The notes beneath the pieces are model-generated. The model was not told the origin of the DNA. It searched no databases and saw only the letters and a list, made by a program, of their open reading frames with translations. A DNA stretch of 64,000 nucleotides from Minisyncoccota bacterium. GTDB lineage: Bacteria > Patescibacteriota > Minisyncoccia > Phycocordibacterales > UBA1006. The DNA lies in contig JAQVEZ010000002.1 of assembly GCA_028697455.1 (NCBI GenBank), forward strand, positions 25,486 through 89,485, in the 5' to 3' direction. Shown here one piece after another: positions 1 through 64,000 of the stretch. Numbering within the stretch: position 1 is the stretch's first letter; each line of letters starts with the position of its first letter. The position numbers and the translations under genes were made by a program.

Positions 1-745
1 AACTTTTGCATATTCAAAATCCTTACCAACGGCAAGGGCAACATTGCCCGGGAGTGTCCATGGTGTCGTGGTCCACGCCAAAAAATAAGTACGGGGTTCA
101 TCAACAAGTTCAAACTGAGCTGTTACTGAAATGTCAGTAACATCTTTATATCCTTGATTGACTTCAAAGTTTGCGAGAGTTGTCTCACAACGTGGACACA
201 AATACATCGCCTTAAACCCTTCATACGCAAGCCCCTTCTTATGAAGCTCTGAAAAAATCCACCATCCTGTTTCCATATATGAGCTGTCCATCGAGGTGTA
301 AGGATTTTCCATATCAACGAAGCGCCCAGATCGCGGAACATATTCTTTCCATTCTTTTTCGTAACGTAACACTGAATCACGAGCAGCTTTGTTGAATTTT
401 TCAATACCATAGTCTTCGATATCTTTCTTGGTTTTGAGGTTTAATTCTTTTTCAATAAGATTTTCAATTGGAAGTCCGTGAGTATCCCAACCCCAACGTC
501 TTTGAACATGATATCCTTGCATTGTTTTATAACGTGGAATCAAGTCTTTTACCGTTCCCGGTAGCAAATGTCCGTAGTGAGGAAGCCCTGTTGCAAAAGG
601 AGGCCCATCATAAAAGACAAACTCTCCTTGAGGAGCTTCCTTTTCGAGAGTTTTTTGAAAAATATTTTGTTCCTTCCAAAAATCAAGAATCTTTTCTTCT
701 TTGTGAGCAGTTGTTGACTTTTGTACTTCGTTTTCTGTGTTCATA
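1..745 (-). CDS. ileS: Isoleucyl-tRNA synthetase, N-terminal part; the gene runs off the window start. Type 2 (eukaryote-like) enzyme.
   Basis: My own minus-strand translation from the ATG at 743-745 gives MNTENEVQKST...DGPPFATGLPHYGHLLPGTVKDLIPRYKTMQGYHV...WTTTPWTLPGN. PPFATGLPHYGH is the HIGH motif in the form typical of type-2 IleRS. The gene is missing from the ORF track only because it has no in-window stop. Confidence 0.8.
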
Positions 746-776
746 TATTTTGTATTGTATCACGATCTTATATAAA

Positions 777-808
777 GAAAGGAGCACCTTTTTCGGGCGC
801 TCCTTTTG
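777..808 (-). terminator. Probable rho-independent terminator downstream of argS (hairpin AAAGGAGCGCC...GGTGCTCCTTT followed by a T-run on the minus strand), 35 nt upstream of the ileS ATG.
   Basis: Inverted repeat aggagcacc/ggcgctcct visible at 781-806, followed on the minus strand by tttctttatat. Confidence 0.4.
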
Positions 809-935
809 TTATTATTATTCAACTACAAAGAAACCCGAATTACGCTGCGGAATATCCAATAATTGAAATAATAATGATTGGTGAATACATATCTACAGAA
901 TATCAGAAAAAGTACTCCTGTAAATATGTCGTGTT

Positions 936-2642
936 TTACATTTTTTCGAGCGTTTCAATCCCAAGTACTCCCAAAGCATTCTTGATTACCTCTGCCGTTG
1001 CCATAACAAGAACAAGCTTATAAGGACTTTCCTTATTTTCAGTATCAATAATTTTTTCTTGTCCGTACCATGTGTTAAAAATCTGCGCAAGCTCAGTCAC
1101 GTAATTCACAACGAGGTGGGGTTGCAAACTCAAAAAGGATTCTTCTAAAACTTCTGGGTATCGAGACAAATATCTTTCAAGATCCGTCGTCTCCCATGAA
1201 TACGGAACTTCTTCTGAAGAAATAATCTGACTTTCTTCTGCTCGTCTAAGAAGTGATCGAGAACGCGCATAGGTGTATTGAAGATACGGACCTGAATCTC
1301 CCTCAAAGGACAGTGACTTTTCTGGGTCAAAATTAATATCCTTTCCAGCCTGAACTCTCAAAATCGTATATTTAAGAGCTCCGATAGCAATAATCTCTTG
1401 TTCTCTTCGGTTAAGCTCTCTGCTTTTATTCTGCTCAACGAGTTCATCAATCACCGTATCAATCATATCTGAAACAAGGGGTGTGTTTCCAAGGCGAGAA
1501 GACATTTTCTCTCCTTTAAATTTCATTCTCCCATGTGTTTTATGAACAGTTTTCTCCTTCCATTCGGAATTAATTTTTCCTGCAGCAGAAACAACGACTT
1601 GAAAATAAGGCCCTTGTTCGTGGTCAGTAACAAAAATAGAAAGATCTGGATGATAACGATCGAATTTTAATTTGAGTAATCCTGTATCTTTTGTTTCGTA
1701 GGTAGGATTACCATCCGCATTAATAAAAACTCGTGTGTGAAGACCGTCTTTTTCTCCTTCATAAATAACCGCTCCCTGAGAAGAGGAATAAATTTGAGGG
1801 ATATTCTTTTCAATAATTTCTTTTCCAATAATTCCTGCTTCTGATTCAAAAATAAAATCATCAAAAGTAGATCCCAGTTGCTGGGTCATACTATTAAAAT
1901 ATTCAAGATTTAAATCTCTTCCAACAAGATATGCTCGGTATGCTTCTGTATCACGATGCTCATAAATATCCTGGGTAATCTCTCGAATACGTGACTCAAG
2001 CTCTGGATGATTTTGCAGGGCTTCGGTTCCTTCGGCATAACAGCGTCCTAAAAATTTTAATTTTTCTGGAAGAGTTTTGTATTGATCAAGGGTATCAACA
2101 CCATAATCAAGAAGTTTCCAAACAGCTTTTCCGATACCGAGTGACACATCCGAAGGATATGAAATAGCCGTAACATCAGCTCCACTTGTTTTACAAATAC
2201 GCACAATGGCTTCCCCAATAGTATTATTCATCATGTGTCCAATATGAAAGGGTTTAAAAAGGTTTGGTGAAGAGTGCTCAACAAGAATTTTTTTTCCTTT
2301 CCATGAATGATTCTTCCCATAAGTTTCTTTATTACGAAGAATCGCACCCATTTCTTTAGAAAAAAAATCTTGTGAGAGAGTAATATTGATGAATCCGGGC
2401 TGAGCCACATGAATGTCTGAAATATAGCCAATATTTTCTTTGAGCAATTGCTCTTGAATTTCTTTTGCAATATCAAAAGCTGGTCGCTCCAACTGCTTTG
2501 AAAGAACCATCGCAATATTTGTTGCAAAATCACCATGTGACATATCACGTGGGTGTTCCACTCGAATATCAACAAGACTTCCAAAACCAAGTTGCTCTAA
2601 GGCTTTATTGAGGTCTTTTTGAATTTGCTCAATAACTGTCAT
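936..2642 (-). CDS. argS: Arginyl-tRNA synthetase
   Basis: MTVIEQIQKDL...HPRDMSHGDFATNIAM (ArgRS N-terminal add-on domain), HSSPNLFKPFHIGHMMN (class I HIGH motif), KMSSRLGN (KMSKS-like motif). I chose the start at M50 of the tracked ORF (ATG at 2642), because the upstream 49 codons look non-coding. Confidence 0.9.
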   Translation of the reverse strand: MTVIEQIQKDLNKALEQLGFGSLVDIRVEHPRDMSHGDFATNIAMVLSKQLERPAFDIAKEIQEQLLKENIGYISDIHVAQPGFINITLSQDFFSKEMGAILRNKETYGKNHSWKGKKILVEHSSPNLFKPFHIGHMMNNTIGEAIVRICKTSGADVTAISYPSDVSLGIGKAVWKLLDYGVDTLDQYKTLPEKLKFLGRCYAEGTEALQNHPELESRIREITQDIYEHRDTEAYRAYLVGRDLNLEYFNSMTQQLGSTFDDFIFESEAGIIGKEIIEKNIPQIYSSSQGAVIYEGEKDGLHTRVFINADGNPTYETKDTGLLKLKFDRYHPDLSIFVTDHEQGPYFQVVVSAAGKINSEWKEKTVHKTHGRMKFKGEKMSSRLGNTPLVSDMIDTVIDELVEQNKSRELNRREQEIIAIGALKYTILRVQAGKDINFDPEKSLSFEGDSGPYLQYTYARSRSLLRRAEESQIISSEEVPYSWETTDLERYLSRYPEVLEESFLSLQPHLVVNYVTELAQIFNTWYGQEKIIDTENKESPYKLVLVMATAEVIKNALGVLGIETLEKM

Positions 2643-2703
2643 AATTCTTATTATCATACCTTTTTTCTCATTTCTTAAAAGAGAGAATGAAAAAAGCCAG
2701 AAA

Positions 2704-3216
2704 CTATTCATCTCTGACTTCAAGCATCTTTTCTTCATCAAAAAGAACTGTGTGCCCCTTTTCCCAAATTCGATGTTCGTCTCGAACAATCAACTGAGCT
2801 CTTCCTCTCCAAGAATACCACCACAAAAAAGTTTGGTTTCCTTTTTTATTGATCGTTGTAAGTTCTATCGAAAGTGAAAAAGGTTCTTCCGAGTAAAGAA
2901 GAATTTCCCCTTTTTGCAAGAGATCGTAAAGAACGCCAAAAGCTTGGGACAGAGGGATTCGGATAAAACCTTTCAGGCCTGCGATTTCTCTGTTGGAAAA
3001 CCTATCAAGAGTTAGTTCTTTTAAATAGGGTTTAAACTTGATATATTTTTCATCCGAAGCAACATCCCAGTGGAACCAAGAGTAGATATCTCTATCAAAG
3101 CAAAAATATTGCGCTGTTTCATCAAGATAGGCTCTGAGGAGATTAGATTTCTCTAAGGTGTTTGAACCTGTCATAACTTGTAGATATGTTTGAAAGGAGT
3201 GTAGCATTTTTAACAA
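2704..3216 (-). CDS. Hypothetical cytoplasmic protein, member A of a tandem paralog pair
   Basis: 170 aa. Shares with the next ORF the motifs IYxWFHWD, FxRIPLxQAF, LLWWxSxxGR and IxRDEHRIWEKGH. The 3' flank AAAAAGCCAGAAACTATTCA is also duplicated, at 2690-2709 and 3222-3241. Confidence 0.6.
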   Translation of the reverse strand: MLKMLHSFQTYLQVMTGSNTLEKSNLLRAYLDETAQYFCFDRDIYSWFHWDVASDEKYIKFKPYLKELTLDRFSNREIAGLKGFIRIPLSQAFGVLYDLLQKGEILLYSEEPFSLSIELTTINKKGNQTFLWWYSWRGRAQLIVRDEHRIWEKGHTVLFDEEKMLEVRDE

Positions 3217-3237
3217 ATTAAAAAAGCCAGAAACTAT

Positions 3238-3726
3238 TCATTCCTGGCTATAAACAGTATTTTCCTGTTCTTGTACTAAAACAAGGTGTCCTTTTTCCCA
3301 AATTCGATGTTCATCTCGGATAATAATTTCTACTCTTCCTTCAAATGAATGCCACCACAAAAGCGGTTCGTTTCCTTTTTTATTCTTGGAACTCAAATAA
3401 AGAGAAAGAGAAAATCTTTCTTCGGGAAAAAGAGGAATTTCTCCTAATAAAATCTTACTGTAAAGAATATCAAAAGCCTGAAAGAGCGGAATCCGTAAAA
3501 AATTTTCAAACCTTCCAATATCTCCGTCGGAATACGTCCCTTTATCAAGGGGGAGAAAAAACGGCTTTACCTTAAGAAATTTCTCTTGAGAGACGAGATC
3601 CCAATGAAACCATGTGTAGATATCTTCATCAAAACGAAATGAGTAGGTGTTATTCTCAAGAAAGCTTATCAGGCGATGAGTCTTCTCTCTCATGCTAGTC
3701 ATTTTTAAAAACTTATTTATATACAA
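3238..3726 (-). CDS. Hypothetical cytoplasmic protein, member B of the tandem paralog pair
   Basis: 162 aa, clear paralog of 2704..3216 with the same conserved blocks. No signal peptide and no recognisable domain. Confidence 0.6.
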   Translation of the reverse strand: MYINKFLKMTSMREKTHRLISFLENNTYSFRFDEDIYTWFHWDLVSQEKFLKVKPFFLPLDKGTYSDGDIGRFENFLRIPLFQAFDILYSKILLGEIPLFPEERFSLSLYLSSKNKKGNEPLLWWHSFEGRVEIIIRDEHRIWEKGHLVLVQEQENTVYSQE

Positions 3727-3744
3727 AATAGCACAAAGAAAAAT

Positions 3745-4401
3745 TTAAGAAAGAATGTTCCCTTTCCTTTTTCTCTTTTTGAGTTTCTTCTTTCCAAACC
3801 AATAAATCAAAAACCCAAGAATCGCAAAGAGCACGATTTTTTCTAAAATATCAAAAAAATTTGATATCCCAAGAAGCTGACTTCCCATAAACCACCCAAC
3901 GAGCCCCATGAGAACCGCACCCAAAAAAACTCCGAGGAGTGTGAGCACCGCATAACGAAGATATGACATCTTGCTCATACCAGCATACAAAGCAAAAGCA
4001 ACACTTGGAACAAAAGGCACGGCCCTCAAAAAAACAAAAAGAAAATCTCGATAAGGGTTTCCCTCTCCATAACCAAAAAGATATTCAACGTCACGCTTTC
4101 GCACTCCAAGATATTTTCCGTAACGCTCAACAAAAGTCATCCCCAAGAGCCGAGCAAGATAAACATAAGGAAGAGACCCAACAAGCACCCCAAGAGCAGA
4201 GGCAACGCCCACAACCCACAAAAAAGAAAGAAAGGATCCAGGTTCAAAAGGAACCCCCGCAAACAAAATCATTCCAGCAAAACCCTGAACGAGAGTCGAA
4301 GGAATCAAAGCAATAAGCTCCTCAACAATTCCCGCAGAAAAAACTCCCAAAAAACCATAGTTCCCAATCCAAAGTTGAAGTGACTGAATAATAGCGTCCA
4401 T
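3745..4401 (-). CDS. DedA / SNARE-associated (TVP38/TMEM64) family membrane protein
   Basis: 218 aa polytopic membrane protein; VVGVASALGVLVGSLPYVYLARLLG...FVERYGKYLGV is a typical DedA core; basic C-terminal tail. Confidence 0.75.
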   Translation of the reverse strand: MDAIIQSLQLWIGNYGFLGVFSAGIVEELIALIPSTLVQGFAGMILFAGVPFEPGSFLSFLWVVGVASALGVLVGSLPYVYLARLLGMTFVERYGKYLGVRKRDVEYLFGYGEGNPYRDFLFVFLRAVPFVPSVAFALYAGMSKMSYLRYAVLTLLGVFLGAVLMGLVGWFMGSQLLGISNFFDILEKIVLFAILGFLIYWFGKKKLKKRKRKGNILS

Positions 4402-4502
4402 AGAAACCCAAGTATAGCACGAGAATCTTTTTCTCTAAAAGAGACTTGACAAAAAGATTAAAAAGGCTTATAATAGTATTAAGAACTTTAAAATTTAAAA
4501 AA

Positions 4503-5411
4503 ATGAAGAAACTTATTTTTGCAATCTTCGCAGCTATCGGAATGATATTTGCGGGGAACGTGCTCTCTTGCAAGAGCAATGACACCAAAAACACCGATTT
4601 GGTAGTTATCACCGGGGAACCCACTCCCAAGGAGTGTCCGCCGGTTGTTATCACTGCAGACCATGAGAGAAAGGATATCCTCGAGATCATCCTCTCGCTC
4701 AAAGGATTTGACCAACCCGTTGAATGGGTTATCGTTGACAAACCGGTTCAAATCCTCTACCCAAACCAAAATGGTTCTGGTTTTATTGAGGGGTTCAAGG
4801 TGAATGGGGTAGAAATACCTTATTCGAGAACCTTGTTGATAAAGACAGAAAAAATTCTCAGCAAATTTTCTGACCACTCGGTGAGTGAGCAGAAAGTTCT
4901 CGTTGAGGATTTGATCTGTAGTGAGCAGCTGAAAATGCTCAAGAGCGAGCTTGAAAAAGCAAGATGTGATGAACAACCAACACTTGCTCCAGTTCCTCCG
5001 GTAGTACCAGATGACGACAATGATGATGGTTGCTGGTTATGGCCATTCCCTTGGTGGTTATGGGTCCTATTAATAGCAGCCTTGCTCTTGTTTCTTTTTT
5101 GGTTACTAAACCGACTAAGAGATATGGATGATGGAGAGAATGAGGAGGTACAACAAAATCACTTTGTTGTACCTCCAGCTCCAGCTCCAGCTCCAAGTGA
5201 TGAGGAAGGAGATCCTTGCAGAGAGTGCAAGGATTACAATAGCAAATGCTGTTGCTGCAGGGAAAAGGAACTTTCAAAAAGATGGGAGAGCGCTATGCTT
5301 GCCCTGTCTTTGAGAAAAGAAGGTTCTTTCTCTGCAGAAATGCAGGATGGAGAGTTTAAAATCTCTGTCTCAGCAGAACAGCCCCGGGAAACCTCTCACC
5401 GGAAGAAATAG
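4503..5411 (+). CDS. Hypothetical lipoprotein with one internal Trp-rich transmembrane helix, a PAPAPAP repeat and a CxxC...CCCC cysteine cluster
   Basis: MKKLIFAIFAAIGMIFAGNVLSC is a lipobox-type signal peptide. I chose the start at ATG 4503, not the tracked 4446. The TM segment is CWLWPFPWWLWVLLIAALLLFLFWLL; the C-terminal part carries CRECKDYNSKCCCC. Confidence 0.5.
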   Translation: MKKLIFAIFAAIGMIFAGNVLSCKSNDTKNTDLVVITGEPTPKECPPVVITADHERKDILEIILSLKGFDQPVEWVIVDKPVQILYPNQNGSGFIEGFKVNGVEIPYSRTLLIKTEKILSKFSDHSVSEQKVLVEDLICSEQLKMLKSELEKARCDEQPTLAPVPPVVPDDDNDDGCWLWPFPWWLWVLLIAALLLFLFWLLNRLRDMDDGENEEVQQNHFVVPPAPAPAPSDEEGDPCRECKDYNSKCCCCREKELSKRWESAMLALSLRKEGSFSAEMQDGEFKISVSAEQPRETSHRKK

Positions 5412-5430
5412 AGGGGCTAACAATTAAATA

Positions 5431-5458
5431 AAACCGCGGATTCGTTCGCGGTTTTTTT
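5431..5458. terminator. Bidirectional rho-independent terminator shared by the convergent genes 4503..5411 and pepF
   Basis: AAACCGCGgattcgttCGCGGTTTTTTT, a perfect 7-bp stem flanked by A-run and T-run. Confidence 0.65.
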
Positions 5459-7262
5459 AAATCCTCTTGAGTTTCTTTGCAAGTTTTTTTGTCTCTTTGA
5501 GAAGTTCTCCTATCTCATCAATACCCTCTTGCCAAAAATCAGCCTTGGTAATATCAACACCCATTTTTGCAAAAATTTCTTTCGGAGAAAGACTACTTCC
5601 CGTTTGATAAAATTCTTTAATTTCCTTAATAAAGGAAGGATCTTTTTTTAGTTTTGATTGCATTGCTTTCGCACACAAAAGACCCATAGCATACGAATAC
5701 ACATAAAAAGGACTTCGAAAATGACCCCAATAAATCCAACCAAGAGCTGAGTCAGAATCAAAACGTACTTTTTTGCCAAGATATGACTGCATATGAGTAT
5801 TAAATATTTTTCCAATTGCATCTCGTGAAAGGTATCCCGCTTCTCTAAAGGTATGATGAAGCTCAAATTCAAAATTATAAGCCGCAATTTGTCTAAAGAT
5901 GGTGTTTATCTGGTCTTGAAGTTTATCAAGCATCATCACCAATCGTTCCTCATCCGAAACTCCAGCAAGCATTTCTTCAAAAACAAAATCTTCACAGAAG
6001 GTTGAAGCAACTTCTGCCGTTGCCATTGGGGGATTGTAATTAAGCTGTAATTCACCGCGTGCACAACTCGCATGAATGGCATGTCCTGTTTCATGAGCAA
6101 GGGTTGTTACATCTCGTGCTGTTTCCGTATAATTGAGCATAATATAAATAGGATCCAAAACTCCATATGAAGCGCAGAAAGCTCCTCCCGTTTTTCCCTT
6201 CTTCGGGAAGACATCAACAGCCCCCGAAGAAACAAGCCCTTGGAAAATATCAACAAACTCTGTATCAATTCGTGAAAAGGCTTGTTCAACAATATGAACA
6301 GATTCTTGATAAGAATATTTCTTGTGAAGTTTCCCATAGCGAAGATTTCGCTCTGCATACCGAAAAGAATCTTGTTTTAAGAGCTTTGCCTTAAGACGAT
6401 AAAAATCATGAGCAAGGGAAAAATTTTTTGCAACAACAGTCCTTAAGGTATCAACGATTTCAGGACTGACCCCTTCTGCAAGATGCCGCGCAGCATCAGG
6501 GCGATCAAAAGAACGAAGCTCGTCATTAATTTTCTTGTCTTCAAGAAGGCTATTCATTTCTTTTTCAGCAAGAGGTGCCAGTCGTGTGAGGACCTTATTC
6601 ATTGCGTGTTCTGCACTTTCTCGAATTTTTTTCTTTGGAGAAGAAAGTTCTGATAAGATTTTTTCAAAAGGAACTTTTTCTTTGATAATTTTTGTTTTTC
6701 CAGAAATAGTTTTTTCAAGCCAAATCGTTTCTTCTTCTTGAGAAAGAAATTCATCCAACATGGCAGCCCAATTTCCTGAAGCAACTCCTGATTTGAGGCT
6801 TAATATTTTTTCTTCTTTTTCAGAAAGATTGTACTGTGCATTCGCAAAAAGATCTTTGAGAAGCTGGCGATAAGGTTTCAACTCCAAAGATTGTATAAAA
6901 ATCTTTTGATATTTTTTTTCTGTTTGAGCAAGCTCGAGCATAAAAAACCGTATATACTCAGAAAGCTGATTCCCAAAGTCCTCAAGCTTTTTTGCTGCTG
7001 CTTGAAGCTCTATATTTCCCCCATCCAAAGAAAGTGCGAGGAATAAATAAAGAGATTCTTTATTCCCTGTTTCTGCAATATCATTATATTGGTCGAGAGC
7101 CTTTCTTAGTTTCTTTTCATCATTCAAAAAACTTTTATCTTTCCCCCATTTTTTTGCAAAGGCTTGCACTTTTTCAAGAACGAGTGCTCTTTCTTTTTTA
7201 AACTTTGGATCATTAATTCCTTTTCCAAGTTTCGATAAATCCCATTGTGTTTGTAGTTTCAT
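5457..7262 (-). CDS. pepF: Oligoendopeptidase F (M3 family metallopeptidase)
   Basis: HETGHAIH zinc-binding HEXXH motif; the N-terminus MKLQTQWDLSKL matches the typical PepF start (start chosen at ATG 7262, M20 of the tracked ORF); about 600 aa. Confidence 0.85.
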   Translation of the reverse strand: MKLQTQWDLSKLGKGINDPKFKKERALVLEKVQAFAKKWGKDKSFLNDEKKLRKALDQYNDIAETGNKESLYLFLALSLDGGNIELQAAAKKLEDFGNQLSEYIRFFMLELAQTEKKYQKIFIQSLELKPYRQLLKDLFANAQYNLSEKEEKILSLKSGVASGNWAAMLDEFLSQEEETIWLEKTISGKTKIIKEKVPFEKILSELSSPKKKIRESAEHAMNKVLTRLAPLAEKEMNSLLEDKKINDELRSFDRPDAARHLAEGVSPEIVDTLRTVVAKNFSLAHDFYRLKAKLLKQDSFRYAERNLRYGKLHKKYSYQESVHIVEQAFSRIDTEFVDIFQGLVSSGAVDVFPKKGKTGGAFCASYGVLDPIYIMLNYTETARDVTTLAHETGHAIHASCARGELQLNYNPPMATAEVASTFCEDFVFEEMLAGVSDEERLVMMLDKLQDQINTIFRQIAAYNFEFELHHTFREAGYLSRDAIGKIFNTHMQSYLGKKVRFDSDSALGWIYWGHFRSPFYVYSYAMGLLCAKAMQSKLKKDPSFIKEIKEFYQTGSSLSPKEIFAKMGVDITKADFWQEGIDEIGELLKETKKLAKKLKRI

Positions 7263-7321
7263 ATTGATAACTATACCCAAAATTAAAACAAAAGAAAAAC
7301 CCTTTTTGGTATAATACAAAC

Positions 7322-7900
7322 ATGAAATGCCAAGAAGTTTTAAAAAAACTTGTAGAGTCTATAAAACGAGGGGTCAACGCTGAAACAGAAAAAATATGTG
7401 AAGAAATTCTTTTAAACCCAGAGGAATACAATGGGGAGATTAATGGGAAAAAACTCATCGAATGGATAAAAGAGATCGAAGATCGTAACTATGATTATTA
7501 TCCAGTAGGAATTTTGGATGAAATGGATAATGAGGGAGAACTATCGAAAAGTATTGGGTATCAAATTTTCAATCGAGGACAAGAATCAGAACTTCCTTTT
7601 TTTGATGATTATTTTATCGTCAAAGAACAAAGGCCCCCTCAGTGGACTTTTGACGACTTTGTTAAGATGCAGTTTAAAAAGCTCATTCAGTCACTAAAAA
7701 ATCATAACCAAATCCTTGTACAAAAAATTCTCCAATCAGAGATCTGGGATGATGTTTTTTACGAAACACTTGAAAGCTCTGCTCCTCATGTATACTTTGA
7801 TATCAATTTCATAACCAAAGAAATAGGATTACCTGGAACCTACCAAAGCATCCTCGCTCAAATAGAGCAGAGCAGTGCGATTCAGGAATATATCAATTAA
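7322..7900 (+). CDS. Hypothetical protein
   Basis: 192-aa ORF with coding-like composition; no recognisable motif. Confidence 0.45.
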   Translation: MKCQEVLKKLVESIKRGVNAETEKICEEILLNPEEYNGEINGKKLIEWIKEIEDRNYDYYPVGILDEMDNEGELSKSIGYQIFNRGQESELPFFDDYFIVKEQRPPQWTFDDFVKMQFKKLIQSLKNHNQILVQKILQSEIWDDVFYETLESSAPHVYFDINFITKEIGLPGTYQSILAQIEQSSAIQEYIN

Positions 7901-7989
7901 ATTCTTGACAAAAAATGGCTAAGATATTTAAGAGAATTTCATAAAAAAGCCCGTTGCAAAACGGGCTTTCATTTTTTGATTTTCACTTT

Positions 7990-8598
7990 TTATATCAGTG
8001 ACTGTCTTTGATAGTCGAAAGTAAGCAAAATATCAATAAACGCTTGATGAACCGAAGGAATTGATTGGCGAGAATTTATGATCTTCCAACCAAGTTCCTT
8101 TGCAAAATCAAGATGATATTCACGCGTCTTTTGAACCTTTTCAAAATCTTCTTCGAAGTAGTACCCCTTTTCTTTTGCCTCAAGATAACGAAACCCATCC
8201 AAAAGAATTGAAATATCCGGTTCCAAAAGCCCCTGATTCATAGCAAGCAGCTCATCCTTGGGAACTCCATCAGCCATTCCAAAGCAAATACCCGAATAGG
8301 TATACATTTCGGTAAGAACAAAATCATTTTCTTCCAAAAGCTTTTCAAGCTCAGGTTGGAAGTCTCTTCTGTTCTGAGCACACAGTTCTTGAATTTGTTT
8401 TGGACTAAGTTTTCTGGGATTTTTATTACGGAAGATATCGTTAATCTCTTTGCCCGTAGGAGAAAGATCATAAACAGGGTATCTTACGAACGCAACCTTA
8501 TACCCTCTTTTTGATAAAACTTCTTCAAGGAGCTTTAGTTGCGTTGTTTTTCCCGTGTTGTTAACTCCCAACACAGTAACAAACTGAGCTCTTTTCAT
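7990..8598 (-). CDS. tmk: Thymidylate (dTMP) kinase-like P-loop kinase
   Basis: FVTVLGVNNTGKTTQ P-loop; overall layout like Tmk (P-loop...R...DRY/TEMY..S...AY-like...PDISILLD 'PDLT..LD' region...lid). Sits in a thymidylate-cycle gene cluster. Confidence 0.65.
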   Translation of the reverse strand: MKRAQFVTVLGVNNTGKTTQLKLLEEVLSKRGYKVAFVRYPVYDLSPTGKEINDIFRNKNPRKLSPKQIQELCAQNRRDFQPELEKLLEENDFVLTEMYTYSGICFGMADGVPKDELLAMNQGLLEPDISILLDGFRYLEAKEKGYYFEEDFEKVQKTREYHLDFAKELGWKIINSRQSIPSVHQAFIDILLTFDYQRQSLI

Positions 8599-8698
8599 TT
8601 TTCATTATTTTTTATGAATCATAACAAAGAATAAAAAATTTACTATCCCTATTGAATAATCCTTACAAAAAGGTACCCTAGAGAAAAACATAACACCT

Positions 8699-9106
8699 AT
8701 GGATGATATTTTAACAAAAATTAAAAAATGGAATAAGGAGCGCCTCCTCCACAAGGTTCCTTTTGATCACACAAGAGAAGCTTCGTTTATTATTGAAGAA
8801 CTCCTTGAAAGTACAGGAACTTATGATAGTGTTACAGCACGAACGCTCGCCGAGAACTATGCAAAAGAAATCATCAGTACCAGTGCAGAATCAAAAGAAG
8901 CAATTCTCGATTCTTTTGCAGATATTGTCGTTTTTGCAGTAGGAACGATGGTAAAACTTGGCTATGACCCTGCAAAGGTTATGGAAGAGGTTTTCAAAGA
9001 AATCGATTCCCGAAAAGGAACGGTCATCAACGGGAAATTCGTTAAAGACCCTAATGCAAAAAGATATACTGCTGATTTTTCACAATGTATTGAGAGAGAA
9101 GATTAA
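8699..9106 (+). CDS. MazG-like all-alpha NTP pyrophosphohydrolase (possible dUTP/non-canonical dNTP house-cleaning enzyme)
   Basis: 135 aa; FIIEELLE...DSFADIVVFAVGTMVKLGYD resembles the EExxE...D metal-binding helices of MazG/HisE-like enzymes. The thymidylate context supports this, but the assignment is tentative. Confidence 0.45.
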   Translation: MDDILTKIKKWNKERLLHKVPFDHTREASFIIEELLESTGTYDSVTARTLAENYAKEIISTSAESKEAILDSFADIVVFAVGTMVKLGYDPAKVMEEVFKEIDSRKGTVINGKFVKDPNAKRYTADFSQCIERED

Positions 9107-9178
9107 TTTCTTCTCTTTTTTTGTTTGATTTTGTTTTTAAATGATGTTAAATAAAGATAAATTCTAAAATTTTATAGT

Positions 9179-9694
9179 ATGACAATCTCAATTATTGTAA
9201 GTATCCAAGTTTGCCCTGATTCTCCAAACCATTTTGGAATCGGAAAGGGTTTAGAACTCCTTCATGATCTTTCCGATGATAAAAAAAATTTCAAGGAAGT
9301 CACCAAGAACAAAGTAGTCATTATGGGAAGAAACACCTGGGAATCAATTCCTCGACAATTCAGACCACTTCCCAATCGAAAAAATGTTCTTATCTCCTCA
9401 ACGATACAACCAGAGGGTGTCGAGACATATCACGATCTTGATTCAGCTCTCAAAGCACTCGAAGACTCAGGTGAACACGAAGAGGTATTCATCATGGGAG
9501 GAAGCAGGCTTTATTTGGAAGCATTACCAAAAACTCAGCGTATCTATTTAACAATAGTCCGGGCTGATAAAGAAGCTGATATTTTCTTTCCAAAAACTGA
9601 CTTAAAGAAGGAATTCCCTACACTTCGCAAAAGAGTAAAACTCATTGACGAAAAAACAGGAATCCCATGGGAATATCTCATTATTGAGAGATAA
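9179..9694 (+). CDS. folA: Dihydrofolate reductase
   Basis: VIMGRNTWESIPRQFRPLPNRKNVLIS and FIMGGSRLY are classical DHFR motifs; 171 aa. Confidence 0.85.
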   Translation: MTISIIVSIQVCPDSPNHFGIGKGLELLHDLSDDKKNFKEVTKNKVVIMGRNTWESIPRQFRPLPNRKNVLISSTIQPEGVETYHDLDSALKALEDSGEHEEVFIMGGSRLYLEALPKTQRIYLTIVRADKEADIFFPKTDLKKEFPTLRKRVKLIDEKTGIPWEYLIIER

Positions 9695-9704
9695 TTTAAA
9701 AATG

Positions 9705-9741
9705 AGCGCCTAAATAAAGTTTAGGCGCTTTCTTTATTCAA
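9705..9741 (+). terminator. Rho-independent terminator after folA
   Basis: GAGCGCCTAAAtaaagTTTAGGCGCTTTCTTT. Confidence 0.6.
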
Positions 9742-9799
9742 AAATTGACAAAAAGAAATAAAAACTAATAATGAAATAAAATATAAAACTTTATAAACT

Positions 9800-10756
9800 A
9801 TGAGTTATCACATTGATAAAAACTATCATGGACTTCTCAAAGAAATCCTTGATCACGGCCTCTTTAGAAGCCCTGAAGAAGAACGAACAGGAACAGGAAC
9901 AAAAGGAATTTTTGGCTACCAATACCGGTGCCCTAATGTTTCTGAACAATTCCCCCTCATAACAACCAAAAAAGTTTATTTTAAATCGGTTGTTACTGAG
10001 CTCTTATGGAAAATTTCTGGCTCAACAAACATCAGACCCTTGGTGCTTGCTGAAAATCGCATTTGGAACGAATGGCCTTTTCAAAATTATTTGAAAAAAA
10101 CAAATCAGGAAAAAGACTTTCCAAAATATTCAGAGCAGTGGGAATTTGCTATGAAAATGTTTGTTGAAGATATTAAGTCATCAGAAGATTTTGCAAAAAA
10201 GTGGGGTGGTCTTGGCCCAACTTATGGACATCATTTCAGACATTTTTCTGGATACAACCCTGAAACGGACACCCTTGTAGAAGGCTTTGACCAACTTATT
10301 GACGCAATCAACACGATCAGAGATAACCCGGGTTCACGTCGTATCATCATCAGTCTTTGGAATGCAACGGAGAACCCTTACACGCTCTTGCCTCCATGTC
10401 CTTGTTTCTACCACTTTGCTGTACTTGGTGGAAAATTACATCTCCAGATGTATCAGCGAAGCTGTGATACTTTTCTTGGGGTACCCTTTAACACGGCACA
10501 AGATGCTTTATTTCTGTTGCTTGTTGCACAGGTATGTGGTCTCCCTGCAGGAGATTTTATTCACACCTTTGGAGATGCTCATATTTATTCAAATCATTTT
10601 GAACAAGTAAGATTGCAGCTATCCCGGGACTCCAGACCTATGCCTCGAGTAGAGTTGAATCCCAGTATTAAAAATATTGACGGATTCACCCCTGAGGATA
10701 TCAAACTTGTTGGGTATGATCCTCATCCTACTATTAAGGCACGGGTTGCGGTGTAA
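9800..10756 (+). CDS. thyA: Thymidylate synthase (ThyA type), with an internal insertion
   Basis: RRIIISLWN, LPPCPCFYHF (catalytic Cys in the LPPCH-like motif), MYQRSCDTFLGVPFN, DAHIYSNH; 318 aa. Confidence 0.9.
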   Translation: MSYHIDKNYHGLLKEILDHGLFRSPEEERTGTGTKGIFGYQYRCPNVSEQFPLITTKKVYFKSVVTELLWKISGSTNIRPLVLAENRIWNEWPFQNYLKKTNQEKDFPKYSEQWEFAMKMFVEDIKSSEDFAKKWGGLGPTYGHHFRHFSGYNPETDTLVEGFDQLIDAINTIRDNPGSRRIIISLWNATENPYTLLPPCPCFYHFAVLGGKLHLQMYQRSCDTFLGVPFNTAQDALFLLLVAQVCGLPAGDFIHTFGDAHIYSNHFEQVRLQLSRDSRPMPRVELNPSIKNIDGFTPEDIKLVGYDPHPTIKARVAV

Positions 10757-10774
10757 CTCTCAAAAAAAGTGAAT

Positions 10775-10812
10775 AAACAAAAAAGCTTTTCCATTTTTTC
10801 TTTGGAAAAGCT
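10775..10812. terminator. Bidirectional terminator between thyA and the convergent M15 peptidase gene
   Basis: AAAAGCTTTTCCAttttttctTTGGAAAAGCTTTTTT. Confidence 0.6.
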
Positions 10813-10815
10813 TTT

Positions 10816-11733
10816 TTATAATCCATTTTCAAGAGGTTCTTCGGTATTTTCAAGTGTCTTAGGAGAAAAATTCTTGAGAATATCAGGAGACACCCACACA
10901 AACTCCCATGGCTCTGGATCAGGTCCTTGTGGGCGACCGCCTTCAGGGTAGCTTGGAATAAAACCAAAGCGTTTTGCATTTTCAAAATTCTCAGCCGAAA
11001 GCCATTCATAACAATTAGTAGAGGCAAAACTATAAACCAAGTAATCATCTCCACAACCAAAATCAACCGCGTATCCTGTATGATGTTTTGAATATCCCGG
11101 GAGAGCAGAAACCTTAAGCATTTTATCAATAAGGTCATCATATATCCCAGAAGGGATAAGTTCTGTCTGGATACCCATAAGTTTATTCTTTATCAACGTT
11201 CTTTGGTGAGTTGACGAGCGATATCCAGAAACAAAGTGGAGCCGTATTCCTTCTTTCATCATTTCATTTCTCATTCGGACATATGCATCACGAACTTCGG
11301 GATAGGTTTCAACATTTTCGAAGTGAATAATTTTTTTGGGATCAGCAAACCCTCTTTGTTGATACCCACGAGATTCTGCAAGATTTCGCAGATAGTTATC
11401 GACGAGCTCATCCTGAAAGATATATTTTCGAAGAAAAGAGAGATGTGCGTTTCTTTCAAAAAGATTAAAGAGATCAACAAAGTCCTGTGCATCCATGCAA
11501 GGAAACAAGCCACAAAAAGGAATTTTTTCTTCTTCTGGTATTACCTCCTCTTGAAACATCTCGACCTTTTCAACATTTACTTCTTCAAAATTATCATCCT
11601 GAGCAAGTTCTTCTTGATGCTCTTCCTGAGGGAAGGTATGAAGAAGTGAAAATCGCTCAACGACAAAAAGCGCTGCTCCCCAAAGAAGGAGCACCAAGAA
11701 AATAACAATATATTTTTTATTTCCCTGAAACAT
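10816..11733 (-). CDS. VanY-like D-alanyl-D-alanine carboxypeptidase (peptidase M15), membrane-anchored
   Basis: N-terminal TM (IVIFLVLLLWGAALFVV); SGYRSSTHQ...HHTGYAVDF is the Zn-binding SxHxxGxAxD signature of VanY/M15B peptidases. Confidence 0.7.
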   Translation of the reverse strand: MFQGNKKYIVIFLVLLLWGAALFVVERFSLLHTFPQEEHQEELAQDDNFEEVNVEKVEMFQEEVIPEEEKIPFCGLFPCMDAQDFVDLFNLFERNAHLSFLRKYIFQDELVDNYLRNLAESRGYQQRGFADPKKIIHFENVETYPEVRDAYVRMRNEMMKEGIRLHFVSGYRSSTHQRTLIKNKLMGIQTELIPSGIYDDLIDKMLKVSALPGYSKHHTGYAVDFGCGDDYLVYSFASTNCYEWLSAENFENAKRFGFIPSYPEGGRPQGPDPEPWEFVWVSPDILKNFSPKTLENTEEPLENGL

Positions 11734-12928
11734 ATGATGCGTGTTGTCTTAGAATGGTATCAATTCGACCGGCGAGTACTTTTATTTCTTTTTCTTTAAT
11801 ACCTTTGGTTGTTTCAAAAGCCATCCCCAAACGAATTCCCGATGGATCTTGAGGAGAGCGTGTGTCGAAGGGAATTGTGTTCATATTTACAATAATTCCT
11901 TCTTTTTCTAAAAATTCACTAGCTTCTTTTCCCCCTAATCCCTTCCCTTTGTTCCAAACATCAAGAAGAAAAAGGTGATTATCAGTACCGCCACTTACAA
12001 TTCTCCATCCTTTTTTCTGAAGTTCAGAAGAAAGGGTTTTTGTGTTGTTTATTACTTTTTGTATATAGGTCTTAAAAGAAGTGCTTTTTGCCTCTTTCAA
12101 GGCAACAGCAATTCCTGCGATTTGATTCATGTGAGGACCTCCTTGGAGTCCTGGGAAAACAGCCTTCTGAATCTTTTCAAAAAAACCAGTATCTTTCTTT
12201 GAAAAAATAAGTGCCCCTCGCGGACCACGCAGAGTTTTGTGGGTTGTTGTGGTAACAACATCAGCATATACAAAAGGTGAAGGGTGAAGTCCTGTTGCAA
12301 CCAGACCCGCAATGTGAGAAATATCAACCATCAAAATACTACCCCCTGCATCAGCAGCTTCGCGCATTTTTTTAAAATTAATTTTTCTTGAATAGGCGGA
12401 ATAACCAACCACAAGAATGTCAGGGCGTTCTTTAGTAGCAATCTCTTTAATCTTTTCATAATCAAGTCGTTCTGTTTTTGGATCAAGTTCATAAGAAACT
12501 TGTTTCCATAATTTTCCTGTAACAGAAACAGCGTGTCCGTGGGTGAGGTGTCCTCCATGAGAGAGTTTCATTCCCATAATCTTACCTCCAAGAGGAACAA
12601 GCGCATGATACACCGCAAGGTTTGCAGGAGATCCAGAAAGAGCCTGAACATTAACTCCCCATTTCTTTAGATTAAGATTAAAAAGATCTCCTGCTCTTGT
12701 TATTGCAAGATTCTCAAGTTCATCAATAAAAATATTTCCTCGATAGTAACGAGCCCCTGGATATCCTTCGGCATATTTATTTCCTAAATCAGAGGCAAGT
12801 GCTTCTTTTACATCCTGAGAAACATAATTTTCTGATGCAATAAGATTTATCGTTTTTTTCTGTCGTTCTGATTCTTTTGTGAGAATTTTTTTAACCATAA
12901 GGTCCTTCATATTTGACCAGTATAGCAA
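11717..12928 (-). CDS. glyA: Serine hydroxymethyltransferase
   Basis: LIASENYVSQDV, GHLTHG, VVTTTTHKTLRGPRGALIF (PLP-lysine region); 403 aa. An alternative start at ATG 12910 is possible. Confidence 0.9.
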   Translation of the reverse strand: MLYWSNMKDLMVKKILTKESERQKKTINLIASENYVSQDVKEALASDLGNKYAEGYPGARYYRGNIFIDELENLAITRAGDLFNLNLKKWGVNVQALSGSPANLAVYHALVPLGGKIMGMKLSHGGHLTHGHAVSVTGKLWKQVSYELDPKTERLDYEKIKEIATKERPDILVVGYSAYSRKINFKKMREAADAGGSILMVDISHIAGLVATGLHPSPFVYADVVTTTTHKTLRGPRGALIFSKKDTGFFEKIQKAVFPGLQGGPHMNQIAGIAVALKEAKSTSFKTYIQKVINNTKTLSSELQKKGWRIVSGGTDNHLFLLDVWNKGKGLGGKEASEFLEKEGIIVNMNTIPFDTRSPQDPSGIRLGMAFETTKGIKEKEIKVLAGRIDTILRQHASYVSGK

Positions 12929-13007
12929 AATGAGAGAAAAAACAAGAACGAAAAACTAAAGAAAAACTAAAATGACAAATGGGAGTATCTATGCTATAAT
13001 CCAAAAT

Positions 13008-13808
13008 ATGAATAGCAAAAACAAAAAACTTATCGTCGCAAACTGGAAAATGAACGTTGTTTCTGAAAAAGACGCTGAAAATCTCTTCCTTTCCATAAAA
13101 AACGTCGTTCCAAAGCTTGATTATGTAAAAATGGTAACCTGCCCTCCTCATATGTATGTATCTCAGGTGGCTGCTCTTGTTGATCACCCTAACTATCGTG
13201 TTGGTGGGCAGGACGCCTACCCAGAGGAATCCGGGTCACGTACGGGAGAAACTTCTGTTCTTATGATGAAGAACGCTGGGGCAGAATACATTATTCTTGG
13301 GCATTCAGAACGACGACACCTCGAAACAAAACTTGATGTTGCTCGCAAAATAAGTGCTGTTCTCGAACATGAAATGACTCCTATTATTTGTATCGGAGAA
13401 GAGTCTCGTGATAAAACCTGGAAAAAACAACTCCAAAAACAACTCCAAGATGTTTTTACACGCGTTCCAAAAAAGAACCCAGAGAATATCATTATTGCCT
13501 ATGAACCTATTTGGGCAATTAGCTCAGATAAAAAATCTCCAGCAAGTGCTGCTGAATGTATGGAAGCGCTCGAGGTAATTAAAGCTGAGCTCCTCAAGAT
13601 ATTCAAAACAGCAAAAGCCGTCTCTGCAATACGATTTCTCTATGGAGGGTCTCTTGACGACAAAAATATTGAAGAGTTTCTCAAAGAAACTGACGTTGAC
13701 GGTTTCCTTATTGGAAGAGTATCTCTTGACCCACGAATTCTGATGACGATGTTTCGTTTGGTTGATGATCATGTGTATCAATCATCACTAAAAAAAGAAG
13801 AGGAATAA
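13008..13808 (+). CDS. tpiA: Triosephosphate isomerase
   Basis: LIVANWKMN, GHSERR, IAYEPIWAIS, YGGS. Start placed at ATG 13008, which has a TATAAT box 7 nt upstream. Confidence 0.85.
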   Translation: MNSKNKKLIVANWKMNVVSEKDAENLFLSIKNVVPKLDYVKMVTCPPHMYVSQVAALVDHPNYRVGGQDAYPEESGSRTGETSVLMMKNAGAEYIILGHSERRHLETKLDVARKISAVLEHEMTPIICIGEESRDKTWKKQLQKQLQDVFTRVPKKNPENIIIAYEPIWAISSDKKSPASAAECMEALEVIKAELLKIFKTAKAVSAIRFLYGGSLDDKNIEEFLKETDVDGFLIGRVSLDPRILMTMFRLVDDHVYQSSLKKEEE

Positions 13809-13847
13809 CTCTTCTTTTTTTATTTCTTCATATTGTATTATTCAAGC

Positions 13848-15155
13848 TTAACAAGATTGAGTTTGTGCTTGTGGTTTTGGTTGAGGACAAAGATTCTCAG
13901 GTACTTGATTTCCTTGGTTGTCTTTACAGATAGCCGTACGTGTTTGGCTTGCTCCAGTGACATTCCAGGTACAAAGATTGTTTGTGTAAAAAGGATCGGT
14001 ACAATCTTCTTCACTGTAATTATAATATGCACAAATGGTATCACTATAAAGAGGAACAGAACCAGTAACACTATTTACATACCCTGGAGTTGAAGGTCCT
14101 CCACCAGGGTTATCTGACCCTTGCCCAGGAGTAACACTAACTCTGTGCCAAACCCCATTATTGATAGAAGGTTCGTAATAAAGAGATCCCCAAAATCCTC
14201 CAATTTCTCGAATACAAGCTCCTGCCCCCATAGGGTTTAAGTCCATATTTGTCCCAACATTGACGTCTCTTCCGAGTGGTGTTTCCGGGGCACACTGATA
14301 AAAATTTTGAGCTTGAGTTGGGGTAGAATAAACCCTTCCATTAACCCATTCAAAAGGATTCCCTGCCCAATCAACCTTATAATGAGCCGATGGTCCTTGA
14401 CAGCTTCCTACACCACCAGTACAAGCTCCCCAAGGAGACCAGTCCCAATGATAGGTTGTTGTTACCTTATTTGCCCAACAGTTTGCGGTAGGACCTCCGA
14501 GTTGTCCAGTACAACTCCATTTGAAGAGGTTCCCTTCCGTGATAACTCCAGGCATTGATCCAGTAATAAGACAGAGTCCTTCTGTTGGTGGTTCAGCAAA
14601 GGTCTGTTGATGTGAAGGTCCACAGACTCCAGGAATAGGGGTTGGATCATCAGGAGGAGTTGTTGTTGAACAACGTTCAATTCTTCCAAAATCATTCACA
14701 CAGGCGGGGACATAAGGGTCAGCACTTGGATCAGCCAAACTATCAATACGGATATATCCGTCTACTCTCAAAGGTGCATCTGCAGGGGCTGACGATACCG
14801 ATCCAACCGTAAGACGATGGATAAGGGTGTCTTGATAGGCAACGATATTGTTAAAGAACGATGTTCCAAAAACACGGAAGGTAATATTTTTTGCAGTATT
14901 AAACCAACTCAAAGGAGTTGTTCCAAGAGATCCGTTTGAAAATTGCTTTGGTGCAAGCTGAAATGATGGAATCAAAAATGAACTTCCAAGAGAACCGTTT
15001 CCAAGTTTTGTAAGGAGTTGCCCCACAACTCCTGGTTCCTGAGTATCGTCTATTCCTCCACCAATAGTTCCTTGGGCAAGAACAGGAGAAACAAAAGAAG
15101 AAGAAAGAAGTGCAAAAGCAAACACAAAGGATGTTACAATAAGGTATTTTTTCAT
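13848..15155 (-). CDS. Secreted Cys-rich repeat protein (4-Cys modules plus thrombospondin-type-1-like WxxWxxW...C repeats)
   Basis: Signal peptide MKKYLIVTSFVFAFALLSSSFVSPVLA. Modules GVCGPSHQQTFAEPPTEGLCLITG...WSCTGQLGGPTANCWA, then YHWDWSPWGACTGGVGSC and TRTAICKDNQGN...LC. N-terminal domain homologous to that of 17559..19034 (ITFRVFGTS vs VTFRVLQNATFATS). Confidence 0.6.
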   Translation of the reverse strand: MKKYLIVTSFVFAFALLSSSFVSPVLAQGTIGGGIDDTQEPGVVGQLLTKLGNGSLGSSFLIPSFQLAPKQFSNGSLGTTPLSWFNTAKNITFRVFGTSFFNNIVAYQDTLIHRLTVGSVSSAPADAPLRVDGYIRIDSLADPSADPYVPACVNDFGRIERCSTTTPPDDPTPIPGVCGPSHQQTFAEPPTEGLCLITGSMPGVITEGNLFKWSCTGQLGGPTANCWANKVTTTYHWDWSPWGACTGGVGSCQGPSAHYKVDWAGNPFEWVNGRVYSTPTQAQNFYQCAPETPLGRDVNVGTNMDLNPMGAGACIREIGGFWGSLYYEPSINNGVWHRVSVTPGQGSDNPGGGPSTPGYVNSVTGSVPLYSDTICAYYNYSEEDCTDPFYTNNLCTWNVTGASQTRTAICKDNQGNQVPENLCPQPKPQAQTQSC

Positions 15156-15187
15156 AATAATATAATAGATTGACTCAATAATAACGA

Positions 15188-15829
15188 TTAACCTTGCTCA
15201 CTTCCTAACCCTCCTCCACCAGAACTTCGTGGACACAAAATAATTTTACCACTTTGGTCAGAGCACACTTTTCTTTGCCTCGTAGTATTTTGTGGGGCAT
15301 AGGTTATTCCCGACCACCATGCCAAAGAACTCAAGAGCATACTGTGAATACTTGATCCTACATCTCCTTTTATAATAAATGAACTGTCATAGGATTCAAA
15401 GCTTCCTCCTCCTGATCCACTACCCGTTCCTACCGTAACAAGTCCTCCTACTTGTGCAGGGGTTCGAACGACAAGTCGTGGAAAGACAGCAGAGCCGTTC
15501 ACATCAAGACATGATTGTGCTTGGGTTGCAAATTTTTCTGGAACACTTGGGTTAAAAATAAGACACCGATTAACAAGACTCTCTTCTCCCCCAAAAAGAG
15601 GGGCAATTCTCCAGTAGTTAGGACTTGAACTGTGTCCAATTGCCAAAGACCCGAGTCGACTAATAAAACTCCCTGGGGAGATAAAAGGAAGGGTATTTTG
15701 TATCTCTGGCGCGCTATTCCCAACAGGGTTTGAGAGCTGCGCTCTTGCAATCAGGGCTGAACCTCCAATGACTGCAATCCCAAGAACCACAGCAAAAGCA
15801 AAATAAGAAAAGTTAAAAGAATTTTTCAT
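15188..15829 (-). CDS. Secreted Gly/Ser-rich protein of the same tandem family
   Basis: Signal peptide MKNSFNFSYFAFAVVLGIAVIGGSALIARA; GSGSGGGS and SSGGGGLG low-complexity runs. Confidence 0.5.
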   Translation of the reverse strand: MKNSFNFSYFAFAVVLGIAVIGGSALIARAQLSNPVGNSAPEIQNTLPFISPGSFISRLGSLAIGHSSSPNYWRIAPLFGGEESLVNRCLIFNPSVPEKFATQAQSCLDVNGSAVFPRLVVRTPAQVGGLVTVGTGSGSGGGSFESYDSSFIIKGDVGSSIHSMLLSSLAWWSGITYAPQNTTRQRKVCSDQSGKIILCPRSSGGGGLGSEQG

Positions 15830-15966
15830 AGATATGATAATTGATCAACTATTAGAAATTAATAGTACCTTTAGTATATCATAGATAATTTGAGCAAGAC
15901 AAGTAAAAAAGCCTTCTACATATCGAGTATGTAAAAGGCTTTAAGTCACAAAGAAAGAAAGGCTTT

Positions 15967-17433
15967 TCATTTCTTAATGACTTTCTGGGTAAAAACTTTT
16001 TTCCCATCGTGGACCTTGAGGATATACACCCCAGCAGGAAGATTCTCCAAAGAAATTCTGTTCTCATAGAGAGCACCTCTTGAGACCCGTACTCCTGCGA
16101 GTGTATAGAGCTCAAAAGACTCGAGTCTCACATCACTTTCAAGATGCAACACGCTACTCGTTGGATTCGGATAGACGCGAACTGAGAGCTTGTTCTCTCC
16201 TTGATCGCTGGTTCCCATAATGAGGTTGCTGAAATAAATTTCAGCCTCAGCAAAGTCCGTTTGTGGATGTTTACCCATATAGAAAAGATCATCATCTCCG
16301 TCTCCGTCAAAATCAGCAGCAATGGCAGAACCAAAATAGAGCTGCTTAAGGAGCAATGCCTTATTAAGGGAGAAAGTCCCCCCATCATTCAAGAAAAGCC
16401 TCCCATCATCATCGTTGTTCGCCGAAGATGCATAGAATTCATCGTAGCCGTCCCCATCAAAATCATGGAGGAATATTGTGTCTGACGTCCAATTAAACTG
16501 CTGAGAGAGGCTAAAACTACCATCTCCGTTGTTAACATAGAACAAAGTTTGGTCTCCTTCATGACTCATGACAAAATCAGGAAGACTATCTCCGTTAATA
16601 TTTCCAGTAGCAAAAGACACAATTCCTGCTGGAGGGAAAGGAACAAATTGTCCACCCCCAGTACGAACAGGATTAATAACTTCTTCAAAATTCCCAGAGC
16701 CGTAATTAAGGAACAATCGTGTAGGTCCTTGTCCTCCATAAAAAATGTCAGGATAACCATTACCGTCAATATCAGCAAAAGCTATGCCAAGACCAGTTTC
16801 ACCATCAAGATCAGGGAGGTTTGATGTTACTTCAGTAAAAGTTCCGTCGCCATTATTACGGAGAAACTTGATTTTTGTCTTTCCTCGGTCATATTTATCA
16901 ACCCAACGAAAAACAATATCCTTGTCTCCATCCCCGTCAAAATCTATAGCAAAACATGAAGTATAAAACGGTGTCCAAGAGATAATAATTTCTACTTCAA
17001 TAAAGGTTCCGTCTCCATTTCCAAGATACAGAAAACTCTTAAAGTTTTCGGGGTTTTGATTATAGGATTCAAAAACTCCTGAAATAAAAACATCTTCGTG
17101 ACCATCATTATTGAAATCATCAACAACAGGTTCACCCCCAGCAAGGTGCTGAAAGGGTGTACTAGCTGTCCAGGTTCGGTCTCCATTATTAATATGGAGA
17201 TGACTTTCGATTACCAAGGTAAAGGGTATCGGCGTCATTACTTGTTTAATTGCCCCGATCGTTACGATATCCAGGAGCCCATCTTCATCAAAGTCTCCAA
17301 CAGCTGGCTTTCCAGCAAATTTACCCTGGATGCCATGATTTAGTCCACGAGTGAACGAAAGCTCACCCGAATGTTGCTGCGCTCCGAGGTAGCATCCCGC
17401 TACCAGCATGAGCAAGAAAATAAAGTTTTTCAT
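15967..17433 (-). CDS. FG-GAP/VCBS-repeat beta-propeller protein with a T9SS-type C-terminal sorting domain
   Basis: Signal peptide. Repeated Ca-binding-like motifs DFDEDGLLDIV, DFNNDGHEDVF, DFDGDGDKDIV, DIDGNGYPDIF, DFDGDGYDEF, DFDGDGDDDLF. C-terminus VYPNPTSSVLHLES...FELYTLAGVRV...LPAGVYILKV...TQKVIKK matches the Por secretion C-terminal domain consensus. Confidence 0.65.
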   Translation of the reverse strand: MKNFIFLLMLVAGCYLGAQQHSGELSFTRGLNHGIQGKFAGKPAVGDFDEDGLLDIVTIGAIKQVMTPIPFTLVIESHLHINNGDRTWTASTPFQHLAGGEPVVDDFNNDGHEDVFISGVFESYNQNPENFKSFLYLGNGDGTFIEVEIIISWTPFYTSCFAIDFDGDGDKDIVFRWVDKYDRGKTKIKFLRNNGDGTFTEVTSNLPDLDGETGLGIAFADIDGNGYPDIFYGGQGPTRLFLNYGSGNFEEVINPVRTGGGQFVPFPPAGIVSFATGNINGDSLPDFVMSHEGDQTLFYVNNGDGSFSLSQQFNWTSDTIFLHDFDGDGYDEFYASSANNDDDGRLFLNDGGTFSLNKALLLKQLYFGSAIAADFDGDGDDDLFYMGKHPQTDFAEAEIYFSNLIMGTSDQGENKLSVRVYPNPTSSVLHLESDVRLESFELYTLAGVRVSRGALYENRISLENLPAGVYILKVHDGKKVFTQKVIKK

Positions 17434-17558
17434 TTTTAATTATTAATATTTTGACTTTAGTATACTACATAAACAATATAAATCAAGGAGTTATCAACAA
17501 GTAAAAACTCACCCTTTTGGGTGAGTTTTTGGCAAAATAAGAGTATTAAAGAAGTGCG

Positions 17559-19034
17559 TTAATAGGAACCTCCTCGTCCATGAATAATCGTTGAGAGAAA
17601 TGGGTTTCCAAGAGCATTGTAGAGGGTAAGACTTGCTGAAGAATCTCCATCTCCATTACCTGCTTCTGATTCAGTTCCTCCACAAGCCTGAATCTCAACG
17701 GTTGCTTTTCCTGTGGCATCAAGTTTGAAGGTTCCGGTATTTTGTTGGTACCTTGGTATCCCAAGACTTGCACCACCGACATGTCGTATAAAGGTGTATC
17801 CTGAAGCAGCATGTCCTGGATTTGAAAGTGCCATGTAATGAATCGTCTGATTGGGAGCTCCTGAGATAACATATCGCTCGAGCCAACCTGCATCCTGAGG
17901 AGGTTCAACAAATGACAATTCACACCATGATACCCATCCTCCGCTAAAGGTTGGATTACATCCTTCAGTTGTTGTTTGAGGGGCTGGTTTTGGTCCGACG
18001 TTAACAATACATACCTGATCATCATGAGTGTTTCCGTTGCTGTCTTTACAGATAGCATTTCGAGTCTTGATGCCATCAACACACTGTCCATAAGGACCCC
18101 AGTCCCAATAGTACCCTACCTGTTCTTTTGGAGCTAAACAGTTAGCAACATCTCCTGTTGCTGAGGTACAAGACCAGGTAAAGGAAGAAGATCCTTCGTT
18201 CACCGCTGAAGCAGTTCCTACTGAACACAAACCGGTCGTTGGTGCTGTTTGGGTTGGAACGCCATTGGCTGGACCACAGACTGCCATTTCAGGAACGACT
18301 CGTGGTGTTGTACAGAGCTGATTTGATCCTCCATTCTGTCCAAAACAAGTCCAACTATATGAGCTTGCTCCAATCATAATTCCCGAAGCAATACCACTGG
18401 TACAAAGATTTCCTGTTGGAGGGTTATTATAAGGGCCTCCGTTAACAATGGCTGCATTACACACCCCATTAACAGGTTGTGCTGTTGGGCAAGGAACAAG
18501 TGTTCCGTCTCGTGTGATACATACTTCTTGAGGGGTAGCTTTGTTATGAGAAAGAGGCACTGAAAGAGCTGTCCCCCATACATTTACCCTCTGAAGATAT
18601 TGAGCTGGGGTTTTTCCTGCGTAGTTTTGTTTCCAGATAGCAAGCCCTGGCCCAATAGCATCGGTGTTGGTTCCTCCAAGGAAGAGACTTGTTGCAAATG
18701 TTGCATTCTGAAGAACACGGAAGGTAACCTTTTCTTTATAATTACTATTTGTCCAACTATTATCAAAGAGACTCACGTCACTACTTTGAGATCCTCGAGT
18801 ATCGAGTTGTGCACCCGAAAGAATAGCACACAAGGCATTAGGACACCCGATACGGAGGTTATCAATGACCTGATCTCCTCCTCCTTTATGAATCAAAGGA
18901 GCAAGGGCGCTTGGTCCTGCTGGTGGAGGAGTTGCTCCTTCGGCAAGAGCAAACCAAGAAACAAGAACAAGAAGAGCCAGAACAACAAGAGGAAAATTTA
19001 TTTTTTGCTTAAAGAATTTTTTCATAGTATTCAT
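17559..19034 (-). CDS. Secreted Cys-rich repeat protein (paralog of 13848..15155)
   Basis: Signal peptide. Modules GVCNAAIVNGGPYNNPPTGNLCTSG...YSWTCFGQNGGSNQLC and AVCGPANGVPTQTAPTTGLCSVG...FTWSCTSATGDVANC, then YYWDWGPYGQCVDGIKTRNAICKDSNGN...VC (TSP1-like). Confidence 0.6.
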   Translation of the reverse strand: MNTMKKFFKQKINFPLVVLALLVLVSWFALAEGATPPPAGPSALAPLIHKGGGDQVIDNLRIGCPNALCAILSGAQLDTRGSQSSDVSLFDNSWTNSNYKEKVTFRVLQNATFATSLFLGGTNTDAIGPGLAIWKQNYAGKTPAQYLQRVNVWGTALSVPLSHNKATPQEVCITRDGTLVPCPTAQPVNGVCNAAIVNGGPYNNPPTGNLCTSGIASGIMIGASSYSWTCFGQNGGSNQLCTTPRVVPEMAVCGPANGVPTQTAPTTGLCSVGTASAVNEGSSSFTWSCTSATGDVANCLAPKEQVGYYWDWGPYGQCVDGIKTRNAICKDSNGNTHDDQVCIVNVGPKPAPQTTTEGCNPTFSGGWVSWCELSFVEPPQDAGWLERYVISGAPNQTIHYMALSNPGHAASGYTFIRHVGGASLGIPRYQQNTGTFKLDATGKATVEIQACGGTESEAGNGDGDSSASLTLYNALGNPFLSTIIHGRGGSY

Positions 19035-19042
19035 TATATTAA

Positions 19043-19996
19043 CTATACCTCTCGATAATCAGGAATGACTAGTCCTGATCCAGGACCTCCAGGTCCACCA
19101 GGATCTCCTGGATCATTTGGGTCGACAACCTCTCCACACCACGCATATGCTGATCCGATAATAACAGCACCAGAATCATTTCCAATACATCTGATGGTGA
19201 AGGTTACAGGAGTGTTTTGGTTGGTAATAGCCCCAGAAGCGAGCTCTCCCGAAGTATTTTGAGTTGCTCGAGCACCAGGGCTTACCCAAAGTCCAATTCC
19301 AGTCTGACAATCTGAAACATTTTCAGAAGTCCATCTGATCGTTGGTCGTGGAATACTACACTCTTCTTGATAAAGAACGTTTGCGTTATTGAGAGTAATA
19401 TCAACATGTTCATTACAATCACTTTGCGCGATAACAACGTCAGAAAAATCAAGATATTTTGCCCCAACAACATCTTCGTAATAATCAGTTCCCCCTACAA
19501 TGGAGAAATTATAGTTTTTTCCAAGCCCGACAAAAGCTCCTGGGTCTGATTGATAGGTAACGCCAGAAAGATCAACTTGATATGGCATATTCCCCCATGC
19601 TGCGGGATTTGCTTTTGGAGATTCAAACTCAGCTCTTTTTTGGGCCATAAGGTTTTGGTTAGTATATCCAAAATCAACCCATCCAAGATAGGGGCTCCAC
19701 GCTCTTCCTCCAAAAAGACCTGTTTGCCGGTTATAGCTTGTGTAGAAGCTTATATTGGTTGTCCCTTGTCCAGAAAGATCGTTCCATGACTGAGTACTCA
19801 TATAGATAGGTCCTGCAAAGGTAGTCATAACAACACCATACAAGTTTCCTGGTCCGTCTTCAGAACAAGCATTTCCTCCTCCAATAGTTGATTGCGCTTT
19901 GACTTCAGGAGAAAAAGCAAGTTCTGAAAAGAGAAAAGCTCCCGCAAGAACAAAAAGGAAAGAAATTTTATAAGTAGATAAAAGAATTTTTTTCAT
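19043..19996 (-). CDS. Secreted protein of the same family, with a Gly/Pro-rich C-terminus
   Basis: Signal peptide, then AQSTIGGG (compare AQGTIGGG in 13848..15155); C-terminus DPNDPGDPGGPGGPGSG. Confidence 0.55.
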   Translation of the reverse strand: MKKILLSTYKISFLFVLAGAFLFSELAFSPEVKAQSTIGGGNACSEDGPGNLYGVVMTTFAGPIYMSTQSWNDLSGQGTTNISFYTSYNRQTGLFGGRAWSPYLGWVDFGYTNQNLMAQKRAEFESPKANPAAWGNMPYQVDLSGVTYQSDPGAFVGLGKNYNFSIVGGTDYYEDVVGAKYLDFSDVVIAQSDCNEHVDITLNNANVLYQEECSIPRPTIRWTSENVSDCQTGIGLWVSPGARATQNTSGELASGAITNQNTPVTFTIRCIGNDSGAVIIGSAYAWCGEVVDPNDPGDPGGPGGPGSGLVIPDYREV

Positions 19997-20011
19997 AAGA
20001 ATAAAATAAAT

Positions 20012-20308
20012 TTAAATGGATGATCGTAGCATATCCTCGATTGTTTTTTCTCGATGCTCGTCAGTGAAAGGGGTTTGCCCTTGTACGGTTGATTCTAGGA
20101 TATTTAGTTGCTCTTCTTCAGGAAGAACTCCATCGTAGGGAGAAGAAGGTCCAAACTTATAATAAAGAAAAACAGCAAACGCTATGAGTACAAGGATACC
20201 CAACAAAACAAAAATATTTTTGTTTGTGTCGTGGTTTTCCTTTGGCGAAACAGTTTGTTTTTTTGTTTCTTCTGGAAAAATACGATCGTCTCGTAAAGGA
20301 TCTTTCAT
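20012..20308 (-). CDS. Small single-pass membrane protein, hypothetical
   Basis: 98 aa; TM segment IFVLLGILVLIAFAVFLYY. Confidence 0.4.
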   Translation of the reverse strand: MKDPLRDDRIFPEETKKQTVSPKENHDTNKNIFVLLGILVLIAFAVFLYYKFGPSSPYDGVLPEEEQLNILESTVQGQTPFTDEHREKTIEDMLRSSI

Positions 20309-20449
20309 AAAACTCTTTAAGGTTAACCAATAATAGTCAATTTAGTATATCATGTTTCCCCGTAAGCAAGCAACAGAAACAAAAGAATCCCTTAAAACAA
20401 AAAACAGGAACTCAAGTTCTGTTTTTTGTTTTACTCACGAGAAGCTTAC

Positions 20450-21712
20450 TTATTCAAAATCTTCACCGTGAGATGTATTATCTGTATTCTCTTCTTGTTC
20501 ATTTTCAAGAACCTCCTCAAGATCATCAAGAGAAACAAAGTCGTCAGATGATTCATCATCGTCAAAATTAATCCCCTCATTACTTCCTGAAATATCAATT
20601 CTCCATCCGGTAAGTTTTGCAGCAAGTCGAGCATTTTGTCCTTCTTTCCCAATAGCAAGAGAAAGTTGGTCTTCTGCAACAACAACCTTTGCCTTTTGTT
20701 CATCAAGGTTTCCTTCAATATCAAGAACTTGGGCAGGGGCAAGTGAGTTTGCAACGTAAAGGAGAGGGTCAGCAGACCACGAGATGATATCTATTTTTTC
20801 TTCTCCAAGATTTGAAGTTACCGCATTAATACGAGAACCTCTTTGTCCAACACAAGCTCCAATAGGATCAACATCAGGATCGTGGCTCATAACCGCAATT
20901 TTTGAACGTGAACCAGGTTCTCGTGCAATTGATTTTATTTCGACAACACCAGTTGCAACCTCAGGTGATTCTGCCTTGAACAGCTCTCGAATGAACTCTG
21001 GATGAGTTCGAGAGAGGCTGATACGCACTCCTCGTAAGCCTGGCTCCACAGCAAGAAGATATACCTTGAGAGTATCCCCTACTTTATACCATTCACCGCG
21101 TGGTTGGTCTTTCTTTTCAATAACGCCGAGGGTTCGCGGGGCAAGTTCAACAAAAACTTTTCCTCCAACCACTCGCTGAATTGTTCCAGAGAGAAGTGTC
21201 CCCACCATTTTTTCATACCGAGAAAGTTTAATATCTTTTTCAGCTTCACGAAGTTTTTGAAGAATTACTTGCTTTGCTGTTAGCGCCGCAACGCGCCCAA
21301 ACTCTTCATTTTCTTCAAGAGGATTATCGAGGGGGAAAATGATTTCATCCCCTACCTTCACATTAGTACGGATATGCTGAGCCTCAGGAAGATACATGTG
21401 ATGCTCTCGATTAAAACGAACACGCTCATCTCCTTCTTCATTTTCTTCAATAAAATTCGGATCCTCAAGCTCTTCTTCAGTGAGCTCTGGCTTTACGAGA
21501 CTCTCATCAACAACCGTTTTTACTTGAAAGAATTCGAGTGCTCCTGTTTCTGGATTAAAATGTGATCGAATAATTTGTCCTTTTGCTCCATAGTCTTTTT
21601 TATAAGCAGCTGCAAGAGCATGCTCAATTGCTTCGAGAATTTTCTCTCGAGGAATATTTTTTTCTTGCTCAATCTGTTCGAGCGTAGATTGTAATACCTT
21701 TAAATCAAACAT
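20450..21712 (-). CDS. nusA: Transcription termination/antitermination factor NusA
   Basis: N-terminal [29 protein letters not shown]; S1 domain ([15 protein letters not shown]); KH domains ([29 protein letters not shown]); acidic C-terminal tail. Confidence 0.9.
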
Positions 21713-21800
21713 AATTATTTTATTTTAATACTACTAAGAGGACAGTTGGTCCTACCCAAAGGGTATCAAATTCATCAAAAAAAGAAAGCTGAGCTTTCTT

Positions 21801-22802
21801 TTAAATGCCACGAGGACCACTTTCTGAAGGCACTTCACCTCCCTCTTCCGGCTCTTCCTCATACTGTGTTTGAGACATATCATCTGGAGAAGAAGTGGCT
21901 ACAACATCAAAAAATATATTCAATTTTTGTAATGTAGAGATCGTATCGTCAAAAAGTGACTCCATCTGAATGATTGATGAGACAATAATAATATCATCAG
22001 GTTCTTTGAGAAGAAGATTATCAAAAGAAGAAGAAAGGCTGCTAATATTATTGAGGAGTCGTAGGTGTGTTTCGGTAACTGACTGAGGAACCTCGGCCGA
22101 AAGGAGTTCATTGAGATATTTTTTATATTTTTCTGAGGTTACATAAAGTTTCCCAGTATATAAAGTTTGATCTTTTGCTGCAGCAACAAGAAGCTCGAAA
22201 TCAGAGAGGTTGATAGGGTATGAGCTAAGTGCTTTCTTCATTAACGACTCATAGCTTTTGATTTTTTGGTAGGTATCATTTGTTCTTTTAATATCACTCT
22301 TTAAATAAATCTTTCCCCCGAGAGGAAGGGTAGAAACGTACTGCTCGATATTTTTATCAAACTGTTCTTGGTTTTTTTCATTAAAAACTCCTCCCGCTTC
22401 TTCAAAAGCAACGACAGCACTCAGCCCGCTTCGCAGAAACTTTTCCATTTCAGAAAGAGATTCTCCCCCTTCCACAACAAAACGTGCACGTTCTCGACGC
22501 TGAATTTCCTTAAGGTAAATTCCATCAAGAACTCCGTTCCCGTTAGAATAAGGGTTCTCCGGATCGAGACCTGCAGCTATTTCTTCCCAGTCATAAGCAC
22601 CGTCATCATCACTATCCTTTACAAGGGTTGAGGCCTGTTTTGAGTCCTCAATAAGTGAGATAGAAAGGAGATTATTTCCCTTCCCTTTTATCTTTTTAAA
22701 AATAAACAGACTTACAAGAAGAAGAACTCCAACAAGGAGTAGTGCCCCAATAAGATATTGGGTTTTTTTGCTAGGAAGGTATTTTTGAAATTTGGCAAAC
22801 AT
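21801..22802 (-). CDS. Hypothetical membrane-anchored protein
   Basis: 333 aa; N-terminal TM segment LIGALLLVGVLLLVSLFIF; acidic C-terminus. Confidence 0.45.
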   Translation of the reverse strand: MFAKFQKYLPSKKTQYLIGALLLVGVLLLVSLFIFKKIKGKGNNLLSISLIEDSKQASTLVKDSDDDGAYDWEEIAAGLDPENPYSNGNGVLDGIYLKEIQRRERARFVVEGGESLSEMEKFLRSGLSAVVAFEEAGGVFNEKNQEQFDKNIEQYVSTLPLGGKIYLKSDIKRTNDTYQKIKSYESLMKKALSSYPINLSDFELLVAAAKDQTLYTGKLYVTSEKYKKYLNELLSAEVPQSVTETHLRLLNNISSLSSSFDNLLLKEPDDIIIVSSIIQMESLFDDTISTLQKLNIFFDVVATSSPDDMSQTQYEEEPEEGGEVPSESGPRGI

Positions 22803-22834
22803 ATATTTAAGTATAACAAAAAAAATAAAAAATA

Positions 22835-23641
22835 TTATTTTTTTGCAAAGAATGTATATTTATCACAAAGGTCTTTCCACAAAGGAAATAAAATATCTTC
22901 TGCTCGTGTATTCTTTGGAATATCAAGCTCAGTAAACCAAAGGTCCCAGTCTCCATTAATTTTTTTAAGATTTTTAAGTGCCTTTTTTCTTTTTTCGCTA
23001 AAAGCAGTTTTAATAATAGTAAAAAAATTTTCTCCCCAGCGAAAAGAAGGAATTTTTTCCACCCCAATATCTCTTATTAAAATAATTGCTGAATCAACCT
23101 TGGGCTTAGGCGTAAAAAAACGAGCAGGAACTTTCACAATCCACCCTGCAGAACCATAGAGTGCTACTGATAACGAAAGGATTGATGATTTCTTGTCTCG
23201 AGAAACGATTCTTTCTGCAACTTCTTTTTGAACAAGGAGGACAGCCGTCGTTGGAGAATTTTTTCTTTCTAAAAAGAATTTCAAAATATGCGTAGCAACA
23301 TAGTAAGGAAGATTGGCAACAAGCTTATAAGAAACCCCTTGGGGAATTTCTTTTTCCCAGCTTGAAAAAAGAACATCTCCCGGAACGAGGATGAGTTGTT
23401 TGCTTTCAATAAATGAAGAGAATTTCTCTGAAAGATAGTGAATCATTCTCTCGTCTATCTCACAGGCAACCACACGAGCACCAGCAGCAAGAAGAACCTC
23501 TGTAAGAGCTCCTTTCCCTGGACCAACTTCAAGAACATAATCTCCGGGATGAATTTCTGCAGAAGAAACCATTGCAGAAAGAGCTTTCTTTGATTTAAGA
23601 AAGTTTTGTCCTAATGATTTTTTAGGGGAAACATCAACCAT
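22835..23641 (-). CDS. rsmA: 16S rRNA (adenine1518/1519-N6)-dimethyltransferase
   Basis: GQNFL, VLEVGPGKGALT (SAM-binding), NLPYYVATHIL motifs of KsgA/RsmA. Confidence 0.85.
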   Translation of the reverse strand: MVDVSPKKSLGQNFLKSKKALSAMVSSAEIHPGDYVLEVGPGKGALTEVLLAAGARVVACEIDERMIHYLSEKFSSFIESKQLILVPGDVLFSSWEKEIPQGVSYKLVANLPYYVATHILKFFLERKNSPTTAVLLVQKEVAERIVSRDKKSSILSLSVALYGSAGWIVKVPARFFTPKPKVDSAIILIRDIGVEKIPSFRWGENFFTIIKTAFSEKRKKALKNLKKINGDWDLWFTELDIPKNTRAEDILFPLWKDLCDKYTFFAKK

Positions 23642-23670
23642 AGATTTAATAATAGCTTAAAAAATTCTCC

Positions 23671-25581
23671 TTACCACTCAAGATAATGAGTTATTTCTTC
23701 ACCGTCTTGAGAGTCAGCATGCTCCAAAAACTCTTCAGAAATATCTTTAAGAAATTCTGAGGGTTCATTGATACGTTCTTGTCCATAAATCATTCGGGTT
23801 CGTGCAAAAGAAAGATAAAGTTGCTTCTTAGCTCGTGTAATAGCAACATAGCAAAGTCTTCGTTCCTCTTCTTCTTCATAAGAAGTTTTAACCTCATCAC
23901 GAGTGCTCGGGAAAAGCCCCTGTTCAAGTCCGGTAATAAAAACGTAGGAAAACTCAAGTCCTTTTGATGCGTGGATAGTCATTAGTCTCACTAAAGATTC
24001 TTCTCCTTTTTCCTTTGATTCATTTTCCCCAGAAAAGAGAGCAGTCTCTTCAAAAAAAGCTTCAAAGGAGTTTTCCTGATCGTCATATTTAGTTGCATAA
24101 CTCACCAACTCTTTAAGGTTGTCGAGCCGCTCTTGTCCGTCCTCTCCTTCTTTGAGAAATTTCTTCTCTAAACCTGATTTTTGAATAATAAATTTAAGTG
24201 TTTCTGATAGAAGGTGTTCTTTAGAAAATAAAGTGATTTCATTAACAAGAGAAAGAAATCCTTCATATGATTCTTTTGCTTTTGCGGTGAGTTGTTCAGA
24301 TTGGCCTGCAAAAATTCTCGCAATAGAAACCTTACCAATCCCTCGCTTCGGTTCATTAATAATTCTCTTAAGATCAGAAAGAGATTGAGCGTTCAATGAA
24401 AATTTTAAATAACTTAAAATATCTTTCACCTCTTTTCTTTCAAAAAATTTTATCCCCACAACCGTATAAGGAATTGAGTATGAAAGAAAAAATTCTTCAA
24501 GAATTCGAGATTGGAAATTTGTTCGAAAAAGAACGGCAATGTCTCCAGGGGCGACACCATCCTGAATAAGTTTGTTGGTAGTACGTGCAACAAAATCTGC
24601 TTCTTCTTGAGATGAAAAAGCTTCAAAAACAACAATCTTATCACCTTCTGGGTTGTCCGTCTCAAGTTTTTTCTCAATTCGCTCAACATTTTTTGAAATA
24701 ACATCGTGAGCTGCCTGAAGAATTATTTTGCTGGAACGATAATTTTTCTCTAAAATAATAACTTTTGCTCCGGGAAAATCTTTTTCAAAATGAAGAATGT
24801 TGCTCATATCAGCCCCTCTCCATGAATAAATATTTTGATCACTATCTCCCACAACACAAATATTATTGTGAGCCTGGGCGAGAAGTTTTACTATCTTATA
24901 TTGTATCGTATTGGTATCTTGATACTCATCAACATGAATATACCTCCAACGTTGTTGATATTTTTTTAAAATTTCAGGATTTTGAGAAAGTAAAAGAAAG
25001 GTCTCAAGAAGAAGATCATCAAAATCAAAAGACTCTTCTTGTTTTTTAAGATATTCATAACGTTCCCAGACCATTTTTGTAATAACGCGAAGAGGATTAT
25101 TTTCCGCCATATACTCAGAAACTTTTATCCCATCTGATTTTGCTCGTGAAATTACTCCAGAAATTTTTTTAGGTTCCCATTCTTTCGGATCAATACTGTG
25201 ATAATCCATCGCTTGTTTAATAAGTGAAACCTTATCTTGGGTATCAAGGATATTAAAATAACGATTGACACTGAGTGTCTTGTGTTCTTCACGCAAAATA
25301 CGAAGCCCAAGTGCGTGGAAAGTAACAAGCAAAGGACTTAGATCGTCTTGACCGAGAAAAGGAAGGATTCTCTCTCGCATTTCCTCTGCGGCTTTATTTG
25401 TAAAAGTAATGGCAAGAAGTGATGAAGGAGAAACTCCTTGAGAAATAAGATGAAGGATTCGATGCGTAAGCATTTTCGTTTTTCCTGTTCCAGCACCCGC
25501 AACAACAAGGAGTGGGCCTTCCGTGGCGAGAACAGCTTCTTGTTGTTCTTTATTTAAAAGAGAAAGGTGCGGGTTATTCAT
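23671..25581 (-). CDS. uvrD: ATP-dependent DNA helicase UvrD/PcrA family
   Basis: LLNKEQQEAV, GAGTGKTKMLTHRI (Walker A), FTNKAAEEMRERI, DEYQDTN; start chosen at ATG 25581 (MNNPHLSLL). Confidence 0.85.
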   Translation of the reverse strand: MNNPHLSLLNKEQQEAVLATEGPLLVVAGAGTGKTKMLTHRILHLISQGVSPSSLLAITFTNKAAEEMRERILPFLGQDDLSPLLVTFHALGLRILREEHKTLSVNRYFNILDTQDKVSLIKQAMDYHSIDPKEWEPKKISGVISRAKSDGIKVSEYMAENNPLRVITKMVWERYEYLKKQEESFDFDDLLLETFLLLSQNPEILKKYQQRWRYIHVDEYQDTNTIQYKIVKLLAQAHNNICVVGDSDQNIYSWRGADMSNILHFEKDFPGAKVIILEKNYRSSKIILQAAHDVISKNVERIEKKLETDNPEGDKIVVFEAFSSQEEADFVARTTNKLIQDGVAPGDIAVLFRTNFQSRILEEFFLSYSIPYTVVGIKFFERKEVKDILSYLKFSLNAQSLSDLKRIINEPKRGIGKVSIARIFAGQSEQLTAKAKESYEGFLSLVNEITLFSKEHLLSETLKFIIQKSGLEKKFLKEGEDGQERLDNLKELVSYATKYDDQENSFEAFFEETALFSGENESKEKGEESLVRLMTIHASKGLEFSYVFITGLEQGLFPSTRDEVKTSYEEEEERRLCYVAITRAKKQLYLSFARTRMIYGQERINEPSEFLKDISEEFLEHADSQDGEEITHYLEW

Positions 25582-25631
25582 AAAAAAGAGTATACCAACC
25601 AAAAAGAAATAAACAAAAAAGCCGGAATTTT

Positions 25632-25943
25632 TTACTCGGCTTCTTTGTCAATATTTTGAAAAATAGTGAATTCTTCTTGAAGAACTTCTCCAAAGAAGGG
25701 GATATTTTCTTCAATAAATTTTGCGACCGTATCAGCATCAGGGTCTGTTTCCATAAGAGCATCAAATTTCTCTTGGGTTGCTTCTCCTGCCCGGTCGAGA
25801 GACCTGATCAGTGACGCTTCCATAATCATATCAGTTGACTCATCGAGGAGTCGTTCTTTATCCTCAGAAGAATAATCTGAAAAATCATAAAAACTTTCAA
25901 GTGCTTCTCGGATATTAAGATCTGTTTGTGTGTTTGGTTCCAT
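25632..25943 (-). CDS. Small acidic hypothetical protein
   Basis: 103 aa, highly acidic; no recognisable motif. Confidence 0.4.
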   Translation of the reverse strand: MEPNTQTDLNIREALESFYDFSDYSSEDKERLLDESTDMIMEASLIRSLDRAGEATQEKFDALMETDPDADTVAKFIEENIPFFGEVLQEEFTIFQNIDKEAE

Positions 25944-25967
25944 ATTATAAAAATACTTATTAATTAT

Positions 25968-28562
25968 TTATTGGTCAAGACCTCGTGTTCCGAGGGCTCG
26001 CGCCAATTCTCCGTAGGTTTTTCCAATAAAAGCAGCTTGGTTTTCAGAAATAGGGATAGATACTTTTGAGAGTGTCGTTCCTTCTTTTACAAAAGACTGG
26101 AAAAACTGATCTGAAATCGGCATCTTGAAGGCTCCTAAAACATCTTGAGCTTTTTGCAGTGCTACTTGCTGTGCTGATGCTTCTGAAGAACCGTACCCAG
26201 TCATTTCAAAGACATAGCGGCCATTTTTAAGCTGAGCAATTCGTGCTCCATTATAAGGACCAAGCCGTTCGTCACTAATATTCATATGAAGGGTGAATCT
26301 TCCTTCTTTCATTTGATGTAACGCTATTCGAGAAAACTTAGTATCATCAACATCTCCCTTATATTCAAAGTTTTCATTTACCCGAATTTCCCCTCCCTCT
26401 GCATCATGAAAGATTTGGAAGGGCCCAGCTTCTTGAGAAAGAAGAACTCTATTATTTCCCTCAACATTATTAATTTCGCTACTATTTAATACTGATTCTT
26501 CATTTACTCCGAAAAAATTGTCTTCATTTACTCCTTGAAGAGGGGTTTTAAGATGATCAGGAAGGGGTTGAACTTTGGGAGGGATATGATTTTCTTCTAC
26601 GACAGAGAAGGGATCTTTAACTGAACTTCCTCCTCGCCCAAGAGTATCTGTTCCAATATTGTTATTATCAAGAGAAGAAGTTGTTGGGGTAGAAGAATTC
26701 TTCCGATACAAATATTCATAATCATCCTTGTCAGATCCTTCGAATAAACTTCCTCCTTCATGTCGCTCAACGAAACTTCCTCCTTCATAAGAACCATTTA
26801 CCATTTCACCTCCCTTAAACTCTTTAATGAAATTATGACCCTCTTTATCAACGCCAAGCTGGTAAGCTGCCCCTTGTCCATCAAAAACGCGAATTTCTGA
26901 TCCATCGTCGTGGATATAACCAAAGTCTTTTGCAATACGAGCTGCGTCTACTCCTGTTGGATCTCCATCAATACCGAATGCATCTCTCAGACTTGGGTCA
27001 TTTTTGAGTTGTCTTAAAATAACATGGGTAATCCCTTCTCCTTTTCGAACCATAGCGTCGTTAGTAATAGCATCTATTTCTACTGGAACTGTTTCTGGGT
27101 CAGGAACAGGGAGTGGAGGAGGAGTAATGGTCTCAGCAGCATCTTCTGGAATAACAGCGGCATCAGCAAGGTGTTCAAGTCCACGAACAGAAAATCCTCC
27201 AAGGAGTCTCCCAAAGGTGTCCCATCGTTTACGGTTTCTATTTTTTGTTTGAATGTACTTTGCTGAACCTGCCATAAGTTCGTCACGACGTTTTTTATAC
27301 TCATCAAACTGTTTATTTAAAAAGATACCTTTTTCACTTGCAGTAAATTTTGTAGGAACTGGATTTTCTTTACGAAAATCTGCCATACGCTCACGATAGT
27401 CTTTTTTGTTTTTATCGTATATCCAGCGAGCGGTTTCTCCTCCTGCATATGATCCTGCAAAACGAATCAGGTTAGAACCTATAAGCCCAGCTGCCCCTAC
27501 TCCCGTAAGAGCGAGTAATCCAGTAACTCCTCCTGAAACGATAATTCTTCGGGAGAGCTTAGCTTTGTTCTCTGGTTTTTCATACCAAGATTTAAACTGC
27601 CGCCACCCTCTTTGGAAAAAGTTTTTTCCTTCTTCCTTCATAAGGGTATCTTCTAGCTTGCGAATTCTTTTATCGAGAATTTCGATAGCTTCTTTTTTGA
27701 GTGTTACTTTCTCGCGAGATCCTTGTTTGAGATTCTTTTCTTTAAAGTATTTATCAAAATCAATGGTTCGAACGAGCTTCTTTTCATTTTCATTAAGATC
27801 GTCATATTTTTTTGAAAAAATCTTTTGAAGCTCTCGATATTCCCTTCGTTTTTGATTTTCTTTTTCCGTGAATCCTTCAAAAAGGTGTTTCTTGTGCCCA
27901 AAGCGACGTGCTTCGAGAATACTTTTTTCTTGTTCAGAAGAAATTGTTTCTTTTTTTTGTGTTTCTGTAGTGAGAGCAGGTTTCTCTTCTTCTGGTTTTT
28001 GCCCAACAGCTTCTGAGGTTGTTTGTGTCTCAGTTTGAGCAGCTTTTTGTCTTTCTGCTTCTTCTGCGTTAGTCTCTTCCAAAATTTCACCGAAACTCTT
28101 TTCATTTTTTTCGCTTTCTTGCTGCTGAGGAGTCTCTTTACGAACGGAAGCTTTTGGTTCTTCTGTCTTATTTACTTTTACCTCAGGAGATTTTGCTGTG
28201 CTTTCCCCTGTTGACTGAGATGCTTGTGCTTTGGGTTTTTGCCCTTGTGAGCTCTGTACTTTCGCCTTGGCTTTTTGAAAAACATTCTCGAGCCCTTTGT
28301 TGTTTCGTTTTAGCTTTTTAATCTTTTCTTCCTTATCAGGCTGTACTGAAGATTCAAGTTTTTCGATACGTTGTTGGTTGATTGTAATTTGTATCGTAAT
28401 CTGTTCAGCGAGTGTTTCGCTTCCTTTTCTTTGCTCAATAGAAATACCAATAGGAGTATCCTTATCAGGAGTCGTAATATCAAGATTCACTAATTGCCCT
28501 TCGGGCAGTTTAGTCTGAAATGAATACTGATGTTGTTTTGATTTTTCTGAAGAATTATCCAT
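25968..28562 (-). CDS. Large hypothetical protein with a Lys/Glu-rich N-terminal low-complexity region and a central TM segment
   Basis: 864 aa; TM region around IIVSGGVTGLLALTGVGAAGLIGSNLI; no catalytic motif recognised. Confidence 0.45.
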   Translation of the reverse strand: MDNSSEKSKQHQYSFQTKLPEGQLVNLDITTPDKDTPIGISIEQRKGSETLAEQITIQITINQQRIEKLESSVQPDKEEKIKKLKRNNKGLENVFQKAKAKVQSSQGQKPKAQASQSTGESTAKSPEVKVNKTEEPKASVRKETPQQQESEKNEKSFGEILEETNAEEAERQKAAQTETQTTSEAVGQKPEEEKPALTTETQKKETISSEQEKSILEARRFGHKKHLFEGFTEKENQKRREYRELQKIFSKKYDDLNENEKKLVRTIDFDKYFKEKNLKQGSREKVTLKKEAIEILDKRIRKLEDTLMKEEGKNFFQRGWRQFKSWYEKPENKAKLSRRIIVSGGVTGLLALTGVGAAGLIGSNLIRFAGSYAGGETARWIYDKNKKDYRERMADFRKENPVPTKFTASEKGIFLNKQFDEYKKRRDELMAGSAKYIQTKNRNRKRWDTFGRLLGGFSVRGLEHLADAAVIPEDAAETITPPPLPVPDPETVPVEIDAITNDAMVRKGEGITHVILRQLKNDPSLRDAFGIDGDPTGVDAARIAKDFGYIHDDGSEIRVFDGQGAAYQLGVDKEGHNFIKEFKGGEMVNGSYEGGSFVERHEGGSLFEGSDKDDYEYLYRKNSSTPTTSSLDNNNIGTDTLGRGGSSVKDPFSVVEENHIPPKVQPLPDHLKTPLQGVNEDNFFGVNEESVLNSSEINNVEGNNRVLLSQEAGPFQIFHDAEGGEIRVNENFEYKGDVDDTKFSRIALHQMKEGRFTLHMNISDERLGPYNGARIAQLKNGRYVFEMTGYGSSEASAQQVALQKAQDVLGAFKMPISDQFFQSFVKEGTTLSKVSIPISENQAAFIGKTYGELARALGTRGLDQ

Positions 28563-28571
28563 ACGATATAC

Positions 28572-28835
28572 TTACAAAATATATTCTGATAAATTAAGAT
28601 TTTTAAGGTCTTCGAGTTTTCTTGAAGGAACAAGATATTGCTTCCCTTCATTACTCTCATCAAGCGCTGTTAATTTAAGATGTGGAATGCCTTCTTTTTT
28701 TATAATATCAAGAACCAGATATTCTTGACCTCCAAGTTCAAAAATATCAGAGGGAATGACAAGATGATCTCCCACCATTGTTTCAGTAAGGTAGTCATCA
28801 AGAAGGCTTTGGTTGTTTGTTTGCAAGGGGTCCAT
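28572..28835 (-). CDS. Small hypothetical protein
   Basis: 87-aa ORF immediately upstream of 25968..28562 on the same strand. Confidence 0.35.
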   Translation of the reverse strand: MDPLQTNNQSLLDDYLTETMVGDHLVIPSDIFELGGQEYLVLDIIKKEGIPHLKLTALDESNEGKQYLVPSRKLEDLKNLNLSEYIL

Positions 28836-28961
28836 ATATAAAAATTATAACACAAAGAAAAGATGGTGAGTAATAAAATTGATACTTACAATATACCATA
28901 TTTATACCCTTTCTGTCAATAGATAAAGACTCAATACGTGCTACTATAAAAACGTACTATT

Positions 28962-30155
28962 TTGGTCTCCCTTTTGGAGACCTACAAATGGCTTATCGAA
29001 ACAAATGCTCAAGACCCGTCTGGAAATGACCATACGGCGATATACCGCAATACAAAGCAAGAAAGAGTTATTGTAGCTACTCTCAGTATTTTGATTGTAC
29101 TCTTTACAATCGTTACTTTAACGAATAAATCTTCTGCGTCAGCCATAGCTGATCAATCAGCAAAGACAAACTCGCAAAAACTTGCTCTTCTCAGTTCTCC
29201 TGCCGAAGTTGATCCACGTGCTGTTGGCGGTCCTGCAGAAGCAAAAATAGATAATAAGCTTGCACTCCTTTTGCCTCAAACAACAATCAATCATAATAAT
29301 GATGTTGCTCTCAAAAATATTGAAGTGAACTCTGACGGAATTATTCTCTATACCGTACACGAAGGAGATACCCTTTCTGAAATTGCTGAATACTTCGATG
29401 TTTCCACCAACACTATTCGTTGGGAAAATAACATTAATGGAAACACCATCAAGAAGGGGCAGGAATTGAAAATCCTTCCTATCACAGGAGTTCGTCACAC
29501 AATTAAAAGTGGTGATACTCTCACTAAGATTGCAAAAGAATATGGAGTCGATCCTCTTGATATTGCTATTTACAACTATCAAGAAATCGAAACACTCTCT
29601 ACTCAAGCAGAATTAGGATCTGCCAAAAGCACAGACGTAAATGAGGCAGTAAAAAATGTCAAACTCAAGACGGGAGAAAAAATTATTATTCCAAACGGAG
29701 TAAAGAAAGCACCTGTTCAAAGTACTAGTGGGGCAAAAAGTTCAAATAGCAATACTTCGTCAAGCAGTTCTTCATCGCAAAACAACGGATTCTATGCAAG
29801 ACCCGCAAAAGGAGTTGTTACCTCTCTCATGGGTGCTCGTTGGGGACGCTATCACTATGGAATTGACTTTGGTGGAAATATTGGGGATCCTATCTATGCA
29901 ACTGCCAGTGGAACCGTAAAGCAAATAGGCTGCGGAACTGGATATGGAAAATGTCTCATCATTCAACACAGCAACGGAACCGAATCTCTCTATGCGCATA
30001 CGAGCGAAATCCTTGTAAGTTCTGGAGCAAAAGTAAAGCAAGGAGATCTTATCGCAAAAATAGGAAATACCGGAAACGTTACTGGGCCTCACCTTCACTT
30101 TGAAGTTCGAGATTCTAACTCTGGACAGAGAAAAAACATGAACTATATGAAATAA
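28962..30155 (+). CDS. LysM-domain M23 (LytM-type) peptidoglycan endopeptidase
   Basis: N-terminal TM; two LysM repeats (YTVHEGDTLSEIAEYFDV...; IKSGDTLTKIAKEYGVDPLDIAIYN); C-terminal M23 motifs HYGIDFGG...PHLHFEV. Confidence 0.8.
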   Translation: MVSLLETYKWLIETNAQDPSGNDHTAIYRNTKQERVIVATLSILIVLFTIVTLTNKSSASAIADQSAKTNSQKLALLSSPAEVDPRAVGGPAEAKIDNKLALLLPQTTINHNNDVALKNIEVNSDGIILYTVHEGDTLSEIAEYFDVSTNTIRWENNINGNTIKKGQELKILPITGVRHTIKSGDTLTKIAKEYGVDPLDIAIYNYQEIETLSTQAELGSAKSTDVNEAVKNVKLKTGEKIIIPNGVKKAPVQSTSGAKSSNSNTSSSSSSSQNNGFYARPAKGVVTSLMGARWGRYHYGIDFGGNIGDPIYATASGTVKQIGCGTGYGKCLIIQHSNGTESLYAHTSEILVSSGAKVKQGDLIAKIGNTGNVTGPHLHFEVRDSNSGQRKNMNYMK

Positions 30156-30181
30156 AAAGACACGTTGTGTGTCTTTTTATT
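30155..30181. terminator. Bidirectional terminator between the M23 peptidase gene and comM
   Basis: AAGACACgttgtGTGTCTTTTT. Confidence 0.5.
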
Positions 30182-31738
30182 TTACTGTTGGGGTCGATAT
30201 TGGAGCGCTTCAAGAATGTGATTTTGTTCAATGTTTGCTGCTCCTTCGAGATCGGCAATCGTACGAGCAACCTTAATCACACGATGAAACGCCCGCGGAG
30301 AGAGTCCCATCTTCTTTGCACTTGTTTCAAGAAGGTTTCTGGTCGCCTCATCAAAAAATTCTTCTTGGATGTTCTTTGCGTTGAGTTCGTTATTAAGAAA
30401 CTCTTTGCCGTATCTCTTGAGGCTTCGTGCAAACTGAATATCTCGCGCATCCGAAACTCTTTGCCGTAATAGATGAGAACTCTCTCCTTGATGATCATTA
30501 TGAGTGAGTTCTCGATACTCGACGTGTTCGACCGGAACCCACAAATCAATCCTATCGATAAGAGGCCCCGATATTTTTGAACGATAACGAGCAATCTGTG
30601 AAGCAGTACAAACACAGCGCCCATTGCTCGATCCATAAAATCCACAAGGACACGGATTCATCGCTGCAACAAAAATAAAATGGGCAGGAAATCGAACACT
30701 TCCCTTTGCTCGAGAAATATCAACAACCCTGTCTTCAAGAGGCTGACGCAAGCTCTCAATCACTCTCTTGTCGAATTCTGGAAACTCATCAAGGAAAAGA
30801 ACTCCACGATGAGCAAGACTCACTTCACCAGGACGCGGGGTCGTCCCCCCACCAATAAGGGCAACATAACTTGCTGTATGGTGAGGAGTTCGGAGAGGAA
30901 CTTCAGTCATATACTCAAGTGGTTTCATTCCACCAGTAACACTATGAATCGTAATCACCTCAAGGAGATGCTCTTTTTTAAGCGGGGGAAGGATTGAACA
31001 AAAAGCACGGGCAAGCATGGTCTTTCCAGTTCCGGGAGGACCAAACATACAGATATTATGTCCACCAGCAGCAGCGATCTCGAGACCTCTTTTCGCAAGG
31101 AGTTGTCCTCGGATATCTACAAAATCTGTCGTTGAAACAAGAGGAACTTTTTCTAAAAGAGGGAGAGAGGAGGATTGAGGAGTAATCTTTTTGTGAAGTT
31201 CATGTTTTTCATCAAGGTGTAAAACAAGTTCAGTTAGTGTTTCTACAGGATAGATACAAATACCATCAACAAGAGCAGCTTCCTCCCTATTTTCAAAAGG
31301 AACAAAAATTTCTTCAAAGCCAGCTTTTTTTGCAGCTTGAACAATGGGAAGAATCCCCAAAACAGGACGAACGGTCCCATCAAGTGACAACTCCCCAATA
31401 AAAACTTTCTTTTCTTTTTCAAAAGAGAGTTCTTCACTGGCAAGAAGATATGCAAGAGCAATGGCAACATCGTGATACGACCCTTCTTTTTTGAGATCAG
31501 CAGGTACGAGAGAAACAACGAGTTTTTCATTTTTTGATTTTGGGGAAGAAAAATGAGAATTCTTAAGAGCAGAACTTACTCGATCACGCGCTTCATCAAC
31601 AGCCTTCGATGCCATCCCTACAATAACAAAAGAGTGGAGGCCTCGTGAAATATCAACCTCAACCGTAATAACAGCTCCCTCTAGGTATTCAGGCTGTGCG
31701 GAGAATACGCGTGAAAACTTCATACCCTTATTATACAT
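30182..31738 (-). CDS. comM: ComM/YifB family Mg-chelatase-like AAA+ ATPase
   Basis: GPPGTGKTMLARAF Walker A, LFLDEFPEF, C-terminal ChlI-like domain; about 510 aa. A start at ATG 31723 (MKFSRVF) is also possible. Confidence 0.85.
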   Translation of the reverse strand: MYNKGMKFSRVFSAQPEYLEGAVITVEVDISRGLHSFVIVGMASKAVDEARDRVSSALKNSHFSSPKSKNEKLVVSLVPADLKKEGSYHDVAIALAYLLASEELSFEKEKKVFIGELSLDGTVRPVLGILPIVQAAKKAGFEEIFVPFENREEAALVDGICIYPVETLTELVLHLDEKHELHKKITPQSSSLPLLEKVPLVSTTDFVDIRGQLLAKRGLEIAAAGGHNICMFGPPGTGKTMLARAFCSILPPLKKEHLLEVITIHSVTGGMKPLEYMTEVPLRTPHHTASYVALIGGGTTPRPGEVSLAHRGVLFLDEFPEFDKRVIESLRQPLEDRVVDISRAKGSVRFPAHFIFVAAMNPCPCGFYGSSNGRCVCTASQIARYRSKISGPLIDRIDLWVPVEHVEYRELTHNDHQGESSHLLRQRVSDARDIQFARSLKRYGKEFLNNELNAKNIQEEFFDEATRNLLETSAKKMGLSPRAFHRVIKVARTIADLEGAANIEQNHILEALQYRPQQ

Positions 31739-31768
31739 AAAAAAGAGAAAAGTTTCCCTTTCTCTTTT

Positions 31769-32122
31769 TTACTGTGCGTATTCCGCTTTTGTTGTCGCTG
31801 AAGGATTTGCAAGAAGTCGCTCTTCTGGGATAGGATCTCCAGAAACCTCACAAATACCATAGGTGCCATTCTCAATAGCACGAAGTGCTTTTTCAATTTG
31901 CTTAAGCCCTGCTTCAAGAACATTCAATCGTGCAATTTTTTCTTCAAAATCTTCTGTAATATCTGCGTCGTCATTTGGGTCAGCCGTGCTTCCTTCACTA
32001 TCTTCAGGAAGGACCATCCAATCTCCATCCCCTTCTTTTACTCCAAGTGCATTAAGATCACTTTCAATTTCTTCTTTTTGTTTAAGAAGTATTTCTTTTT
32101 GTTTATTAATATCAATAGCCAT
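31769..32122 (-). CDS. DksA/TraR-family protein with a degenerate zinc finger
   Basis: 117 aa; coiled-coil N-terminus with acidic tip, C-terminal GTYGICEVSGDPIPEERL resembles the DksA finger but with only one Cys. Confidence 0.55.
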   Translation of the reverse strand: MAIDINKQKEILLKQKEEIESDLNALGVKEGDGDWMVLPEDSEGSTADPNDDADITEDFEEKIARLNVLEAGLKQIEKALRAIENGTYGICEVSGDPIPEERLLANPSATTKAEYAQ

Positions 32123-32161
32123 AACAATAGTGTAACAATTTATTTTAAAAAATACAGGATG

Positions 32162-35100
32162 CTATTGTGTGAGATAATTATACAAGGCTCTTCTCTTTAT
32201 TATCTCATTAATAACAATTTCATCTCGTGCAATAAGGATAGTGTTCTCATCAAGGAAAGTATAGAGCAAAACAACATCCCCTTCATTAAGGTTATCTCCT
32301 GCTGCATCAACAAGGTAATCTCGAACTCCTGGACCAAAGAGACCTTCAAGGATTCCCTTTCCTTCAAGGTATCCTTGGGGGTTCAAAGCAAAACCTGAAC
32401 CAAGATATCCTTTTTCTCGAATAAGAGCATTGAGCGCATCGTAGGTTTCGGGAGAAATGACACAACTAACAGGATCCGCAATCTCAAGCCCGTTATCAGC
32501 CTGAAATTCCTGAAGTGCCTGACATGTTTCTGCGTCAAAAACTCCATTAATTTGTGAGATAGTATAGCCTTCGGCAAAGAGAATCACCTGAAGATTTTGA
32601 ACAAGTGTTCCGTAAGAACCAAGCCCTTGAACAATCGTTATTTGTCCTTCCCCAAGAACTCCTGATCCATCAACAGTTCCAGACCCTCCAAGAGCTCCTC
32701 CTGTTGTTCCTCCTGCGGTACCGCTTGGGCCAAAGTAATCATTGATAATTGCGTCGTTCCCAACAATGCTCTCTCCTCCTTCGATAATTTCCTGAAGAAG
32801 TTCAAGAGTCGGCGGATCAATAATTCCTGTCACCTGAAGAGCGTTGGCAAGTTGTAATTGAGAAATAGCATCTTGAGTTACAAGATCAAGAGAGCCTGTA
32901 ACAGAAATTGGGTCAAGGAGTCCGAGAAGTACCAATGCTTGCTGGATAGGAATCATTCCAGCAACACTTTGTCCTGCATAGATACTAATTCCTTGTGGAA
33001 TTGGATCAAGGGTGCTCCACTGTAAGGTATTTGCTATACCGAGCGTACACTTTACAAGATCAATAATGTAGCGGAGTGATCCATAGAAGTTAAGATTCCC
33101 ATTTGGTCCTTCTTGAGGCATATCAAGATCTGGATCAATAGCATCAAGAAAGACTTCAAGATCGTGGAGGAAGGAAATAACTTGCCGAGCTTCTTCTATC
33201 TGGAGAACGTTTGCATATGCAATTTGTTCTAGAAAATCGGCTGTCTGATGAAGTGTTTGGATAAATGACTGAGAAAGTCCGAGAACCGCTCCAATATTTG
33301 CAAGAAAACGAATTTCAAACGCAGCTTGAGCTAATCGTTGTTGAATTTCCTGAGTTGTGAGGTCACTACACTTATCATTAACATCAATCGTTGTGGTAAC
33401 ACCACCAAGTGGCTCAAAACAAAATTTATAATTTCCATACAAAGGAGCGTCTGGTGAATCGGGATTTACCACTCCTCCTTCTTGGGTAATACACAATCGA
33501 TTGCTTCGTGTTTGTGGGGCGATACAAGTAACGCCTTGCATTGACGATGCTGAGCTTATGTAAGGAATATAGGTTCCATCAGCATCAAAACACAATGTCT
33601 GCTGATTAATATTTTTCATTGAAAGAAGGTCAGTAAATTGACGACATACTTTCCTTCCTTCAAAGTCATAAGGTACTCTTTGAGTACTTTGACGGCACAC
33701 AATTCCCGGTTCTCCTTCACGGATAGAAGAAACTTCAATATTTGTTCTCTCATCGATACAAACATATTTGTAACAATGATAAGAAGAGAAACAAAATCCA
33801 TAAGGATTATTTACGTCACCGAGAAGTTCTTGTTGTTCTACCGTAAGTCGTTGTCCAGAGATAGGGTCAAAACAAATATCTTTGGTGTATGAGATTTGCC
33901 CAATCTCTTGATTCCCTGTGGTAGCTCCGTTTCCTTCGGTTCCAAGCTGACAGTTTCCTCCAACAATATCAATACAATAATATCCTGGTTCTCCCTCATG
34001 AGAGCTGTCAAAAACCTGTCCTGGAAAATTATTGTTATAACAAACAATTTGCCCATTAGAACATTGACCTGCTTGTGAAGACCCTCCTCCGCCAAGAACA
34101 ACCCCTTCAGGCTCAACGGATTCAAGTTCAAGCTGAATATCGAGCGGCATGGTTTTTCCTTGTGGAACAGCGATTTCCTTAAGCGTATAAACTGCTGAGT
34201 TATCCAAGGTCGCTCCTCCTGCAACAAGGGTAAAGTTTCCAAGTGGTCCCATAAAACTATACTGACCACTTCCTCCAGTGTCACCCCCTTTTGAAGGGCT
34301 CTCTTTTACAAATACAGGAACATCAAAAACAAGATTCCCGTATTCGTCAGTAACGGTTCCAAAAATAGAACGTTCTGTTTGAGCAAAAACTGATGGAATA
34401 TCAAAAAGATTTCTCAATGGTTTTCCGAGGTAGGTAAGAAGACCTTCTTCACCTTCTTCTGAGATTCCACTATCATGAGGGATCTCCTCAGTTTCTCCAT
34501 TTTGTTTCCCCCCAAAACTATCTCCAATACTTCTCAAAAAATCAGAAATTCCTTTTCGATCACGACTTCGAGGGAGAAAACGAGCAACTCTTACGTTCTT
34601 GTTCTTAATAAGACTGTCTTCAAACCCTGGATTCAGGAGACTTCTATCATTCGCATCATTAGGAAGATCAAGAAATGGTGAGAGGTCGTCAATCATTGTC
34701 GATTCCCATTCCTTCATTCCGAGATAAGCTCGGTCATATGAAAGGGGTTTTAAAATCAAGAAAGGATAGTTTTTATCCGAGGTATAGACCCCATGCATAA
34801 AGGTGTTTTCGATATTGTCATAGAGTAAATCAGGAACAAGAGATCCTGTTCTATCAAAAACATCTTTTATTCCAAGTCTTCTGAGATTTCCAACATTATC
34901 CTGCTCAACATAATAAATTTGATCAACAGAATCTTTTGAGTGTTTTCTCTCAGTAACTTGTCGTATTGCTTGTTTAGTTCTCGCCGTATCAACTCCTGTT
35001 AAATTAATTCCTGTGTTGGTATCGGCATACACCAAAGAAGAAACTTTCTGCCCTTCAATAATCTCAACTTTTTGAGTTTTTGAGTTTTTGAGGATTGTAC

Positions 35101-35653
35101 TCAAAACCCCAACACTCGCAAGGAGAAAAATTAATGTTCCTGCAAGAAAAAGAAGGTTCTTTCGCGAACGAGGTGAATGAATCTTTTTTTCTTCATCCTC
35201 AAAACGAGAACGACGAATAAGTTCAGACATTGTTGAAGGCTCACTTGATTCCATTGCCTGTGAAAGATCTGAATAGTAAGTCTGCTCAATTCCTGGAGGT
35301 GCCTGAAAATCTTCTTCAGAAACTTTTTGCGCACGAAGAATTTCTTCACGAAGTTTTGAAATAGCTTCTTCCTCGGAAGAATTTTCTAAAGGATTTTCAG
35401 TTGGAAGCTGATCCTCTTCTCGAGAAAAATCTTCTCCAAAAGAAGAGCTCCTTTCTGCCTCATTTTCTTGCACTGGAAAAACTCCTGAGCTTTTGAGAAA
35501 ATCATTCTCAATTTCTTTTTTGAGAGACTCAATATCCTGTTCAGGAGAAACCTCAGATTGAAGTGGTGACAAAGGTAAATCGTTAACATCATTTTCTTCG
35601 TCCTGAAGAGAAATACTTCGTTTCCAATTTATCTTTTTTTGATCATCATTCAT
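32162..35653 (-). CDS. Giant membrane-anchored surface protein with a Cys-rich region and peptidoglycan-binding-like C-terminal repeats
   Basis: 1163 aa; acidic N-terminal tail, TM segment LLFLAGTLIFLLASVGVL, many Cys pairs (CYNNNFPG...CIDIVGGNC...), C-terminal FDAETCQALQEFQADNGLEIADPVSCVISPETYDALNAL resembling PG_binding_1 domains. Confidence 0.5.
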   Translation of the reverse strand: MNDDQKKINWKRSISLQDEENDVNDLPLSPLQSEVSPEQDIESLKKEIENDFLKSSGVFPVQENEAERSSSFGEDFSREEDQLPTENPLENSSEEEAISKLREEILRAQKVSEEDFQAPPGIEQTYYSDLSQAMESSEPSTMSELIRRSRFEDEEKKIHSPRSRKNLLFLAGTLIFLLASVGVLSTILKNSKTQKVEIIEGQKVSSLVYADTNTGINLTGVDTARTKQAIRQVTERKHSKDSVDQIYYVEQDNVGNLRRLGIKDVFDRTGSLVPDLLYDNIENTFMHGVYTSDKNYPFLILKPLSYDRAYLGMKEWESTMIDDLSPFLDLPNDANDRSLLNPGFEDSLIKNKNVRVARFLPRSRDRKGISDFLRSIGDSFGGKQNGETEEIPHDSGISEEGEEGLLTYLGKPLRNLFDIPSVFAQTERSIFGTVTDEYGNLVFDVPVFVKESPSKGGDTGGSGQYSFMGPLGNFTLVAGGATLDNSAVYTLKEIAVPQGKTMPLDIQLELESVEPEGVVLGGGGSSQAGQCSNGQIVCYNNNFPGQVFDSSHEGEPGYYCIDIVGGNCQLGTEGNGATTGNQEIGQISYTKDICFDPISGQRLTVEQQELLGDVNNPYGFCFSSYHCYKYVCIDERTNIEVSSIREGEPGIVCRQSTQRVPYDFEGRKVCRQFTDLLSMKNINQQTLCFDADGTYIPYISSASSMQGVTCIAPQTRSNRLCITQEGGVVNPDSPDAPLYGNYKFCFEPLGGVTTTIDVNDKCSDLTTQEIQQRLAQAAFEIRFLANIGAVLGLSQSFIQTLHQTADFLEQIAYANVLQIEEARQVISFLHDLEVFLDAIDPDLDMPQEGPNGNLNFYGSLRYIIDLVKCTLGIANTLQWSTLDPIPQGISIYAGQSVAGMIPIQQALVLLGLLDPISVTGSLDLVTQDAISQLQLANALQVTGIIDPPTLELLQEIIEGGESIVGNDAIINDYFGPSGTAGGTTGGALGGSGTVDGSGVLGEGQITIVQGLGSYGTLVQNLQVILFAEGYTISQINGVFDAETCQALQEFQADNGLEIADPVSCVISPETYDALNALIREKGYLGSGFALNPQGYLEGKGILEGLFGPGVRDYLVDAAGDNLNEGDVVLLYTFLDENTILIARDEIVINEIIKRRALYNYLTQ

Positions 35654-35712
35654 ATAAAACTATTGTAGCGTGAAGCGCATATAAAAACAATAAAAAAACC
35701 GCCTTATGGCGA

Positions 35713-35979
35713 TTATTTTTTTAATCCAAGTTTTTGGATAAGTTCCTGATAAGCTGCTTCATCCTTATTCTTAAAATTACGAAGTAATTTTCGACGAGTA
35801 TCTACCATTTTGATAAGTCCGCGTCGTGAATGGATGTCTTTTTTGTGGACCTTGAGGTGTTCAGTCAATTCCAAAATCCGTTCAGTCAAAAGAGCAATTT
35901 GCACTTGAGGAGAACCGGTGTCAGAATCGTGCGTTTTTACACCCGCGATAACGTCCTTTTTCTTCTTTGTTGTTAACAT
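35713..35979 (-). CDS. rpsO: 30S ribosomal protein S15
   Basis: [50 protein letters not shown] is a canonical S15 sequence; 88 aa. Confidence 0.9.
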
Positions 35980-36112
35980 AACAGAGTGTATCTTAGCACA
36001 GATTGTTGTTTTTGCAAATTAAAAAGGCTTCGACCAAGACTTTTTCTCCCATCCTTAAAATCCTTCTCATTTTTTATTATTTTGCGACGCTTAAATCTGT
36101 TATACTTGGCTT

Positions 36113-37033
36113 ATGGAAATACAGCGTGCTCTTAAACAATTCTTGGAATATCTTGAAATAGAAAAAGGACGAAGTCTCAAAACCGTTCGTAATTACAAAC
36201 ATTACATAAATCGTTTTATCATTTTTGGAAATCTCAAACACACCAAAGACATTAATGCTGAAACCGTTCGTTCCTTCCGACTCTATCTTAATCGACAACC
36301 AGGACAAAAATCTCAAGGACAAAGCTCAGGGACAATGAAAAAAAGGACACAGAACTACCACCTTATTGCTCTTCGTGTTTTCTTAAAATATCTTATGAAA
36401 CAAGGAATTTCGGTATATAGTCCTGATCATATTGAGCTTGCAAAAACAGGAGATCGCCACGTTGACCACCTTGAAAGTCATGAACTTTCTCGTCTTTTTG
36501 ATGCCGCAGAAAAACACCCACGAAATTACGCATTACTTCATATGCTCTTTTCTACAGGACTTCGTCTTTCTGAGCTTTGTTCTCTCAACCGAGATATTGA
36601 CCTTAATCAAGATGAACTGAGTATTAGAGGAAAAGGAGAAAAAATTCGTATTGTCTTTTTGAGTAAAGAAACAAAAGATGCTGTGCGCAAATATCTTAGC
36701 TCAAGGACTGATATCGATGAAGCGCTCTTTATTCAAGAAGGGCCTTCTCGTGTGAAACGAGAAGAAAATAATGAATCACTCAGATTAAGCCCTCGCTCTG
36801 TGGAACGTATAGTGAAACAAATGGCTCTTGAAGCAGGGATTTCAAAAAGAGTTACTCCTCATACCATTCGGCACTCCTTTGCCACTGATTTACTGAGAAA
36901 CGGCGCTGACATTAGAAGTGTCCAAATGATGCTAGGGCACAGCAATATTGCAACAACACAAATCTATACGCATATCACCGACAAGCAACTACGTGATATT
37001 CACAAAAAGTTTCACAACAAAAACAACGAGTGA
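36113..37033 (+). CDS. Tyrosine site-specific recombinase, XerC/XerD-like
   Basis: C-terminal catalytic block HTIRHSFATDLLRNGADIRSVQMMLGHSNIATTQIYTHI (R..H..R..Y); N-terminal SAM-like core-binding domain. Confidence 0.8.
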   Translation: MEIQRALKQFLEYLEIEKGRSLKTVRNYKHYINRFIIFGNLKHTKDINAETVRSFRLYLNRQPGQKSQGQSSGTMKKRTQNYHLIALRVFLKYLMKQGISVYSPDHIELAKTGDRHVDHLESHELSRLFDAAEKHPRNYALLHMLFSTGLRLSELCSLNRDIDLNQDELSIRGKGEKIRIVFLSKETKDAVRKYLSSRTDIDEALFIQEGPSRVKREENNESLRLSPRSVERIVKQMALEAGISKRVTPHTIRHSFATDLLRNGADIRSVQMMLGHSNIATTQIYTHITDKQLRDIHKKFHNKNNE

Positions 37034-37117
37034 AACCTTTTTAGGAAAAATTTTTTAAAGAAAAAATCTATCAAAGACATATCATTTTAAAAAGACAAAT
37101 TACTTTCAAAGAAAAAT

Positions 37118-37810
37118 TTGTTATACTACAAAGTAACTATGGATTACTCTCCTGAAAATCAAAAAAAATATTTTCAGTTTGCCTATCAGACAGGAAGCGA
37201 TATTTGGACTCACATTCCTTATTACAGCAAAGCACTTTCCTTTCTTCCTGAACTTGAAAAAGATTCTCTTGTTCTTGATATTGGCGGTGGTCGAGGGCTT
37301 TGGGCGCTCCACCTTCTCGAACAGGGTTATCGGGTTTTGGGAATTGATTACATTCCGTCTATTGTTGATAAAGTGAACGAAAGAATACGGGGCGAAGGGC
37401 TTACCGAGCGAGCGCGTTTTGTTGTCGGTGATGCAAAAGAAATTCCTTTTGTTGATGAAGGATTTGACCTTGTCACCGATATCGGAACCATGCAACACAT
37501 TGAGGCAAAAGACTGGGATCGATATGTCCAAGAAGTTTATCGTGTTTTAAAGAAAGACGGTTTTTATCTCAACGTCTCTTATTCAAGAAAAACCGACCAA
37601 TTCCTCGGTTGGAAACCAAAAAACTCAGCAACAGGGGATTTTAATAAGTTTGGGGTTTACTATCACTTTTTTACGGAAGACGAAATTAAAGAAATTTTTG
37701 GTAAAAAATTTGAGATCACCAAACAAGATTTCCAAATCTACGAATCAAAATCAGACCCTGAAGATAAAATTGTTCTTGTTTTTAGTATTATGAAAAAAAA
37801 GCAGTCCTAA
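37118..37810 (+). CDS. Class I SAM-dependent methyltransferase
   Basis: VLDIGGGRGLWALHLLEQGYRVLGIDY (motif I) and VVGDAKEIPFVDEGFDLV (motif II/III region). Confidence 0.7.
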   Translation: MLYYKVTMDYSPENQKKYFQFAYQTGSDIWTHIPYYSKALSFLPELEKDSLVLDIGGGRGLWALHLLEQGYRVLGIDYIPSIVDKVNERIRGEGLTERARFVVGDAKEIPFVDEGFDLVTDIGTMQHIEAKDWDRYVQEVYRVLKKDGFYLNVSYSRKTDQFLGWKPKNSATGDFNKFGVYYHFFTEDEIKEIFGKKFEITKQDFQIYESKSDPEDKIVLVFSIMKKKQS

Positions 37811-37843
37811 GACTGCTTTTGTTTTTTTGTCCAACATACAACA

Positions 37844-38299
37844 TCAACCCTGTTTTTCCCACACATTTTTTGTTGTGGTGGGAACAGCACAAAGCCGGTA
37901 AGGGTGAATAAGCTCACCAAACCGGTTTTTCCCATACGATCCACTCTTAATTCTATCAAGAGCGTTTTTAAGATCAATGATATACCCAGTAACCTTGGGA
38001 AGAACTGCTGCGTTCAACACTGAAACAGAAAGATCGTCCTCGTAAGGCTTTCTTCCTCTTCCGTTCTCCACACTTCTTTTTTCTTCGTCTTTAATAAAAT
38101 CAGAAGAAGCTTTGCATTGTTCGAATTTTTCTTTAATGATTTTCTCAAAGAAGTCCAACTCTTTTTGATGATAAGCTCGTTTCCCTTCAGGAAAAGAAAG
38201 TTTTCCATCTTTTTTCCAGATCTCTTCAGGAAAAAGTTCAAGAACCCTTTCTGAGAATCCAAATACATCTTTCCCATTACTGTAACCACCTGTATTCAT
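37844..38299 (-). CDS. Hypothetical protein
   Basis: 151-aa ORF; no recognisable motif. Confidence 0.4.
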   Translation of the reverse strand: MNTGGYSNGKDVFGFSERVLELFPEEIWKKDGKLSFPEGKRAYHQKELDFFEKIIKEKFEQCKASSDFIKDEEKRSVENGRGRKPYEDDLSVSVLNAAVLPKVTGYIIDLKNALDRIKSGSYGKNRFGELIHPYRLCAVPTTTKNVWEKQG

Positions 38300-38373
38300 A
38301 TTTTTTAAATTTTGAGTAAATTATAACCAATATAAAAAAAGAATCAAGAGTACCTCTGTGTTATGATAATGCT

Positions 38374-39156
38374 ATGAAAATCATTTCATGGAATGTAAAC
38401 GGTATACGCGCGTGGCAAGAAAAGGAAGGAACCCTTTCGTTTATAAGCCAAGAGTCTCCTGATATTCTTTGTTTTCAAGAAATAAAGGCACGTGAAGAAG
38501 ATATGAACCTCGGTCTCTTTGCTGAATACCAGCATGTTGTTATCAATAGTGCAGAAAAAAGAGGCTATTCAGGAACAGCAGTTTTTTCAAAAATACAACC
38601 TCTTTCAATAGCTTATGGGATAAAAAACAGCACTTACGATACTGAAGGACGTGTCATAACGATGGAATTTGAAAATTTTTTCCTCGTGAACGTCTACACC
38701 CCAAACTCAAAACCTGATTTATCGCGACTTGATTTCCGTTATGATAATTGGGATAGAGAATTTCTAAAACATCTCAAAAAACTTGAAACAAAAAAACCCG
38801 TAATAACCTGTGGGGATTTTAATGCTGCGCATACCAATATTGACATCGCTCGACCTGATGCCAACCGCACAACCAGTACCAAACCAGGAACGGCGGGATT
38901 TACCGACAAAGAACGAGAAGGGGTTAGTAATCTTATTGGGGCAGGATTTATTGATAGCTACCGTGCCCTCTTTCCAGAAAAAATTCAATACACCTGGTGG
39001 AGCTACCGTGCTTTTGCACGAGAGCGAAATGTTGGATGGAGGATTGATTATTTTTTTGTCTCAAGTTCTCTGAAAGAAAAACTCCAATCAGCAACGATTC
39101 ACGACGGCATAAAAGGGTCTGATCACTGCCCTATAAGTATTCAAATTAAAATTTGA
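38374..39156 (+). CDS. xth: Exodeoxyribonuclease III (AP endonuclease)
   Basis: MKIISWNVNGIRA, FQEIKAREED, TCGDFNAAHTNIDIARP, SDHCPISI are ExoIII/EEP family motifs. Confidence 0.85.
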   Translation: MKIISWNVNGIRAWQEKEGTLSFISQESPDILCFQEIKAREEDMNLGLFAEYQHVVINSAEKRGYSGTAVFSKIQPLSIAYGIKNSTYDTEGRVITMEFENFFLVNVYTPNSKPDLSRLDFRYDNWDREFLKHLKKLETKKPVITCGDFNAAHTNIDIARPDANRTTSTKPGTAGFTDKEREGVSNLIGAGFIDSYRALFPEKIQYTWWSYRAFARERNVGWRIDYFFVSSSLKEKLQSATIHDGIKGSDHCPISIQIKI

Positions 39157-39200
39157 CAAAAAAAGATAAAAAAGGTATTTTGTTAAAAAAATTTTAAATT

Positions 39201-39779
39201 ATGAAAAATACTGTCCCTACTATTTTGGCCATTGTTGCTATTGCATTTTTTTATTGGTTCGGCGCTCGTCCTTTCTACCAAGAATGGCAAGACGAACAAA
39301 AACAAAAACAATACCAGCAGGAACAATTAGCTGAGGAAGCTGAAGCCAAAAAAGCAGCTGAGGCAACCAACCCCGATTATTACAAACTCACCAGGCAAGA
39401 AGTTGCAGGGATGAAGGCAGCTATTGAGAAAAAACTGTCTTCTCTCGAACAAGAGGACTCATCAGGGTCACCCCGGGAGTTCTATCTCTACAAAGAGAAC
39501 GAACTCATGATAGAGATGGGTGAACTTGTAATTAATAAAGGAAACCTCAATAATTTTACCAAACCCTTTCTCACATGGGAAAGAAGTATGTATGATCTTG
39601 AGGATGAGAGCGGTGAAAAGTATGTTATAAACATATTTTCACAGGACGAGTCGTATTATTCTTATGGGTACGTCGTTGAGTCCTCCGATATTGACGGCTC
39701 AACAAAGGCGGTAAAAAGAGATGGGCTCTTCAGCCTATTTGCTCTCGATGCTGCGAACGACTTTGAGTCATTCCAGTAA
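39201..39779 (+). CDS. Hypothetical membrane-anchored protein with a Gln/Glu-rich coiled coil
   Basis: N-terminal TM segment VPTILAIVAIAFFYWF; 192 aa. Confidence 0.45.
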   Translation: MKNTVPTILAIVAIAFFYWFGARPFYQEWQDEQKQKQYQQEQLAEEAEAKKAAEATNPDYYKLTRQEVAGMKAAIEKKLSSLEQEDSSGSPREFYLYKENELMIEMGELVINKGNLNNFTKPFLTWERSMYDLEDESGEKYVINIFSQDESYYSYGYVVESSDIDGSTKAVKRDGLFSLFALDAANDFESFQ

Positions 39780-39812
39780 TAAAGGGAAACAACTGAAACA
39801 AAAAAATTTAAA

Positions 39813-39850
39813 TCAAAAAACCCGAGACAGTTTTGTTTCGGGTTTCTTTT
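39813..39850. terminator. Bidirectional terminator between 39201..39779 and cca
   Basis: AAACCCGAgacagttttgtTTCGGGTTTCTTTTT. Confidence 0.55.
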
Positions 39851-39961
39851 TAATCTACCTTATGTTTTCGGTGAAGTTTTTTATTTCTTCTTGTTCTAAC
39901 ATTTCTTTTTGTTCTTTCCCTCTAAATTTATAAATAAATCGAGCGACACCAAAAGGATATT

Positions 39962-41473
39962 TTATACTTTGTGTTTTCTGTGTAACTTCTTAACTTCCTC
40001 CTGTTCCAAAATATCCTTTTGGTGTTTAGCCTGCTCACCAAGCTCTTGCAATTCTGTATCAGACAATTCATCAAATGCTCGCACTCGTGGCTCCAAGTAC
40101 TCACGGGTGTTTTTTGTTGGGTCTTCAAGAACCTCTTCAAGAAGTGCGTGCAGTATCCACCCCATCCTTTTACCCGGTTTCATCCCCATTTCACCAATCA
40201 TAATATCACCATTAATTTTGAGCATCCCAACACTAATGGGGTCGCGTAAGACTTCTTCAATCATTGCATGATATTTCCGCAAGCGATATGGTTTTTCTTT
40301 TGGACGCCCTGTTCCGATACGATCACAGGTTCGCAAATCCATAAGGTCCCAAATCATTTCTTCTCCAACATTTGCAACCATACGACGAACAGCTGACAAA
40401 GTAATCGCATCCGGATCAGAAAAAAACATATGATAGCGGACGAGCTTTTCTACCTTATCAGAAAGCTCCTTAGGAAATTTTAATCGCTTCATAATATCAC
40501 GTGACATATTGGCTCCGATAACTTCGTGCCCATAGAACGTCCACTCTTTGGTTCCTCGTCCATTTGCTTTTCGTCGTGATCGAGGTTTCCCAATGTCATG
40601 AAACAATGCTGCAAGTTTCACATGAAGTGAGTAAGATTTGTTAACAGCATGTTCAAAAGACTTGAGATTATGCTCAAAGACATCATAGATATGCGCTCCC
40701 CCTTGGTCACAATTGATCCCCTCTTCAAGTTCAGGAACAATCAATGAAAGCATGGTGATCTTCTGCATTAACAAAATTCCATCAACAGCATAATCAGCAT
40801 CAATCAATTTCAAAAACTCATCACGAATACGTTCGGGTGAAACATGTTTCATGAGAGGAATATTTTTTCTCAAAGAACTCAGAGTTTCTGTTTCACAAAT
40901 GAAACCGAGTTGCGCAGAAAAACGCACAGCACGCATCATGCGAAGGGCATCCTCAGAAAAACGTTCATCAGGATTTCCAACGGTACGAATAACTCCATTT
41001 TCAATATCATGAATTCCTTCATATTTATCAATCAAGGTTTCAGAAAAAGGATCGTACGCAAGGGCGTTCATCGTAAAATCTCGCCGCTTTAAATCTTCGG
41101 ATATGTGAGTACTGAAGGAAACCGTATCAGGTCTCCGCTTGTCGCTATAGTGTCCTTCACTACGATAAGGAGTAATCTCAATGGCATAATCAGGGGTGTC
41201 TTTTTCAAGCTCCTTATTAATAATACCGACTGTTCCAAAATTATTTTCATAGACAACTCGCCGATCAGTTTGTTCAAAGATAGCAATAATCTGTTCTGGA
41301 GTTGCATTGGTGGTGATATCCCAGTCATGAGGATTTTTTTTCATGATAAGATCCCGAACACACCCACCAACGATAAAACCTTCATAACCATTATTATGAA
41401 GTTGTTCAAGTGTCCAAAGAACATTTTTTGGAATATTTTTTTTTGAAATCGTCTTTTGTCGACTCATACTCAA
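39962..41473 (-). CDS. cca: CCA-adding tRNA nucleotidyltransferase / poly(A) polymerase family with HD domain
   Basis: FIVGGCVRDLIMKK...DWDITT (PolB-type NTase head), RRDFTMNALAYD, HD-domain motif HDIGKP. Confidence 0.8.
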   Translation of the reverse strand: MSMSRQKTISKKNIPKNVLWTLEQLHNNGYEGFIVGGCVRDLIMKKNPHDWDITTNATPEQIIAIFEQTDRRVVYENNFGTVGIINKELEKDTPDYAIEITPYRSEGHYSDKRRPDTVSFSTHISEDLKRRDFTMNALAYDPFSETLIDKYEGIHDIENGVIRTVGNPDERFSEDALRMMRAVRFSAQLGFICETETLSSLRKNIPLMKHVSPERIRDEFLKLIDADYAVDGILLMQKITMLSLIVPELEEGINCDQGGAHIYDVFEHNLKSFEHAVNKSYSLHVKLAALFHDIGKPRSRRKANGRGTKEWTFYGHEVIGANMSRDIMKRLKFPKELSDKVEKLVRYHMFFSDPDAITLSAVRRMVANVGEEMIWDLMDLRTCDRIGTGRPKEKPYRLRKYHAMIEEVLRDPISVGMLKINGDIMIGEMGMKPGKRMGWILHALLEEVLEDPTKNTREYLEPRVRAFDELSDTELQELGEQAKHQKDILEQEEVKKLHRKHKV

Positions 41474-41541
41474 TATAGTATAGACTTTTCGAGCTAGAAC
41501 AAGAAGCTCTTATTCAGAGCCAAGAGTGGTATACTACAAGC

Positions 41542-43299
41542 ATGATACATTATGAGGAAGTTAAGAAAGCTCTCGAAAATATTTTAGAAGGAGAGGTTTC
41601 ACAAGAAAAAAAAGATTTAGAAAATGCCAGTACTGATTGGAGCTTGTTCAAGATACAACCCGATCTCGTGGTATATCCCAAAAGCGCAAAAGACATTCAA
41701 AACCTCGTTCAGTATGTAAATAATTACAACCAAAATTCAGAACAAAAACTCACCCTGACTCCCCGAGCAGCGGGTTCTGATATGTCAGGAGGTCCGCTCA
41801 ATCATTCAATTATTGTCGATGTTACACGGTACATGAATCATATCGGAGAAATTAAGCTTGGTGATTTTGGAACACAAGAACACCGCGCTGGTTTCCCATA
41901 TTCAATTGCTGGAAAGGTTCGCGTGGAACCAGGAACAAAATATATTCCTTTTGAAGAAACAACACTCAAAAAAAATCTCCTTATGCCAACCTTCCCTGCT
42001 TCTCGCAAACTTGCTGCCGTCGGAGGTATGGTTGCCAACAACGGTGCTGGTGAGAAATCTTTCAAGTACGGCCAAAATAAGGATTTCGTAAATATGCTCA
42101 GTGTCGTACTTGCGGACGGAAACGAGTACGAGATCAAGCCATGGGATTACGCTGAGCTTCAATCTGTTATCGCTCAAGAAAATTTTCTTGGTAAGGTGTC
42201 ATCCGAAATCTTTTCACTTGTTGAAAAAAACTGGGAACTTATCCAATCCAAAAAACCACAAACAACAAAAAACTCTTCGGGGTATCTTCTTTGGAATATC
42301 ATCAGCGCAGCATCGATTGAGGATTTCAAAAAAGGAATTGGTTTTTTTGACCTCACAAAATTATTTGTAGGAGCTCAAGGGACAACGGGAATCATTACTG
42401 AAATTGAATACAAACTCATTCCCTATGAATCCAAAGAAGAGATGCTCGTGATTTTTGTAAATGATATTTATGATCTTCCAAAAATTGTTGAGATTTTCAA
42501 ATCTCACGACCTTGATACTATCGAACTTTACGACGATCACACTTTTAAAATTGGAATAAAATTCTTCAAAGATTTTATTAAGGATAAAGGATTCTTTGAT
42601 GCCCTTCGTTATGTATTAAGATTCGTTCCAGAATTCTGGAGAGCGCTTACCGGAGGAATACCAAAATTTATTATCCTCGGGGAAAGCGCTGACAAAGAAA
42701 GTAAACAGGTACACCTCGAAACCCTCAAAGCTCTCAAAGATATTCAAACAAACCTGCCTCATGCAAATGCCTTTCTTGCAACGGGAAGGTCTGCACAAAA
42801 ATATTGGGACTTCAGACATGATAGTTTTAAACTCCTTACCGAGCACAGTAAAAAAGCACGAAACGCTGGGGCCGGAACTCGTACTGCTCCCTTCATCGAT
42901 GATATTGCTATCCGCGCAGAGCACCTTCCAGAATATCTTCCTCGTCTCACCACCATATTAGATGAGTACAAAAAAGATTTTATGTATACCATTGCAGGAC
43001 ACCTTGGGGATGGGAACTTTCATATTGTTCCTATCGTTGATATGTTTGACGAAAAGAATAAAAAACGAATTCTCGAAATCTCAGAAAGAGTTTATGATCT
43101 CGTTATTGAATATGAAGGAACGATTACTGCCGAGCACAATGACGGAATTATCAGAACCCCCTTCCTTCCTCAAATGTTTGGAGACGATATGATGGCAGTC
43201 TTCAAGGAAACAAAAAAAATACTCGATCCAAAAAATATTTTCAACCCAGGCAAAAAAGTTGGTATGACCAAAGACGATATTGAAAAATATTTGGCATAA
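41542..43299 (+). CDS. FAD-linked oxidase (GlcD / D-lactate dehydrogenase-like, PCMH fold)
   Basis: TPRAAGSDMSGGPLNHSIIVDV (FAD_binding_4), C-terminal FAD-oxidase_C-like domain; 585 aa. Confidence 0.7.
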   Translation: MIHYEEVKKALENILEGEVSQEKKDLENASTDWSLFKIQPDLVVYPKSAKDIQNLVQYVNNYNQNSEQKLTLTPRAAGSDMSGGPLNHSIIVDVTRYMNHIGEIKLGDFGTQEHRAGFPYSIAGKVRVEPGTKYIPFEETTLKKNLLMPTFPASRKLAAVGGMVANNGAGEKSFKYGQNKDFVNMLSVVLADGNEYEIKPWDYAELQSVIAQENFLGKVSSEIFSLVEKNWELIQSKKPQTTKNSSGYLLWNIISAASIEDFKKGIGFFDLTKLFVGAQGTTGIITEIEYKLIPYESKEEMLVIFVNDIYDLPKIVEIFKSHDLDTIELYDDHTFKIGIKFFKDFIKDKGFFDALRYVLRFVPEFWRALTGGIPKFIILGESADKESKQVHLETLKALKDIQTNLPHANAFLATGRSAQKYWDFRHDSFKLLTEHSKKARNAGAGTRTAPFIDDIAIRAEHLPEYLPRLTTILDEYKKDFMYTIAGHLGDGNFHIVPIVDMFDEKNKKRILEISERVYDLVIEYEGTITAEHNDGIIRTPFLPQMFGDDMMAVFKETKKILDPKNIFNPGKKVGMTKDDIEKYLA

Positions 43300-43347
43300 A
43301 CAAAAAACCAAAGCGTAACTTACACCTTGGTTTTTTAATTTCAAAAA

Positions 43348-43995
43348 TTATTTTACATTTTCAGGTCGTTGGATATTCCAAAGCCTTCTTGCTTTGGCTG
43401 CACGTCCCGCTTCAAGTCCTTTGGCCTGGAGTTTCTTTTGGTACGAACGAAGTTGCATTTGATATCGCTCATAAAAAGACTGCGCAAGAAGAGAAAGATT
43501 CTGATACAAAGGTTCAAAAAGTTTCATTTTTTGATTTCCATCCCTGTGGGCATGCTCCCAAAAATACTCTCGATACTGTTTTCCTTTTTCGATATCCATA
43601 TACCCATTACATTCTGGACACAGCGGACGATAATCACATAGAGCCTTTCCTATTTCTGCCCAAGCAATAACTCTCAAGACAAAATATTTCGTTCTATGGA
43701 GACGTGGGCTAGTAAAAACTTTTTTATCTCGTGTACGAACAATAACCCAAGCAGCATCAGATATCGCAGCATTGTTAAACGAAGATAAAATCGTCGTAAG
43801 AACAAGGCATTCATAATGATTGTTGGTGTAAGAAAAACGTATTTCTCTCCCCTCTTGAAAGCGTGGCTCCTCAAGCCCAAGTCGTTGAAAATCCTTTTCA
43901 AGATCTTGATCAGCCATCTGGTGAAATCCCAGAAAAGCGAGTGATCTAAAGAGCTCTTGAATTTGATCCTCTTGAGGTAAAAATTTCTTTGGCAT
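43348..43995 (-). CDS. Hypothetical protein with a CPEC zinc-ribbon-like motif
   Basis: 215 aa; CDYRPLCPECNGYM. Confidence 0.4.
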   Translation of the reverse strand: MPKKFLPQEDQIQELFRSLAFLGFHQMADQDLEKDFQRLGLEEPRFQEGREIRFSYTNNHYECLVLTTILSSFNNAAISDAAWVIVRTRDKKVFTSPRLHRTKYFVLRVIAWAEIGKALCDYRPLCPECNGYMDIEKGKQYREYFWEHAHRDGNQKMKLFEPLYQNLSLLAQSFYERYQMQLRSYQKKLQAKGLEAGRAAKARRLWNIQRPENVK

Positions 43996-44086
43996 ATATA
44001 ATTGTTTTGATTTAACCCCAAGGTACTATCTCGTAGGAAATTGTAAATAGGAGAATAAAAAAAACACCCCCTTAAACAGGAATGCT

Positions 44087-44115
44087 AATACTTTATGTCC
44101 ACCCGCCAGGACTCG
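44087..44115. repeat. Direct-repeat copy of the 3' end of tRNA-Arg plus 10 nt of its downstream flank. The partner copy at 44286..44314 overlaps the tRNA.
   Basis: aatActttatgtccacccgccaggactcg (44087-44115) vs aatTctttatgtccacccgccaggactcg (44286-44314): 28 of 29 nt identical, 199 bp apart. Confidence 0.6.
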
Positions 44116-44296
44116 GTCACCGTTCTGGATTTTTCTTCGAGCAAAGCTCTTGAAAAACCTCATCGCCTCGACCCCGCCGCTTGCGACAAGCACTCGCTAT
44201 CGCTCGTCTTGTATACCGCTTCGCTTTTTTCGAGCCTTGCAGGAAGACTAAAGAAAAAACCACCCATACTGACATATGAGTAGTTAATTCTTTATG

Positions 44297-44368
44297 TCCA
44301 CCCGCCAGGACTCGAACCTGGAATGACGGTTCCGAAGACCGTAGTGATATCCATTTCACCACAGGTGG
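44297..44368 (-). tRNA. tRNA-Arg (anticodon TCG)
   Basis: Minus-strand cloverleaf CCACCTG-TG-GTGAAATGGATATCAC-T-ACGGT CTTCGGA ACCGT-CATT-CCAGG TTCGAGT CCTGG-CGGGTGG-A; anticodon loop CTTCGGA; 72 nt, no encoded CCA. Confidence 0.8.
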
Positions 44369-44626
44369 AATGAATCTAGTATAAATCTATTTTGAGAAAC
44401 CGCAAGAAAAAACTCTAAAAAAGACATGTCCCAAAAAGACACTCATTTAAAGAGAAAGGGCTGTCTCTCCCGTTTTTTACAATTTATAAGCCTATTCAAG
44501 CCTGTGGATAACTTTGGGTATAGAGGGGATAAAAGACAATATTTGTTTTTTGAAAAAAGAAGTCTTTTTGTCCAATAAGCTTGCCTTTTAAGGTTTTCAG
44601 GTGGATTAATGATATAATCGTTTCAT

Positions 44627-45025
44627 ATGAAACAATTCTCCTCAGAAAAGCAGAAAATAGGTCTTTACGGGGAAAATATAGTGTCCTTATGGCTTACAAA
44701 GAACGGCTTTTCTTTAATAGAAAGGAATTATGGGACACGCTATGGAGAAATAGATATTATTGCTCAAAAAGGAGAGGTTCTTTATTTTATCGAGGTCAAA
44801 AGTATTCTTTCTGAAAATACTGATTTTGTTTCCCGTGAAACACAATATAACCCAGCTGAAAACGTTTCACGTGAAAAGATGAAAAGAATGAAGCGAACCA
44901 TTGAGATATTCTTATCAGAAAGAAAAATTCGTGGAGCATTTCAGATCGATGTCTTTGTTGTCTTTATCGACAAAAGAAGTATAAAACACAAGATAAATCG
45001 TATAGAAAACATCATCCTCCCATAG
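44627..45025 (+). CDS. yraN: YraN (UPF0102) family predicted endonuclease
   Basis: GLYGENIVSLWLTKNGFSLIERNYGTRYGEIDIIAQKGEVLYFIEVK, then RMKRTIEIFL, are the YraN signature blocks. Two parS-like palindromes lie inside the 3' part of this CDS. Confidence 0.7.
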   Translation: MKQFSSEKQKIGLYGENIVSLWLTKNGFSLIERNYGTRYGEIDIIAQKGEVLYFIEVKSILSENTDFVSRETQYNPAENVSREKMKRMKRTIEIFLSERKIRGAFQIDVFVVFIDKRSIKHKINRIENIILP

Positions 45026-45534
45026 TTTCATGTGAAACTATGAAGGTAGTGTTTCCCGTGAAACATTAAACGAGGGTATTCTTTAAAAAACCCGTCCTAT
45101 TCGATACCCTTTATTTCTCAAAGCAATACTCGATCTTAAGACCAACAGAGAAAGGCTAAAAAGTTTCATGTGAAACATCCAAAAATACCGAAAGGAATTT
45201 TAAATAAGTTGAAATTTTGTTTCACGTGGAACATATCAAGCGGATGTTTCTCGTGAAACATTCTAAAAAGAACAAAACATTCAAACAAAATGTTTCCCGT
45301 GAAACACTTTAAACAAACACTGTGAAAAAGATGTATCAACAACCCCGTGTTTCATGTGAAACACACCAAGACCAAAAGAGAAGTCCTTGCGGAAAAGCAA
45401 ACCTTGTTTCACATGAAACATAGGCAAGCAATATCTAAGGGAAATAATGATGTTTTCACGTGAAACACTTCTAAGACCAAAAATTAAACAAAGCCCTCCT
45501 TCACGGAGACAGATAATAATGTTTCACATGAAAC
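44827..45534. promoter_or_regulatory. parS: Array of about 12 parS (ParB-binding, centromere-like) 16-bp palindromes
   Basis: Sites at 44827-44842 (TGTTTCCCGTGAAACA), 44863-44878 (CGTTTCACGTGAAAAG, weaker), 45024-45039 (AGTTTCATGTGAAACT), 45050-45065 (TGTTTCCCGTGAAACA), 45162-45177 (AGTTTCATGTGAAACA), 45218-45233 (TGTTTCACGTGGAACA), 45245-45260 (TGTTTCTCGTGAAACA), 45291-45306 (TGTTTCCCGTGAAACA), 45348-45363 (TGTTTCATGTGAAACA), 45405-45420 (TGTTTCACATGAAACA), 45451-45467 (TGTTTTCACGTGAAACA, with a 1-nt insertion), 45519-45534 (TGTTTCACATGAAACA). The established parS consensus is TGTTNCACGTGAAACA. Confidence 0.85.
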
Positions 45535-45552
45535 AAAAAGAAAGACTTATCT

Positions 45553-46053
45553 ATGATATACTCAATACTAATGAGAATTCTAGAAGGAAAAGAACTCCAA
45601 AACGCAGAAAACTGGATGGGGCAAGCAGTCATCTTTGGGAAAAAGGCAAGTTGTAACCGTGCTCACTATGGATCGGTTATTGTTAAAGACGGGGAACTTA
45701 TCGGAGGTGGCTTTAACAGCCCTCCTCAAGATAAAGAATCTCAACGTAAATGCTCATATTCAAAAGGCGAGTATCACAAGAAGGTCACCGATAAAACCTG
45801 CTGTATTCATGCTGTACAACGTGCAATTATGGATGCCCTAAGAAAAAACCCAGATAAATTACCTGGATCAAGGCTTTATTTTATTCGACTTGATGATGCT
45901 GATGAAATTTCTTATGCGGGGAAACCTTACTGCACAATCTGTAGTAAAATGGCTCTTGATGCTGGTATCAAGGAATTTGTTCTTTGGCACGAAGAAGGGA
46001 TTGCTGTTTATGATACCGAAGAATATAATCTCTTGTCCTATCAATACCAGTAA
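45553..46053 (+). CDS. CMP/dCMP-deaminase-fold protein, with the catalytic Glu position occupied by Val
   Basis: CCIHAVQRAI...PYCTICSKMALDAGIKEF resembles the HxE...PCxxC zinc-binding signature, but reads H-A-V instead of H-A-E. Confidence 0.5.
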   Translation: MIYSILMRILEGKELQNAENWMGQAVIFGKKASCNRAHYGSVIVKDGELIGGGFNSPPQDKESQRKCSYSKGEYHKKVTDKTCCIHAVQRAIMDALRKNPDKLPGSRLYFIRLDDADEISYAGKPYCTICSKMALDAGIKEFVLWHEEGIAVYDTEEYNLLSYQYQ

Positions 46054-46096
46054 TTTTATTGCCGAAAAATGCAATTGTGCTATTATTGTTTGGTAA

Positions 46097-46169
46097 TCGG
46101 GGTGTGGTGTAACGGCTAACATGCTTGTTTTGGGTACAAGTGACTCCGGGTTCGAATCCCGGCTCCCCG
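46097..46169 (+). tRNA. tRNA-Pro (anticodon TGG)
   Basis: CGGGGTG-TG-GTGTAACGGCTAACA-TGCTTG TTTTGGG TACAAGT (anticodon loop TTTGGGT)-GACT-CCGGG TTCGAAT CCCGG-CTCCCCG-A; followed by a hairpin terminator (AAACATCAGATAA...TTATTTGATGTTT). Confidence 0.85.
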
Positions 46170-46367
46170 ACAGAATTTAAACATCAGATAATTATTTTAT
46201 TTGATGTTTTTATTTTGCCAGAAAGGAGATGGGATTCGAAAAAAGTCGCCTGCGAAGCCTGATGTTTGAGGCAACGAAAACATCAGTAGGCGACGGCGGG
46301 GTTGAGCGAATGAGATTATATTAAGCCTTGAAAAAGCGAAAATATAATCCATGAGGGTGACCGAACT

Positions 46368-46386
46368 CGGCTCCCCAACAAAATTT
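46368..46386. repeat. Imperfect direct-repeat copy of the tRNA-Pro 3' end (partner copy at 46159..46177, within the tRNA and its flank)
   Basis: cggctccccAacaAaattt vs cggctccccGacaGaattt (17 of 19 identical), 209 bp apart. In both this and the tRNA-Arg case the copy is preceded by GGTGACCGA. Confidence 0.5.
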
Positions 46387-46413
46387 CGACTAGCAAATAA
46401 AAACAAAAAAGGC

Positions 46414-46526
46414 TTGACTTTTTTTTTGATTCGTGTAATGTAATGAATGTGAGTGGCGAGCTACATAGGTTATTATTGAGCCATGAACATCCTGCATGAA
46501 AGGCACCCTTGGGTGCTTTTTGTGTT
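46414..46526 (+). ncRNA. Putative small RNA or short transcript: sigma70-like promoter followed by a strong intrinsic terminator, with no credible ORF
   Basis: TTGACT at 46414-46419, a -10-like TAATGT/ATGTAA about 17 nt downstream, then terminator AAAGGCACCCttgGGTGCTTTTTGTGTTT at 46498-46526. The only ORF is an 18-codon MNVSGELHRLLLSHEHPA. Confidence 0.3.
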
Positions 46527-46557
46527 TATGAGGATATGCTCGTCGTATAGCAACAGC

Positions 46558-46809
46558 TTAATACTCTAAAGAATCCTGCTCGTTCAAGCGGGATTCTGCT
46601 CCGACCTCAGCTTCTTCTTGATAAGAAGTTGGTTCGGGAACAAAATGCTCCTCTTCTACCGGATCATTATTTTGCCAAAAGAAATCAGCTTGCTCCTCTT
46701 GAGGAGCGGTCTCTATTAGATAAGTATTTTCCTTTGATTTATTTTCAAGGAAAAAATAAATACCAACAGCAAGTACTAATAATATTAAAAAGCTAAGTGT
46801 TCCTTTCAT
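46558..46809 (-). CDS. Small membrane-anchored acidic protein, hypothetical
   Basis: MKGTLSFLILLVLAVGIYFFL TM segment; start chosen at the internal ATG 46809. Confidence 0.4.
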   Translation of the reverse strand: MKGTLSFLILLVLAVGIYFFLENKSKENTYLIETAPQEEQADFFWQNNDPVEEEHFVPEPTSYQEEAEVGAESRLNEQDSLEY

Positions 46810-46883
46810 AAAAGAATATAAAATAAATACGTATCTTGAGTATAGCAAAAAAGAACACCCTTGTGTTCTTTTTTAAATATTTG

Positions 46884-46954
46884 TGCGGGTGGGGAGAATC
46901 GAACTCCCGTCCTCTGGTTGGAAGCCAGATATTCTGCCACTAAACTACACCCGC
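46884..46954 (-). tRNA. tRNA-Gly (anticodon TCC)
   Basis: Minus strand: GCGGGTG-TA-GTTTAGTGGCAGAAT-A-TCTGG CTTCCAA CCAGA-GGAC-GGGAG TTCGATT CTCCC-CACCCGC-A. Confidence 0.85.
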
Positions 46955-47035
46955 AAAATCGCGAAAGAATAATCTCTCACGAAAGCTATAGTAACAAAAA
47001 GAATTTCTTTTTGCAAGAAAAAAATAACCCTAAGG

Positions 47036-47314
47036 TTATTTTCCTGCAACAATGTCCTTTAAAGCTTTTCCGGCTTTGAACTTTGGTGCTCTTTTTGCGG
47101 CTACAGATACCATTTCTCCTGTTCGAGGGTTTCTCGCTGTGCGCGCAGCTCTCATTGAACCTTCGAATTTCCCAAATCCTGCAACATCAACAAATCCTCC
47201 TTTTGCCATTTCATTTGCAATAGTATCAAAAATAGTTTTAACCACTGCTTCTGATTGAGTCTTTGTTCCTCCGATCATTTCGTAAACGATATTTGCTAAA
47301 TCTTGTTTCTTCAT
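47036..47314 (-). CDS. hup: HU/IHF family nucleoid-associated DNA-binding protein
   Basis: GFGKFEGSMRAARTARNPRTGEMVSVAAKRAPKFKAGKALKDIVAGK is a canonical HU arm and C-terminus; 92 aa. Confidence 0.85.
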   Translation of the reverse strand: MKKQDLANIVYEMIGGTKTQSEAVVKTIFDTIANEMAKGGFVDVAGFGKFEGSMRAARTARNPRTGEMVSVAAKRAPKFKAGKALKDIVAGK

Positions 47315-47454
47315 TGTGTCTTAGAAAAGATTAGTAAGTAATAAATTATAATGAAACCTAAAAAGCTTTCACCTTGTTATTATATAATGTATTTTAAGTA
47401 CTTTACAAGGAAAAAAGATTGACATTTATATAATCTATATTTTAAAAAATATCT

Positions 47455-48036
47455 TTATTTTCTCTTTGAGATAATAGCATCAACAATTCCATACTTCTTT
47501 GCTTGTTGTGCATCGAGCCAAAAGTCCCTATCCATATCCTTTTCAATCTGTTCTTTCTTTTGTCCTGTTGCCGAAACAAGCATATCAGTAAGGATTTTTT
47601 TTGTTTTTAAAATCTGTTCAGCGGTGATAGCAATGTCTGATGCCTGTCCCTCAACACCTGTCATCGGCTGGTGAATCATTATTCGTGAATTAGGAAGAAC
47701 ATAGCGCTTTCCCTTTGCTCCTTGAGAGAGAATCATCGCCCCCATAGAAGCCGCCATTCCAATACAAACAACGGAAACGTCTGGTTTGATATAATTCATG
47801 GTATCAATCATCGCCATTCCAGCATCAACTGATCCCCCTGGTGAATTTACATAAATAGTAATGTCTTTGTTAGCATCTTCTTGTTCAAGATGAAGAAGCT
47901 GTGCCACAACACTATTTGCAAGATCGTTACTAATAACACCACTCACAAAAATAATTCTTTCTTTTAATAAACGCGAATAAATATCGTACGCACGCTCTCC
48001 TGCGTGTGTTTTTTCAATAACTGTTGGTATTAACAT
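47455..48036 (-). CDS. clpP: ATP-dependent Clp protease proteolytic subunit
   Basis: [17 protein letters not shown], catalytic region [10 protein letters not shown] (Ser), IMIHQP (His); 193 aa. Confidence 0.9.
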
Positions 48037-48092
48037 ATCTGAAGTATAAACAAAAAAAAAGCCTTTTCAAGAAAAGCTTTCTCTTTAAAAAA

Positions 48093-49145
48093 TTATTTAC
48101 AATTATCAAGAAATTCAAAAACTTTTTGGTGAGTCAGTATCTCAGTAACATAATGATGTACATTTGCTTCCTGAATCCCTGGTTGGTTTTTATATTGGTT
48201 CATGAGGTACTCAACTTCTTTCTCAACAACCTCTTGTTCGGGGGTAATTTTTTCTTTCTTTGCAATCTCTCCTAAAGCAAGTTCTGTTTTAACTCGCTCT
48301 TCGGCTTGCTCTTTCCATTCTTTTCGGTAATCTTCTCGAGTTTTTTTGATAGATTCAAGATACTCATCAAAAGCCATTCCTGTCATCGTTATATTGTGCT
48401 CAAATTCATGCATCATTTTATCAAGCTCGTGATTAAGAAAAAGTTGCGGAATTTCAAATTCAGAATCTTTTACAAGTCTTTGCATAATTTCCATTCGCCT
48501 TTTTTCGATATTTTTTGCTTCTTTTTCTTTCTCGATATTTTCTTTAATTTTTGCCTTAAGATCTGAAAGATCTTTAAATTGCCCTAAGGTTTTAACCCAT
48601 TCTTCATCAAGAGGAGGGAGGTCTTCATCTTTGATATCACTCCATGATACAGGTTCTGAGCCTTGGTCTTGGATTTTTTGTTGAGCGCTCATTTTGCGGA
48701 GATTATAAATAGCCTCATCAACTTCACGATCTTCCACCTCAAAAGAATACTCTTTGTTGTTTTCTTCTTTTGCTATTTTTTTGTAATCTCCAAGCTTAAT
48801 CTCTGGAGCGAGTGCCGTTGTAATTTTAACCTCAGCATCGGTTCCTTCTGCTATTTTGGTAATGAGAATTTCTGGGTAGCCAATTGCTTCAACGCCAGAC
48901 TCTTTGATAATGTCTTGGAAACTATGACTAATCGCATGTTGGACCATTTCTTCGAAAATAGCCGCTTTGTTGAGATGTTTTTCTGCGATATCCTTTGGAA
49001 CATGTCCTTTACGGAAACCGGGAAGATCAATATTCTTTAAAAAATCGCTCTCAATGTGCTCTCGATGTGTTTCAATTTCTTTAAGAGACAAAACAACCTC
49101 AATTTCAGCACGAGCATTTTCTTTTTTTACTGTTTTTATTTTCAT
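48093..49145 (-). CDS. tig: Trigger factor (short form)
   Basis: N-terminal ribosome-binding signature GFRKGHVP; located directly upstream of clpP as in the conserved tig-clpP arrangement; 350 aa. Confidence 0.75.
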   Translation of the reverse strand: MKIKTVKKENARAEIEVVLSLKEIETHREHIESDFLKNIDLPGFRKGHVPKDIAEKHLNKAAIFEEMVQHAISHSFQDIIKESGVEAIGYPEILITKIAEGTDAEVKITTALAPEIKLGDYKKIAKEENNKEYSFEVEDREVDEAIYNLRKMSAQQKIQDQGSEPVSWSDIKDEDLPPLDEEWVKTLGQFKDLSDLKAKIKENIEKEKEAKNIEKRRMEIMQRLVKDSEFEIPQLFLNHELDKMMHEFEHNITMTGMAFDEYLESIKKTREDYRKEWKEQAEERVKTELALGEIAKKEKITPEQEVVEKEVEYLMNQYKNQPGIQEANVHHYVTEILTHQKVFEFLDNCK

Positions 49146-49229
49146 GCCTTTTACTATAACAAAAAGCTAAATTTTGACTACTTTTTCAAACAAAAAACAG
49201 CTTTTTGCTGCTTTTGATTGATGAATAAG

Positions 49230-49781
49230 CTAGTTTCCAAACTTTTCATTATAGAGAACAATGGATTTTTCGATTGCTTTTATCGCCTCATCTTTTCCTT
49301 TGATTGAATTGATAGTAACAATATCTCCTTTTCCCTTAAGTTCTTTATAGGTTTCAAAAAAATGAGTCCATTCCTTGAGGACATGGGGATTAAGATGCTC
49401 AAGCTCAGTTACTCCTTCCCATCGCTTGTCGTTTACGGGAACGGCGATAATTTTATAATCTGATTCGCCACTATCATTCATTTCCATAACGGCAACTGGT
49501 CGAACTTTCACCAAAACCCCAACTTCAAGGGGAAAGGTTGTTGGGACAATAACATCAAGAGCATCTCCGTCCTCCCACAAAGTTTGTGGGACAAAACCAT
49601 AATCAAAAGGATAAGGACTTGCACTATAATTAACTCGATCAAGGGCAATTAACCCTGTTTCCTTATCAATCTCGTATTTATTATAAGAACCCTTAGGAAT
49701 CTCAATAATACAGTTAAACTCATGAGGAATATTTTCTCCTCGTGATATGTCATGCCATAAATTCATAGTAAGTATTTTCAA
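49230..49781 (-). CDS. ppa: Inorganic pyrophosphatase (family I)
   Basis: IIEIPKGSYNKYEID, DGDALDVIV, YKIIAV are family-I PPase motifs; an alternative start is at ATG 49766. Confidence 0.85.
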   Translation of the reverse strand: MKILTMNLWHDISRGENIPHEFNCIIEIPKGSYNKYEIDKETGLIALDRVNYSASPYPFDYGFVPQTLWEDGDALDVIVPTTFPLEVGVLVKVRPVAVMEMNDSGESDYKIIAVPVNDKRWEGVTELEHLNPHVLKEWTHFFETYKELKGKGDIVTINSIKGKDEAIKAIEKSIVLYNEKFGN

Positions 49782-49884
49782 AAAAGGTAAATAATACTTC
49801 TTAGTATAGAAAAATAGAAACTTTTTTCAAGAGATGCTCTTTATTAATGACATATTTTAAGGGATCATGTTATACTTTAAGCGT

Positions 49885-52869
49885 ATGAAAAAATTTTTTA
49901 TCTTATTTATTTTTGTTTTTTCTTTGAGTTTATTCACCCCACAGAAAACCGAAGCCCTTTTTGATGTTGGGAGCTTAATACTCGTTGCAAAAGAATACGG
50001 AATGGATACCCTCACGACTATTATCAACTCACGTATTATGGATAAACTCGTGAGTGATACGGTTAACTGGGCAAATGGTGGTTTTGACGGAGAGCCTGGC
50101 TTCATCAACAACTGGGAAGATTATCTCAAGGGGACTGAACAAGATGTCTTTATTGGAGCTTTTAGTGTTGCCGAAAAAGCCACAAGCTCTTATATACAAA
50201 ACTTCTGTAACCTTGATTGTTCCGGAAACAGCCCTGAAAATATCCAAGCTGATTATGAAGAATGTCTTGCTGGTGGTGCCCCCGTTGAAACCTGTGATGC
50301 GTATGCTAACGCAGCAAGTGCTGATTACCAGCAATGCATGGCAAATCTCGAGCAAGGAGCGGGTACTTGTCAAATGCTTGATATCGGTGCGCAGGCGCAA
50401 AGTAATTATAACGCATGGAATTCGGGAGAACTTGATTCCTATCGGCTTGCTGCAGAGAGTATTGCCCTCATCGGAGGGCAGCGATTCAACTCCGACCCAC
50501 TCAAAGCGCTTATTGAAGGACAGGGTGAAACCCTTACTAAACTCCTTGGTTCAAAATCTGAAGTAGAGAATTTTAAAAATGACTTCTCTGTTGGGGGAAT
50601 ACGGGGGTGGATTGCTCTAGCTGACCCACACAACTTTCCACTCGGACAATCAACACTTATTGAATCTGCCCTAAGTCAAAAAACAGGAGAGAAGGTTCAA
50701 AATGTTGTAGAAGATTTGCAAACACCAAATAAATTCCTCGACAGAAAATGGTGTCTCGAACGAGATGATGACAACAACTGTACAAAAGAATTTACGGGGA
50801 CTCCAGGAGCTCTTATTGAATCAAAAATAAAATCAACAGCTGATTCTGACAGCGATCGTCTTAATGTTGCCCGAGAACTTTCCGACGTTCTGGCTCGAGC
50901 GCTTGGAAAACTCACCGATGGCTTACTCCAAGCAGGCTTCAATAAGCTTACTCAATCGGGAAGTTCTGGTGCGAGTGCACAACCCTTCCAACCAGCTCAA
51001 TTTTTTACAACAGGATATCAAAATGAATTCGATATTCTTGGTTTAGGAGATCTTTCTCCTTCTGGAAGCCTTCTTGGGGGAGGAACCGGTGGGGGGAATA
51101 CTCAAACACCGATCTTTGATCCCGAGACGGGAACCTTTACACCTCTTCGTGGAGGTGATGGATCTCTTCCTTATATTGGAGGACCCGAAGATGCAGTAAA
51201 TACAAGCTGGAACGAAGGTCCTGAGATTATTATTGATCTTCAGAGTGTTCTCGAAAACTCAATTAATCTTATCCAAGAAGAGCTCACGCTCCTCACAGAG
51301 ACTGAAAAAATCCTCAGAGATGGAAAAGATAATGTGATGAAACTTGATCGTTGTATCCCTGGTCCAAAATTTGGGTGGGAAGACAGGCTTCGAGATAATC
51401 TAAATCTTACTGGAGATAGTAACGACGAAGAATCTGCTTATGACCGACTTGGGCTCCAAGAAACTCGTCGTATGGCAAATGACAATATGGTGAATATCCC
51501 TGGGGCAAGTCAAATGAGAGGAACCGTAAATGCTCTCCTCTCTCAAAATGGGGAAAATCAATTTGAAGAAGTTTCGAATGAACGAAACCGAAAACAAACC
51601 TATCTTGCAATTCTTAAAAACATGAAATCTTCAATCCAACAAGATTTTAATAACTATAAAGGAGCTATTGATTCACATCTTGTTATCTTTGAAGAGGACT
51701 GGAATAAACTCTCTGATACCGAGAAAATCGCGCTCTTCTCTATCCCCGAACGAGATGAGAATGGTGATATCATTTATGTTCCCGTTGAGGTAGGGAGCTC
51801 GGGAACTATTGTCGTTAATGAAAACCAAGAACGTCCTCTCTATATTATGGAGAAATACTATCTCTTTAAACCAGGAGAAACTCCAGCATCTGTTTTTGCA
51901 AATAATCCTGATGCCGTCAAAAAAGCCGTCTTGAGTTATTCATGGGATCTCTGGCAAAGAAAGAAGGGGGAAGAGCCAGCAAGTGGAACAACCCCAAATG
52001 GAGTAACCCAAAAATCAAACCTTCGCTATCAATATTATGCCATGTCAAAATATCTCACCACAGAGTCTGATATCCTTGATGCAGAAATGAAAAAAGATGA
52101 AGTGACTCAGAGCAATAAAACCATTATTGATCTTCTTCATGACTGTATGCAGCTAAAATTATATGCACTTGGATATTCTGATGGGAATGGTGAAAATACA
52201 GAAATGTGGAAACGCCTAGACCAGACCTTGTCCCAGGAACCTTCACGATCTCTTGGAATGCTTATTGGAGGAATGAGTGTTGAGAGGGCTGATCATGGAA
52301 GTACTGCTTACCAACTCAATGTGGACAATGCTCGTACCGATCAGCAAATAAAAAATTATCTGCTCCAAGAAAAAGCCAAACAAGAAAACAACCAACCAAG
52401 TAATTTTAAGACTTCAATAATTACTAATGGTGTTGAAGAAAGTATTCTTGGTTTTGAAGAAACAACTATTAGCTGGGAGGAAGTAGCTCATTACGGACCA
52501 CCAGGGCACAACCCCTACGGATCTCCTGATGGTGACGGAAATATAACCTTGAGTCCGAGCCAAACAAGAAAAAAATACTTTGATGATTTTTATGAAAAAG
52601 ATGAAGATCTCTGGCAACCCTATTATAAATATTCAAATGGTATTGCAGAGATAGACCCAGAAAGAGCTGTTGCAAGACTCTATCAGTTCGATTATATGAC
52701 AATGGGATGGCCACGAGGGGGAAATGGGAAAGGAACACTCTATTGTAGAGTAGTGACCTCATTCGATGCACGGGGATGGCATGGAGCTCAAAATCTCCCA
52801 AAATGCTACAAAGATTGGTACAGTACGTCAAATATTACCTATGACCTTGCGTTGATGAATATTCGATAA
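49885..52869 (+). CDS. Large secreted Cys-containing protein, hypothetical; first gene of the surface/T4SS-like gene block
   Basis: Signal peptide MKKFFILFIFVFSLSLFTPQKTEA; start at ATG 49885 with a TATACT box 8 nt upstream; about 995 aa; followed by terminator AAGCCttcgGGCTTTTTT. Confidence 0.55.
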   Translation: MKKFFILFIFVFSLSLFTPQKTEALFDVGSLILVAKEYGMDTLTTIINSRIMDKLVSDTVNWANGGFDGEPGFINNWEDYLKGTEQDVFIGAFSVAEKATSSYIQNFCNLDCSGNSPENIQADYEECLAGGAPVETCDAYANAASADYQQCMANLEQGAGTCQMLDIGAQAQSNYNAWNSGELDSYRLAAESIALIGGQRFNSDPLKALIEGQGETLTKLLGSKSEVENFKNDFSVGGIRGWIALADPHNFPLGQSTLIESALSQKTGEKVQNVVEDLQTPNKFLDRKWCLERDDDNNCTKEFTGTPGALIESKIKSTADSDSDRLNVARELSDVLARALGKLTDGLLQAGFNKLTQSGSSGASAQPFQPAQFFTTGYQNEFDILGLGDLSPSGSLLGGGTGGGNTQTPIFDPETGTFTPLRGGDGSLPYIGGPEDAVNTSWNEGPEIIIDLQSVLENSINLIQEELTLLTETEKILRDGKDNVMKLDRCIPGPKFGWEDRLRDNLNLTGDSNDEESAYDRLGLQETRRMANDNMVNIPGASQMRGTVNALLSQNGENQFEEVSNERNRKQTYLAILKNMKSSIQQDFNNYKGAIDSHLVIFEEDWNKLSDTEKIALFSIPERDENGDIIYVPVEVGSSGTIVVNENQERPLYIMEKYYLFKPGETPASVFANNPDAVKKAVLSYSWDLWQRKKGEEPASGTTPNGVTQKSNLRYQYYAMSKYLTTESDILDAEMKKDEVTQSNKTIIDLLHDCMQLKLYALGYSDGNGENTEMWKRLDQTLSQEPSRSLGMLIGGMSVERADHGSTAYQLNVDNARTDQQIKNYLLQEKAKQENNQPSNFKTSIITNGVEESILGFEETTISWEEVAHYGPPGHNPYGSPDGDGNITLSPSQTRKKYFDDFYEKDEDLWQPYYKYSNGIAEIDPERAVARLYQFDYMTMGWPRGGNGKGTLYCRVVTSFDARGWHGAQNLPKCYKDWYSTSNITYDLALMNIR

Positions 52870-52930
52870 AAGCCTTCGGGCTTTTTTCTTTTACAGAAAA
52901 GAAAAATACGATATGATTAAAGGTAGTTAT

Positions 52931-55357
52931 ATGAAATCTTTTTTAAGAAAATTCTTTCTTGGGCTTATTGTTGCACAGGCTCTTTTTCTTACTCCTTTTT
53001 CTGTTGAATTAAAAGTAAATATTCCAAAAACAGAAAATTCTCTTTTTGCTGTTCAGGAAGAAAAAAGCTCACAATCTCTTGTTGAAATATCTCCCGTATT
53101 ACATACAGCAAATGCACTTTACGGTGGTGGCTGTGATGGGGGCAGCCCCACAACATGGGGGGAATGTATTCTTTCGGGGATACTTACTTTCTATCATTAT
53201 CTGTTCTTTACAACTACTCAGATTCTCGCTGCTATTGCCGCCTATTTTATGGACGTAATTATCAAATTCTCAATCAGCAGTAGTTTTTATCGAGGAATTG
53301 GAATTATCGAAGTTGGTTGGGAGATCTTACGAGACCTTTCAAATATCATCTTTCTCTTTGCCCTTCTCTATATTGCCTTTCGTTTTGCGATTAATGGGAT
53401 AAAAGATGGTCAAGCAAAAAAGAGTCTCATCAATGTTATTGTTGCAGCCCTCGTTGTCAACTTTAGTCTTTTTATTTGTTATTTCCTCATTGACGCATCG
53501 AATCTCTTTGCGCATGTATTTTATAACAGAATAACAACCGAAGCCTCTATATACCCAACTAATAATGGAGCGGGGCAAGAAGGATTAGCGACGGTTCTTA
53601 ATGATATTAAATCCCCAGCGACAGCCTTTCTTGCAGCTATCAACCCGCAACGACTTCTCTTAACAGATGCTGATATCGCAACTAACGGAGGGATGATCAA
53701 AATCCTTTCTATGATCATGGGGATGGCAATTGTTAATGGTATTGCGATTTGGGTATTTTTGTCGGTTGCACTTCTTTTCTTAACGAGAATTTTGGGGCTT
53801 ATTATTCTCTCGTTTTTATCTCCTCTCGCTTTTTCGAGTCTCGCCATCCCAGAGATGAAGAAACAAAAATACGTTGGATTTGATGATTGGTTAAATAATT
53901 TTCTGAGAATGTCTTTTGCTGCGCCAATTTTTACCTTCTTTTTATGGGTAGCAACAAAATTTGCAAGTAATGAAGGGGTGATAGGAACAATCCAAAGAAA
54001 CTCCGGCGGGGATTGGATTTTGGATATGCTCAATGTCTTTCTGGTAATGGCGCTCATTGCAGGAATACTCGTTATGAGCAAGAAAATAACACAAGACCTT
54101 GCAGGAAACTTCTCAAAACAAATCACCGGAATGATCGGAAAAGCTGTTGCAGGAACAGCAGCTGTCGGGGCGCTTGCTGTTGCAGCTCCTGTGGCAGGGG
54201 TAGGAATGCTGGCACGTGCAGGAGCTGGAGTAACCTCTGCAACGGGGGGCCTTGCAAGGGGTGCACGAGCTCTCAACATGACTGGAGCTGCTGATAGATT
54301 ACAAAAAGCACAGGAGAAATTAAAGAGCAATAGATTTGGAACAACGGCAGCAAATGCTGGGAGGGCTCTTATGTCGACAAAACTCAATGTCACCAAAATT
54401 CCTGGCTTCAGCCAGCTTGCGGGAAAAGAGCTCACCAGCATCGTCGGTAAAGTACCTGGGGTTGGGGTTTCTGCGCGGGAGCTTGAACGAAAGGCTGTTC
54501 TTTATGGAATGAGAAATGTTCCTCTCTATAGAGACAAGGAAGGCAAGTGGAAACGTAACTTCCTTACAGGAAGACAACATCAAGAAGCTGAGCTCGCTTA
54601 CGATAAAGAAAAAGAGAAGATCCGAGGAGAACGTGGAAAATGGCAAGAAGATCTCAAAAAAGAACGAGATAAATTTGAACAAGAAAAGGTTGTCAATGCA
54701 ATGCGCGATAAGGTTAGACGAGATACAAAACTCGATCCAGAGCGAAAAGCAGAACGAGATGCTCACAATGCTGTTCTTGAAAACTCAGACCTTGTCAAAA
54801 AAGAAACCGAAGCGATGGATGCTCTCAAGGGAGAATTGGCAAACCTTACTGCTCAACTTAATGCAGCCAAAGGTTCTGGAAATGATAATCTAGCAGATAC
54901 TATTCAAATGGAGATCGATGGGGTGAAAGTTAGAAGAGCTGCTCGAGAAAAAGGAATTGAGCTTTCTGGTGGAAATGCAGAAAACATGATTACTGATAAG
55001 GTTAATGGGGGTATGAGTCGAAAAGAAGCCGTTAAGGCAATTATAGAAGAGAACAAGGATGGTTTCGGAACAACTACTACTTATCATGCTAACGGTGGAG
55101 TTGATGTGACAGCGGAGACACTCCAGGGAAGACATCAACACGAGAAAAACCTTCTTAATGAAGAAGAAAGAAATCTTATTAGGGCAGAAATTACAAATCT
55201 CAGAACTCAGGCTACCGCAGCAAGGACCGCCGGAAGAGATGATGAGGCAGATACGCTCAACAAAAAGGCTTCTCATCTTTCACAAAAAATGGAAAGTATG
55301 CTTACCGATTCTTCAAAGATTGATGAAGCAGCAAATAAAGCATCGAACAAAAAATAA
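52931..55357 (+). CDS. VirB6/TrbL/ConG-like polytopic membrane protein with a long Ala/Gly-rich coiled-coil C-terminal domain
   Basis: Signal/TM1 then about 7 further TM helices in the first 380 aa (for example ILAAIAAYFMDVII, LINVIVAALVVNFSLFICYFLI, MIKILSMIMGMAIVNGIAIWVFLSVALLFL), followed by a roughly 430-aa hydrophilic coiled-coil region. The size (about 810 aa) and topology match Gram-positive VirB6 homologues such as ConG and TcpH. Confidence 0.5.
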   Translation: MKSFLRKFFLGLIVAQALFLTPFSVELKVNIPKTENSLFAVQEEKSSQSLVEISPVLHTANALYGGGCDGGSPTTWGECILSGILTFYHYLFFTTTQILAAIAAYFMDVIIKFSISSSFYRGIGIIEVGWEILRDLSNIIFLFALLYIAFRFAINGIKDGQAKKSLINVIVAALVVNFSLFICYFLIDASNLFAHVFYNRITTEASIYPTNNGAGQEGLATVLNDIKSPATAFLAAINPQRLLLTDADIATNGGMIKILSMIMGMAIVNGIAIWVFLSVALLFLTRILGLIILSFLSPLAFSSLAIPEMKKQKYVGFDDWLNNFLRMSFAAPIFTFFLWVATKFASNEGVIGTIQRNSGGDWILDMLNVFLVMALIAGILVMSKKITQDLAGNFSKQITGMIGKAVAGTAAVGALAVAAPVAGVGMLARAGAGVTSATGGLARGARALNMTGAADRLQKAQEKLKSNRFGTTAANAGRALMSTKLNVTKIPGFSQLAGKELTSIVGKVPGVGVSARELERKAVLYGMRNVPLYRDKEGKWKRNFLTGRQHQEAELAYDKEKEKIRGERGKWQEDLKKERDKFEQEKVVNAMRDKVRRDTKLDPERKAERDAHNAVLENSDLVKKETEAMDALKGELANLTAQLNAAKGSGNDNLADTIQMEIDGVKVRRAAREKGIELSGGNAENMITDKVNGGMSRKEAVKAIIEENKDGFGTTTTYHANGGVDVTAETLQGRHQHEKNLLNEEERNLIRAEITNLRTQATAARTAGRDDEADTLNKKASHLSQKMESMLTDSSKIDEAANKASNKK

Positions 55358-55408
55358 AAAACCTTCGCGGTTTTTTATTTTTAAAAAATTGCTATACTAA
55401 AACAAGTT

Positions 55409-56260
55409 ATGGAATACGACCGATCAGAAATCGAAAAAATCATTTCCGAACTTCCCAATCATATCCGACAGGCCGTTGATGCTATTGACTGGGGAGAGAT
55501 CACCAAAGAAATGCAAGAAAAGTTCAAACTCCATCTTGATGATATTGCTGCCTTTCGTGAACAATCAATGCTTGTCATTGTGGGAAAGCTTTCTTCAGAC
55601 AGATATGCAGATGCCCTTATCTATGAAATTGGTCTAAGCAAAGAGTTCGCTCATGAACTTGTTGATTTTGCAGACAAAAGAATCTTTCAGAAATTACAAA
55701 ACAATGCCTTCGGGAGAAACCAAGAACCAGAAGAAAAAATCCCTGCGTATACCTCACAATCAACAAACGATCCTTATTCAATTATTGATATCAATGATCA
55801 AAATGAGGGGAAAAATATGCCGAGCTTTTCTCCTTCTTTTAATGCAAACCTCAAAAAAGACTTAGCTGATCAGCTTTCTTCATGGCAAGTGCAAAGTGGA
55901 AAAGAAGATATTCTTAGCTCTAATAGCGGTACCGCAGGCTCATTCAAACTTGCTCCAAGGGAAAAACCTGCTGACCCAAATGCCTATCGAGAACCTATCG
56001 AAGAATCTGACCTTCGTGGAATTCCTTCTATGGACTCCCTTGAACGGTCTTCTCTCGGTCAGGCATTACAACAGCCTGAGCAGATTTTTTCATCCCCTCT
56101 TGAAGCCCAGGAAAAACGTGAAGATGTTCCAAACCTTGAAGAAGATTTACTTTCTCAAGCCTTCATTCCTAAAAATGATATCTTAAACCTTGATGATGAA
56201 AACGATATCCTTTCAGAAGAAAATGAGGGAAGTCACCTTAAAAACCTAAAGAATATATAA
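55409..56260 (+). CDS. Acidic hypothetical protein
   Basis: 283 aa, strongly acidic C-terminal half; TATACT box immediately upstream. Confidence 0.4.
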   Translation: MEYDRSEIEKIISELPNHIRQAVDAIDWGEITKEMQEKFKLHLDDIAAFREQSMLVIVGKLSSDRYADALIYEIGLSKEFAHELVDFADKRIFQKLQNNAFGRNQEPEEKIPAYTSQSTNDPYSIIDINDQNEGKNMPSFSPSFNANLKKDLADQLSSWQVQSGKEDILSSNSGTAGSFKLAPREKPADPNAYREPIEESDLRGIPSMDSLERSSLGQALQQPEQIFSSPLEAQEKREDVPNLEEDLLSQAFIPKNDILNLDDENDILSEENEGSHLKNLKNI

Positions 56261-56268
56261 TTACCCTT

Positions 56269-56691
56269 ATGAGATTCGAAGTTCCACAATTTATTAATGT
56301 TCAAGATAAACTTTTTGGACCTTTTACCTTCCAAGAAGCTCTTTATCTTGTCGGTGGAGGAGGACTTGTCTTTGTTCTTTATAAACTCCTTCCTTTTTCT
56401 TTTGCGATATTTTTTGGTGTTCCTGTTATTGCTTTTACGCTAGCGCTCATCTTTTATAAACCAAATGGGAGACCGTTTATCAATCTTGTTGAGGCTTTTA
56501 TTCTCTATTCTTTTAGTAAAAAATTCTACCTTTGGAGACAAAAAGAAAAAGGAGAAGGTCAGATACAGGAAATCACTCAAGTACATGCTCCCGTCCTCCG
56601 TGAGGGAGAAATTCCTGAAGAAGAGGTTCACCAAAAGATATCAAACCTTGCTTGGAGTCTCGATGTGCTTGATTTTGATGAAAATAAATAG
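56269..56691 (+). CDS. PrgI/VirB3-like small two-TM membrane protein
   Basis: 140 aa; N-terminal MRFEVPQFINVQDKLFGPFTFQEALYLVGGGGLVFVLYKLLP and a second TM segment IFFGVPVIAFTLALIFY. The architecture matches the PrgI family found directly upstream of VirB4 in Gram-positive T4SS. Confidence 0.45.
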   Translation: MRFEVPQFINVQDKLFGPFTFQEALYLVGGGGLVFVLYKLLPFSFAIFFGVPVIAFTLALIFYKPNGRPFINLVEAFILYSFSKKFYLWRQKEKGEGQIQEITQVHAPVLREGEIPEEEVHQKISNLAWSLDVLDFDENK

Positions 56692-56727
56692 ATATTCCTC
56701 AAAAGATAGGATATACTTTATATAATT

Positions 56728-57390
56728 ATGGCGGACACAAAAACTTACACGGGAAATAGAACTCAGGATTTTGTTCCTATCAAAGAAATACGTGATGGTA
56801 TTGTTGTTCTTGAGGACGGAACCCTTCGTGCAATTCTTATGGCTTCGGCGGTTAATATTGCACTCAAGTCAATCGAAGAGCAGCAAGCAACGATTATGCA
56901 GTTTCAAGGATTTCTTAATTCTATCGAATTCCCGGTGCAGATATCAGTACAGTCTAGACGACAAGATATCAAACCCTATCTCATGACGCTCGAAAGACGT
57001 GTACAACAACAAGAAGAAGAGCTTTTGCGCTTACAAACAAAAGAATATATTGAATTCATACGATGGTTTACTGACTCTGTTAATATTATGTCAAAGAAAT
57101 TTTATGTTGTTATTCCTTATTCTGGAGGGCTTCTCAATGCTCAAACAACACAAAAAAAAGGTTTCTTCTCAACACTCTTTGGTGGGCAGAACAAAAAACA
57201 ACAAGAACTTGGTTCTTCTGCCTTTGAAGAGCAGCGAAGTCAGCTTGAACAAAGAGTTGCTATTGTAAAATCAGGTCTTTCTCGTTTTGGGGTACGTTCT
57301 GAACAGCTCAATACTGAACAGGCAATTGAGGTATATTATAATATTTTTAACCCTGGAGATTCTCACAGGAATATTCCCCAGCTTATCTAA
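56728..57390 (+). CDS. VirB4/TraE-family N-terminal-domain-only protein (no ATPase domain)
   Basis: DFVPIKEIRDGIVVLEDGTLRAIL...SAVNIALKSIEEQQATIMQFQGFL...PVQISVQSRRQDIKPYLMTLERRV...FYVVIPYS resembles, from recalled patterns, the conserved N-terminal module of Gram-positive VirB4 proteins (PrgJ/TcpF/ConE-type). The ORF stops after 220 aa with no Walker motifs. Confidence 0.4.
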   Translation: MADTKTYTGNRTQDFVPIKEIRDGIVVLEDGTLRAILMASAVNIALKSIEEQQATIMQFQGFLNSIEFPVQISVQSRRQDIKPYLMTLERRVQQQEEELLRLQTKEYIEFIRWFTDSVNIMSKKFYVVIPYSGGLLNAQTTQKKGFFSTLFGGQNKKQQELGSSAFEEQRSQLEQRVAIVKSGLSRFGVRSEQLNTEQAIEVYYNIFNPGDSHRNIPQLI

Positions 57391-57449
57391 ACTCGTCTTT
57401 GAGTTTTTTTGATTATGAGCAATTCCAAAAATACCTTATAATAACAAAG

Positions 57450-58493
57450 ATGATAGAACGAAAAAAAATTACATATTTTTTTCTCTTTTTTGTTCTTGTG
57501 GGAGGTTTTTTTGTTCTCTCGGAAAAAGTATCTGCACAAACTGAGGCACAGATCCAACAACTTCAAAACTTCCAACTCTATTCCGCTGATGATATTTTCA
57601 TTGATATTGTTCCAGAAGTTCCTGGTCCCAACCAAGAAGTAACTCTCCGAGCAAATAGCTATAGTTTTAACCTTAATAATTATTACATTAGTTGGTTCAA
57701 AGATGGGGTTCGCCAAAATGCAGGGTTTGGACAACGAGAGTATAAATTTACAACAGGAGAAATCGGAAAGGTCACTACAGTGGTGGCAGCTGTTGAGTTT
57801 GAGGGACAGGTTTTTCGAAAAGAAATGCGTTTTGCCCCTTCAGAGGTAAATCTTTTGTGGGAGGTTATCAACGGGTACGCCCCTCCTTTTTATAAAGGAA
57901 AGGTTCTCCCTCTCCCACAATCTGAGGTACGCGTCACTGCTATTCCACAAACCTTTCTTATCAAACCTTCAGATGCACGAAACCTTATTTATTATTGGGA
58001 TCAAAATTATGAAAGAAAAGTTGCTTCATCCGGTTTTGGGAAACAATCATTTCAATTTACGGCTGGGGTTCTTTCTCAAATGGAAAAAATTTCAGTAACC
58101 GCCAATGACAGGAGAGAGGCTTCTTTTGCAAAAGAAACCCTTGATATCCCCGTAAGTTCCTTTACTCCAAAAATTCTTTTCTATGAAATTGATGAAAACG
58201 GGCGAATCCTTACCAATAAAGCTCTCAATACCAACACACAAATCTCAGGAGATACCCTCAAGCTAGCCTTTCATCCTCTTTTTATGTCAACACCAAAGAA
58301 AAACTTTACTGATCTTTTTGTTGACTGGTCTATTAATGATATCCATCAAGCTCCTCAAAATTTCAACAAACAAAACGAGCTCTATATTAGCTCTGGTGGA
58401 GAATCTGGTGCCGTCCAGATAGGAATAAATCTCGAAGGAATTAGTAAGCTCCTTCAGAAAGGTTCTCAAAAAATTGAATTACACTTTCAATAA
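57450..58493 (+). CDS. Secreted hypothetical protein
   Basis: Signal peptide MIERKKITYFFLFFVLVGGFFVLSEKVSA; about 347 aa; terminator AAAACCAAAtactTTTGGTTTTTT follows. Confidence 0.45.
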   Translation: MIERKKITYFFLFFVLVGGFFVLSEKVSAQTEAQIQQLQNFQLYSADDIFIDIVPEVPGPNQEVTLRANSYSFNLNNYYISWFKDGVRQNAGFGQREYKFTTGEIGKVTTVVAAVEFEGQVFRKEMRFAPSEVNLLWEVINGYAPPFYKGKVLPLPQSEVRVTAIPQTFLIKPSDARNLIYYWDQNYERKVASSGFGKQSFQFTAGVLSQMEKISVTANDRREASFAKETLDIPVSSFTPKILFYEIDENGRILTNKALNTNTQISGDTLKLAFHPLFMSTPKKNFTDLFVDWSINDIHQAPQNFNKQNELYISSGGESGAVQIGINLEGISKLLQKGSQKIELHFQ

Positions 58494-58540
58494 GAACAAA
58501 ATCTCAAAAAACCAAATACTTTTGGTTTTTTATTCACCAA

Positions 58541-60134
58541 AATATCGTATACTAGAAATATTACTACTATGAAAAAAGCCTATTTAACACTTTCTTTGGC
58601 AGTTATTCTTTTGGGAGGATTTTTAATGAACCCTTCTTGGGGAGAAGCACAAAATCAATGCACTGTTTCAAGTGCTACTTTTACCCAACCTGAAGATAAT
58701 TCTTTTGATAAAAAGAAGTCTACTTTAAATATCAAAACTAACGGTTGTGAATATACAAACCTTTCTGTGGTATTAAAATATTTTGCATCAGATGATTATA
58801 TATGGACCCATCAAATAAAAAACCTTCCAGGGATTTTAAAGGTTGCAAGTGATGGGGATCTCACTCTTGAAATAACTCTGGGAGAAGACCCCTGTTGGTC
58901 TGCAAACAAGGACCCTTATGGATTTCCTTGCGTTACTTTTATTGAGGTATATCAAGGAGGGAATCTCAAATTTAGTGGAAACGAAACCTACGGAAGTGAA
59001 TTTATTACCAAAGAAAAAGTAAAACTTGGTAAAAACGATCCAAATGTTCTTAAGGATTATCGTAATAAAGGTGTCCTTATTGGAGAATGTTCAAGTACTC
59101 TCTTTTGTAAAGAAGGAAGCAGCAATGTTTGGGAGTTAAGTAAGTTACTCAAAGGAACTTCACAGCAAACACAAAGCTGTATCATCAATCCCAATGATAT
59201 CCAATATGGAGAGCTTCCTTTTGAAAAAGACAGCAACGGAAACTCTTTCCCCACTATCACAAACGCCAATCTTACTCTCAATATCAATACTACAAACTGT
59301 AAGGGATTACCTATCACTCTAAGTATTTATGGTACTGAGGGGAAGGTTGATATCAAGGTCCCAGAAAAAGGCGCCGTAACTGAAATTACCAAAACTGCTG
59401 TAGGAGACGAGCTCAAATTTTCTTTCAAAACCCATGACGAAGAATGTTCTATACAAAAAAATCCTCATTGTCAGTTTGGGACAACAATCACCCAAAACGG
59501 AACTCCCATTGTAAGTACTCAAAACCTTTTAGAAACTATTGTGCCTGGAGTAGCAATTGATTGGAATTACTATCGAAACAATGGAGTCATTTTTGCTTAC
59601 TGTTCCTCAGGTCTTGGTGGTGTCTATTACTGTGAGCGTCTTGGGGCAAATGATTGGACACTTCTCAAGGTTTCAGGAAGTGCAGGGGAAGATACGCCCG
59701 AAGTATTTGAAACGATTACCCCAAAATTCGACCCCGAAAGCCCTTGTTTTGTCCAAGAGCTCAATGGGGGAAATGGGGGATATGATGAAGATTGTTACGA
59801 ACTCCTTGCTCCTGTTCCAGGATTAAAAGGAGCTACTGATCCTCTAGGAAATAATCGCTGGAGTATTAATCTTAAGAATTTTCAAATAGGAGACTATGTT
59901 AATTCACTCTTTTCTATTGCCTTAGGAATTCTAACGCTTCTTGCGGTGATTATGATTGTGATTGCTGGGGTACAGTATATGACCATTGAAAGTTTCCAGG
60001 GTAAATCTGATGCCAAAAGTAGAATTACTGGTGCTCTGACAGGGCTTCTTCTTGCCTTGAGTATTTATATTATTTTGGGAACCATTAACCCCGATCTTCT
60101 TCAGGTAAACTTTGGAAGTAACATTGAGGAGGTG
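58541..60134. repeat. 1594-bp perfect direct repeat (partner copy 60811..62404) covering the promoter, 5' UTR and first 1566 nt of the two hydrolase genes
   Basis: Both copies begin with aatatcgtatactagaaatattactactATGaaaaaagcc and are identical by eye up to ...acattgaggaggtg. They then diverge (aagttggagggg vs gcattagaggga). Confidence 0.9.
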
Positions 60135-60788
60135 AAGTTGGAGGGGATGCAACTATCACCAGAGCAATTGGCTGCGTATGGAAACGATTATAATACCGCA
60201 ATGCAACAAGGAACAGAGATTCCTCCTGATAATCAAATGTTCCAAGATGAAGGGTTTATTGCATATCTCTATCACCAACAAGGAGAAGGCGGTGCTCCTT
60301 CTATTATCTATTCCGCACAACAAGGATGGAGTAAAATTGAAAAAACTCCTTGGGCATCAAACAAATTAAAAGCTGCTGACGTCAACAAAAATATGAATAA
60401 CAACTGGCCAAGCGGCGTCAACCGAGGAAACGGGTCTCCTTCAGACTTTCTCAGGGTTTGGTGGGTGGTATGGAACCAAAGAAAGACAGAAATAAGTCTC
60501 ATACCAAAAAATGTTGCAAACATTGTTACCCAAGTTGCAAATGAAGAAAAGATTGAAGTGAACCGATTCAAAACAGTGTGTATGATAGAATCGAGTTGTA
60601 ATAATCCAAGCATCAAAAACGACCAAGGGTACAAAGGCCTTTTCCAGTTTAGTGATGACACCTTTGCTTCTCAGAAAAAACCTGGCTGTGATAGTATTTT
60701 TGATGCCTATTGTAATAGTTATGCGGGAGCACGTTATATGAAATATAATCTTTCTCGCTGGAATAAGCATAAAGCTAAGATCTTTTGA
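58569..60788 (+). CDS. Secreted membrane-anchored cell-wall hydrolase, variant 1: shared 520-aa N-terminal module plus C-terminal SLT lytic transglycosylase domain
   Basis: Signal peptide; Cys-containing N-terminal domain; hydrophobic helical hairpin LFSIALGILTLLAVIMIVIAGVQYM...ITGALTGLLLALSIYIILG; C-terminal CMIESSCNNPSIKNDQGYKGLFQFSDDTFAS carries the E-S...GLxQ lytic transglycosylase signature. Confidence 0.6.
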   Translation: MKKAYLTLSLAVILLGGFLMNPSWGEAQNQCTVSSATFTQPEDNSFDKKKSTLNIKTNGCEYTNLSVVLKYFASDDYIWTHQIKNLPGILKVASDGDLTLEITLGEDPCWSANKDPYGFPCVTFIEVYQGGNLKFSGNETYGSEFITKEKVKLGKNDPNVLKDYRNKGVLIGECSSTLFCKEGSSNVWELSKLLKGTSQQTQSCIINPNDIQYGELPFEKDSNGNSFPTITNANLTLNINTTNCKGLPITLSIYGTEGKVDIKVPEKGAVTEITKTAVGDELKFSFKTHDEECSIQKNPHCQFGTTITQNGTPIVSTQNLLETIVPGVAIDWNYYRNNGVIFAYCSSGLGGVYYCERLGANDWTLLKVSGSAGEDTPEVFETITPKFDPESPCFVQELNGGNGGYDEDCYELLAPVPGLKGATDPLGNNRWSINLKNFQIGDYVNSLFSIALGILTLLAVIMIVIAGVQYMTIESFQGKSDAKSRITGALTGLLLALSIYIILGTINPDLLQVNFGSNIEEVKLEGMQLSPEQLAAYGNDYNTAMQQGTEIPPDNQMFQDEGFIAYLYHQQGEGGAPSIIYSAQQGWSKIEKTPWASNKLKAADVNKNMNNNWPSGVNRGNGSPSDFLRVWWVVWNQRKTEISLIPKNVANIVTQVANEEKIEVNRFKTVCMIESSCNNPSIKNDQGYKGLFQFSDDTFASQKKPGCDSIFDAYCNSYAGARYMKYNLSRWNKHKAKIF

Positions 60789-60838
60789 TCTTGGTTTTTT
60801 TATTTTAAAGAATATCGTATACTAGAAATATTACTACT

Positions 60839-63076
60839 ATGAAAAAAGCCTATTTAACACTTTCTTTGGCAGTTATTCTTTTGGGAGGATTTTTAATGAA
60901 CCCTTCTTGGGGAGAAGCACAAAATCAATGCACTGTTTCAAGTGCTACTTTTACCCAACCTGAAGATAATTCTTTTGATAAAAAGAAGTCTACTTTAAAT
61001 ATCAAAACTAACGGTTGTGAATATACAAACCTTTCTGTGGTATTAAAATATTTTGCATCAGATGATTATATATGGACCCATCAAATAAAAAACCTTCCAG
61101 GGATTTTAAAGGTTGCAAGTGATGGGGATCTCACTCTTGAAATAACTCTGGGAGAAGACCCCTGTTGGTCTGCAAACAAGGACCCTTATGGATTTCCTTG
61201 CGTTACTTTTATTGAGGTATATCAAGGAGGGAATCTCAAATTTAGTGGAAACGAAACCTACGGAAGTGAATTTATTACCAAAGAAAAAGTAAAACTTGGT
61301 AAAAACGATCCAAATGTTCTTAAGGATTATCGTAATAAAGGTGTCCTTATTGGAGAATGTTCAAGTACTCTCTTTTGTAAAGAAGGAAGCAGCAATGTTT
61401 GGGAGTTAAGTAAGTTACTCAAAGGAACTTCACAGCAAACACAAAGCTGTATCATCAATCCCAATGATATCCAATATGGAGAGCTTCCTTTTGAAAAAGA
61501 CAGCAACGGAAACTCTTTCCCCACTATCACAAACGCCAATCTTACTCTCAATATCAATACTACAAACTGTAAGGGATTACCTATCACTCTAAGTATTTAT
61601 GGTACTGAGGGGAAGGTTGATATCAAGGTCCCAGAAAAAGGCGCCGTAACTGAAATTACCAAAACTGCTGTAGGAGACGAGCTCAAATTTTCTTTCAAAA
61701 CCCATGACGAAGAATGTTCTATACAAAAAAATCCTCATTGTCAGTTTGGGACAACAATCACCCAAAACGGAACTCCCATTGTAAGTACTCAAAACCTTTT
61801 AGAAACTATTGTGCCTGGAGTAGCAATTGATTGGAATTACTATCGAAACAATGGAGTCATTTTTGCTTACTGTTCCTCAGGTCTTGGTGGTGTCTATTAC
61901 TGTGAGCGTCTTGGGGCAAATGATTGGACACTTCTCAAGGTTTCAGGAAGTGCAGGGGAAGATACGCCCGAAGTATTTGAAACGATTACCCCAAAATTCG
62001 ACCCCGAAAGCCCTTGTTTTGTCCAAGAGCTCAATGGGGGAAATGGGGGATATGATGAAGATTGTTACGAACTCCTTGCTCCTGTTCCAGGATTAAAAGG
62101 AGCTACTGATCCTCTAGGAAATAATCGCTGGAGTATTAATCTTAAGAATTTTCAAATAGGAGACTATGTTAATTCACTCTTTTCTATTGCCTTAGGAATT
62201 CTAACGCTTCTTGCGGTGATTATGATTGTGATTGCTGGGGTACAGTATATGACCATTGAAAGTTTCCAGGGTAAATCTGATGCCAAAAGTAGAATTACTG
62301 GTGCTCTGACAGGGCTTCTTCTTGCCTTGAGTATTTATATTATTTTGGGAACCATTAACCCCGATCTTCTTCAGGTAAACTTTGGAAGTAACATTGAGGA
62401 GGTGGCATTAGAGGGATATGACCCCCCAACATCTCCTTATTTTTCAAGCGGCTCAACGGGGTCAAATTACAACATAAATGCAGGGTCAGTACCAACAGGA
62501 AGTGCGAGTCAGTATTTAGCAAATTCAGGGGTATACTGTCCAAAACAAGGAGGGAGGACGGTCGTAAAACAGGTTGCTGAAAGTTTCCAGGAAAAAGTTA
62601 GCTATCGCTATGGAGGACGGTTCAATGATTTAGGGCAATCTTTTCCGAGTCACTGGAAGGGTTCTGGAAAAGGATATAATAAAAACACATCATGTCAGGT
62701 AAGCTCTGGGACTCTTTGCTTAGATTGTTCGGCTTTTGTCGCCACTGTTCTCTATTGTTCTGGAATAACAGAAAAACCAGAGATTGGAACAACTACTCAA
62801 ATTTTTCAGAATTCTGAAAAAATAAACCAACTTGATAAAAAAAATGGGGTTGTTAATGGAGTACCTCTTCAGCCAGGAGACCTTATAGGAGGAAAAGGTC
62901 ATGTTGGTATTTATATAGGAAATGGAATGGTAGCAGAATCAACAAGCGATAAGGGGGGTCGGAACCTAAACAAAGCAATCAAAATTCGAGGAATGGATGG
63001 AAATTGGTTTGGTATAGGGAAAAAAGGTGGTTATGTTGTACGACTAAATAAGCTATCTGGGGTTAAACTTAATTAA
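60839..63076 (+). CDS. Secreted membrane-anchored cell-wall hydrolase, variant 2: identical N-terminal module plus C-terminal NlpC/P60-type peptidase domain
   Basis: First 522 residues identical to 58569..60788; C-terminal SSGTLCLDCSAFVATVLYCSG...LQPGDLIGGKGHVGIYIGNGMVAES has the catalytic Cys and His arrangement of NlpC/P60. Confidence 0.6.
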   Translation: MKKAYLTLSLAVILLGGFLMNPSWGEAQNQCTVSSATFTQPEDNSFDKKKSTLNIKTNGCEYTNLSVVLKYFASDDYIWTHQIKNLPGILKVASDGDLTLEITLGEDPCWSANKDPYGFPCVTFIEVYQGGNLKFSGNETYGSEFITKEKVKLGKNDPNVLKDYRNKGVLIGECSSTLFCKEGSSNVWELSKLLKGTSQQTQSCIINPNDIQYGELPFEKDSNGNSFPTITNANLTLNINTTNCKGLPITLSIYGTEGKVDIKVPEKGAVTEITKTAVGDELKFSFKTHDEECSIQKNPHCQFGTTITQNGTPIVSTQNLLETIVPGVAIDWNYYRNNGVIFAYCSSGLGGVYYCERLGANDWTLLKVSGSAGEDTPEVFETITPKFDPESPCFVQELNGGNGGYDEDCYELLAPVPGLKGATDPLGNNRWSINLKNFQIGDYVNSLFSIALGILTLLAVIMIVIAGVQYMTIESFQGKSDAKSRITGALTGLLLALSIYIILGTINPDLLQVNFGSNIEEVALEGYDPPTSPYFSSGSTGSNYNINAGSVPTGSASQYLANSGVYCPKQGGRTVVKQVAESFQEKVSYRYGGRFNDLGQSFPSHWKGSGKGYNKNTSCQVSSGTLCLDCSAFVATVLYCSGITEKPEIGTTTQIFQNSEKINQLDKKNGVVNGVPLQPGDLIGGKGHVGIYIGNGMVAESTSDKGGRNLNKAIKIRGMDGNWFGIGKKGGYVVRLNKLSGVKLN

Positions 63077-63077
63077 A

Positions 63078-63102
63078 AACAACCTTAAGGTTGTTTTTTG
63101 TT
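63078..63102 (+). terminator. Rho-independent terminator after the NlpC/P60 variant gene
   Basis: AAACAACCttaaGGTTGTTTTTTG. Confidence 0.6.
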
Positions 63103-63168
63103 TCTCTATTTCGTCATTAAAGAAAATACTTTTTTATTCCCAAAAATATCGTATACTAAAAACATCAT

Positions 63169-64000
63169 ATGAATGCATCTTTGAGAAAAATTCTCTTGGG
63201 TCTAGGAGTTCTCTTACTTATCTTTGTTATTTTTTGGGGAATTCTTTTCTTCACTCAAAAACCAAAAGAGGAAAGTGATGGGAAAGTTCTTAACCTTTTT
63301 CCTTTTGGAGAAATAAGTCTTTCACAAAAAGACAAGGCTAATGAAGAGGGCGATATTATTCCAGGACAAACCACAGAAGATAATGAGAAAAATCCTTCGC
63401 AAATTCAAACTCCTCGCCTTCGCCAATTAACTGATTTCCCAACAGCTGGTTTTGCACCTTTAACACGTGTTGAGAAGAAAGAAGTCCCTGATATTTTTGT
63501 TGATGAAAATGGAGAAGTCCAAGAAACAACGAAAATCGTTGATGTTCTCAAATATGCTGTTCGTTATACCGATATTGAAAGTGGGTCTATTTATGAAGCA
63601 AAACTTTCTCCTGAAGATATTGAGGCTGAAATGCTCGTTGATAACTTTATTCCGAATGCAGAGTACGCTTACTTTAACAACGACGGTGATATTGTTGTCT
63701 ATCAATACTGGAATATTGAAGAGCATGTACCCGAAAGCTATATTGCACGGATTAAGAAAATAGAACTTAGCATTGATCCTTGTCCATCTGATTTTAGTCC
63801 TGTTGAGCTTGGTGAAGACGACCCCAAAATTATTGGTCTCCATAAATTCTTAAATAGAGATCCAAAAACCCAGCTTGCTCGTTCTGGGGTAAATTCACCT
63901 GGGAACGAATCTTCTTTGGTTTCAGAAGCAACAATTACTGCTATCAAGAATTTCCAATCTCTCTATCAAATTGATATTGATGGGAAGATCGGTCCCGCAA
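63169..64000 (+). CDS. Secreted or membrane-anchored protein with a peptidoglycan-binding-like domain; 3' end lies beyond the window
   Basis: ATG at 63169, preceded by AAAATATCGTATACTAAAAA, the same promoter motif as the two hydrolase genes. MNASLRKILLGLGVLLLIFVIFWGILFF TM segment; ...ATITAIKNFQSLYQIDIDGKIGP resembles PG_binding_1. Confidence 0.5.
   Translation, partial: MNASLRKILLGLGVLLLIFVIFWGILFFTQKPKEESDGKVLNLFPFGEISLSQKDKANEEGDIIPGQTTEDNEKNPSQIQTPRLRQLTDFPTAGFAPLTRVEKKEVPDIFVDENGEVQETTKIVDVLKYAVRYTDIESGSIYEAKLSPEDIEAEMLVDNFIPNAEYAYFNNDGDIVVYQYWNIEEHVPESYIARIKKIELSIDPCPSDFSPVELGEDDPKIIGLHKFLNRDPKTQLARSGVNSPGNESSLVSEATITAIKNFQSLYQIDIDGKIGPA

What the first reader, a model, noticed from the sequence alone, without database searches (positions are those of the whole stretch)
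13848..19996. Tandem array of five secreted proteins: four paralogous Cys-rich proteins, two with 4-Cys modules and thrombospondin-type-1-like repeats
Five consecutive minus-strand genes all encode signal-peptide proteins with no obvious anchor. Two of them (13848-15155 and 17559-19034) share a homologous N-terminal domain (TFRV block). Both carry repeated ~50-aa modules of the form C-G-x(6-12)-P-x3-LC-x2-G-x(8-10)-W-x-C-x4-G-x3-C, followed by a segment with spaced Trp residues and a TR(T/N)AICKD(N/S)(Q/N)GN...C block. That segment resembles eukaryotic thrombospondin type-1 repeats (WSxWSxW...CxxxCG...R.R.C), which are rare in bacteria. Two others begin with nearly the same post-signal N-terminus, AQ(G/S)TIGGG. 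Tandem paralogous secreted adhesin-like proteins are candidates for host or substrate attachment and are likely fast-evolving.
Basis: partly seen in the sequence, partly recalled or inferred. Interest (0 to 1): 0.65.

Follow-up and report, generated by a model that had tools for sequence, protein, structure and literature searches.

The report
Patescibacterial surface-protein cluster with thrombospondin repeats
A tiny, probably host-dependent bacterium (Patescibacteria) carries a conserved cluster of secreted, modular surface proteins. Their cysteine-rich tips include true relatives of the animal thrombospondin type-1 repeat and a very widespread four-cysteine domain that no family database yet lists, so they most likely act as attachment proteins.

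Summary
The five minus-strand genes are real, but the description needs correcting. A (13848-15155), B (15188-15829) and D (17559-19034) are paralogues. They share a ~130-160 aa N-terminal domain that ends in a VC-x4-G-x-L-x2-C loop. E is unrelated to them. C is an FG-GAP repeat protein with a T9SS-type C-terminal sorting domain.

The 4-Cys module occurs twice in D and once in A. It is a widespread uncatalogued domain: 1187 cluster representatives match D at E<=1e-3, with up to 28 copies per protein. It has no Pfam or NCBIfam model. AlphaFold models it at pLDDT 88-96, and no significant match to a solved structure was found.

The thrombospondin reading is supported by sequence. A profile of six compact units hits only human THSD7A TSRs in the PDB (E=5e-11). 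Syntenic orthologues pass Pfam TSP1_ADAMTS. D's own unit is sub-threshold (17.7 bits against a cut-off of 23.8) but matches no other family. A carries a unit that appears split by a ~140 aa insert. The fold could not be tested, because pLDDT in that region stayed below 55.

The nusA-F-E-D...B-A-tpiA arrangement recurs in related Paceibacterota, with the tip modules reshuffled. Best reading: Sec-exported modular adhesins. Function is inferred, not shown.

The parts
20012..20308 (-). F: 98-aa single-pass membrane protein. Its cytoplasmic N-terminus M(K/N)DPLRD(D/N)RIFPEE is conserved. It is the first gene of the cluster after nusA.
   Evidence: ORF. One TM segment at residues 27-56. Homologues sit at the same position in L002, L003 and L004. 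No family hit above threshold.
19043..19996 (-). E: 317-aa secreted protein and the most conserved member. It has an N-domain with GR(A/G)WSPYLGWVDF, a C-terminal Cys-containing domain, a Pro/Gly linker and an invariant C-terminal tail G-x-V-I-P-x-(Y/F)-x-E-V-COOH (tail at 19046-19075).
   Evidence: Alignment A3. 37-49% identity to L002-L004. 14 metagenome loci found. No Pfam, NCBIfam or PDB hit. Not a paralogue of A, B or D.
17559..19034 (-). D: 491-aa secreted modular protein. Order: signal peptide, D-type N-domain, two 4-Cys modules, one compact TSR unit, and a variable C-terminal domain.
   Evidence: ORF. Domain coordinates verified. Identical protein on a Logan contig.
18483..18932 (-). 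D N-domain (aa 35-184), ending in VCITRDGTLVPC.
   Evidence: N-domain profile A2, E=4e-30. Alignment.
18120..18479 (-). D 4-Cys modules 1 and 2 (aa 186-246 and 247-305).
   Evidence: Module HMM finds two copies. Every best stretch among the 150 listed hits overlaps the two modules; for most it lies wholly within them (mature 154-273), seven also cover the N-domain and a few run on into the TSR unit. AlphaFold pLDDT 88-96 for module 2.
17952..18119 (-). D compact TSR-like unit (aa 306-361): VGYYWDWGPYGQC..GIKTRNAICKD..C..KP..C, with 4 Cys.
   Evidence: PF19030 is its only Pfam hit, at 17.7 bits, E=0.0044, below the cut-off of 23.8. Leave-out profile 29.2 bits, E=1e-8. The family profile hits THSD7A at E=5e-11.
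17562..17951 (-). D C-terminal domain (aa 362-491), the most variable segment between strains.
   Evidence: 73% identity to strain L082, against 86% for the whole protein. dN/dS 0.275. No homologue outside the two strains among the sequences held.
15967..17433 (-). C: 488-aa FG-GAP/VCBS repeat protein with a T9SS type A C-terminal sorting domain (aa 420-488, 15970-16176) and a lipobox-like LVAGC. It appears to be its own transcription unit.
   Evidence: FG-GAP_3 E=1e-40 and Por_Secre_tail E=5e-9. TIGR04183 46.9 bits. Highest GC3 of the cluster, 0.354, with flanking gaps of 125 and 137 bp. Terminator-like hairpins at 17530-17503 and 15942-15908. Absent between D and B in L002-L004. An analogous protein lies in the L085 cluster.
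15188..15829 (-). B: 213-aa secreted protein that is essentially a B-type N-domain alone (aa 43-201, 15227-15703), ending in VCSDQSGKIILC.
   Evidence: N-domain profile E=3e-46. In L003 and L004 the same B-type N-domain is fused to TSR and module regions.
13848..15155 (-). A: 435-aa secreted modular protein. Order: signal peptide, A-type N-domain (14664-15050), one 4-Cys module (14463-14648), then a TSR unit that appears split by an inserted domain.
   Evidence: ORF. N-domain E=5e-32. One module copy. Coordinates verified.
14397..14459 (-). A TSR N-piece (aa 233-253): TTYHWDWSPWGACTGGVGSCQ.
   Evidence: Aligns to positions 1-17 of the compact-unit HMM, but weakly on its own (6.2 bits).
13983..14396 (-). 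A inserted domain (aa 254-391), with a DW-x-GNPF-x-W motif.
   Evidence: Lies between the two TSR pieces. Homologous insert in L004_A (34% identity, E=1e-4). The same motif is visible in the L091 proteins.
13851..13982 (-). A TSR C-piece (aa 392-435): C-T-W..ASQTRTAICKDNQGNQVPENLCPQPKPQAQTQSC, at the C-terminus of the protein.
   Evidence: Aligns to HMM positions 16-48 at 24.2 bits, E=4e-7. BLASTP to the D unit 1e-5. The equivalent C-pieces of P0138, P0114, L004_A and L003_A score 18.5-22.6 bits on PF19030.

Best explanation
This is a lineage-specific surface-protein gene cluster of a Paceibacterota (Patescibacteria/CPR) bacterium. It lies between nusA and tpiA.

Shown:
- Six genes (F, E, D, C, B, A) encode one small single-pass membrane protein and five proteins with N-terminal signal-peptide-like segments.
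- A, B and D are paralogues built on a shared ~130-160 aa N-terminal domain closed by a VC-x4-G-x-L-x2-C loop.
- Behind that domain, A and D carry interchangeable cysteine-rich modules. One is a widespread, uncatalogued 4-Cys module of about 55 aa. The other is a thrombospondin type-1 repeat of the ADAMTS/THSD7A kind, reduced to four cysteines. It is compact in D and apparently interrupted by a ~140 aa inserted domain in A.
- In related genomes the same N-domains carry other combinations of tips: more modules, several TSRs, or FG-GAP repeats.

Inferred:
- The proteins are exported by Sec, cleaved by signal peptidase I and folded with disulfides outside the cell.
- The constant N-domain holds them at the cell surface or in a complex with the co-conserved E and F proteins.
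- The variable tips bind glycans or proteins on a partner cell or substrate, as TSRs, FG-GAP and Ig/PKD-like modules do elsewhere. The cluster would then be a modular adhesin set for an attachment-dependent lifestyle.
For: Organism and code:
- NusA is 76-79% identical to Patescibacteria/Paceibacterota MAGs.
- TGA is used as a stop codon.

Export:
- Single N-terminal hydrophobic segments with AxA-like sites in A, B, D and E.

Paralogy and conservation:
- The N-domain profile hits A, B and D (E 1e-30 to 1e-46). It also hits a protein directly downstream of the E homologue in the related loci whose contig extends beyond E (L002-L004, L082, L084-L086, L088, L089, L091, L092).
- Synteny nusA-F-E-D...B-A, ending at tpiA in both the window and L085.

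Module shuffling:
- L085 3917-5500 has an A-type N-domain fused to FG-GAP repeats.
- L003 and L004 have B-type N-domains fused to TSRs and modules.

TSR homology:
- THSD7A is the only significant PDB hit (E=5e-11 and 5.6e-12).
- PF19030 is passed by P0108, L003_D, L004_D and L091.
- Leave-out profile: D 29.2 bits, A 25.5 bits, background 3.7 bits.

4-Cys module:
- 1187 representatives match D.
- It co-occurs with PKD, fn3, CARDB, LamG, an InlB B-repeat annotation and a metalloprotease in other proteins.

Transcription units:
- F-E-D, C and B-A are suggested by 8-32 bp spacing within units and terminator-like hairpins between them.

Background:
- All cultivated Patescibacteria are obligate episymbionts (abstract of 10.1101/2024.11.25.624915).
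Against: - No functional, expression or localisation data exist.
- There is no recognisable anchor in A, B, D or E: no LPXTG, no TM segment, no lipobox. Surface retention is therefore assumed.
- The window's own TSR copies are below the Pfam threshold, and A's C-piece gave no Pfam hit alone.
- The TSR fold was not reproduced. AlphaFold pLDDT was 32-53 with a 7-row alignment and 36 overall from the single sequence.
- The compact units have four, not six, cysteines.
- The N-domain and E have no detectable relative in Pfam, NCBIfam, PHROGs or the PDB, so their proposed roles are guesses.
- Purifying selection between strains (dN/dS <= 0.28) gives no signature of an arms race.
Confidence: 0.6

Rival explanations
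1. These are structural cell-envelope proteins (an S-layer-associated or wall-associated matrix) with no role in binding a partner. The N-domain would self-assemble or bind the wall, and the Cys-rich modules would only be rigid spacers.
For: - The cluster is conserved next to housekeeping genes and is under purifying selection.
- B is an N-domain with no tip.
- The 4-Cys module often occurs in long tandem arrays of up to 28 copies, like a spacer or stalk.
Against: - Tip architecture is reshuffled between close relatives, which is unusual for a purely structural lattice.
- TSR and FG-GAP domains are typically ligand-binding domains (established knowledge).
- No S-layer homology, SLH or wall-binding domain was detected.
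Confidence: 0.15
2. The N-domain proteins are subunits of a fibre or pilus-like appendage. The shared N-domain would polymerise. E, with its invariant C-terminal VIPxYxEV, and F, the membrane protein, would act as assembly or anchor factors. A and D would be tip adhesins and B a shaft or adaptor subunit.
For: - Three paralogous N-domain types always occur together with E and F.
- F-E-D are spaced by only 8-15 bp.
- The extreme C-terminus of E is invariant.
- The signal-peptide n-region MKKF(F/L)TQKINF is conserved in D-type proteins.
Against: - No similarity to any pilin, sortase, usher or chaperone family.
- No structural model of the N-domain or of E could be obtained.
- The idea rests on gene order and motif conservation alone.
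Confidence: 0.15
3. The thrombospondin resemblance is convergence or composition: a Cys/Trp-rich pattern that mimics TSRs without common ancestry or fold.
For: - Full-length A and D give no Pfam hit at E<=1.
- D's isolated unit is below the gathering score.
- There are four rather than six cysteines.
- AlphaFold gave no confident TSR fold.
- Classical TSRs (TSP-1, properdin, TRAP, ADAMTS13) were not hit by the bacterial profiles in the PDB.
Against: - Of 177,635 PDB sequences, only THSD7A TSRs reach significance, over the full unit length and in register (W-x2-G-x-W-G-x-C, G-x-Q-T-R-x-V-x-C, C, KP, C).
- Of 24,736 Pfam models, only TSP1_ADAMTS is hit by the TSR units themselves, and four family members pass its curated threshold.
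- The leave-out profile separates A and D from background by more than 20 bits.
Confidence: 0.08

Closest known systems
Thrombospondin type-1 repeats of the ADAMTS/THSD7A kind (Pfam PF19030 TSP1_ADAMTS; solved example THSD7A, PDB 8oxr)
   Same: - The same sequence signature in the same order: Y-x-W-x2-G-x-W-G-x-C, G-x-Q-(T/S)-R-x-V-x-C, a mid-unit Cys, (K)P, and a terminal Cys.
- Profile-level significance.
- THSD7A's second TSR also carries an insertion at the same point where the bacterial split units are interrupted.
   Different: - Found in bacterial (Patescibacteria) proteins with bacterial signal peptides and a bacterial N-domain.
- The compact units have 4 Cys: the second Cys of the CSxxCG motif and its partner are missing.
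- There is no CSx(S/T)CG O-fucosylation motif.
- Many units are split by inserts ranging from tens of residues to about 210 aa.
- The window copies score below the Pfam threshold.
- The fold is not verified.
TSR-bearing invasion adhesins of Apicomplexa (TRAP/CSP family), as discussed in PMC3417536
   Same: A microbe that depends on another cell displays secreted or surface proteins carrying an 'animal-type' TSR adhesion domain. The literature regards the domain as acquired by lateral transfer.
   Different: - Those are eukaryotic parasites with transmembrane adhesins linked to a gliding motor.
- Here there is no TM anchor or cytoplasmic tail, the TSR subtype differs, and no host is known.
- The direction of any transfer was not tested.
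T9SS type A cargo proteins of Bacteroidota (TIGR04183 / PF18962 C-terminal sorting domain), for gene C
   Same: Signal peptide, then a passenger (FG-GAP repeats), then a C-terminal ~70 aa sorting domain that matches the model end to end.
   Different: - The host genome is a patescibacterium. The T9SS is described as restricted to Bacteroidota/FCB (abstracts listed).
- No T9SS component was seen in the window (and the ORF list).
- How the domain would be used here is unknown.
Unnamed multi-copy '4-Cys module' proteins of diverse bacteria and archaea (for example P0006, P0008 from an Alphaproteobacteria MAG, P0009 from a Pacearchaeota MAG, P0002, P0003 from a Gracilibacteria MAG)
   Same: The same ~55 aa module, with consensus G-x-C-G-x10-P-x3-L-C-x2-G-x12-W-x-C-x-G-x2-G-G-x4-C-x-A.
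   Different: - Those proteins lack the N-domain and the TSRs.
- They combine the module with other domains: PKD, fn3, CARDB, LamG, an NF038122 metalloprotease, and an InlB B-repeat/DUF1566 protein.
- All are annotated 'hypothetical'.

Membership tests
Thrombospondin type-1 repeat (Pfam PF19030 TSP1_ADAMTS) | Score at or above the curated Pfam gathering threshold (23.8 bits) | tested here: not met
   The window copies fail. Full-length A and D gave no hit at E<=1. D's isolated unit scored 17.7 bits, E=0.0044, and A's C-piece gave none. Orthologous or family units pass: P0108 55.4, L003_D 35.3, L004_D 29.9, L091 27.5 bits.
Thrombospondin type-1 repeat (Pfam PF19030 TSP1_ADAMTS) | Significant, full-length, in-register sequence similarity to a TSR of solved structure | tested here: met
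   Family profiles that include D's unit hit THSD7A (8oxr_A) at E=5.3e-11 and 5.6e-12. It is the only significant PDB hit, and both of its TSR domains align. D and A join the family by the leave-out profile (29.2 and 25.5 bits).
Thrombospondin type-1 repeat (Pfam PF19030 TSP1_ADAMTS) | Trp-bearing strand A (WxxW / WxxGxW) and Arg-bearing strand B (QxRxVxC) | tested here: met
   D has YYWDWGPYGQC and KTRNAIC. A has YHWDWSPWGAC and QTRTAIC. These positions are invariant or nearly so in alignments A4 and A8.
Thrombospondin type-1 repeat (Pfam PF19030 TSP1_ADAMTS) | Six conserved cysteines forming three disulfides | tested here: not met
   The compact units have four conserved Cys (A4). The second Cys of the CSxxCG motif and a partner are absent. 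The split units add further Cys in the insert. Disulfide connectivity was not determined.
Thrombospondin type-1 repeat (Pfam PF19030 TSP1_ADAMTS) | Three-stranded elongated fold with a stacked Trp/Arg layer | tested here: inconclusive
   AlphaFold pLDDT was 32-53 for D 306-367 with a 7-row alignment. The single-sequence run placed three strands at D ~306-312, 318-331 and 336-348, but pLDDT was only about 38-67 across this stretch and 36 overall. No usable model was available for a fold search.
T9SS type A C-terminal sorting domain (TIGR04183 / PF18962), gene C | Curated model score at the extreme C-terminus | tested here: met
   TIGR04183 scores 46.9 bits (cut-off 23) over aa 420-488, model positions 1-72 of 72. 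PF18962 scores 36.7 bits (cut-off 27).
T9SS type A C-terminal sorting domain (TIGR04183 / PF18962), gene C | A T9SS translocon (SprA/PorV/PorU and others) encoded in the same genome | not testable with these tools
   Only 64 kb of the genome is available. No T9SS component was found among the large ORFs scanned. The T9SS is described as limited to Bacteroidota/FCB.
FG-GAP / VCBS repeat proteins (PF13517), gene C | Multiple FG-GAP_3 repeats above threshold | tested here: met
   PF13517 scores 138.5 bits over 7 stretches.
Any catalogued family for the 4-Cys module | A hit in Pfam-A (2025), NCBIfam r20, or the PDB by sequence or fold | tested here: not met
   - D and A gave no hit.
- P0006 (1790 aa, 15 matched stretches) gave 0 Pfam and 0 NCBIfam families.
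- Foldseek against the PDB: best E=0.5.
- BFVD: no hit.
Gram-positive sortase-anchored (LPXTG) or other CTERM-sorted surface proteins | A C-terminal sorting motif followed by a TM helix | tested here: not met
   A, B, D and E have no second hydrophobic segment. They have no TIGR01167 or Gram_pos_anchor hit.

The most novel reading that the evidence does not exclude
The nusA-tpiA cluster would be a previously undescribed patescibacterial host-attachment apparatus. F would be the membrane anchor. E would be an adaptor that uses its invariant C-terminal VIPxYxEV. Three N-domain paralogue types would form a stalk that displays swappable tips. The TSR tips, including a novel 'split TSR' that hosts an inserted domain in its A-B loop, would have been captured from a eukaryote, pointing to a eukaryotic partner or environment for this Paceibacterota lineage. 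The recurrent T9SS-type CTD on the FG-GAP member would be read by a non-T9SS sorting route in a bacterium thought to lack an outer membrane.
Probability: 0.15. Interest if true: 0.75.

Novelty: new variant of a known kind. Interest (0 to 1): 0.5.

Why it matters
How ultrasmall Patescibacteria recognise and hold on to their partners is largely unknown beyond type IV pili (abstract of 10.1101/2024.11.25.624915). This cluster offers three things:

- A concrete, conserved and experimentally tractable candidate set of adhesins for the Paceibacterota.
- Evidence that a domain treated in the literature as animal-type (PMC3417536) exists in a reduced four-cysteine form, and apparently in an insert-bearing form, in this bacterial lineage.
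- A very common four-cysteine extracellular domain (more than 1000 protein clusters, up to 28 copies per protein) that is missing from Pfam and NCBIfam and has no significant match among solved structures. It is worth a family definition and a structure.

None of this changes a major paradigm. It is a useful annotation and domain-evolution result.

Tried and rejected
- **Genetic code 25.** Considered because one module hit came from Gracilibacteria. Rejected: TGA ends four long ORFs, including C at the exact end of its CTD model.
- **Word-indexed homologue searches.** They were nearly blind here. D alone gave 3 hits, the TSR alignment gave none, and the N-domain alignment gave only strain variants of B. 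The relatives came from locus scans and from the exhaustive search.
- **AlphaFold of mature D from the single sequence.** Failed, pLDDT 36.
- **AlphaFold of module 2 plus the TSR.** The second run resolved only the module. Rows from related MAGs could not be used in the alignment.
- **PDB profile searches and PHROGs.** Profile searches for E and for the N-domain gave nothing. PHROGs gave nothing significant.
- **C as a one-off horizontal insertion.** This was my first reading. I softened it after finding a second, non-similar FG-GAP + Por_Secre_tail protein in the L085 cluster.
- **Positive selection.** Not supported: dN/dS is 0.28 or less everywhere.
- **AQ(G/S)TIGGG as a functional motif.** Rejected. 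'AQ' is the common start of the mature proteins, and TIGGG is absent from the E orthologues.
- **Resemblance of the end of the B-type N-domain (FAPRD-TT-QR-VC) to a motif common in Bacteroidota hypothetical proteins.** This is recalled from memory only and could not be tested, so it is not used.

Full report
**What is at the coordinates.**
The window has about 38% GC and uses TGA as a stop codon. Its NusA is 76-79% identical to NusA of three Patescibacteria/Paceibacterota MAGs. The organism is therefore a CPR bacterium using the standard bacterial code.

The five minus-strand ORFs exist exactly as described:

| Gene | Coordinates | Length (aa) |
|---|---|---|
| A | 13848-15155 | 435 |
| B | 15188-15829 | 213 |
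| C | 15967-17433 | 488 |
| D | 17559-19034 | 491 |
| E | 19043-19996 | 317 |

A sixth gene belongs with them. F (20012-20308, 98 aa) has one transmembrane segment and lies between E and nusA (20450-21712). A, B, D and E each have a single N-terminal hydrophobic segment followed by an AxA-like site, and no other hydrophobic stretch. C has a short signal peptide with a lipobox-like LVAGC.

**Who is related to whom.**
BLASTP among the six proteins links only A and D strongly: 1e-11 over the 4-Cys module and 1e-5 over the tail block.

An alignment of the N-terminal regions with those of the syntenic proteins of related genomes shows a domain common to A, B and D. It is ~130-160 aa long and ends in an invariant VC-x4-G-x-L-x2-C loop. 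Its profile scores B at 3e-46, A at 5e-32 and D at 4e-30, and hits no other ORF of the window.

E has no such domain and only 6 Cys. C has 2 Cys. C is an FG-GAP/VCBS repeat protein (PF13517, 7 repeats, E=1e-40) with a C-terminal T9SS type A sorting domain (PF18962; TIGR04183 46.9 bits, matched end to end).

So 'four paralogous Cys-rich proteins' should read 'three paralogues, of which two are Cys-rich'. 'No obvious anchor' is wrong for C. The AQ(G/S)TIGGG strings are in A and E. 'AQ' is simply the usual start of the mature proteins of this cluster, and TIGGG is absent from the E orthologues.

**The 4-Cys module.**
D has two copies (aa 186-246 and 247-305) and A has one (aa 170-231).

- An exhaustive phmmer search of mature D against 1.84 billion cluster representatives gave 1187 proteins at E<=1e-3, 497 at E<=1e-10 and 91 at E<=1e-30. 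Every best-matching stretch among the 150 listed hits overlaps the two modules; for most it lies wholly within them, seven also cover the N-domain and a few extend into the TSR unit.
Of 1111 complete copies, 96% have exactly four cysteines, most often spaced C-x16-C-x17-C-x10-C.
- The consensus is xvnGxCGsanGxxxxxaPtxnLCsxGtaSxVxGxGPWxWtCxGxnGGxxasCsAx.
- The carriers that have a source name are 'hypothetical protein' entries from, for example, an Alphaproteobacteria MAG and a Pacearchaeota MAG.
- The module sits beside PKD, fn3, CARDB, LamG, Kre9-like Ig and W_rich_C domains, an NF038122 metalloprotease, and in a protein annotated as InlB B-repeat/DUF1566.
- It has no Pfam or NCBIfam model.
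- With only a seven-row alignment, AlphaFold2 modelled D's module 2 at pLDDT 88-96.

The module is therefore a real, very common extracellular domain that is not catalogued in the two family libraries searched, has no significant match among solved structures, and has no assigned function.

**The thrombospondin question.**
D 306-361 reads VGYYWDWGPYGQC-VD-GIKTRNAICKDSNGNTHDDQVC-IVNVGPKPAPQTTTEGC. Cleaner copies occur in family members, for example:

- L004_D: YSWDVGPWGTCSNGSQSRIVVCRDNNNNVVSNSLCGSPTPETSRNC.
- P0108: two units, such as YSWFTGGWGLCFSGNQTRTVECRDNSGNTVNDALCTKAKPITSQSC.

The evidence, step by step:

- A first nine-row profile already put human THSD7A at the top of the PDB (E=0.015).
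- A profile of six compact units found THSD7A (8oxr_A) as the only PDB sequence with E<=10 among 177,635. The score was E=5.3e-11, with both of its TSR domains aligned over the whole unit and in register.
- A 13-unit profile gave E=5.6e-12, and nothing else was significant.
- Pfam PF19030 (TSP1_ADAMTS, cut-off 23.8 bits) is passed by P0108 (55.4 bits, E=7e-15), L003_D (35.3), L004_D (29.9) and L091 (27.5).
- It is approached by L004_A (22.6), P0138 (21.5), P0114 (19.1) and L003_A (18.5).
- D's isolated unit gives PF19030 as its only hit, at 17.7 bits (E=0.0044). A's C-piece alone gives nothing.
- A profile built only from the four Pfam-positive units outside this species scores D at 29.2 bits (E=1e-8) and A at 25.5 bits (E=2e-7). 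The next best of all 198 six-frame ORFs of the window scores 3.7 bits.

I conclude that these are divergent members of the ADAMTS/THSD7A branch of TSRs. They differ from the canonical domain in three ways. Only four cysteines are conserved. The CSx(S/T)CG motif is missing. Classical TSRs (TSP-1, properdin, TRAP) were not reached by the profiles.

AlphaFold gave pLDDT 32-53 for this segment. The single-sequence run placed three strands where strands A, B and C should be, but at low confidence.

**A split TSR in A.**
The compact-unit HMM aligns A 233-253 (TTYHWDWSPWGACTGGVGSCQ) to its positions 1-17. It aligns A 392-435 (..ASQTRTAICKDNQGNQVPENLCPQPKPQAQTQSC) to positions 16-48. About 140 residues lie between the two pieces.

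A matching N-piece and C-piece were found by the HMM in L003_A and in L004_A (second unit). The HMM found the C-piece of P0138, P0114 and L003_D, and their N-pieces were identified by eye in the sequences. The inserts range from tens of residues (L003_D) to about 210 aa.

The larger inserts share a DW-x-GNPF-x-W motif. A Cys-x-G follows the first Cys at the start of the insert, and a C-x-W motif closes the insert. THSD7A's second TSR also has an insertion at this point, and HMMER splits it in the same way.

This fits an insertion hot spot in the A-B loop of the repeat. Whether the two pieces really pack into one unit is an inference. The N-piece alone scores only 6.2 bits.

**The cluster as a unit.**

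- The order nusA-F-E-D-type...B-type-A-type recurs in L002, L003 and L004, whose NusA is 76-79% identical.
- A close strain, L082 (Logan SRR28106885), has all six genes.
- Every one of the 11 clearly E-related metagenome loci that extends beyond E has an N-domain protein directly downstream.
- The cluster ends at tpiA both in the window and in L085.
- What follows the N-domain varies. L002_D, L085_D, P0077 and P0141 have four modules and a different C-terminal region. L003_D has three insert-bearing TSRs. L004_A has a B-type N-domain followed by a TSR, a module and a split TSR. L085 3917-5500 has an A-type N-domain fused to six FG-GAP repeats.
- Among the 150 best module proteins, only those that also have the N-domain carry TSR units (P0108, P0114, P0138).
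- E is the most conserved member. It has a GR(A/G)WSPYLGWVDF core and an invariant C-terminal G-x-V-I-P-x-(Y/F)-x-E-V.
- Spacing and consensus scans suggest three transcription units: F-E-D (gaps of 15 and 8 bp), C alone (gaps of 125 and 137 bp, with terminator-like hairpins at 17530-17503 and 15942-15908, each followed by a promoter-like site), and B-A (32 bp).

**Gene C.**
C has the highest GC3 of the region (0.354 against 0.24-0.30). It is missing between D and B in L002-L004. That suggested a recent insertion.

However, the L085 cluster contains its own FG-GAP + Por_Secre_tail protein (5632-7245), just before tpiA. It shows no BLAST similarity to C at E<=1e-3. A T9SS-type CTD on an FG-GAP passenger is therefore a recurrent element of this patescibacterial cluster. 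That is odd, because the T9SS is described as restricted to Bacteroidota/FCB.

**Rate of evolution.**
Against strain L082, amino-acid identity is 84-96% for the cluster genes and 83-99% for the flanking genes.

| Genes | dN/dS |
|---|---|
| E | 0.045 |
| B | 0.13 |
| D | 0.17 |
| A, F | 0.19 |
| C | 0.21 |
| NusA, TIM, VanY, SHMT, ThyA, UvrD, KsgA and the 333-aa gene | 0.01-0.16 |

The highest value is 0.275, for D's C-terminal domain, which is only 73% identical between the two strains. This indicates relaxed constraint, not positive selection. The 'fast-evolving' label holds mainly at the level of domain architecture between species.

**Mechanism.**
Shown: the gene set, the paralogy, the modular composition, the sequence homology of the TSR units, and the conservation of the cluster.

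Inferred: Sec export and signal-peptidase cleavage, extracellular disulfide formation, retention at the surface through the N-domain and/or E and F, and ligand binding by the tips.

I consider modular adhesins for attachment to a partner cell or substrate the most likely function (confidence 0.6). Three points support this: the known roles of TSR, FG-GAP and Ig/PKD-like modules, the tip shuffling, and the episymbiotic lifestyle of all cultivated Patescibacteria. The alternatives are a purely structural envelope role, a fibre assembled from N-domains with E and F as assembly factors, and convergence of the TSR-like pattern. The report lists what would refute each.

**Comparison and novelty.**
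- I found no paper in the held library that links thrombospondin repeats with Patescibacteria.
- The literature I could read treats TSP1 as an animal-type domain passed to apicomplexans (PMC3417536).
- From my own knowledge, domain databases list a small minority of bacterial TSP1 hits, so bacterial occurrence as such is probably not unprecedented. I could not check this.
- What appears new is the four-cysteine variant, the apparently insert-bearing variant, their confinement (within the sample examined) to one patescibacterial N-domain family in a conserved cluster, and the size of the uncatalogued 4-Cys module family.
- I rate this as a new variant of a known kind, with moderate interest (0.5).

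Noticed in passing
window 15970-16176 (C, aa 420-488); L085 5632-7245: T9SS type A C-terminal sorting domains (TIGR04183 / PF18962) sit on FG-GAP proteins in two different patescibacterial clusters. The two proteins are not BLAST-similar to each other. The T9SS is described as limited to Bacteroidota/FCB, and no T9SS component was seen in the window. How such a CTD is used in a CPR bacterium is unexplained.
   Followed up: partly
window 19046-19075 (E C-terminus); L002 11703-12632, L003 4728-5627, L004 11804-12730: The extreme C-terminus of E is invariant, G-x-V-I-P-x-(Y/F)-x-E-V-COOH, after a variable Pro/Gly-rich linker. It matches no sorting signal known to me. It could be a docking or strand-donation peptide.
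   Followed up: no
window 18990-19034 (D N-terminus) and D-type and B-type proteins of L002-L004, L085, L086, L091, L092, P0077, P0095, P0114, P0137, P0138, P0141: The n-region of the signal peptide is unusually conserved: MKKF(F/L)TQ(K/Q)INF in D-type proteins and MKK-x3-KIN in B-type proteins. The proteins themselves are only about 20-40% identical in the N-domain region. This recalls specialised signal peptides such as YSIRK in Gram-positive surface proteins.
   Followed up: no
window 9800-25581 compared with L082: Synonymous divergence between the window and the close strain L082 is strongly mosaic. dS is 0.03 in uvrD, 0.10-0.14 in C, B, A, tpiA and thyA, 0.5 in E and D, and 0.9-1.1 in nusA and the 333-aa gene. 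This indicates recombination between strains across this region.
   Followed up: partly
window 58569-60788 and 60839-63076: Two adjacent ORFs of 739 and 745 aa contain an identical 34-residue stretch (aa 172-205), so they appear to be paralogues. The first carries a T4SS_pilin-like segment just below the Pfam threshold (25.7 bits, cut-off 26.6) and a C-terminal SLT lytic transglycosylase domain. This may be part of the patescibacterial type IV secretion system described in PMC12102498 (listed).
   Followed up: no
window 25968-28562, 49867-52869, 52913-55357: Three large ORFs (864, 1000 and 814 aa) have no Pfam hit at E<=1e-3. They carry none of the N-domain, 4-Cys or TSR profiles.
   Followed up: no
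window 32162-35653: A 1163-aa protein has two PG_binding_1 domains and a CarboxypepD_reg-like domain. It is another large envelope-associated protein near the cluster.
   Followed up: no
P0062 and P0140 (exhaustive-search hits): A shorter Cys/Trp unit, C-x-W-x-C-x2-W-x2-C-x2-G-x-(Q/K)-T-R-x-C...C...P...C, is interleaved with 4-Cys modules in proteins that lack the N-domain. It looks like a further reduced TSR-like unit, but neither Pfam nor my compact-unit profile recognises it.
   Followed up: partly

Follow-up and report, generated by a model that had tools for sequence, protein, structure and literature searches.

A Paceibacteria propeller protein with a type IX secretion tail, probably native and probably passed to a Flavobacteriales species

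C-terminal sorting domains (CTDs) of the type IX secretion system (T9SS) are overwhelmingly a feature of Bacteroidota and the FCB group, and CPR bacteria are not known to have an outer membrane or a T9SS. The gene described here raises the question of how such a domain comes to stand at the end of a protein encoded in a genome that does not look like Bacteroidota, where the gene came from, and what its tail could do there. It lies on the minus strand at 15967..17433 of the 64 kb stretch of DNA analysed (the window), and the open reading frame, with its ATG start and with Pfam and NCBIfam matches, encodes a protein of 488 aa in which an FG-GAP propeller is followed by a T9SS type A CTD, in the position given by a preliminary description made from the sequence alone. 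The identical protein is present at NCBI as MDD3693994.1 (also our P0367), annotated as 'T9SS type A sorting domain-containing protein [Candidatus Paceibacterota bacterium]'.

The tail was taken in the preliminary description for a T9SS CTD, with a TIGR04183 search proposed as the check, and both profile and fold bear this out. The domain occupies residues 420-488 (15970..16176, minus strand), where the NCBIfam profile TIGR04183 matches over its whole length (1-72 of 72) with 46.9 bits (cutoff 23; E 2e-12), and Por_Secre_tail (PF18962) matches residues 420-486 at 36.7 bits (gathering threshold 27). In a full-length AlphaFold2 model (pLDDT 84.5) residues 418-487 form a seven-stranded beta-sandwich that follows a disordered linker at 406-413, and a model of the tail alone (pLDDT 90.3) also has seven strands. 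The best PDB matches of this tail model in Foldseek are T9SS substrate CTDs (8glk_D, 8qb1 and 8glj_D); for 8glk_D and 8glj_D the TM-scores are 0.74-0.75 by query length and 0.82-0.83 by target length, with rmsd of 1.7-1.9 Å (0.74, 0.82 and 1.9 Å for 8glk_D), and the CTDs of mirolase, PorZ and RgpB come next; 5m11 and 5ag8 are also among the top hits. Profile, extreme C-terminal location and fold all place the domain among the T9SS type A CTDs.

The resemblance to T9SS type A cargo of Bacteroidota, such as Flavobacterium johnsoniae NucA and FspA, Porphyromonas gingivalis RgpB and Tannerella mirolase, extends to the combination of an N-terminal Sec signal peptide with a C-terminal seven-stranded beta-sandwich and to the YPNP, G-x-Y and K-x-x-x-K motifs of the tail, and the tail as modelled superposes on the CTDs solved in the Flavobacterium T9SS translocon. 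The pairing of FG-GAP repeats with a CTD is itself a common architecture in Bacteroidota. Unlike Bacteroidota cargo, however, this protein is encoded by what is probably a native gene of a CPR genome, and T9SS genes are absent from the window: Pfam searches of its approximately 50 genes found neither a T9SS nor an outer-membrane component, and the full T9SS that the preliminary description had suggested looking for in the genome was not found within these 64 kb. A custom CTD profile picks out just one open reading frame in the window with such a tail, and in the flanks of the corresponding gene arrays of relatives (about 20 kb) no called gene belongs to a Pfam family suggesting a T9SS or outer-membrane component.

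The remainder of the protein is a signal peptide and a propeller. Residues 1-20 (MKNFIFLLMLVAGCYLGAQQ; 17374..17433, minus strand) have the n, h and c regions of a signal peptide by inspection, with a likely signal peptidase I cut after GA, and form a helix at residues 2-16 in the AlphaFold2 model, where pLDDT is low; the tailed proteins of other CPR lineages begin with signal peptides of similar style. Residues 25-404 (16222..17361, minus strand) are modelled as an all-beta propeller, match FG-GAP_3 (PF13517) at 138.5 bits over seven stretches and FG-GAP at 52.9 bits, and carry seven D-x-[DN]-x-D-[GS] motifs of the DxDxDG calcium-loop type whose Asp columns are invariant, so that both the seven calcium-loop repeats and the fold identify a seven-bladed FG-GAP/VCBS propeller. 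The closest folds in Foldseek are CRTAC1 (9etn, E 1e-12), followed by the fungal lectins PVL (2bwr) and AAL (4tqm) and integrin alpha headpieces (E 1e-10 to 1e-9). Integrin alpha, CRTAC1 and PVL/AAL propellers are adhesion or ligand-binding modules, and the likeness to the integrin alpha headpiece, to CRTAC1/ASPIC and to the PVL/AAL GlcNAc lectins lies in the seven FG-GAP blades and the DxDxDG calcium loops; the sequence identity to these proteins is only ~10-21%, and the thigh and calf domains and the beta-subunit partner of integrin alpha are absent. The protein does not belong to the CRTAC1/ASPIC-UnbV family, as Pfam finds no UnbV/ASPIC domain (PF07593) in it and the Por tail stands at its C-terminus instead. 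Many weaker database matches do contain PF07593. Taken together, the sequence and models predict an integrin-alpha-like FG-GAP propeller that is exported by Sec, binds calcium and ends in a genuine T9SS type A CTD.

The genome that encodes it is that of a CPR/Paceibacteria organism. It is not that of a member of the Bacteroidota, which the preliminary description had also judged it not to resemble. NusA shares 77-80% identity with proteins of Patescibacteria, Paceibacteria and Minisyncoccia MAGs, and UvrD about 50% with those of Paceibacterota and Nomurabacteria MAGs, and together with these two markers the CPR-typical gene content, which includes T4SS_pilin (PF18895) and PrgI genes and many secreted proteins without a family match, places the window in Patescibacteria (Paceibacteria). 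Rfam and tRNA scans of the window yielded three tRNAs and no rRNA, and ribosomal proteins are absent from it. The promoters are sigma70-like with TATACT boxes, as had been noted at the outset: 19 of the 42 TATACT sites fall within the 12% of the window that is non-coding (p = 1.3e-7), and nearly all of these are 9-50 nt upstream of a start on the same strand. TATACT is the -10 box of this CPR genome.

The gene stands, as first described, in the middle of a series of genes for secreted or surface proteins that lies downstream of nusA (13848..20308, minus strand). The members of this array, delimited by open reading frames and synteny, encode proteins of 98 aa, 317 aa and 491 aa, the FG-GAP/Por-tail protein, and proteins of 213 aa and 435 aa; none of the array neighbours of the tailed gene has a Pfam match. 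The gene has a CPR-type promoter of its own, TTGATT-N16-TATACT (17459..17486, minus strand), found by consensus scan, and a terminator scan locates its intrinsic terminator hairpin at 15908..15942 (minus strand). Immediately beyond, at 15873..15902 (minus strand), is a second CPR-type promoter, TTGTCT-N18-TG-n-TATACT, which serves the next gene of the array (213 aa).

The gene also occurs elsewhere. It is 82-84% identical to a chromosomal gene of a Moheibacter-like member of the Weeksellaceae, in a synteny conserved over many samples, and blastn and junction alignments show that the two loci have in common a segment of 1.6 kb (15863..17451, minus strand; 79-83% nucleotide identity) that begins 18 nt before the ATG and extends about 104 nt beyond the stop codon. 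The gene's terminator and the promoter of the next array gene are thus within the shared segment, and its own promoter is in CPR-specific DNA just outside. The terminator hairpin is kept in the Weeksellaceae copies with compensatory differences. By blastn the window and the Weeksellaceae loci have no other DNA in common, and their ComM proteins are at an ordinary 42.5% identity. The partner is identified by its GuaA, which is 98% identical to that of a 'Moheibacter sp.' MAG, 91% to that of a 'Weeksellaceae bacterium' and 79% to that of Weeksella virosa. Among Weeksellaceae the gene is found only in this species, whose GuaA proteins are 97-99% identical. Its site, in the interval between guaA and ybaK, adjoins toxin-antitoxin genes and, in locus L095, a Bro-N gene; the toxin-antitoxin region is variable, and some strains have frameshifted copies. 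A search of 5.8 billion proteins returned no ortholog at 50-79% identity, although Weeksellaceae relatives with GuaA at 79-91% are numerous. The nearest non-allelic homologs are P0006 (42%) and P0007 (34%), of which P0006 is in a Bacteroidota-like contig where it is compositionally foreign, with a GC3 of 0.30 against 0.44 in its neighbours. Proteins with Por tails of their own are also present at the Weeksellaceae loci.

Several alleles are common to the two populations. The Weeksellaceae alleles are old and mosaic, being 57-88% identical within flanks that are 98-100% identical, with dS of ~0.6-1.0 across the whole gene, a depth of diversity that was sampled mainly from Weeksellaceae (three CPR strains were seen). 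The CPR alleles of the window and of L088 are identical at gene positions 278-1467, and at positions 78-277 they differ, each matching a different Weeksellaceae allele. The gene is under purifying selection, with dN/dS of 0.10-0.21 in all allele pairs. A gene-specific sweep among the CPR strains, suggested by a block of 100% identity over the gene between the window and L001/L088, was considered and rejected, since the window and the L001 and L088 loci are mosaics of 100% and 76-93% blocks.

Codon usage and promoters, among other evidence, bear on the direction in which the segment moved. First, a codon-usage score separates 36 CPR genes (+0.042 to +0.218, mean +0.143 ± 0.040) from 20 Weeksellaceae genes (-0.285 to -0.026; neighbours of the gene, mean -0.155 ± 0.075) with no overlap, and the codon-usage comparison proposed in the preliminary description finds the window gene (+0.091) to be a typical CPR gene. 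Every allele falls between +0.088 and +0.105, the Weeksellaceae-resident ones among them, which places these 3.4 SD from their neighbours, and the share of CTT and CTC among leucine codons, 0.74 in CPR genes and 0.25 in Weeksellaceae genes, is 0.68-0.75 in the Weeksellaceae-resident alleles. The first third of the gene scores near neutral, and GC3 (0.33-0.36; 0.354 in the window copy) lies between the CPR mean of 0.293 ± 0.032 and the Weeksellaceae mean of 0.393. Overall GC content was discarded as an indicator of transfer, the gene being at 0.42, the window at 0.386 and the Weeksellaceae loci at 0.386-0.399.

Secondly, the shared segment ends at its 3′ side with the CPR-type promoter noted above, 49 nt before the next CPR gene, where it is properly placed. 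In Weeksellaceae the same element points toward a gene that runs convergently, and those loci have essentially no other TTG-N18-21-TATACT; its chance occurrence is about 7e-4 per 100 nt. This argument rests on the position of TATACT relative to genes and on the full -35/-10 arrangement; a 17-fold difference in TATACTA between CPR and Weeksellaceae was set aside as a measure of enrichment, as about 20 per 64 kb are expected and the CPR count is near chance. Because the alleles resident in Weeksellaceae have CPR codons and carry a CPR promoter that is useless to them, the recent transfer was most likely from CPR to Weeksellaceae. The Weeksellaceae copies have the atypical, donor-like composition and the accompanying donor-type promoter of an acquired gene; the window copy is typical of CPR in composition, and the gene is not patchy among close CPR relatives.

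Tailed genes are a regular feature of these relatives. Each of the five lineages of the CPR clade that we examined has an FG-GAP and Por-tail gene in the array between nusA and tpiA, and the array is syntenic in L001, L088, L100, L182/183, L185/186 and L188, always with a tailed member. These proteins vary in length and in content, with 475 or 491 aa in L100, 481 aa in L182, 637 aa with TSP3 repeats in L185/186, and 1137 aa with a lipase-like domain in L188. Between lineages they are only 25-30% identical, and their tails match the full TIGR04183 profile at 47-50 bits in L088, L100, L182 and L185, and PF18962 at 40.1 bits in L188. At their own loci the genes are native in composition (z -1.6 to +0.2) and are preceded by sigma70-type promoters, and the L100 protein has no close Bacteroidota counterpart in JGI metagenomes, the best being at 30-37% identity. 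Since the tail keeps full profile scores while the propellers diverge to 25% identity, it is not what would be expected of a passenger. The tailed genes of the CPR lineages may descend from one ancestral gene or may result from independent gains with compositional amelioration; the tail domain itself may have an ancient Bacteroidota origin.

We therefore favour a reading, with a probability of roughly 0.55, in which the gene is a native CPR surface adhesin gene whose 1.6 kb segment has been donated, probably repeatedly, to a Flavobacteriales species that is the probable host. On the CPR side the gene would be a long-resident member of a fast-evolving surface-protein array next to nusA in one Paceibacteria clade. 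The passage of the shared segment from the CPR population to the Weeksellaceae species, probably several times or with allele swapping afterwards, has good support. Repeated exchange implies intimate and sustained contact, and the Flavobacteriales species is thus a probable host or partner of the CPR organism. We know the hosts of almost no Paceibacteria or Parcubacteria, and for this uncultured lineage the exchange points concretely to the Moheibacter-like Weeksellaceae species as the predicted host.

Movement in the opposite direction, with the gene recently acquired by the CPR organism from a Weeksellaceae host or neighbour and the tail a functionless passenger, was the explanation offered first, and we consider it unlikely. 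It gains from the prevalence of T9SS CTDs in Bacteroidota and FCB genomes, from the 82-84% identity to a Weeksellaceae chromosomal gene whose synteny holds in many samples, from the allelic depth sampled on the Weeksellaceae side, from the location of the nearest other homologs in non-CPR contigs and from a GC3 above the CPR average, and Bacteroidota appear as donors to Patescibacteria in published surveys (PMC12455944). However, the Weeksellaceae-resident alleles are the ones that depart from their surroundings in codon usage and that hold a promoter of use in CPR, the gene is limited in Weeksellaceae to one species, where it adjoins a variable toxin-antitoxin region and is frameshifted in some strains, P0006 is foreign in its own genome, and in the CPR clade the tailed FG-GAP gene is conserved, native-looking and intact in its tail profile. 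The horizontal link to Bacteroidota raised in the preliminary description therefore stands, and the acquisition from a Bacteroidota host or neighbour does not, given the CPR-like codon scores, the donor signals and promoter on the Weeksellaceae side, and the native tailed genes of the clade.

How would such a protein work? On the reading we favour, the CPR cell might export it through Sec and display it as an adhesin directed toward a T9SS-bearing partner, and the tail, presumably with no cognate machine in the cell, might be selected for binding T9SS surface parts of the partner (of the PorV or PorU type) or for acting as a stalk. For the Weeksellaceae species that received the gene, the tail could turn the protein into ready-made T9SS cargo. 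A bolder proposal is that the Paceibacteria clade deliberately tags surface or effector proteins with the secretion tag of its Bacteroidota host, and that the host captures alleles. Once the protein had left the CPR cell, or had been delivered into the host periplasm, its tail would be recognised by the host PorV shuttle and PorU/PorZ complex, so that the propeller, or the lipase-like enzyme of L188, would be planted on or act at the host envelope; alleles captured by the host could perhaps be decoys that block attachment. This would explain an old, mosaic allele pool common to two phyla, and we consider it unlikely. A loose analogy is offered by Tir and intimin of EPEC: a parasite protein that bears the sorting signal of its partner might be put on display by the machinery of that partner. 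The analogy is one of hypothesis and not of membership. A T9SS signal kept where no T9SS is expected challenges the view that the tag works only with a machine in the same cell, and an epibiont that addresses proteins to its host's secretion or attachment system is a testable idea.

We know of few documented cases of gene passage from CPR to a free-living bacterium. Our search of the literature on T9SS tails or FG-GAP proteins in CPR, on Flavobacteria as hosts of Paceibacteria or Campbellbacteria, and on Moheibacter with Patescibacteria found nothing specific. Surveys such as that of groundwater MAGs by MetaCHIP (PMC12455944) report the two phyla as frequent exchange partners, and in published cases Bacteroidota are mostly the donor, with an average divergence of 24%. 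The present case resembles published host-symbiont exchange in being an inter-phylum transfer between Paceibacteria and Bacteroidota, and departs from it in that the donor is probably the CPR organism, in that the junctions can be placed to the exact nucleotide, in that the two populations have several mosaic alleles in common, and in that the cargo is a surface protein with the recipient's own secretion tag.

Less likely still is a third party, such as a phage, a mobile element or an unsampled low-GC organism, that gave the segment to both. The Weeksellaceae site is beside toxin-antitoxin genes, with the Bro-N gene in L095, in L182 a Y1 transposase comes after the tailed gene, and unsampled alleles exist: in the CPR core region P0368 matches at 99% and P0369 at 92%, the latter being 87% identical overall. 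In the window, however, no mobile-element genes are inside or beside the segment, it begins with a CPR 5′ leader and finishes with a CPR promoter properly placed for the neighbouring CPR gene, its codon score fits the CPR genome at hand, and the architecture is syntenic across the CPR clade. That chimeric assembly or mis-binning has placed the gene in the CPR or the Weeksellaceae contigs is very improbable, for although binning errors are known in the lineage and the Logan contigs of CPR strains are mosaics of 100% and ~80% blocks, the CPR junctions are seen in three or more assemblies made from different runs (L001, SRR30309652; L088, SRR28106885; and a 155.7 kb NCBI contig), the Weeksellaceae junctions recur in more than 10 runs and one NCBI MAG, the two versions are ~18% apart in nucleotides and so cannot be the same reads, and the gene has its own CPR promoter and terminator. 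When a protein of a CPR MAG is annotated as 'T9SS type A sorting domain-containing protein', this is a sign neither of contamination nor of a T9SS. As to other labels in the lineage, relatives within the clade are named 'Campbellbacteria', and one syntenic CPR contig carries the NCBI label 'Crocinitomicaceae bacterium', a binning error.

The FG-GAP gene (15967–17433, − strand) encodes a protein of 488 amino acids that is covered by two well-known families, the FG-GAP propellers and the T9SS type A C-terminal domain (CTD) proteins, and the NCBI name, 'T9SS type A sorting domain-containing protein', already matches the T9SS part of this assignment. Pfam reports seven stretches of FG-GAP_3 (138.5 bits) and a Por_Secre_tail (36.7 bits, gathering threshold 27), and residues 420–488 match TIGR04183 over the full profile (46.9 bits, cutoff 23), so that the Por/T9SS sorting domain claimed in the preliminary description passes the search proposed there to check it. 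An AlphaFold2 model (33 homologs, pLDDT 84.5) has a signal-peptide helix, an all-beta propeller at 25–404, a disordered linker and a seven-strand sandwich; the propeller matches CRTAC1, fungal PVL/AAL lectins and integrin alpha headpieces. Modelled separately (pLDDT 90.3), the tail has its best PDB matches in 8glk_D and 8glj_D, substrate CTDs from Flavobacterium johnsoniae T9SS translocon structures (TM-scores 0.74–0.75 by query length and 0.82–0.83 by target length, rmsd 1.7–1.9 Å), followed by the CTDs of mirolase, PorZ and RgpB. Behind a Sec-type signal peptide the protein has a propeller of adhesion/lectin type with calcium loops, and its T9SS tail is intact; scanning the 64 kb window with a CTD profile derived from the homologs reveals no other tailed ORF. 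A CPR promoter (17486–17459, −) and a terminator (15942–15908, −) bracket the gene, which is, as judged from sequence, under purifying selection.

The organism is a CPR bacterium. Chromosomal housekeeping genes surround the tailed gene (nusA, ksgA, uvrD, glyA, tpiA, thyA, folA, tmk, argS, clpP and tig); NusA shares 77–80% identity with proteins of Patescibacteria, Paceibacteria and Minisyncoccia MAGs, and UvrD about 50% with Paceibacterota and Nomurabacteria but 43–46% with Bacillota. An identical protein on a 155.7 kb contig (MDD3693994.1) is labelled Candidatus Paceibacterota bacterium, and one marine clade member Candidatus Campbellbacteria. The window has a PrgI/T4SS-pilin cluster, which is typical CPR content, and none of its ~50 genes encodes a T9SS or outer-membrane component. 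NusA, UvrD, gene content and the MDD3693994.1 label thus all bear out the earlier view that the genome is not that of a Bacteroidota. The T4SS-like cluster (49867–63076, +) includes PrgI (56269–56691), two large proteins without a family match (1000 and 814 aa), and two paralogs of ~740 aa that both contain a T4SS_pilin domain, fused to SLT in the first case and to NlpC/P60 in the second; its promoters (…AAAATATCGTATACTAGAAATATT) are near-identical at 58548 and 60818, with a similar one at 63152. Elsewhere, an XerC/D-type tyrosine recombinase (36113–37033, +; Phage_integrase 145.8 bits) adjoins a methyltransferase gene and an exonuclease-endonuclease-phosphatase family gene.

Three CPR strains carrying the gene were sampled, the junctions being identical in the two further strain backgrounds, L001 and L088 (the latter with a NusA 95% identical), which come from other samples. 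A tailed FG-GAP gene is also present in the nusA-to-tpiA array of all the more distant clade members for which the region around nusA was retrieved: L100 (NusA 77%, 475/491 aa), L182 (76%, 481 aa), the TARA marine contigs L185/L186 (78%, 637 aa with TSP3 repeats) and L188 (72%, 1137 aa, 13015–16428, with FG-GAP_2, a PGAP1/DUF676 lipase-like domain and Big_7), the last with an additional, weakly tailed protein. The tails of L088, L100, L182 and L185 match TIGR04183 at 47–50 bits over the full profile and that of L188 matches PF18962 at 40.1 bits, although the propellers share only 25–30% mutual identity across the CPR lineages. These genes match their own neighbours in composition (z −1.6 to +0.2) and have TTGACA-N17-TGnTAnnAT promoters upstream; the tail is absent at ~30 more distant Paceibacteria uvrD loci. 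In L188 the tail tags a putative alpha/beta-hydrolase (lipase-like) enzyme, and it is therefore not limited to adhesins. The L182 contig (JGI Ga0535664_0003145, NCBI MFT7328290.1), with a Y1 transposase downstream of its tailed gene, is fully syntenic with the CPR clade, and NCBI has it in a MAG with the label Crocinitomicaceae (Flavobacteriales); mis-binning is probable, and the placement could reflect coupled abundance of a CPR bacterium and a Flavobacteriales host.

Among 5.8 billion proteins searched, homologs come in tiers, with alleles at 79–84% identity, then a gap, then P0006 at 42%, P0007 at 34%, and hundreds of FG-GAP proteins at ~30%. The alleles have a conserved setting unlike that in the CPR strains, with guaA and ParE/PIN toxin-antitoxin genes on one side of the gene and, on the other, a convergent ybaK-like gene followed by monofunctional transglycosylase, comM, cdd and PDH E1/E2 genes. 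This setting repeats in over ten sequencing runs and in a 'Flavobacteriia' MAG at NCBI. GuaA of these contigs is 98% identical to that of a Moheibacter sp. MAG, the figure being 91% for 'Weeksellaceae bacterium' and 79% for Weeksella virosa, and other Por-tailed proteins are encoded on them. Similarity to the window is limited to 15863–17451, from 18 nt 5′ of the ATG to ~104 nt past the stop, and no further DNA is common to the two outside this segment. Within the Weeksellaceae the gene occurs in one species only, adjoining a variable toxin-antitoxin/Bro-N region. In L089 (10001–11477), L090 and L091 a frameshift splits it into ORFs of 294 and 215 aa; the split gene is seen in five Weeksellaceae contigs from at least three runs, indicating that part of the recipient population can do without the captured gene or is losing it.

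Two independent lines, codon usage and a carried promoter, point to recent transfer from CPR to Weeksellaceae. First, by a codon score (log-likelihood on relative synonymous codon frequencies, leave-one-out) 36 window genes (+0.143 ± 0.040) and 20 Weeksellaceae genes (−0.155 ± 0.075) form two groups without overlap, and the alleles all score +0.088 to +0.105, including L002, L003 and L095, which reside on Weeksellaceae chromosomes. Leu CTT+CTC usage is 0.74 in CPR genes and 0.68–0.75 in the Weeksellaceae-resident alleles, whose neighbours have 0.25. Secondly, 19 of the 42 TATACT sites in the window fall within the 12% of non-coding DNA (p = 1.3e-7), nearly all of them 9–50 nt upstream of same-strand starts, and by this distribution TATACT is the −10 box of the CPR genome. 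At its 3′ end, past the terminator hairpin, the shared segment carries a TTGTCT-N18-TGnTATACT promoter, from which the next CPR gene is 49 nt away; it is kept in the Weeksellaceae copies, where it points at the end of the convergent gene and is essentially the sole such arrangement in those loci. The restriction to one species, the variable neighbourhood, the frameshifts and a foreign P0006 also count as support, and as a caveat the GC3 of the gene is intermediate and its first third scores near zero on codon usage. P0006 (L092:10001–11554), a 42% FG-GAP/Por-tail homolog, has a GC3 of 0.30 compared with 0.44 for its neighbours in a Bacteroidota-like contig and a codon score that falls 4 SD beyond the range of these neighbours, and is possibly another capture from a low-GC donor. 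Of the acquisition from Bacteroidota proposed earlier, the horizontal link stands and the direction is most likely the opposite; the alleles score on the CPR side, and the gene does not look foreign to the window genome by codon usage. The tail domain itself is possibly of ancient Bacteroidota origin.

The four Weeksellaceae loci are 98–100% identical in both flanks but only 57–88% in the gene interior, with dS ~0.6–1.0 gene-wide and dN/dS 0.10–0.18. The window and L088 alleles are identical over gene positions 278–1467 and 79–82% identical over 78–277, where the window resembles L003 (91–93%) and L088 resembles L095/L089 (88–91%). Two further alleles agree with the CPR hypervariable core at 99% (P0368) and 92% (P0369) and differ at their ends. 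This mosaic indicates more than one exchange between the CPR and Weeksellaceae populations, and from the time that both held the gene, either of them could have been the donor.

We predict that the protein would be exported across the single CPR membrane as a surface adhesin, one of an array of fast-evolving secreted proteins. Tails at full profile strength on propellers diverged beyond recognition suggest selection on the tail itself and, as no T9SS is known from CPR bacteria, the most economical idea is that it works on the partner's side, where it would engage e.g. components of PorV/PorU type in a Bacteroidota host; it may instead be a mere stalk domain. In a Weeksellaceae recipient the protein would at once be a legitimate T9SS cargo, a possible reason for the capture of this gene in particular, and the T4SS-like cluster is a conceivable, putative DNA route. 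In the literature searched we found no description of T9SS-tailed proteins conserved as native genes of a CPR clade, of transfer with CPR-to-Bacteroidota polarity, of a multi-allele pool common to the two phyla, or of the resulting host prediction, a Moheibacter-like Weeksellaceae species.

Several other features of these genomes were observed. The −10 box of the genome, TATACT(A[A/G]A), preceded by a CTTG/TTG element ~17–18 nt upstream, recurs in intergenic regions throughout the window (e.g. at 36101, 41482, 41530, 48048, 55393, 58548 and 60818), and many boxes lie just 9–21 nt before the start codon, suggesting leaderless or very short-leader mRNAs with little Shine-Dalgarno use. The array neighbours at 13848–15155 (−, 435 aa) and 17559–19034 (−, 491 aa) have no Pfam match and contain repeated Cys/Trp modules (GVCG...P..GLC..G...W.C.G..GG....C, then YxWDW[SG]P[WY]G.C) that in sequence resemble thrombospondin type 1 repeats; a homologous array protein of L185 has a weak PF19030 TSP1_ADAMTS match. 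Against L001 and L088, window positions 7937–31705 alternate between 100% blocks (up to ~8 kb) and 76–93% blocks, which indicates either that homologous recombination is frequent in the CPR population or that the assemblies mix strains. The window (9179–10756, +) and L088 have folA (DHFR) and thyA between vanY and tmk, where L001 has thyX (PF02511; 16649–18016), a strain-level swap of non-homologous thymidylate synthase systems.

Follow-up and report, generated by a model that had tools for sequence, protein, structure and literature searches.

Structured elements with a tRNA-matched closing helix behind tRNA genes of uncultured Patescibacteria

The 64-kb stretch of DNA analysed in this work (the window) carries an intact tRNA-Arg(TCG) gene at 44297–44368 on the minus strand, detected by ARAGORN and by the Rfam model RF00005 (58 bits), in which CCA is not encoded. 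The genes surrounding it are of a housekeeping nature, comprising those for ribosomal protein S15, a methyltransferase, an exonuclease III-like protein, a CCA-adding enzyme, an FAD-linked oxidase, YraN, dCMP deaminase and ClpP, and no phage-type integrase was found among them. Homologues of the YraN-family neighbour are labelled Patescibacteria by their sources, and YraN-anchored protein scans of GTDB genomes and JGI metagenomes returned distant relatives only. The CCA-adding enzyme (PolyA_pol and HD domains) is encoded at 39962–41473 on the minus strand, 3 kb from the tRNA-Arg, tRNA-Pro and tRNA-Gly genes, and in a related locus (L034) the gene for this enzyme directly adjoins tRNA-Arg. The tyrosine recombinase that a preliminary description of this DNA had pointed to 7 kb from the tRNA is present as stated, and is of Xer type: it passes the cut-off of the XerA model and scores 217–220 bits on the XerC and XerD models, and is read as a housekeeping enzyme.

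Other features of this region were recorded alongside. A 215-aa ORF at 43348–43995 (minus strand) with a CxxC...H motif has no match in Pfam, PHROG or NCBIfam; a word-indexed search returned its own cluster only, and positional homologues of 221–224 aa exist in L021, L023 and L025. Between tRNA-Arg and yraN, a motif of ~38 nt on the minus strand (TGTCTTTTATCCCCTCTATACCCAAAGTTATCCACAGG, ~44478–44515) is almost invariant in all related species and encloses the only perfect DnaA box in the window (TTATCCACA, 44503–44511). The cumulative GC skew of the window reaches its minimum near 48–50 kb, with a local dip at 44.4 kb. The intergenic motif may be an origin-related or DnaA-regulated site.

Read along the minus strand, the locus consists of tRNA-Arg (44368–44297), a hairpin T1, a 152-nt segment (44248–44097), a trailer and a second hairpin T2. 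T1 (44252–44285, hairpin portion 44285–44258) has a 12-bp stem and a U-run resembling an intrinsic terminator, in agreement with the hairpin terminator first described behind this tRNA. T2 (44055–44086 on the minus strand, hairpin portion 44086–44063) ends in a run of eight U and forms a second terminator-like site that closes the unit. The reported direct repeat of ~29 nt of the tRNA 3’ end was recovered as TAAT[A/T]CTTTATGTCCACCCGCCAGGACTCG, with copy 1 at 44285–44314 and copy 2 at 44086–44115 matching at 29 of 30 positions (25 nt exact). Copy 1 begins at CGAGU in the T-loop of tRNA-Arg and comprises the last 18 nt of the tRNA and 12 nt of trailer. No further copy exists in the 64 kb, and 0 are expected by chance.

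The 152-nt segment is closed by a helix, P1, whose 5’ strand (GUCUUCCUGCAAGGCUC, 44232–44248, minus strand) was placed by folds, duplex energy and covariation and pairs with the tRNA-3’ copy; a conserved UUUAGU lies just 5’ of it. The 3’ strand (44097–44114) falls within repeat copy 2, which repeat search, fold and covariation all delineate, and it copies the T-stem 3’ strand, the acceptor 3’ strand and the discriminator base of tRNA-Arg, with the remaining 44086–44096 copying the tRNA-Arg trailer. The P1 duplex has an energy of −24.1 kcal/mol, equalled by only two other non-trivial sites in 128,000 positions. Between the two strands lie a junction and P2 region (44174–44231, minus strand), which in a six-sequence alignment contains the conserved blocks UCGAAAAAAG and GCGAAGC and is the most variable part of the element, and a hairpin P3 (44115–44173, minus strand), defined by fold and by covariation of helices 4–6. 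The base of P3, GGUCG/UGACC, is invariant, including a G–U pair present in 6/6 sequences, and the inner stem sets a U-rich strand against an A-rich strand.

The insert was reported to be more GC-rich than its surroundings, and the 133-nt core indeed has 53–55% GC (maximum 54.9%) compared to a window average of 38.6%, making it the second-highest GC peak in the window and the highest among non-coding sequence. The GCTTG..CAAGC hairpin and the inverted repeat quoted at that time are likewise present, the inverted repeat being imperfect. The highest GC peak (63%, 54159–54291) falls in coding sequence, within a Gly/Ala-rich part of an 814-aa ORF (52913–55357, plus strand), and is not an RNA gene. 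As the preliminary description had held, the element has no integrase; neither an integrase nor a remnant of one was found inside or beside the repeats, and no ORF within the element matches a protein family. An independent Logan assembly is identical to the window over 43762–44640 and three further haplotypes carry the element, which therefore does not represent an assembly artefact.

These three haplotypes (L014–L019 and L020) belong to the same species and differ from the window at 11–20% of third codon positions and 6–10% of intergenic positions, compared with 0/174 (L014 group) and 5/174 (L020) positions across the core and T1. The longest identical run in 4.4 kb is 44092–44373, reaching exactly from repeat copy 2 through the 5’ end of the tRNA. 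Four of the L020 substitutions fall in the core, two of them wobble-preserving in the closing helix and two in loops, and all are compatible with the structure. Compared with L020, L014 and L009, the T2 hairpin (44063–44086) is preserved through several compensatory substitutions in its stem.

Strain L009/L010, also of this species, shows 97% identity to the window on one flank and 88% on the other, and possesses neither the element nor the second repeat copy. The Arg site of L009 (Logan SRR31966184) carries instead a 1.37-kb cassette (3520–4885) whose two genes, a TrmB-like gene and a 151-aa ORF, are near-ORFans, and behind tRNA-Pro, where the window carries the second copy described below, a NUDIX gene (1183–1563) follows directly. 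The two-gene cassette has a native-like GC content of 31–36% and almost no homologues among 5.8 billion proteins. The 215-aa ORF of the window and the TrmB-like gene are both near-ORFans and gave no island context. The right end of this L009 cassette was considered as a candidate decayed attR, which was rejected for lack of significance. T1 is ~40% diverged between the window and L009 despite the identical adjacent tRNA. Empty sites consisting of the tRNA, one terminator and the next gene occur with local gene order kept in five other species (L002, L021, L023/L024, L025 and L034). The Arg-linked feature is therefore a lineage-restricted, polymorphic insertion; five related species and one conspecific strain do without it, which indicates that it is dispensable.

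A covariance model (R1) was built from Arg-linked copies alone, with just the closing helix P1 and hairpin P3. R1 scores the Arg-linked member of the window (44090–44252, minus strand) at 214.8 bits, finds the Arg-linked copy of L030 and returns three new members: L030 5057–5208 (71 bits, E = 7e-15), L020 4622–4796 and window 46221–46384 (25.7 bits, E = 3e-4 to 6e-4), the sequence of the last having been left out of model building. All three are located directly 3’ of a tRNA-Pro(TGG) gene and a hairpin. In the window this gene lies at 46098–46171 on the plus strand (ARAGORN and Rfam), again without an encoded CCA, and is followed by an A/U-rich hairpin and by the second member on the same strand. 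A refined model, R2, scores the two window members at 169.4 (Arg-linked) and 113.8 bits (Pro-linked) and identifies no members in the loci of the other species, those with empty sites, or in L009. A blastn-short search of the window with the Arg-linked core missed the Pro-linked copy, which the covariance model alone recovered. The reading as a one-off remnant, which the preliminary description had made dependent on there being no other copies anywhere and no transcript, is thereby contradicted by the copies at tRNA-Pro in the window and in L030 and L020; related genomes, where that description had proposed to look, provided both such copies and empty sites. Gene callers place an ORF of 69–83 aa, probably spurious, on the opposite strand over the Pro-linked copy (46197–46406 in the window; L001 2797–3048).

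The tRNA-Arg(TCG) gene of L030 (GCA_020428615.1) is followed by the same layout as that of the window, namely a hairpin, a ~135-nt GC-rich segment, a tRNA-3’-like end and a hairpin. Relative to its own tRNA, this tRNA-like end has a deletion of 2 nt and one G replaced by A. The 60 nt that precede it resemble the window element significantly (global z = 3.6), which the 5’ halves do not. The Pro-linked copies terminate in CGAAUCCCGGCUCCCCGAC, the 3’ end of tRNA-Pro, copied without change in L030 and L020 and in decayed form in the window (46362–46379), and their 5’ strand is complementary to the tRNA-Pro 3’ end. What was described as a ‘direct repeat’ is thus one strand, the 3’ one, of the closing helix P1, built from the upstream tRNA, and at the level of sequence the identity of P1 follows that of the adjacent tRNA. 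In common with the Arg-linked copies, the Pro-linked copies contain the core blocks UUCGAAAA(A/G)AG, GCGAAGCC, GGCGGGGUYGAG..AUGAG and GGUGACCGA, and the conserved core runs from the junction UCGAAAA(A/G)AG through the GCGAAGC(C/G) block, the variable P2 hairpin, GGCGGGGUYGAG..AUGAG and the P3 hairpin to GGUGAC. Core identity is 70% between window-Arg and L030-Pro, 70% between L030-Pro and window-Pro and 58% between window-Arg and L030-Arg, which hints that a core lineage may have moved between tRNAs with the helix rewritten.

Conservation of the structure was assessed on the six-sequence alignment, which covers two species and four loci and was fitted to the model, a procedure that favours structure. 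In it, 95.8% of pair cells hold standard pairs compared with 77% in shuffles and 34–53% when partners are slid, and both sides have changed in 20 of the 34 pairs (P1 10/15, P3 10/19); none of 500 shuffles matches any of the covariation measures. The bias is partly offset by the slid control and by an independent RNAalifold run, which recovered P1 and P3, added a hairpin P2b and classed 23 of 42 pairs as compensatory. The pairings of P1 and P3 are conserved via changes on both sides, as in structured non-coding RNAs generally, and in this respect the earlier suggestion of a structured RNA is supported; its transcription is a predicted part of the interpretation below. The covariation emerged only after the Pro-linked copies were added. 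An earlier hand alignment of P1 between the window and the Arg-linked L030 copy, read as compensation, was discarded, as the L030 duplex reaches −14.3 kcal/mol with its own 3’ strand and −17.3 kcal/mol with the true tRNA end. Similarly, a view of the GC-rich core as an array of decayed tRNA-3’ or att copies was dropped after local alignment against dinucleotide shuffles (p = 0.5–0.9).

Approximately 20 G–U cells lie on the tRNA-sense strand, with one G–U pair invariant in all six sequences, and the fold z-scores of three elements are −4.40, −3.63 and −2.05 in the sense direction versus −2.99, −2.88 and −0.55 in antisense. The first pair of values belongs to the Arg-linked L030 copy and the last to the 152-nt Arg-linked element of the window, which by itself folds only marginally better than shuffles; a value of −4.46 obtained for the window copy was inflated by inclusion of the terminator and was set aside. 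Together the G–U cells and z-scores favour the tRNA-sense strand, although the G–U pairs would be equally tolerable as G–T pairs in folded single-stranded DNA. The copies form a conserved family of structured elements linked to tRNA genes in uncultured Patescibacteria, each member being positioned directly behind tRNA-Arg(TCG) or tRNA-Pro(TGG) between two terminator-like hairpins of the same strand, with a T1 equivalent upstream of every one.

Searches against known families returned no counterpart. A covariance-model search of Rfam 15 gave tRNA only at the gathering threshold and nothing further at E ≤ 10 locally or E ≤ 1 across L030, and thus no match to a known RNA family, including 6S, SRP, T-box, the ribozymes and the bacterial Y RNAs (YrlA). 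ARAGORN detected nothing credible, whether it was run with introns permitted, as a tmRNA search or with its thresholds relaxed. A tmRNA was rejected on this result, on a third acceptor-like pair that is U–U or C–G, and on reading the sequence, where no plausible tag frame is evident; an intron-containing or permuted tRNA gene was rejected because no cloverleaf formed at thresholds of 80–90% with introns allowed. Only ~17 nt precede the core, so that the D and anticodon arms are absent. Comparison by blastn with phages and plasmids produced short chance matches only, and pattern scans of IMG/VR two chance matches only, both to GC-rich contigs (L026 and L037). A miniature inverted-repeat transposable element was rejected given that terminal pairing varies with the local tRNA, the repeat is 30 nt and the two copies in 64 kb are both by tRNAs. 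The repeat was also considered as a dif-like site or Xer target, and this was rejected, the likeness being a partial resemblance of one arm judged by eye. No description of such elements was found in the literature, and with neither Rfam nor the literature offering a match the family is previously undescribed.

The explanation we prefer, with somewhat better than even confidence, is that these are tRNA-linked structured elements of ~150 nt, most likely non-coding RNAs in the tRNA sense, that carry a tRNA-matched closing helix and come and go as cassettes. The unit would be transcribed by read-through of T1 or from an unrecognised promoter, ending at T2. T1 resembles an efficient terminator, which counts against read-through, and no sigma-70-like promoter was found between T1 and the Arg-linked copy of the window. 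In the transcript, P1 would constitute a ‘minihelix’ imitating the stacked acceptor and T stems of the neighbouring tRNA: its 3’ strand would supply the 3’ half of the T-loop, the 3’ strands of the T-stem and acceptor, the discriminator base and the trailer, its 5’ strand the complement, and the ~115-nt core would occupy the place of the T-loop. On account of this mimicry and the shared discriminator base and trailer, RNase P, RNase Z and the CCA-adding enzyme could conceivably treat the element like a tRNA. As the tRNA-Arg and tRNA-Pro genes are CCA-less they need the CCA-adding enzyme, which could then act on the element too. The repeat common to the element and the tRNA gene would allow precise loss by recombination as well as occasional re-homogenisation. 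The junction left by precise loss is predicted to read tRNA-Arg 3’ end followed by ...ATAAAGTATTAGCATTCC, and that of an excised circle core end, repeat and ATTAACTACTCAT....

Within this framework the closing helix may serve a further purpose. The elements could be tiny retargetable mobile cassettes, each a conserved RNA scaffold whose closing helix contains both strands of the end of the adjacent tRNA gene. Much like a guide or bridge, this helix would determine at which tRNA 3’ end a recombinase or nuclease supplied in trans brings about insertion or homing. We regard this as a tentative proposal, unlikely on balance, that would explain why the helix is rewritten behind a different tRNA.

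Comparable in standing, and likewise improbable, is a non-autonomous miniature mobile DNA element that enters tRNA genes at the T-loop and 3’ end, mobilised in trans by a recombinase whose gene lies elsewhere. Its helices would either work at the level of DNA, as an attC-like folded site or as attP arms with a structure of their own, or specify a guide that matches the target for this recombinase; it overlaps with the preferred explanation, since an element-encoded RNA and mobility are compatible. Trailer sequence forms part of the repeat, as it would in an attL/attR pair, and the precise empty sites in five related species, together with the unrelated ORFan cassettes at both sites of a strain of the same species, also favour this reading. 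The block of low divergence and repeat copy 2 share exactly the same outer boundary, some repeat copies are perfect while others have decayed, and the closer relationship of the window-Arg core to L030-Pro (70%) than to L030-Arg (58%) suggests a change of target tRNA. Measured against integrative elements, the partial tRNA-3’ direct repeat and the empty site are found here and the integrase is not. The neighbours are housekeeping genes and the sole recombinase is of Xer type; the two copies in 64 kb both lie by tRNAs with none elsewhere in the window, the IMG/VR, phage and plasmid searches gave chance matches only, and a ~200-bp circle without cargo is an implausible vehicle. A mobile DNA element also offers no account of the rewriting of the internal 5’ strand for a new tRNA.

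Far less probable is that the insert is an inert scar, in which a larger integrative element at the tRNA-Arg 3’ end has been reduced to its att arms and the other copies are related attP sites. Fragments of tRNA genes left by integration are common (PMC9897764), and cis-mobilizable elements (CIMEs) are by definition bounded by attL and attR and devoid, through loss, of genes for integration and transfer (PMC5704250). The repeat and the empty sites agree with such a scar. The preliminary description had taken the repeat for such an attL/attR footprint of integration. The insertion polymorphism with empty sites in relatives upholds one part of that claim, whereas the second repeat copy has proved to be the 3’ strand of P1 and covaries. 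Both P1 and P3 covary, the 5’ strand tracks the identity of the tRNA, and neither covariation nor the complement of a tRNA end would be expected of an att arm, which makes an inert scar unlikely. In two species the same core follows two different tRNAs; its sequence is GC-rich within AT-rich, streamlined genomes and far more conserved than neighbouring third codon positions, and decayed internal att copies are without statistical support. A CIME was rejected as well because no related element occurs in the phages, plasmids or IMG/VR searched and because the interior is a conserved structured core and not decayed genes.

It is more doubtful still that the element is a cis-regulatory leader, an attenuator or riboswitch-like device with T2 as expression platform for the downstream co-oriented 215-aa gene. 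The minus-strand order in the window (element, T2, 215-aa ORF) suits this idea, and the 5’ half of T2 resembles the P1 5’ strand (repeat family D3), so that an alternative pairing is possible. A co-oriented downstream gene is nevertheless lacking at three of the four family loci: the Arg-linked copy of L030 faces a convergent Mrr-like gene and the Pro-linked copies precede unrelated or opposite-strand genes. The homologous gene of 221–224 aa, moreover, is present in sister species that do not have the element. That the locus encodes a small protein is a negligible prospect: a 62-aa ORF (44095–44283, plus strand) spans the element in the window, as another ORF does in L030, but it has no Pfam match, its sole match in 1.84 billion representative proteins is a repetitive artefact, its start codon lies within the antisense of the tRNA copy and substitutions follow base pairing and not codons, and the element has no coding potential.

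If the family is real, the poorly understood Patescibacteria contribute a new class of RNA that mimics tRNA, with a mimicry that is not fixed but copied from the adjoining tRNA gene. In genome annotation, partial tRNA copies near tRNA genes routinely count as integration scars and mark the limits of genomic islands, a reading that in that case would be wrong here. The presence and absence of the element, with gene cassettes at the same sites in another strain, points to an unexplored role for the sequence downstream of tRNA genes as a site of exchange in very small genomes.

Among known systems, attL/attR pairs and CIMEs share with the element a partial tRNA-3’ copy running from the T-loop into the trailer with the intact tRNA on one side, no integrase between the repeats, empty sites in relatives and a hot spot that contains foreign cassettes in other strains. 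The element differs in its size of ~200 bp, in that the repeat copy is a strand of a covarying helix faced by sequence complementary to the tRNA end, and in that the same core, its helix rebuilt, occurs behind another tRNA; the searches revealed no parent ICE, IME or phage. The IS110 bridge RNA and the IS200/IS605 omega RNA consist of a structured scaffold with a segment matching the local insertion site, and the element similarly combines a conserved scaffold with an insertion-site-matched segment. In contrast to these, none of the copies contains or adjoins an IS110-type or TnpB/IscB gene, the two target strands form a closed helix and not open guide loops, and the Rfam families searched gave no match. 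Integron attC sites are short (60–140 nt) imperfect inverted repeats with structure conserved over sequence, are associated with cassettes and are recombined by a tyrosine recombinase in trans. Unlike attC, the element conserves its core sequence with P1 alone varying, is tied to tRNA genes and has no R’/R’’ boxes, cassette array or IntI. The remaining comparison is with tRNA mimics, such as the tRNA-like domain of tmRNA, YrlA, viral 3’ tRNA-like structures and mascRNA. As in these, the paired ends form an acceptor-like helix continuing into T-stem-like pairs, and the element ends with a tRNA-like discriminator base and trailer, which makes the enzymes that process tRNA ends plausible partners. 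It differs from them in having no complete T-arm or D-arm analogue, G3–U70 pair or tag frame, and the element alone copies whichever tRNA gene adjoins it.
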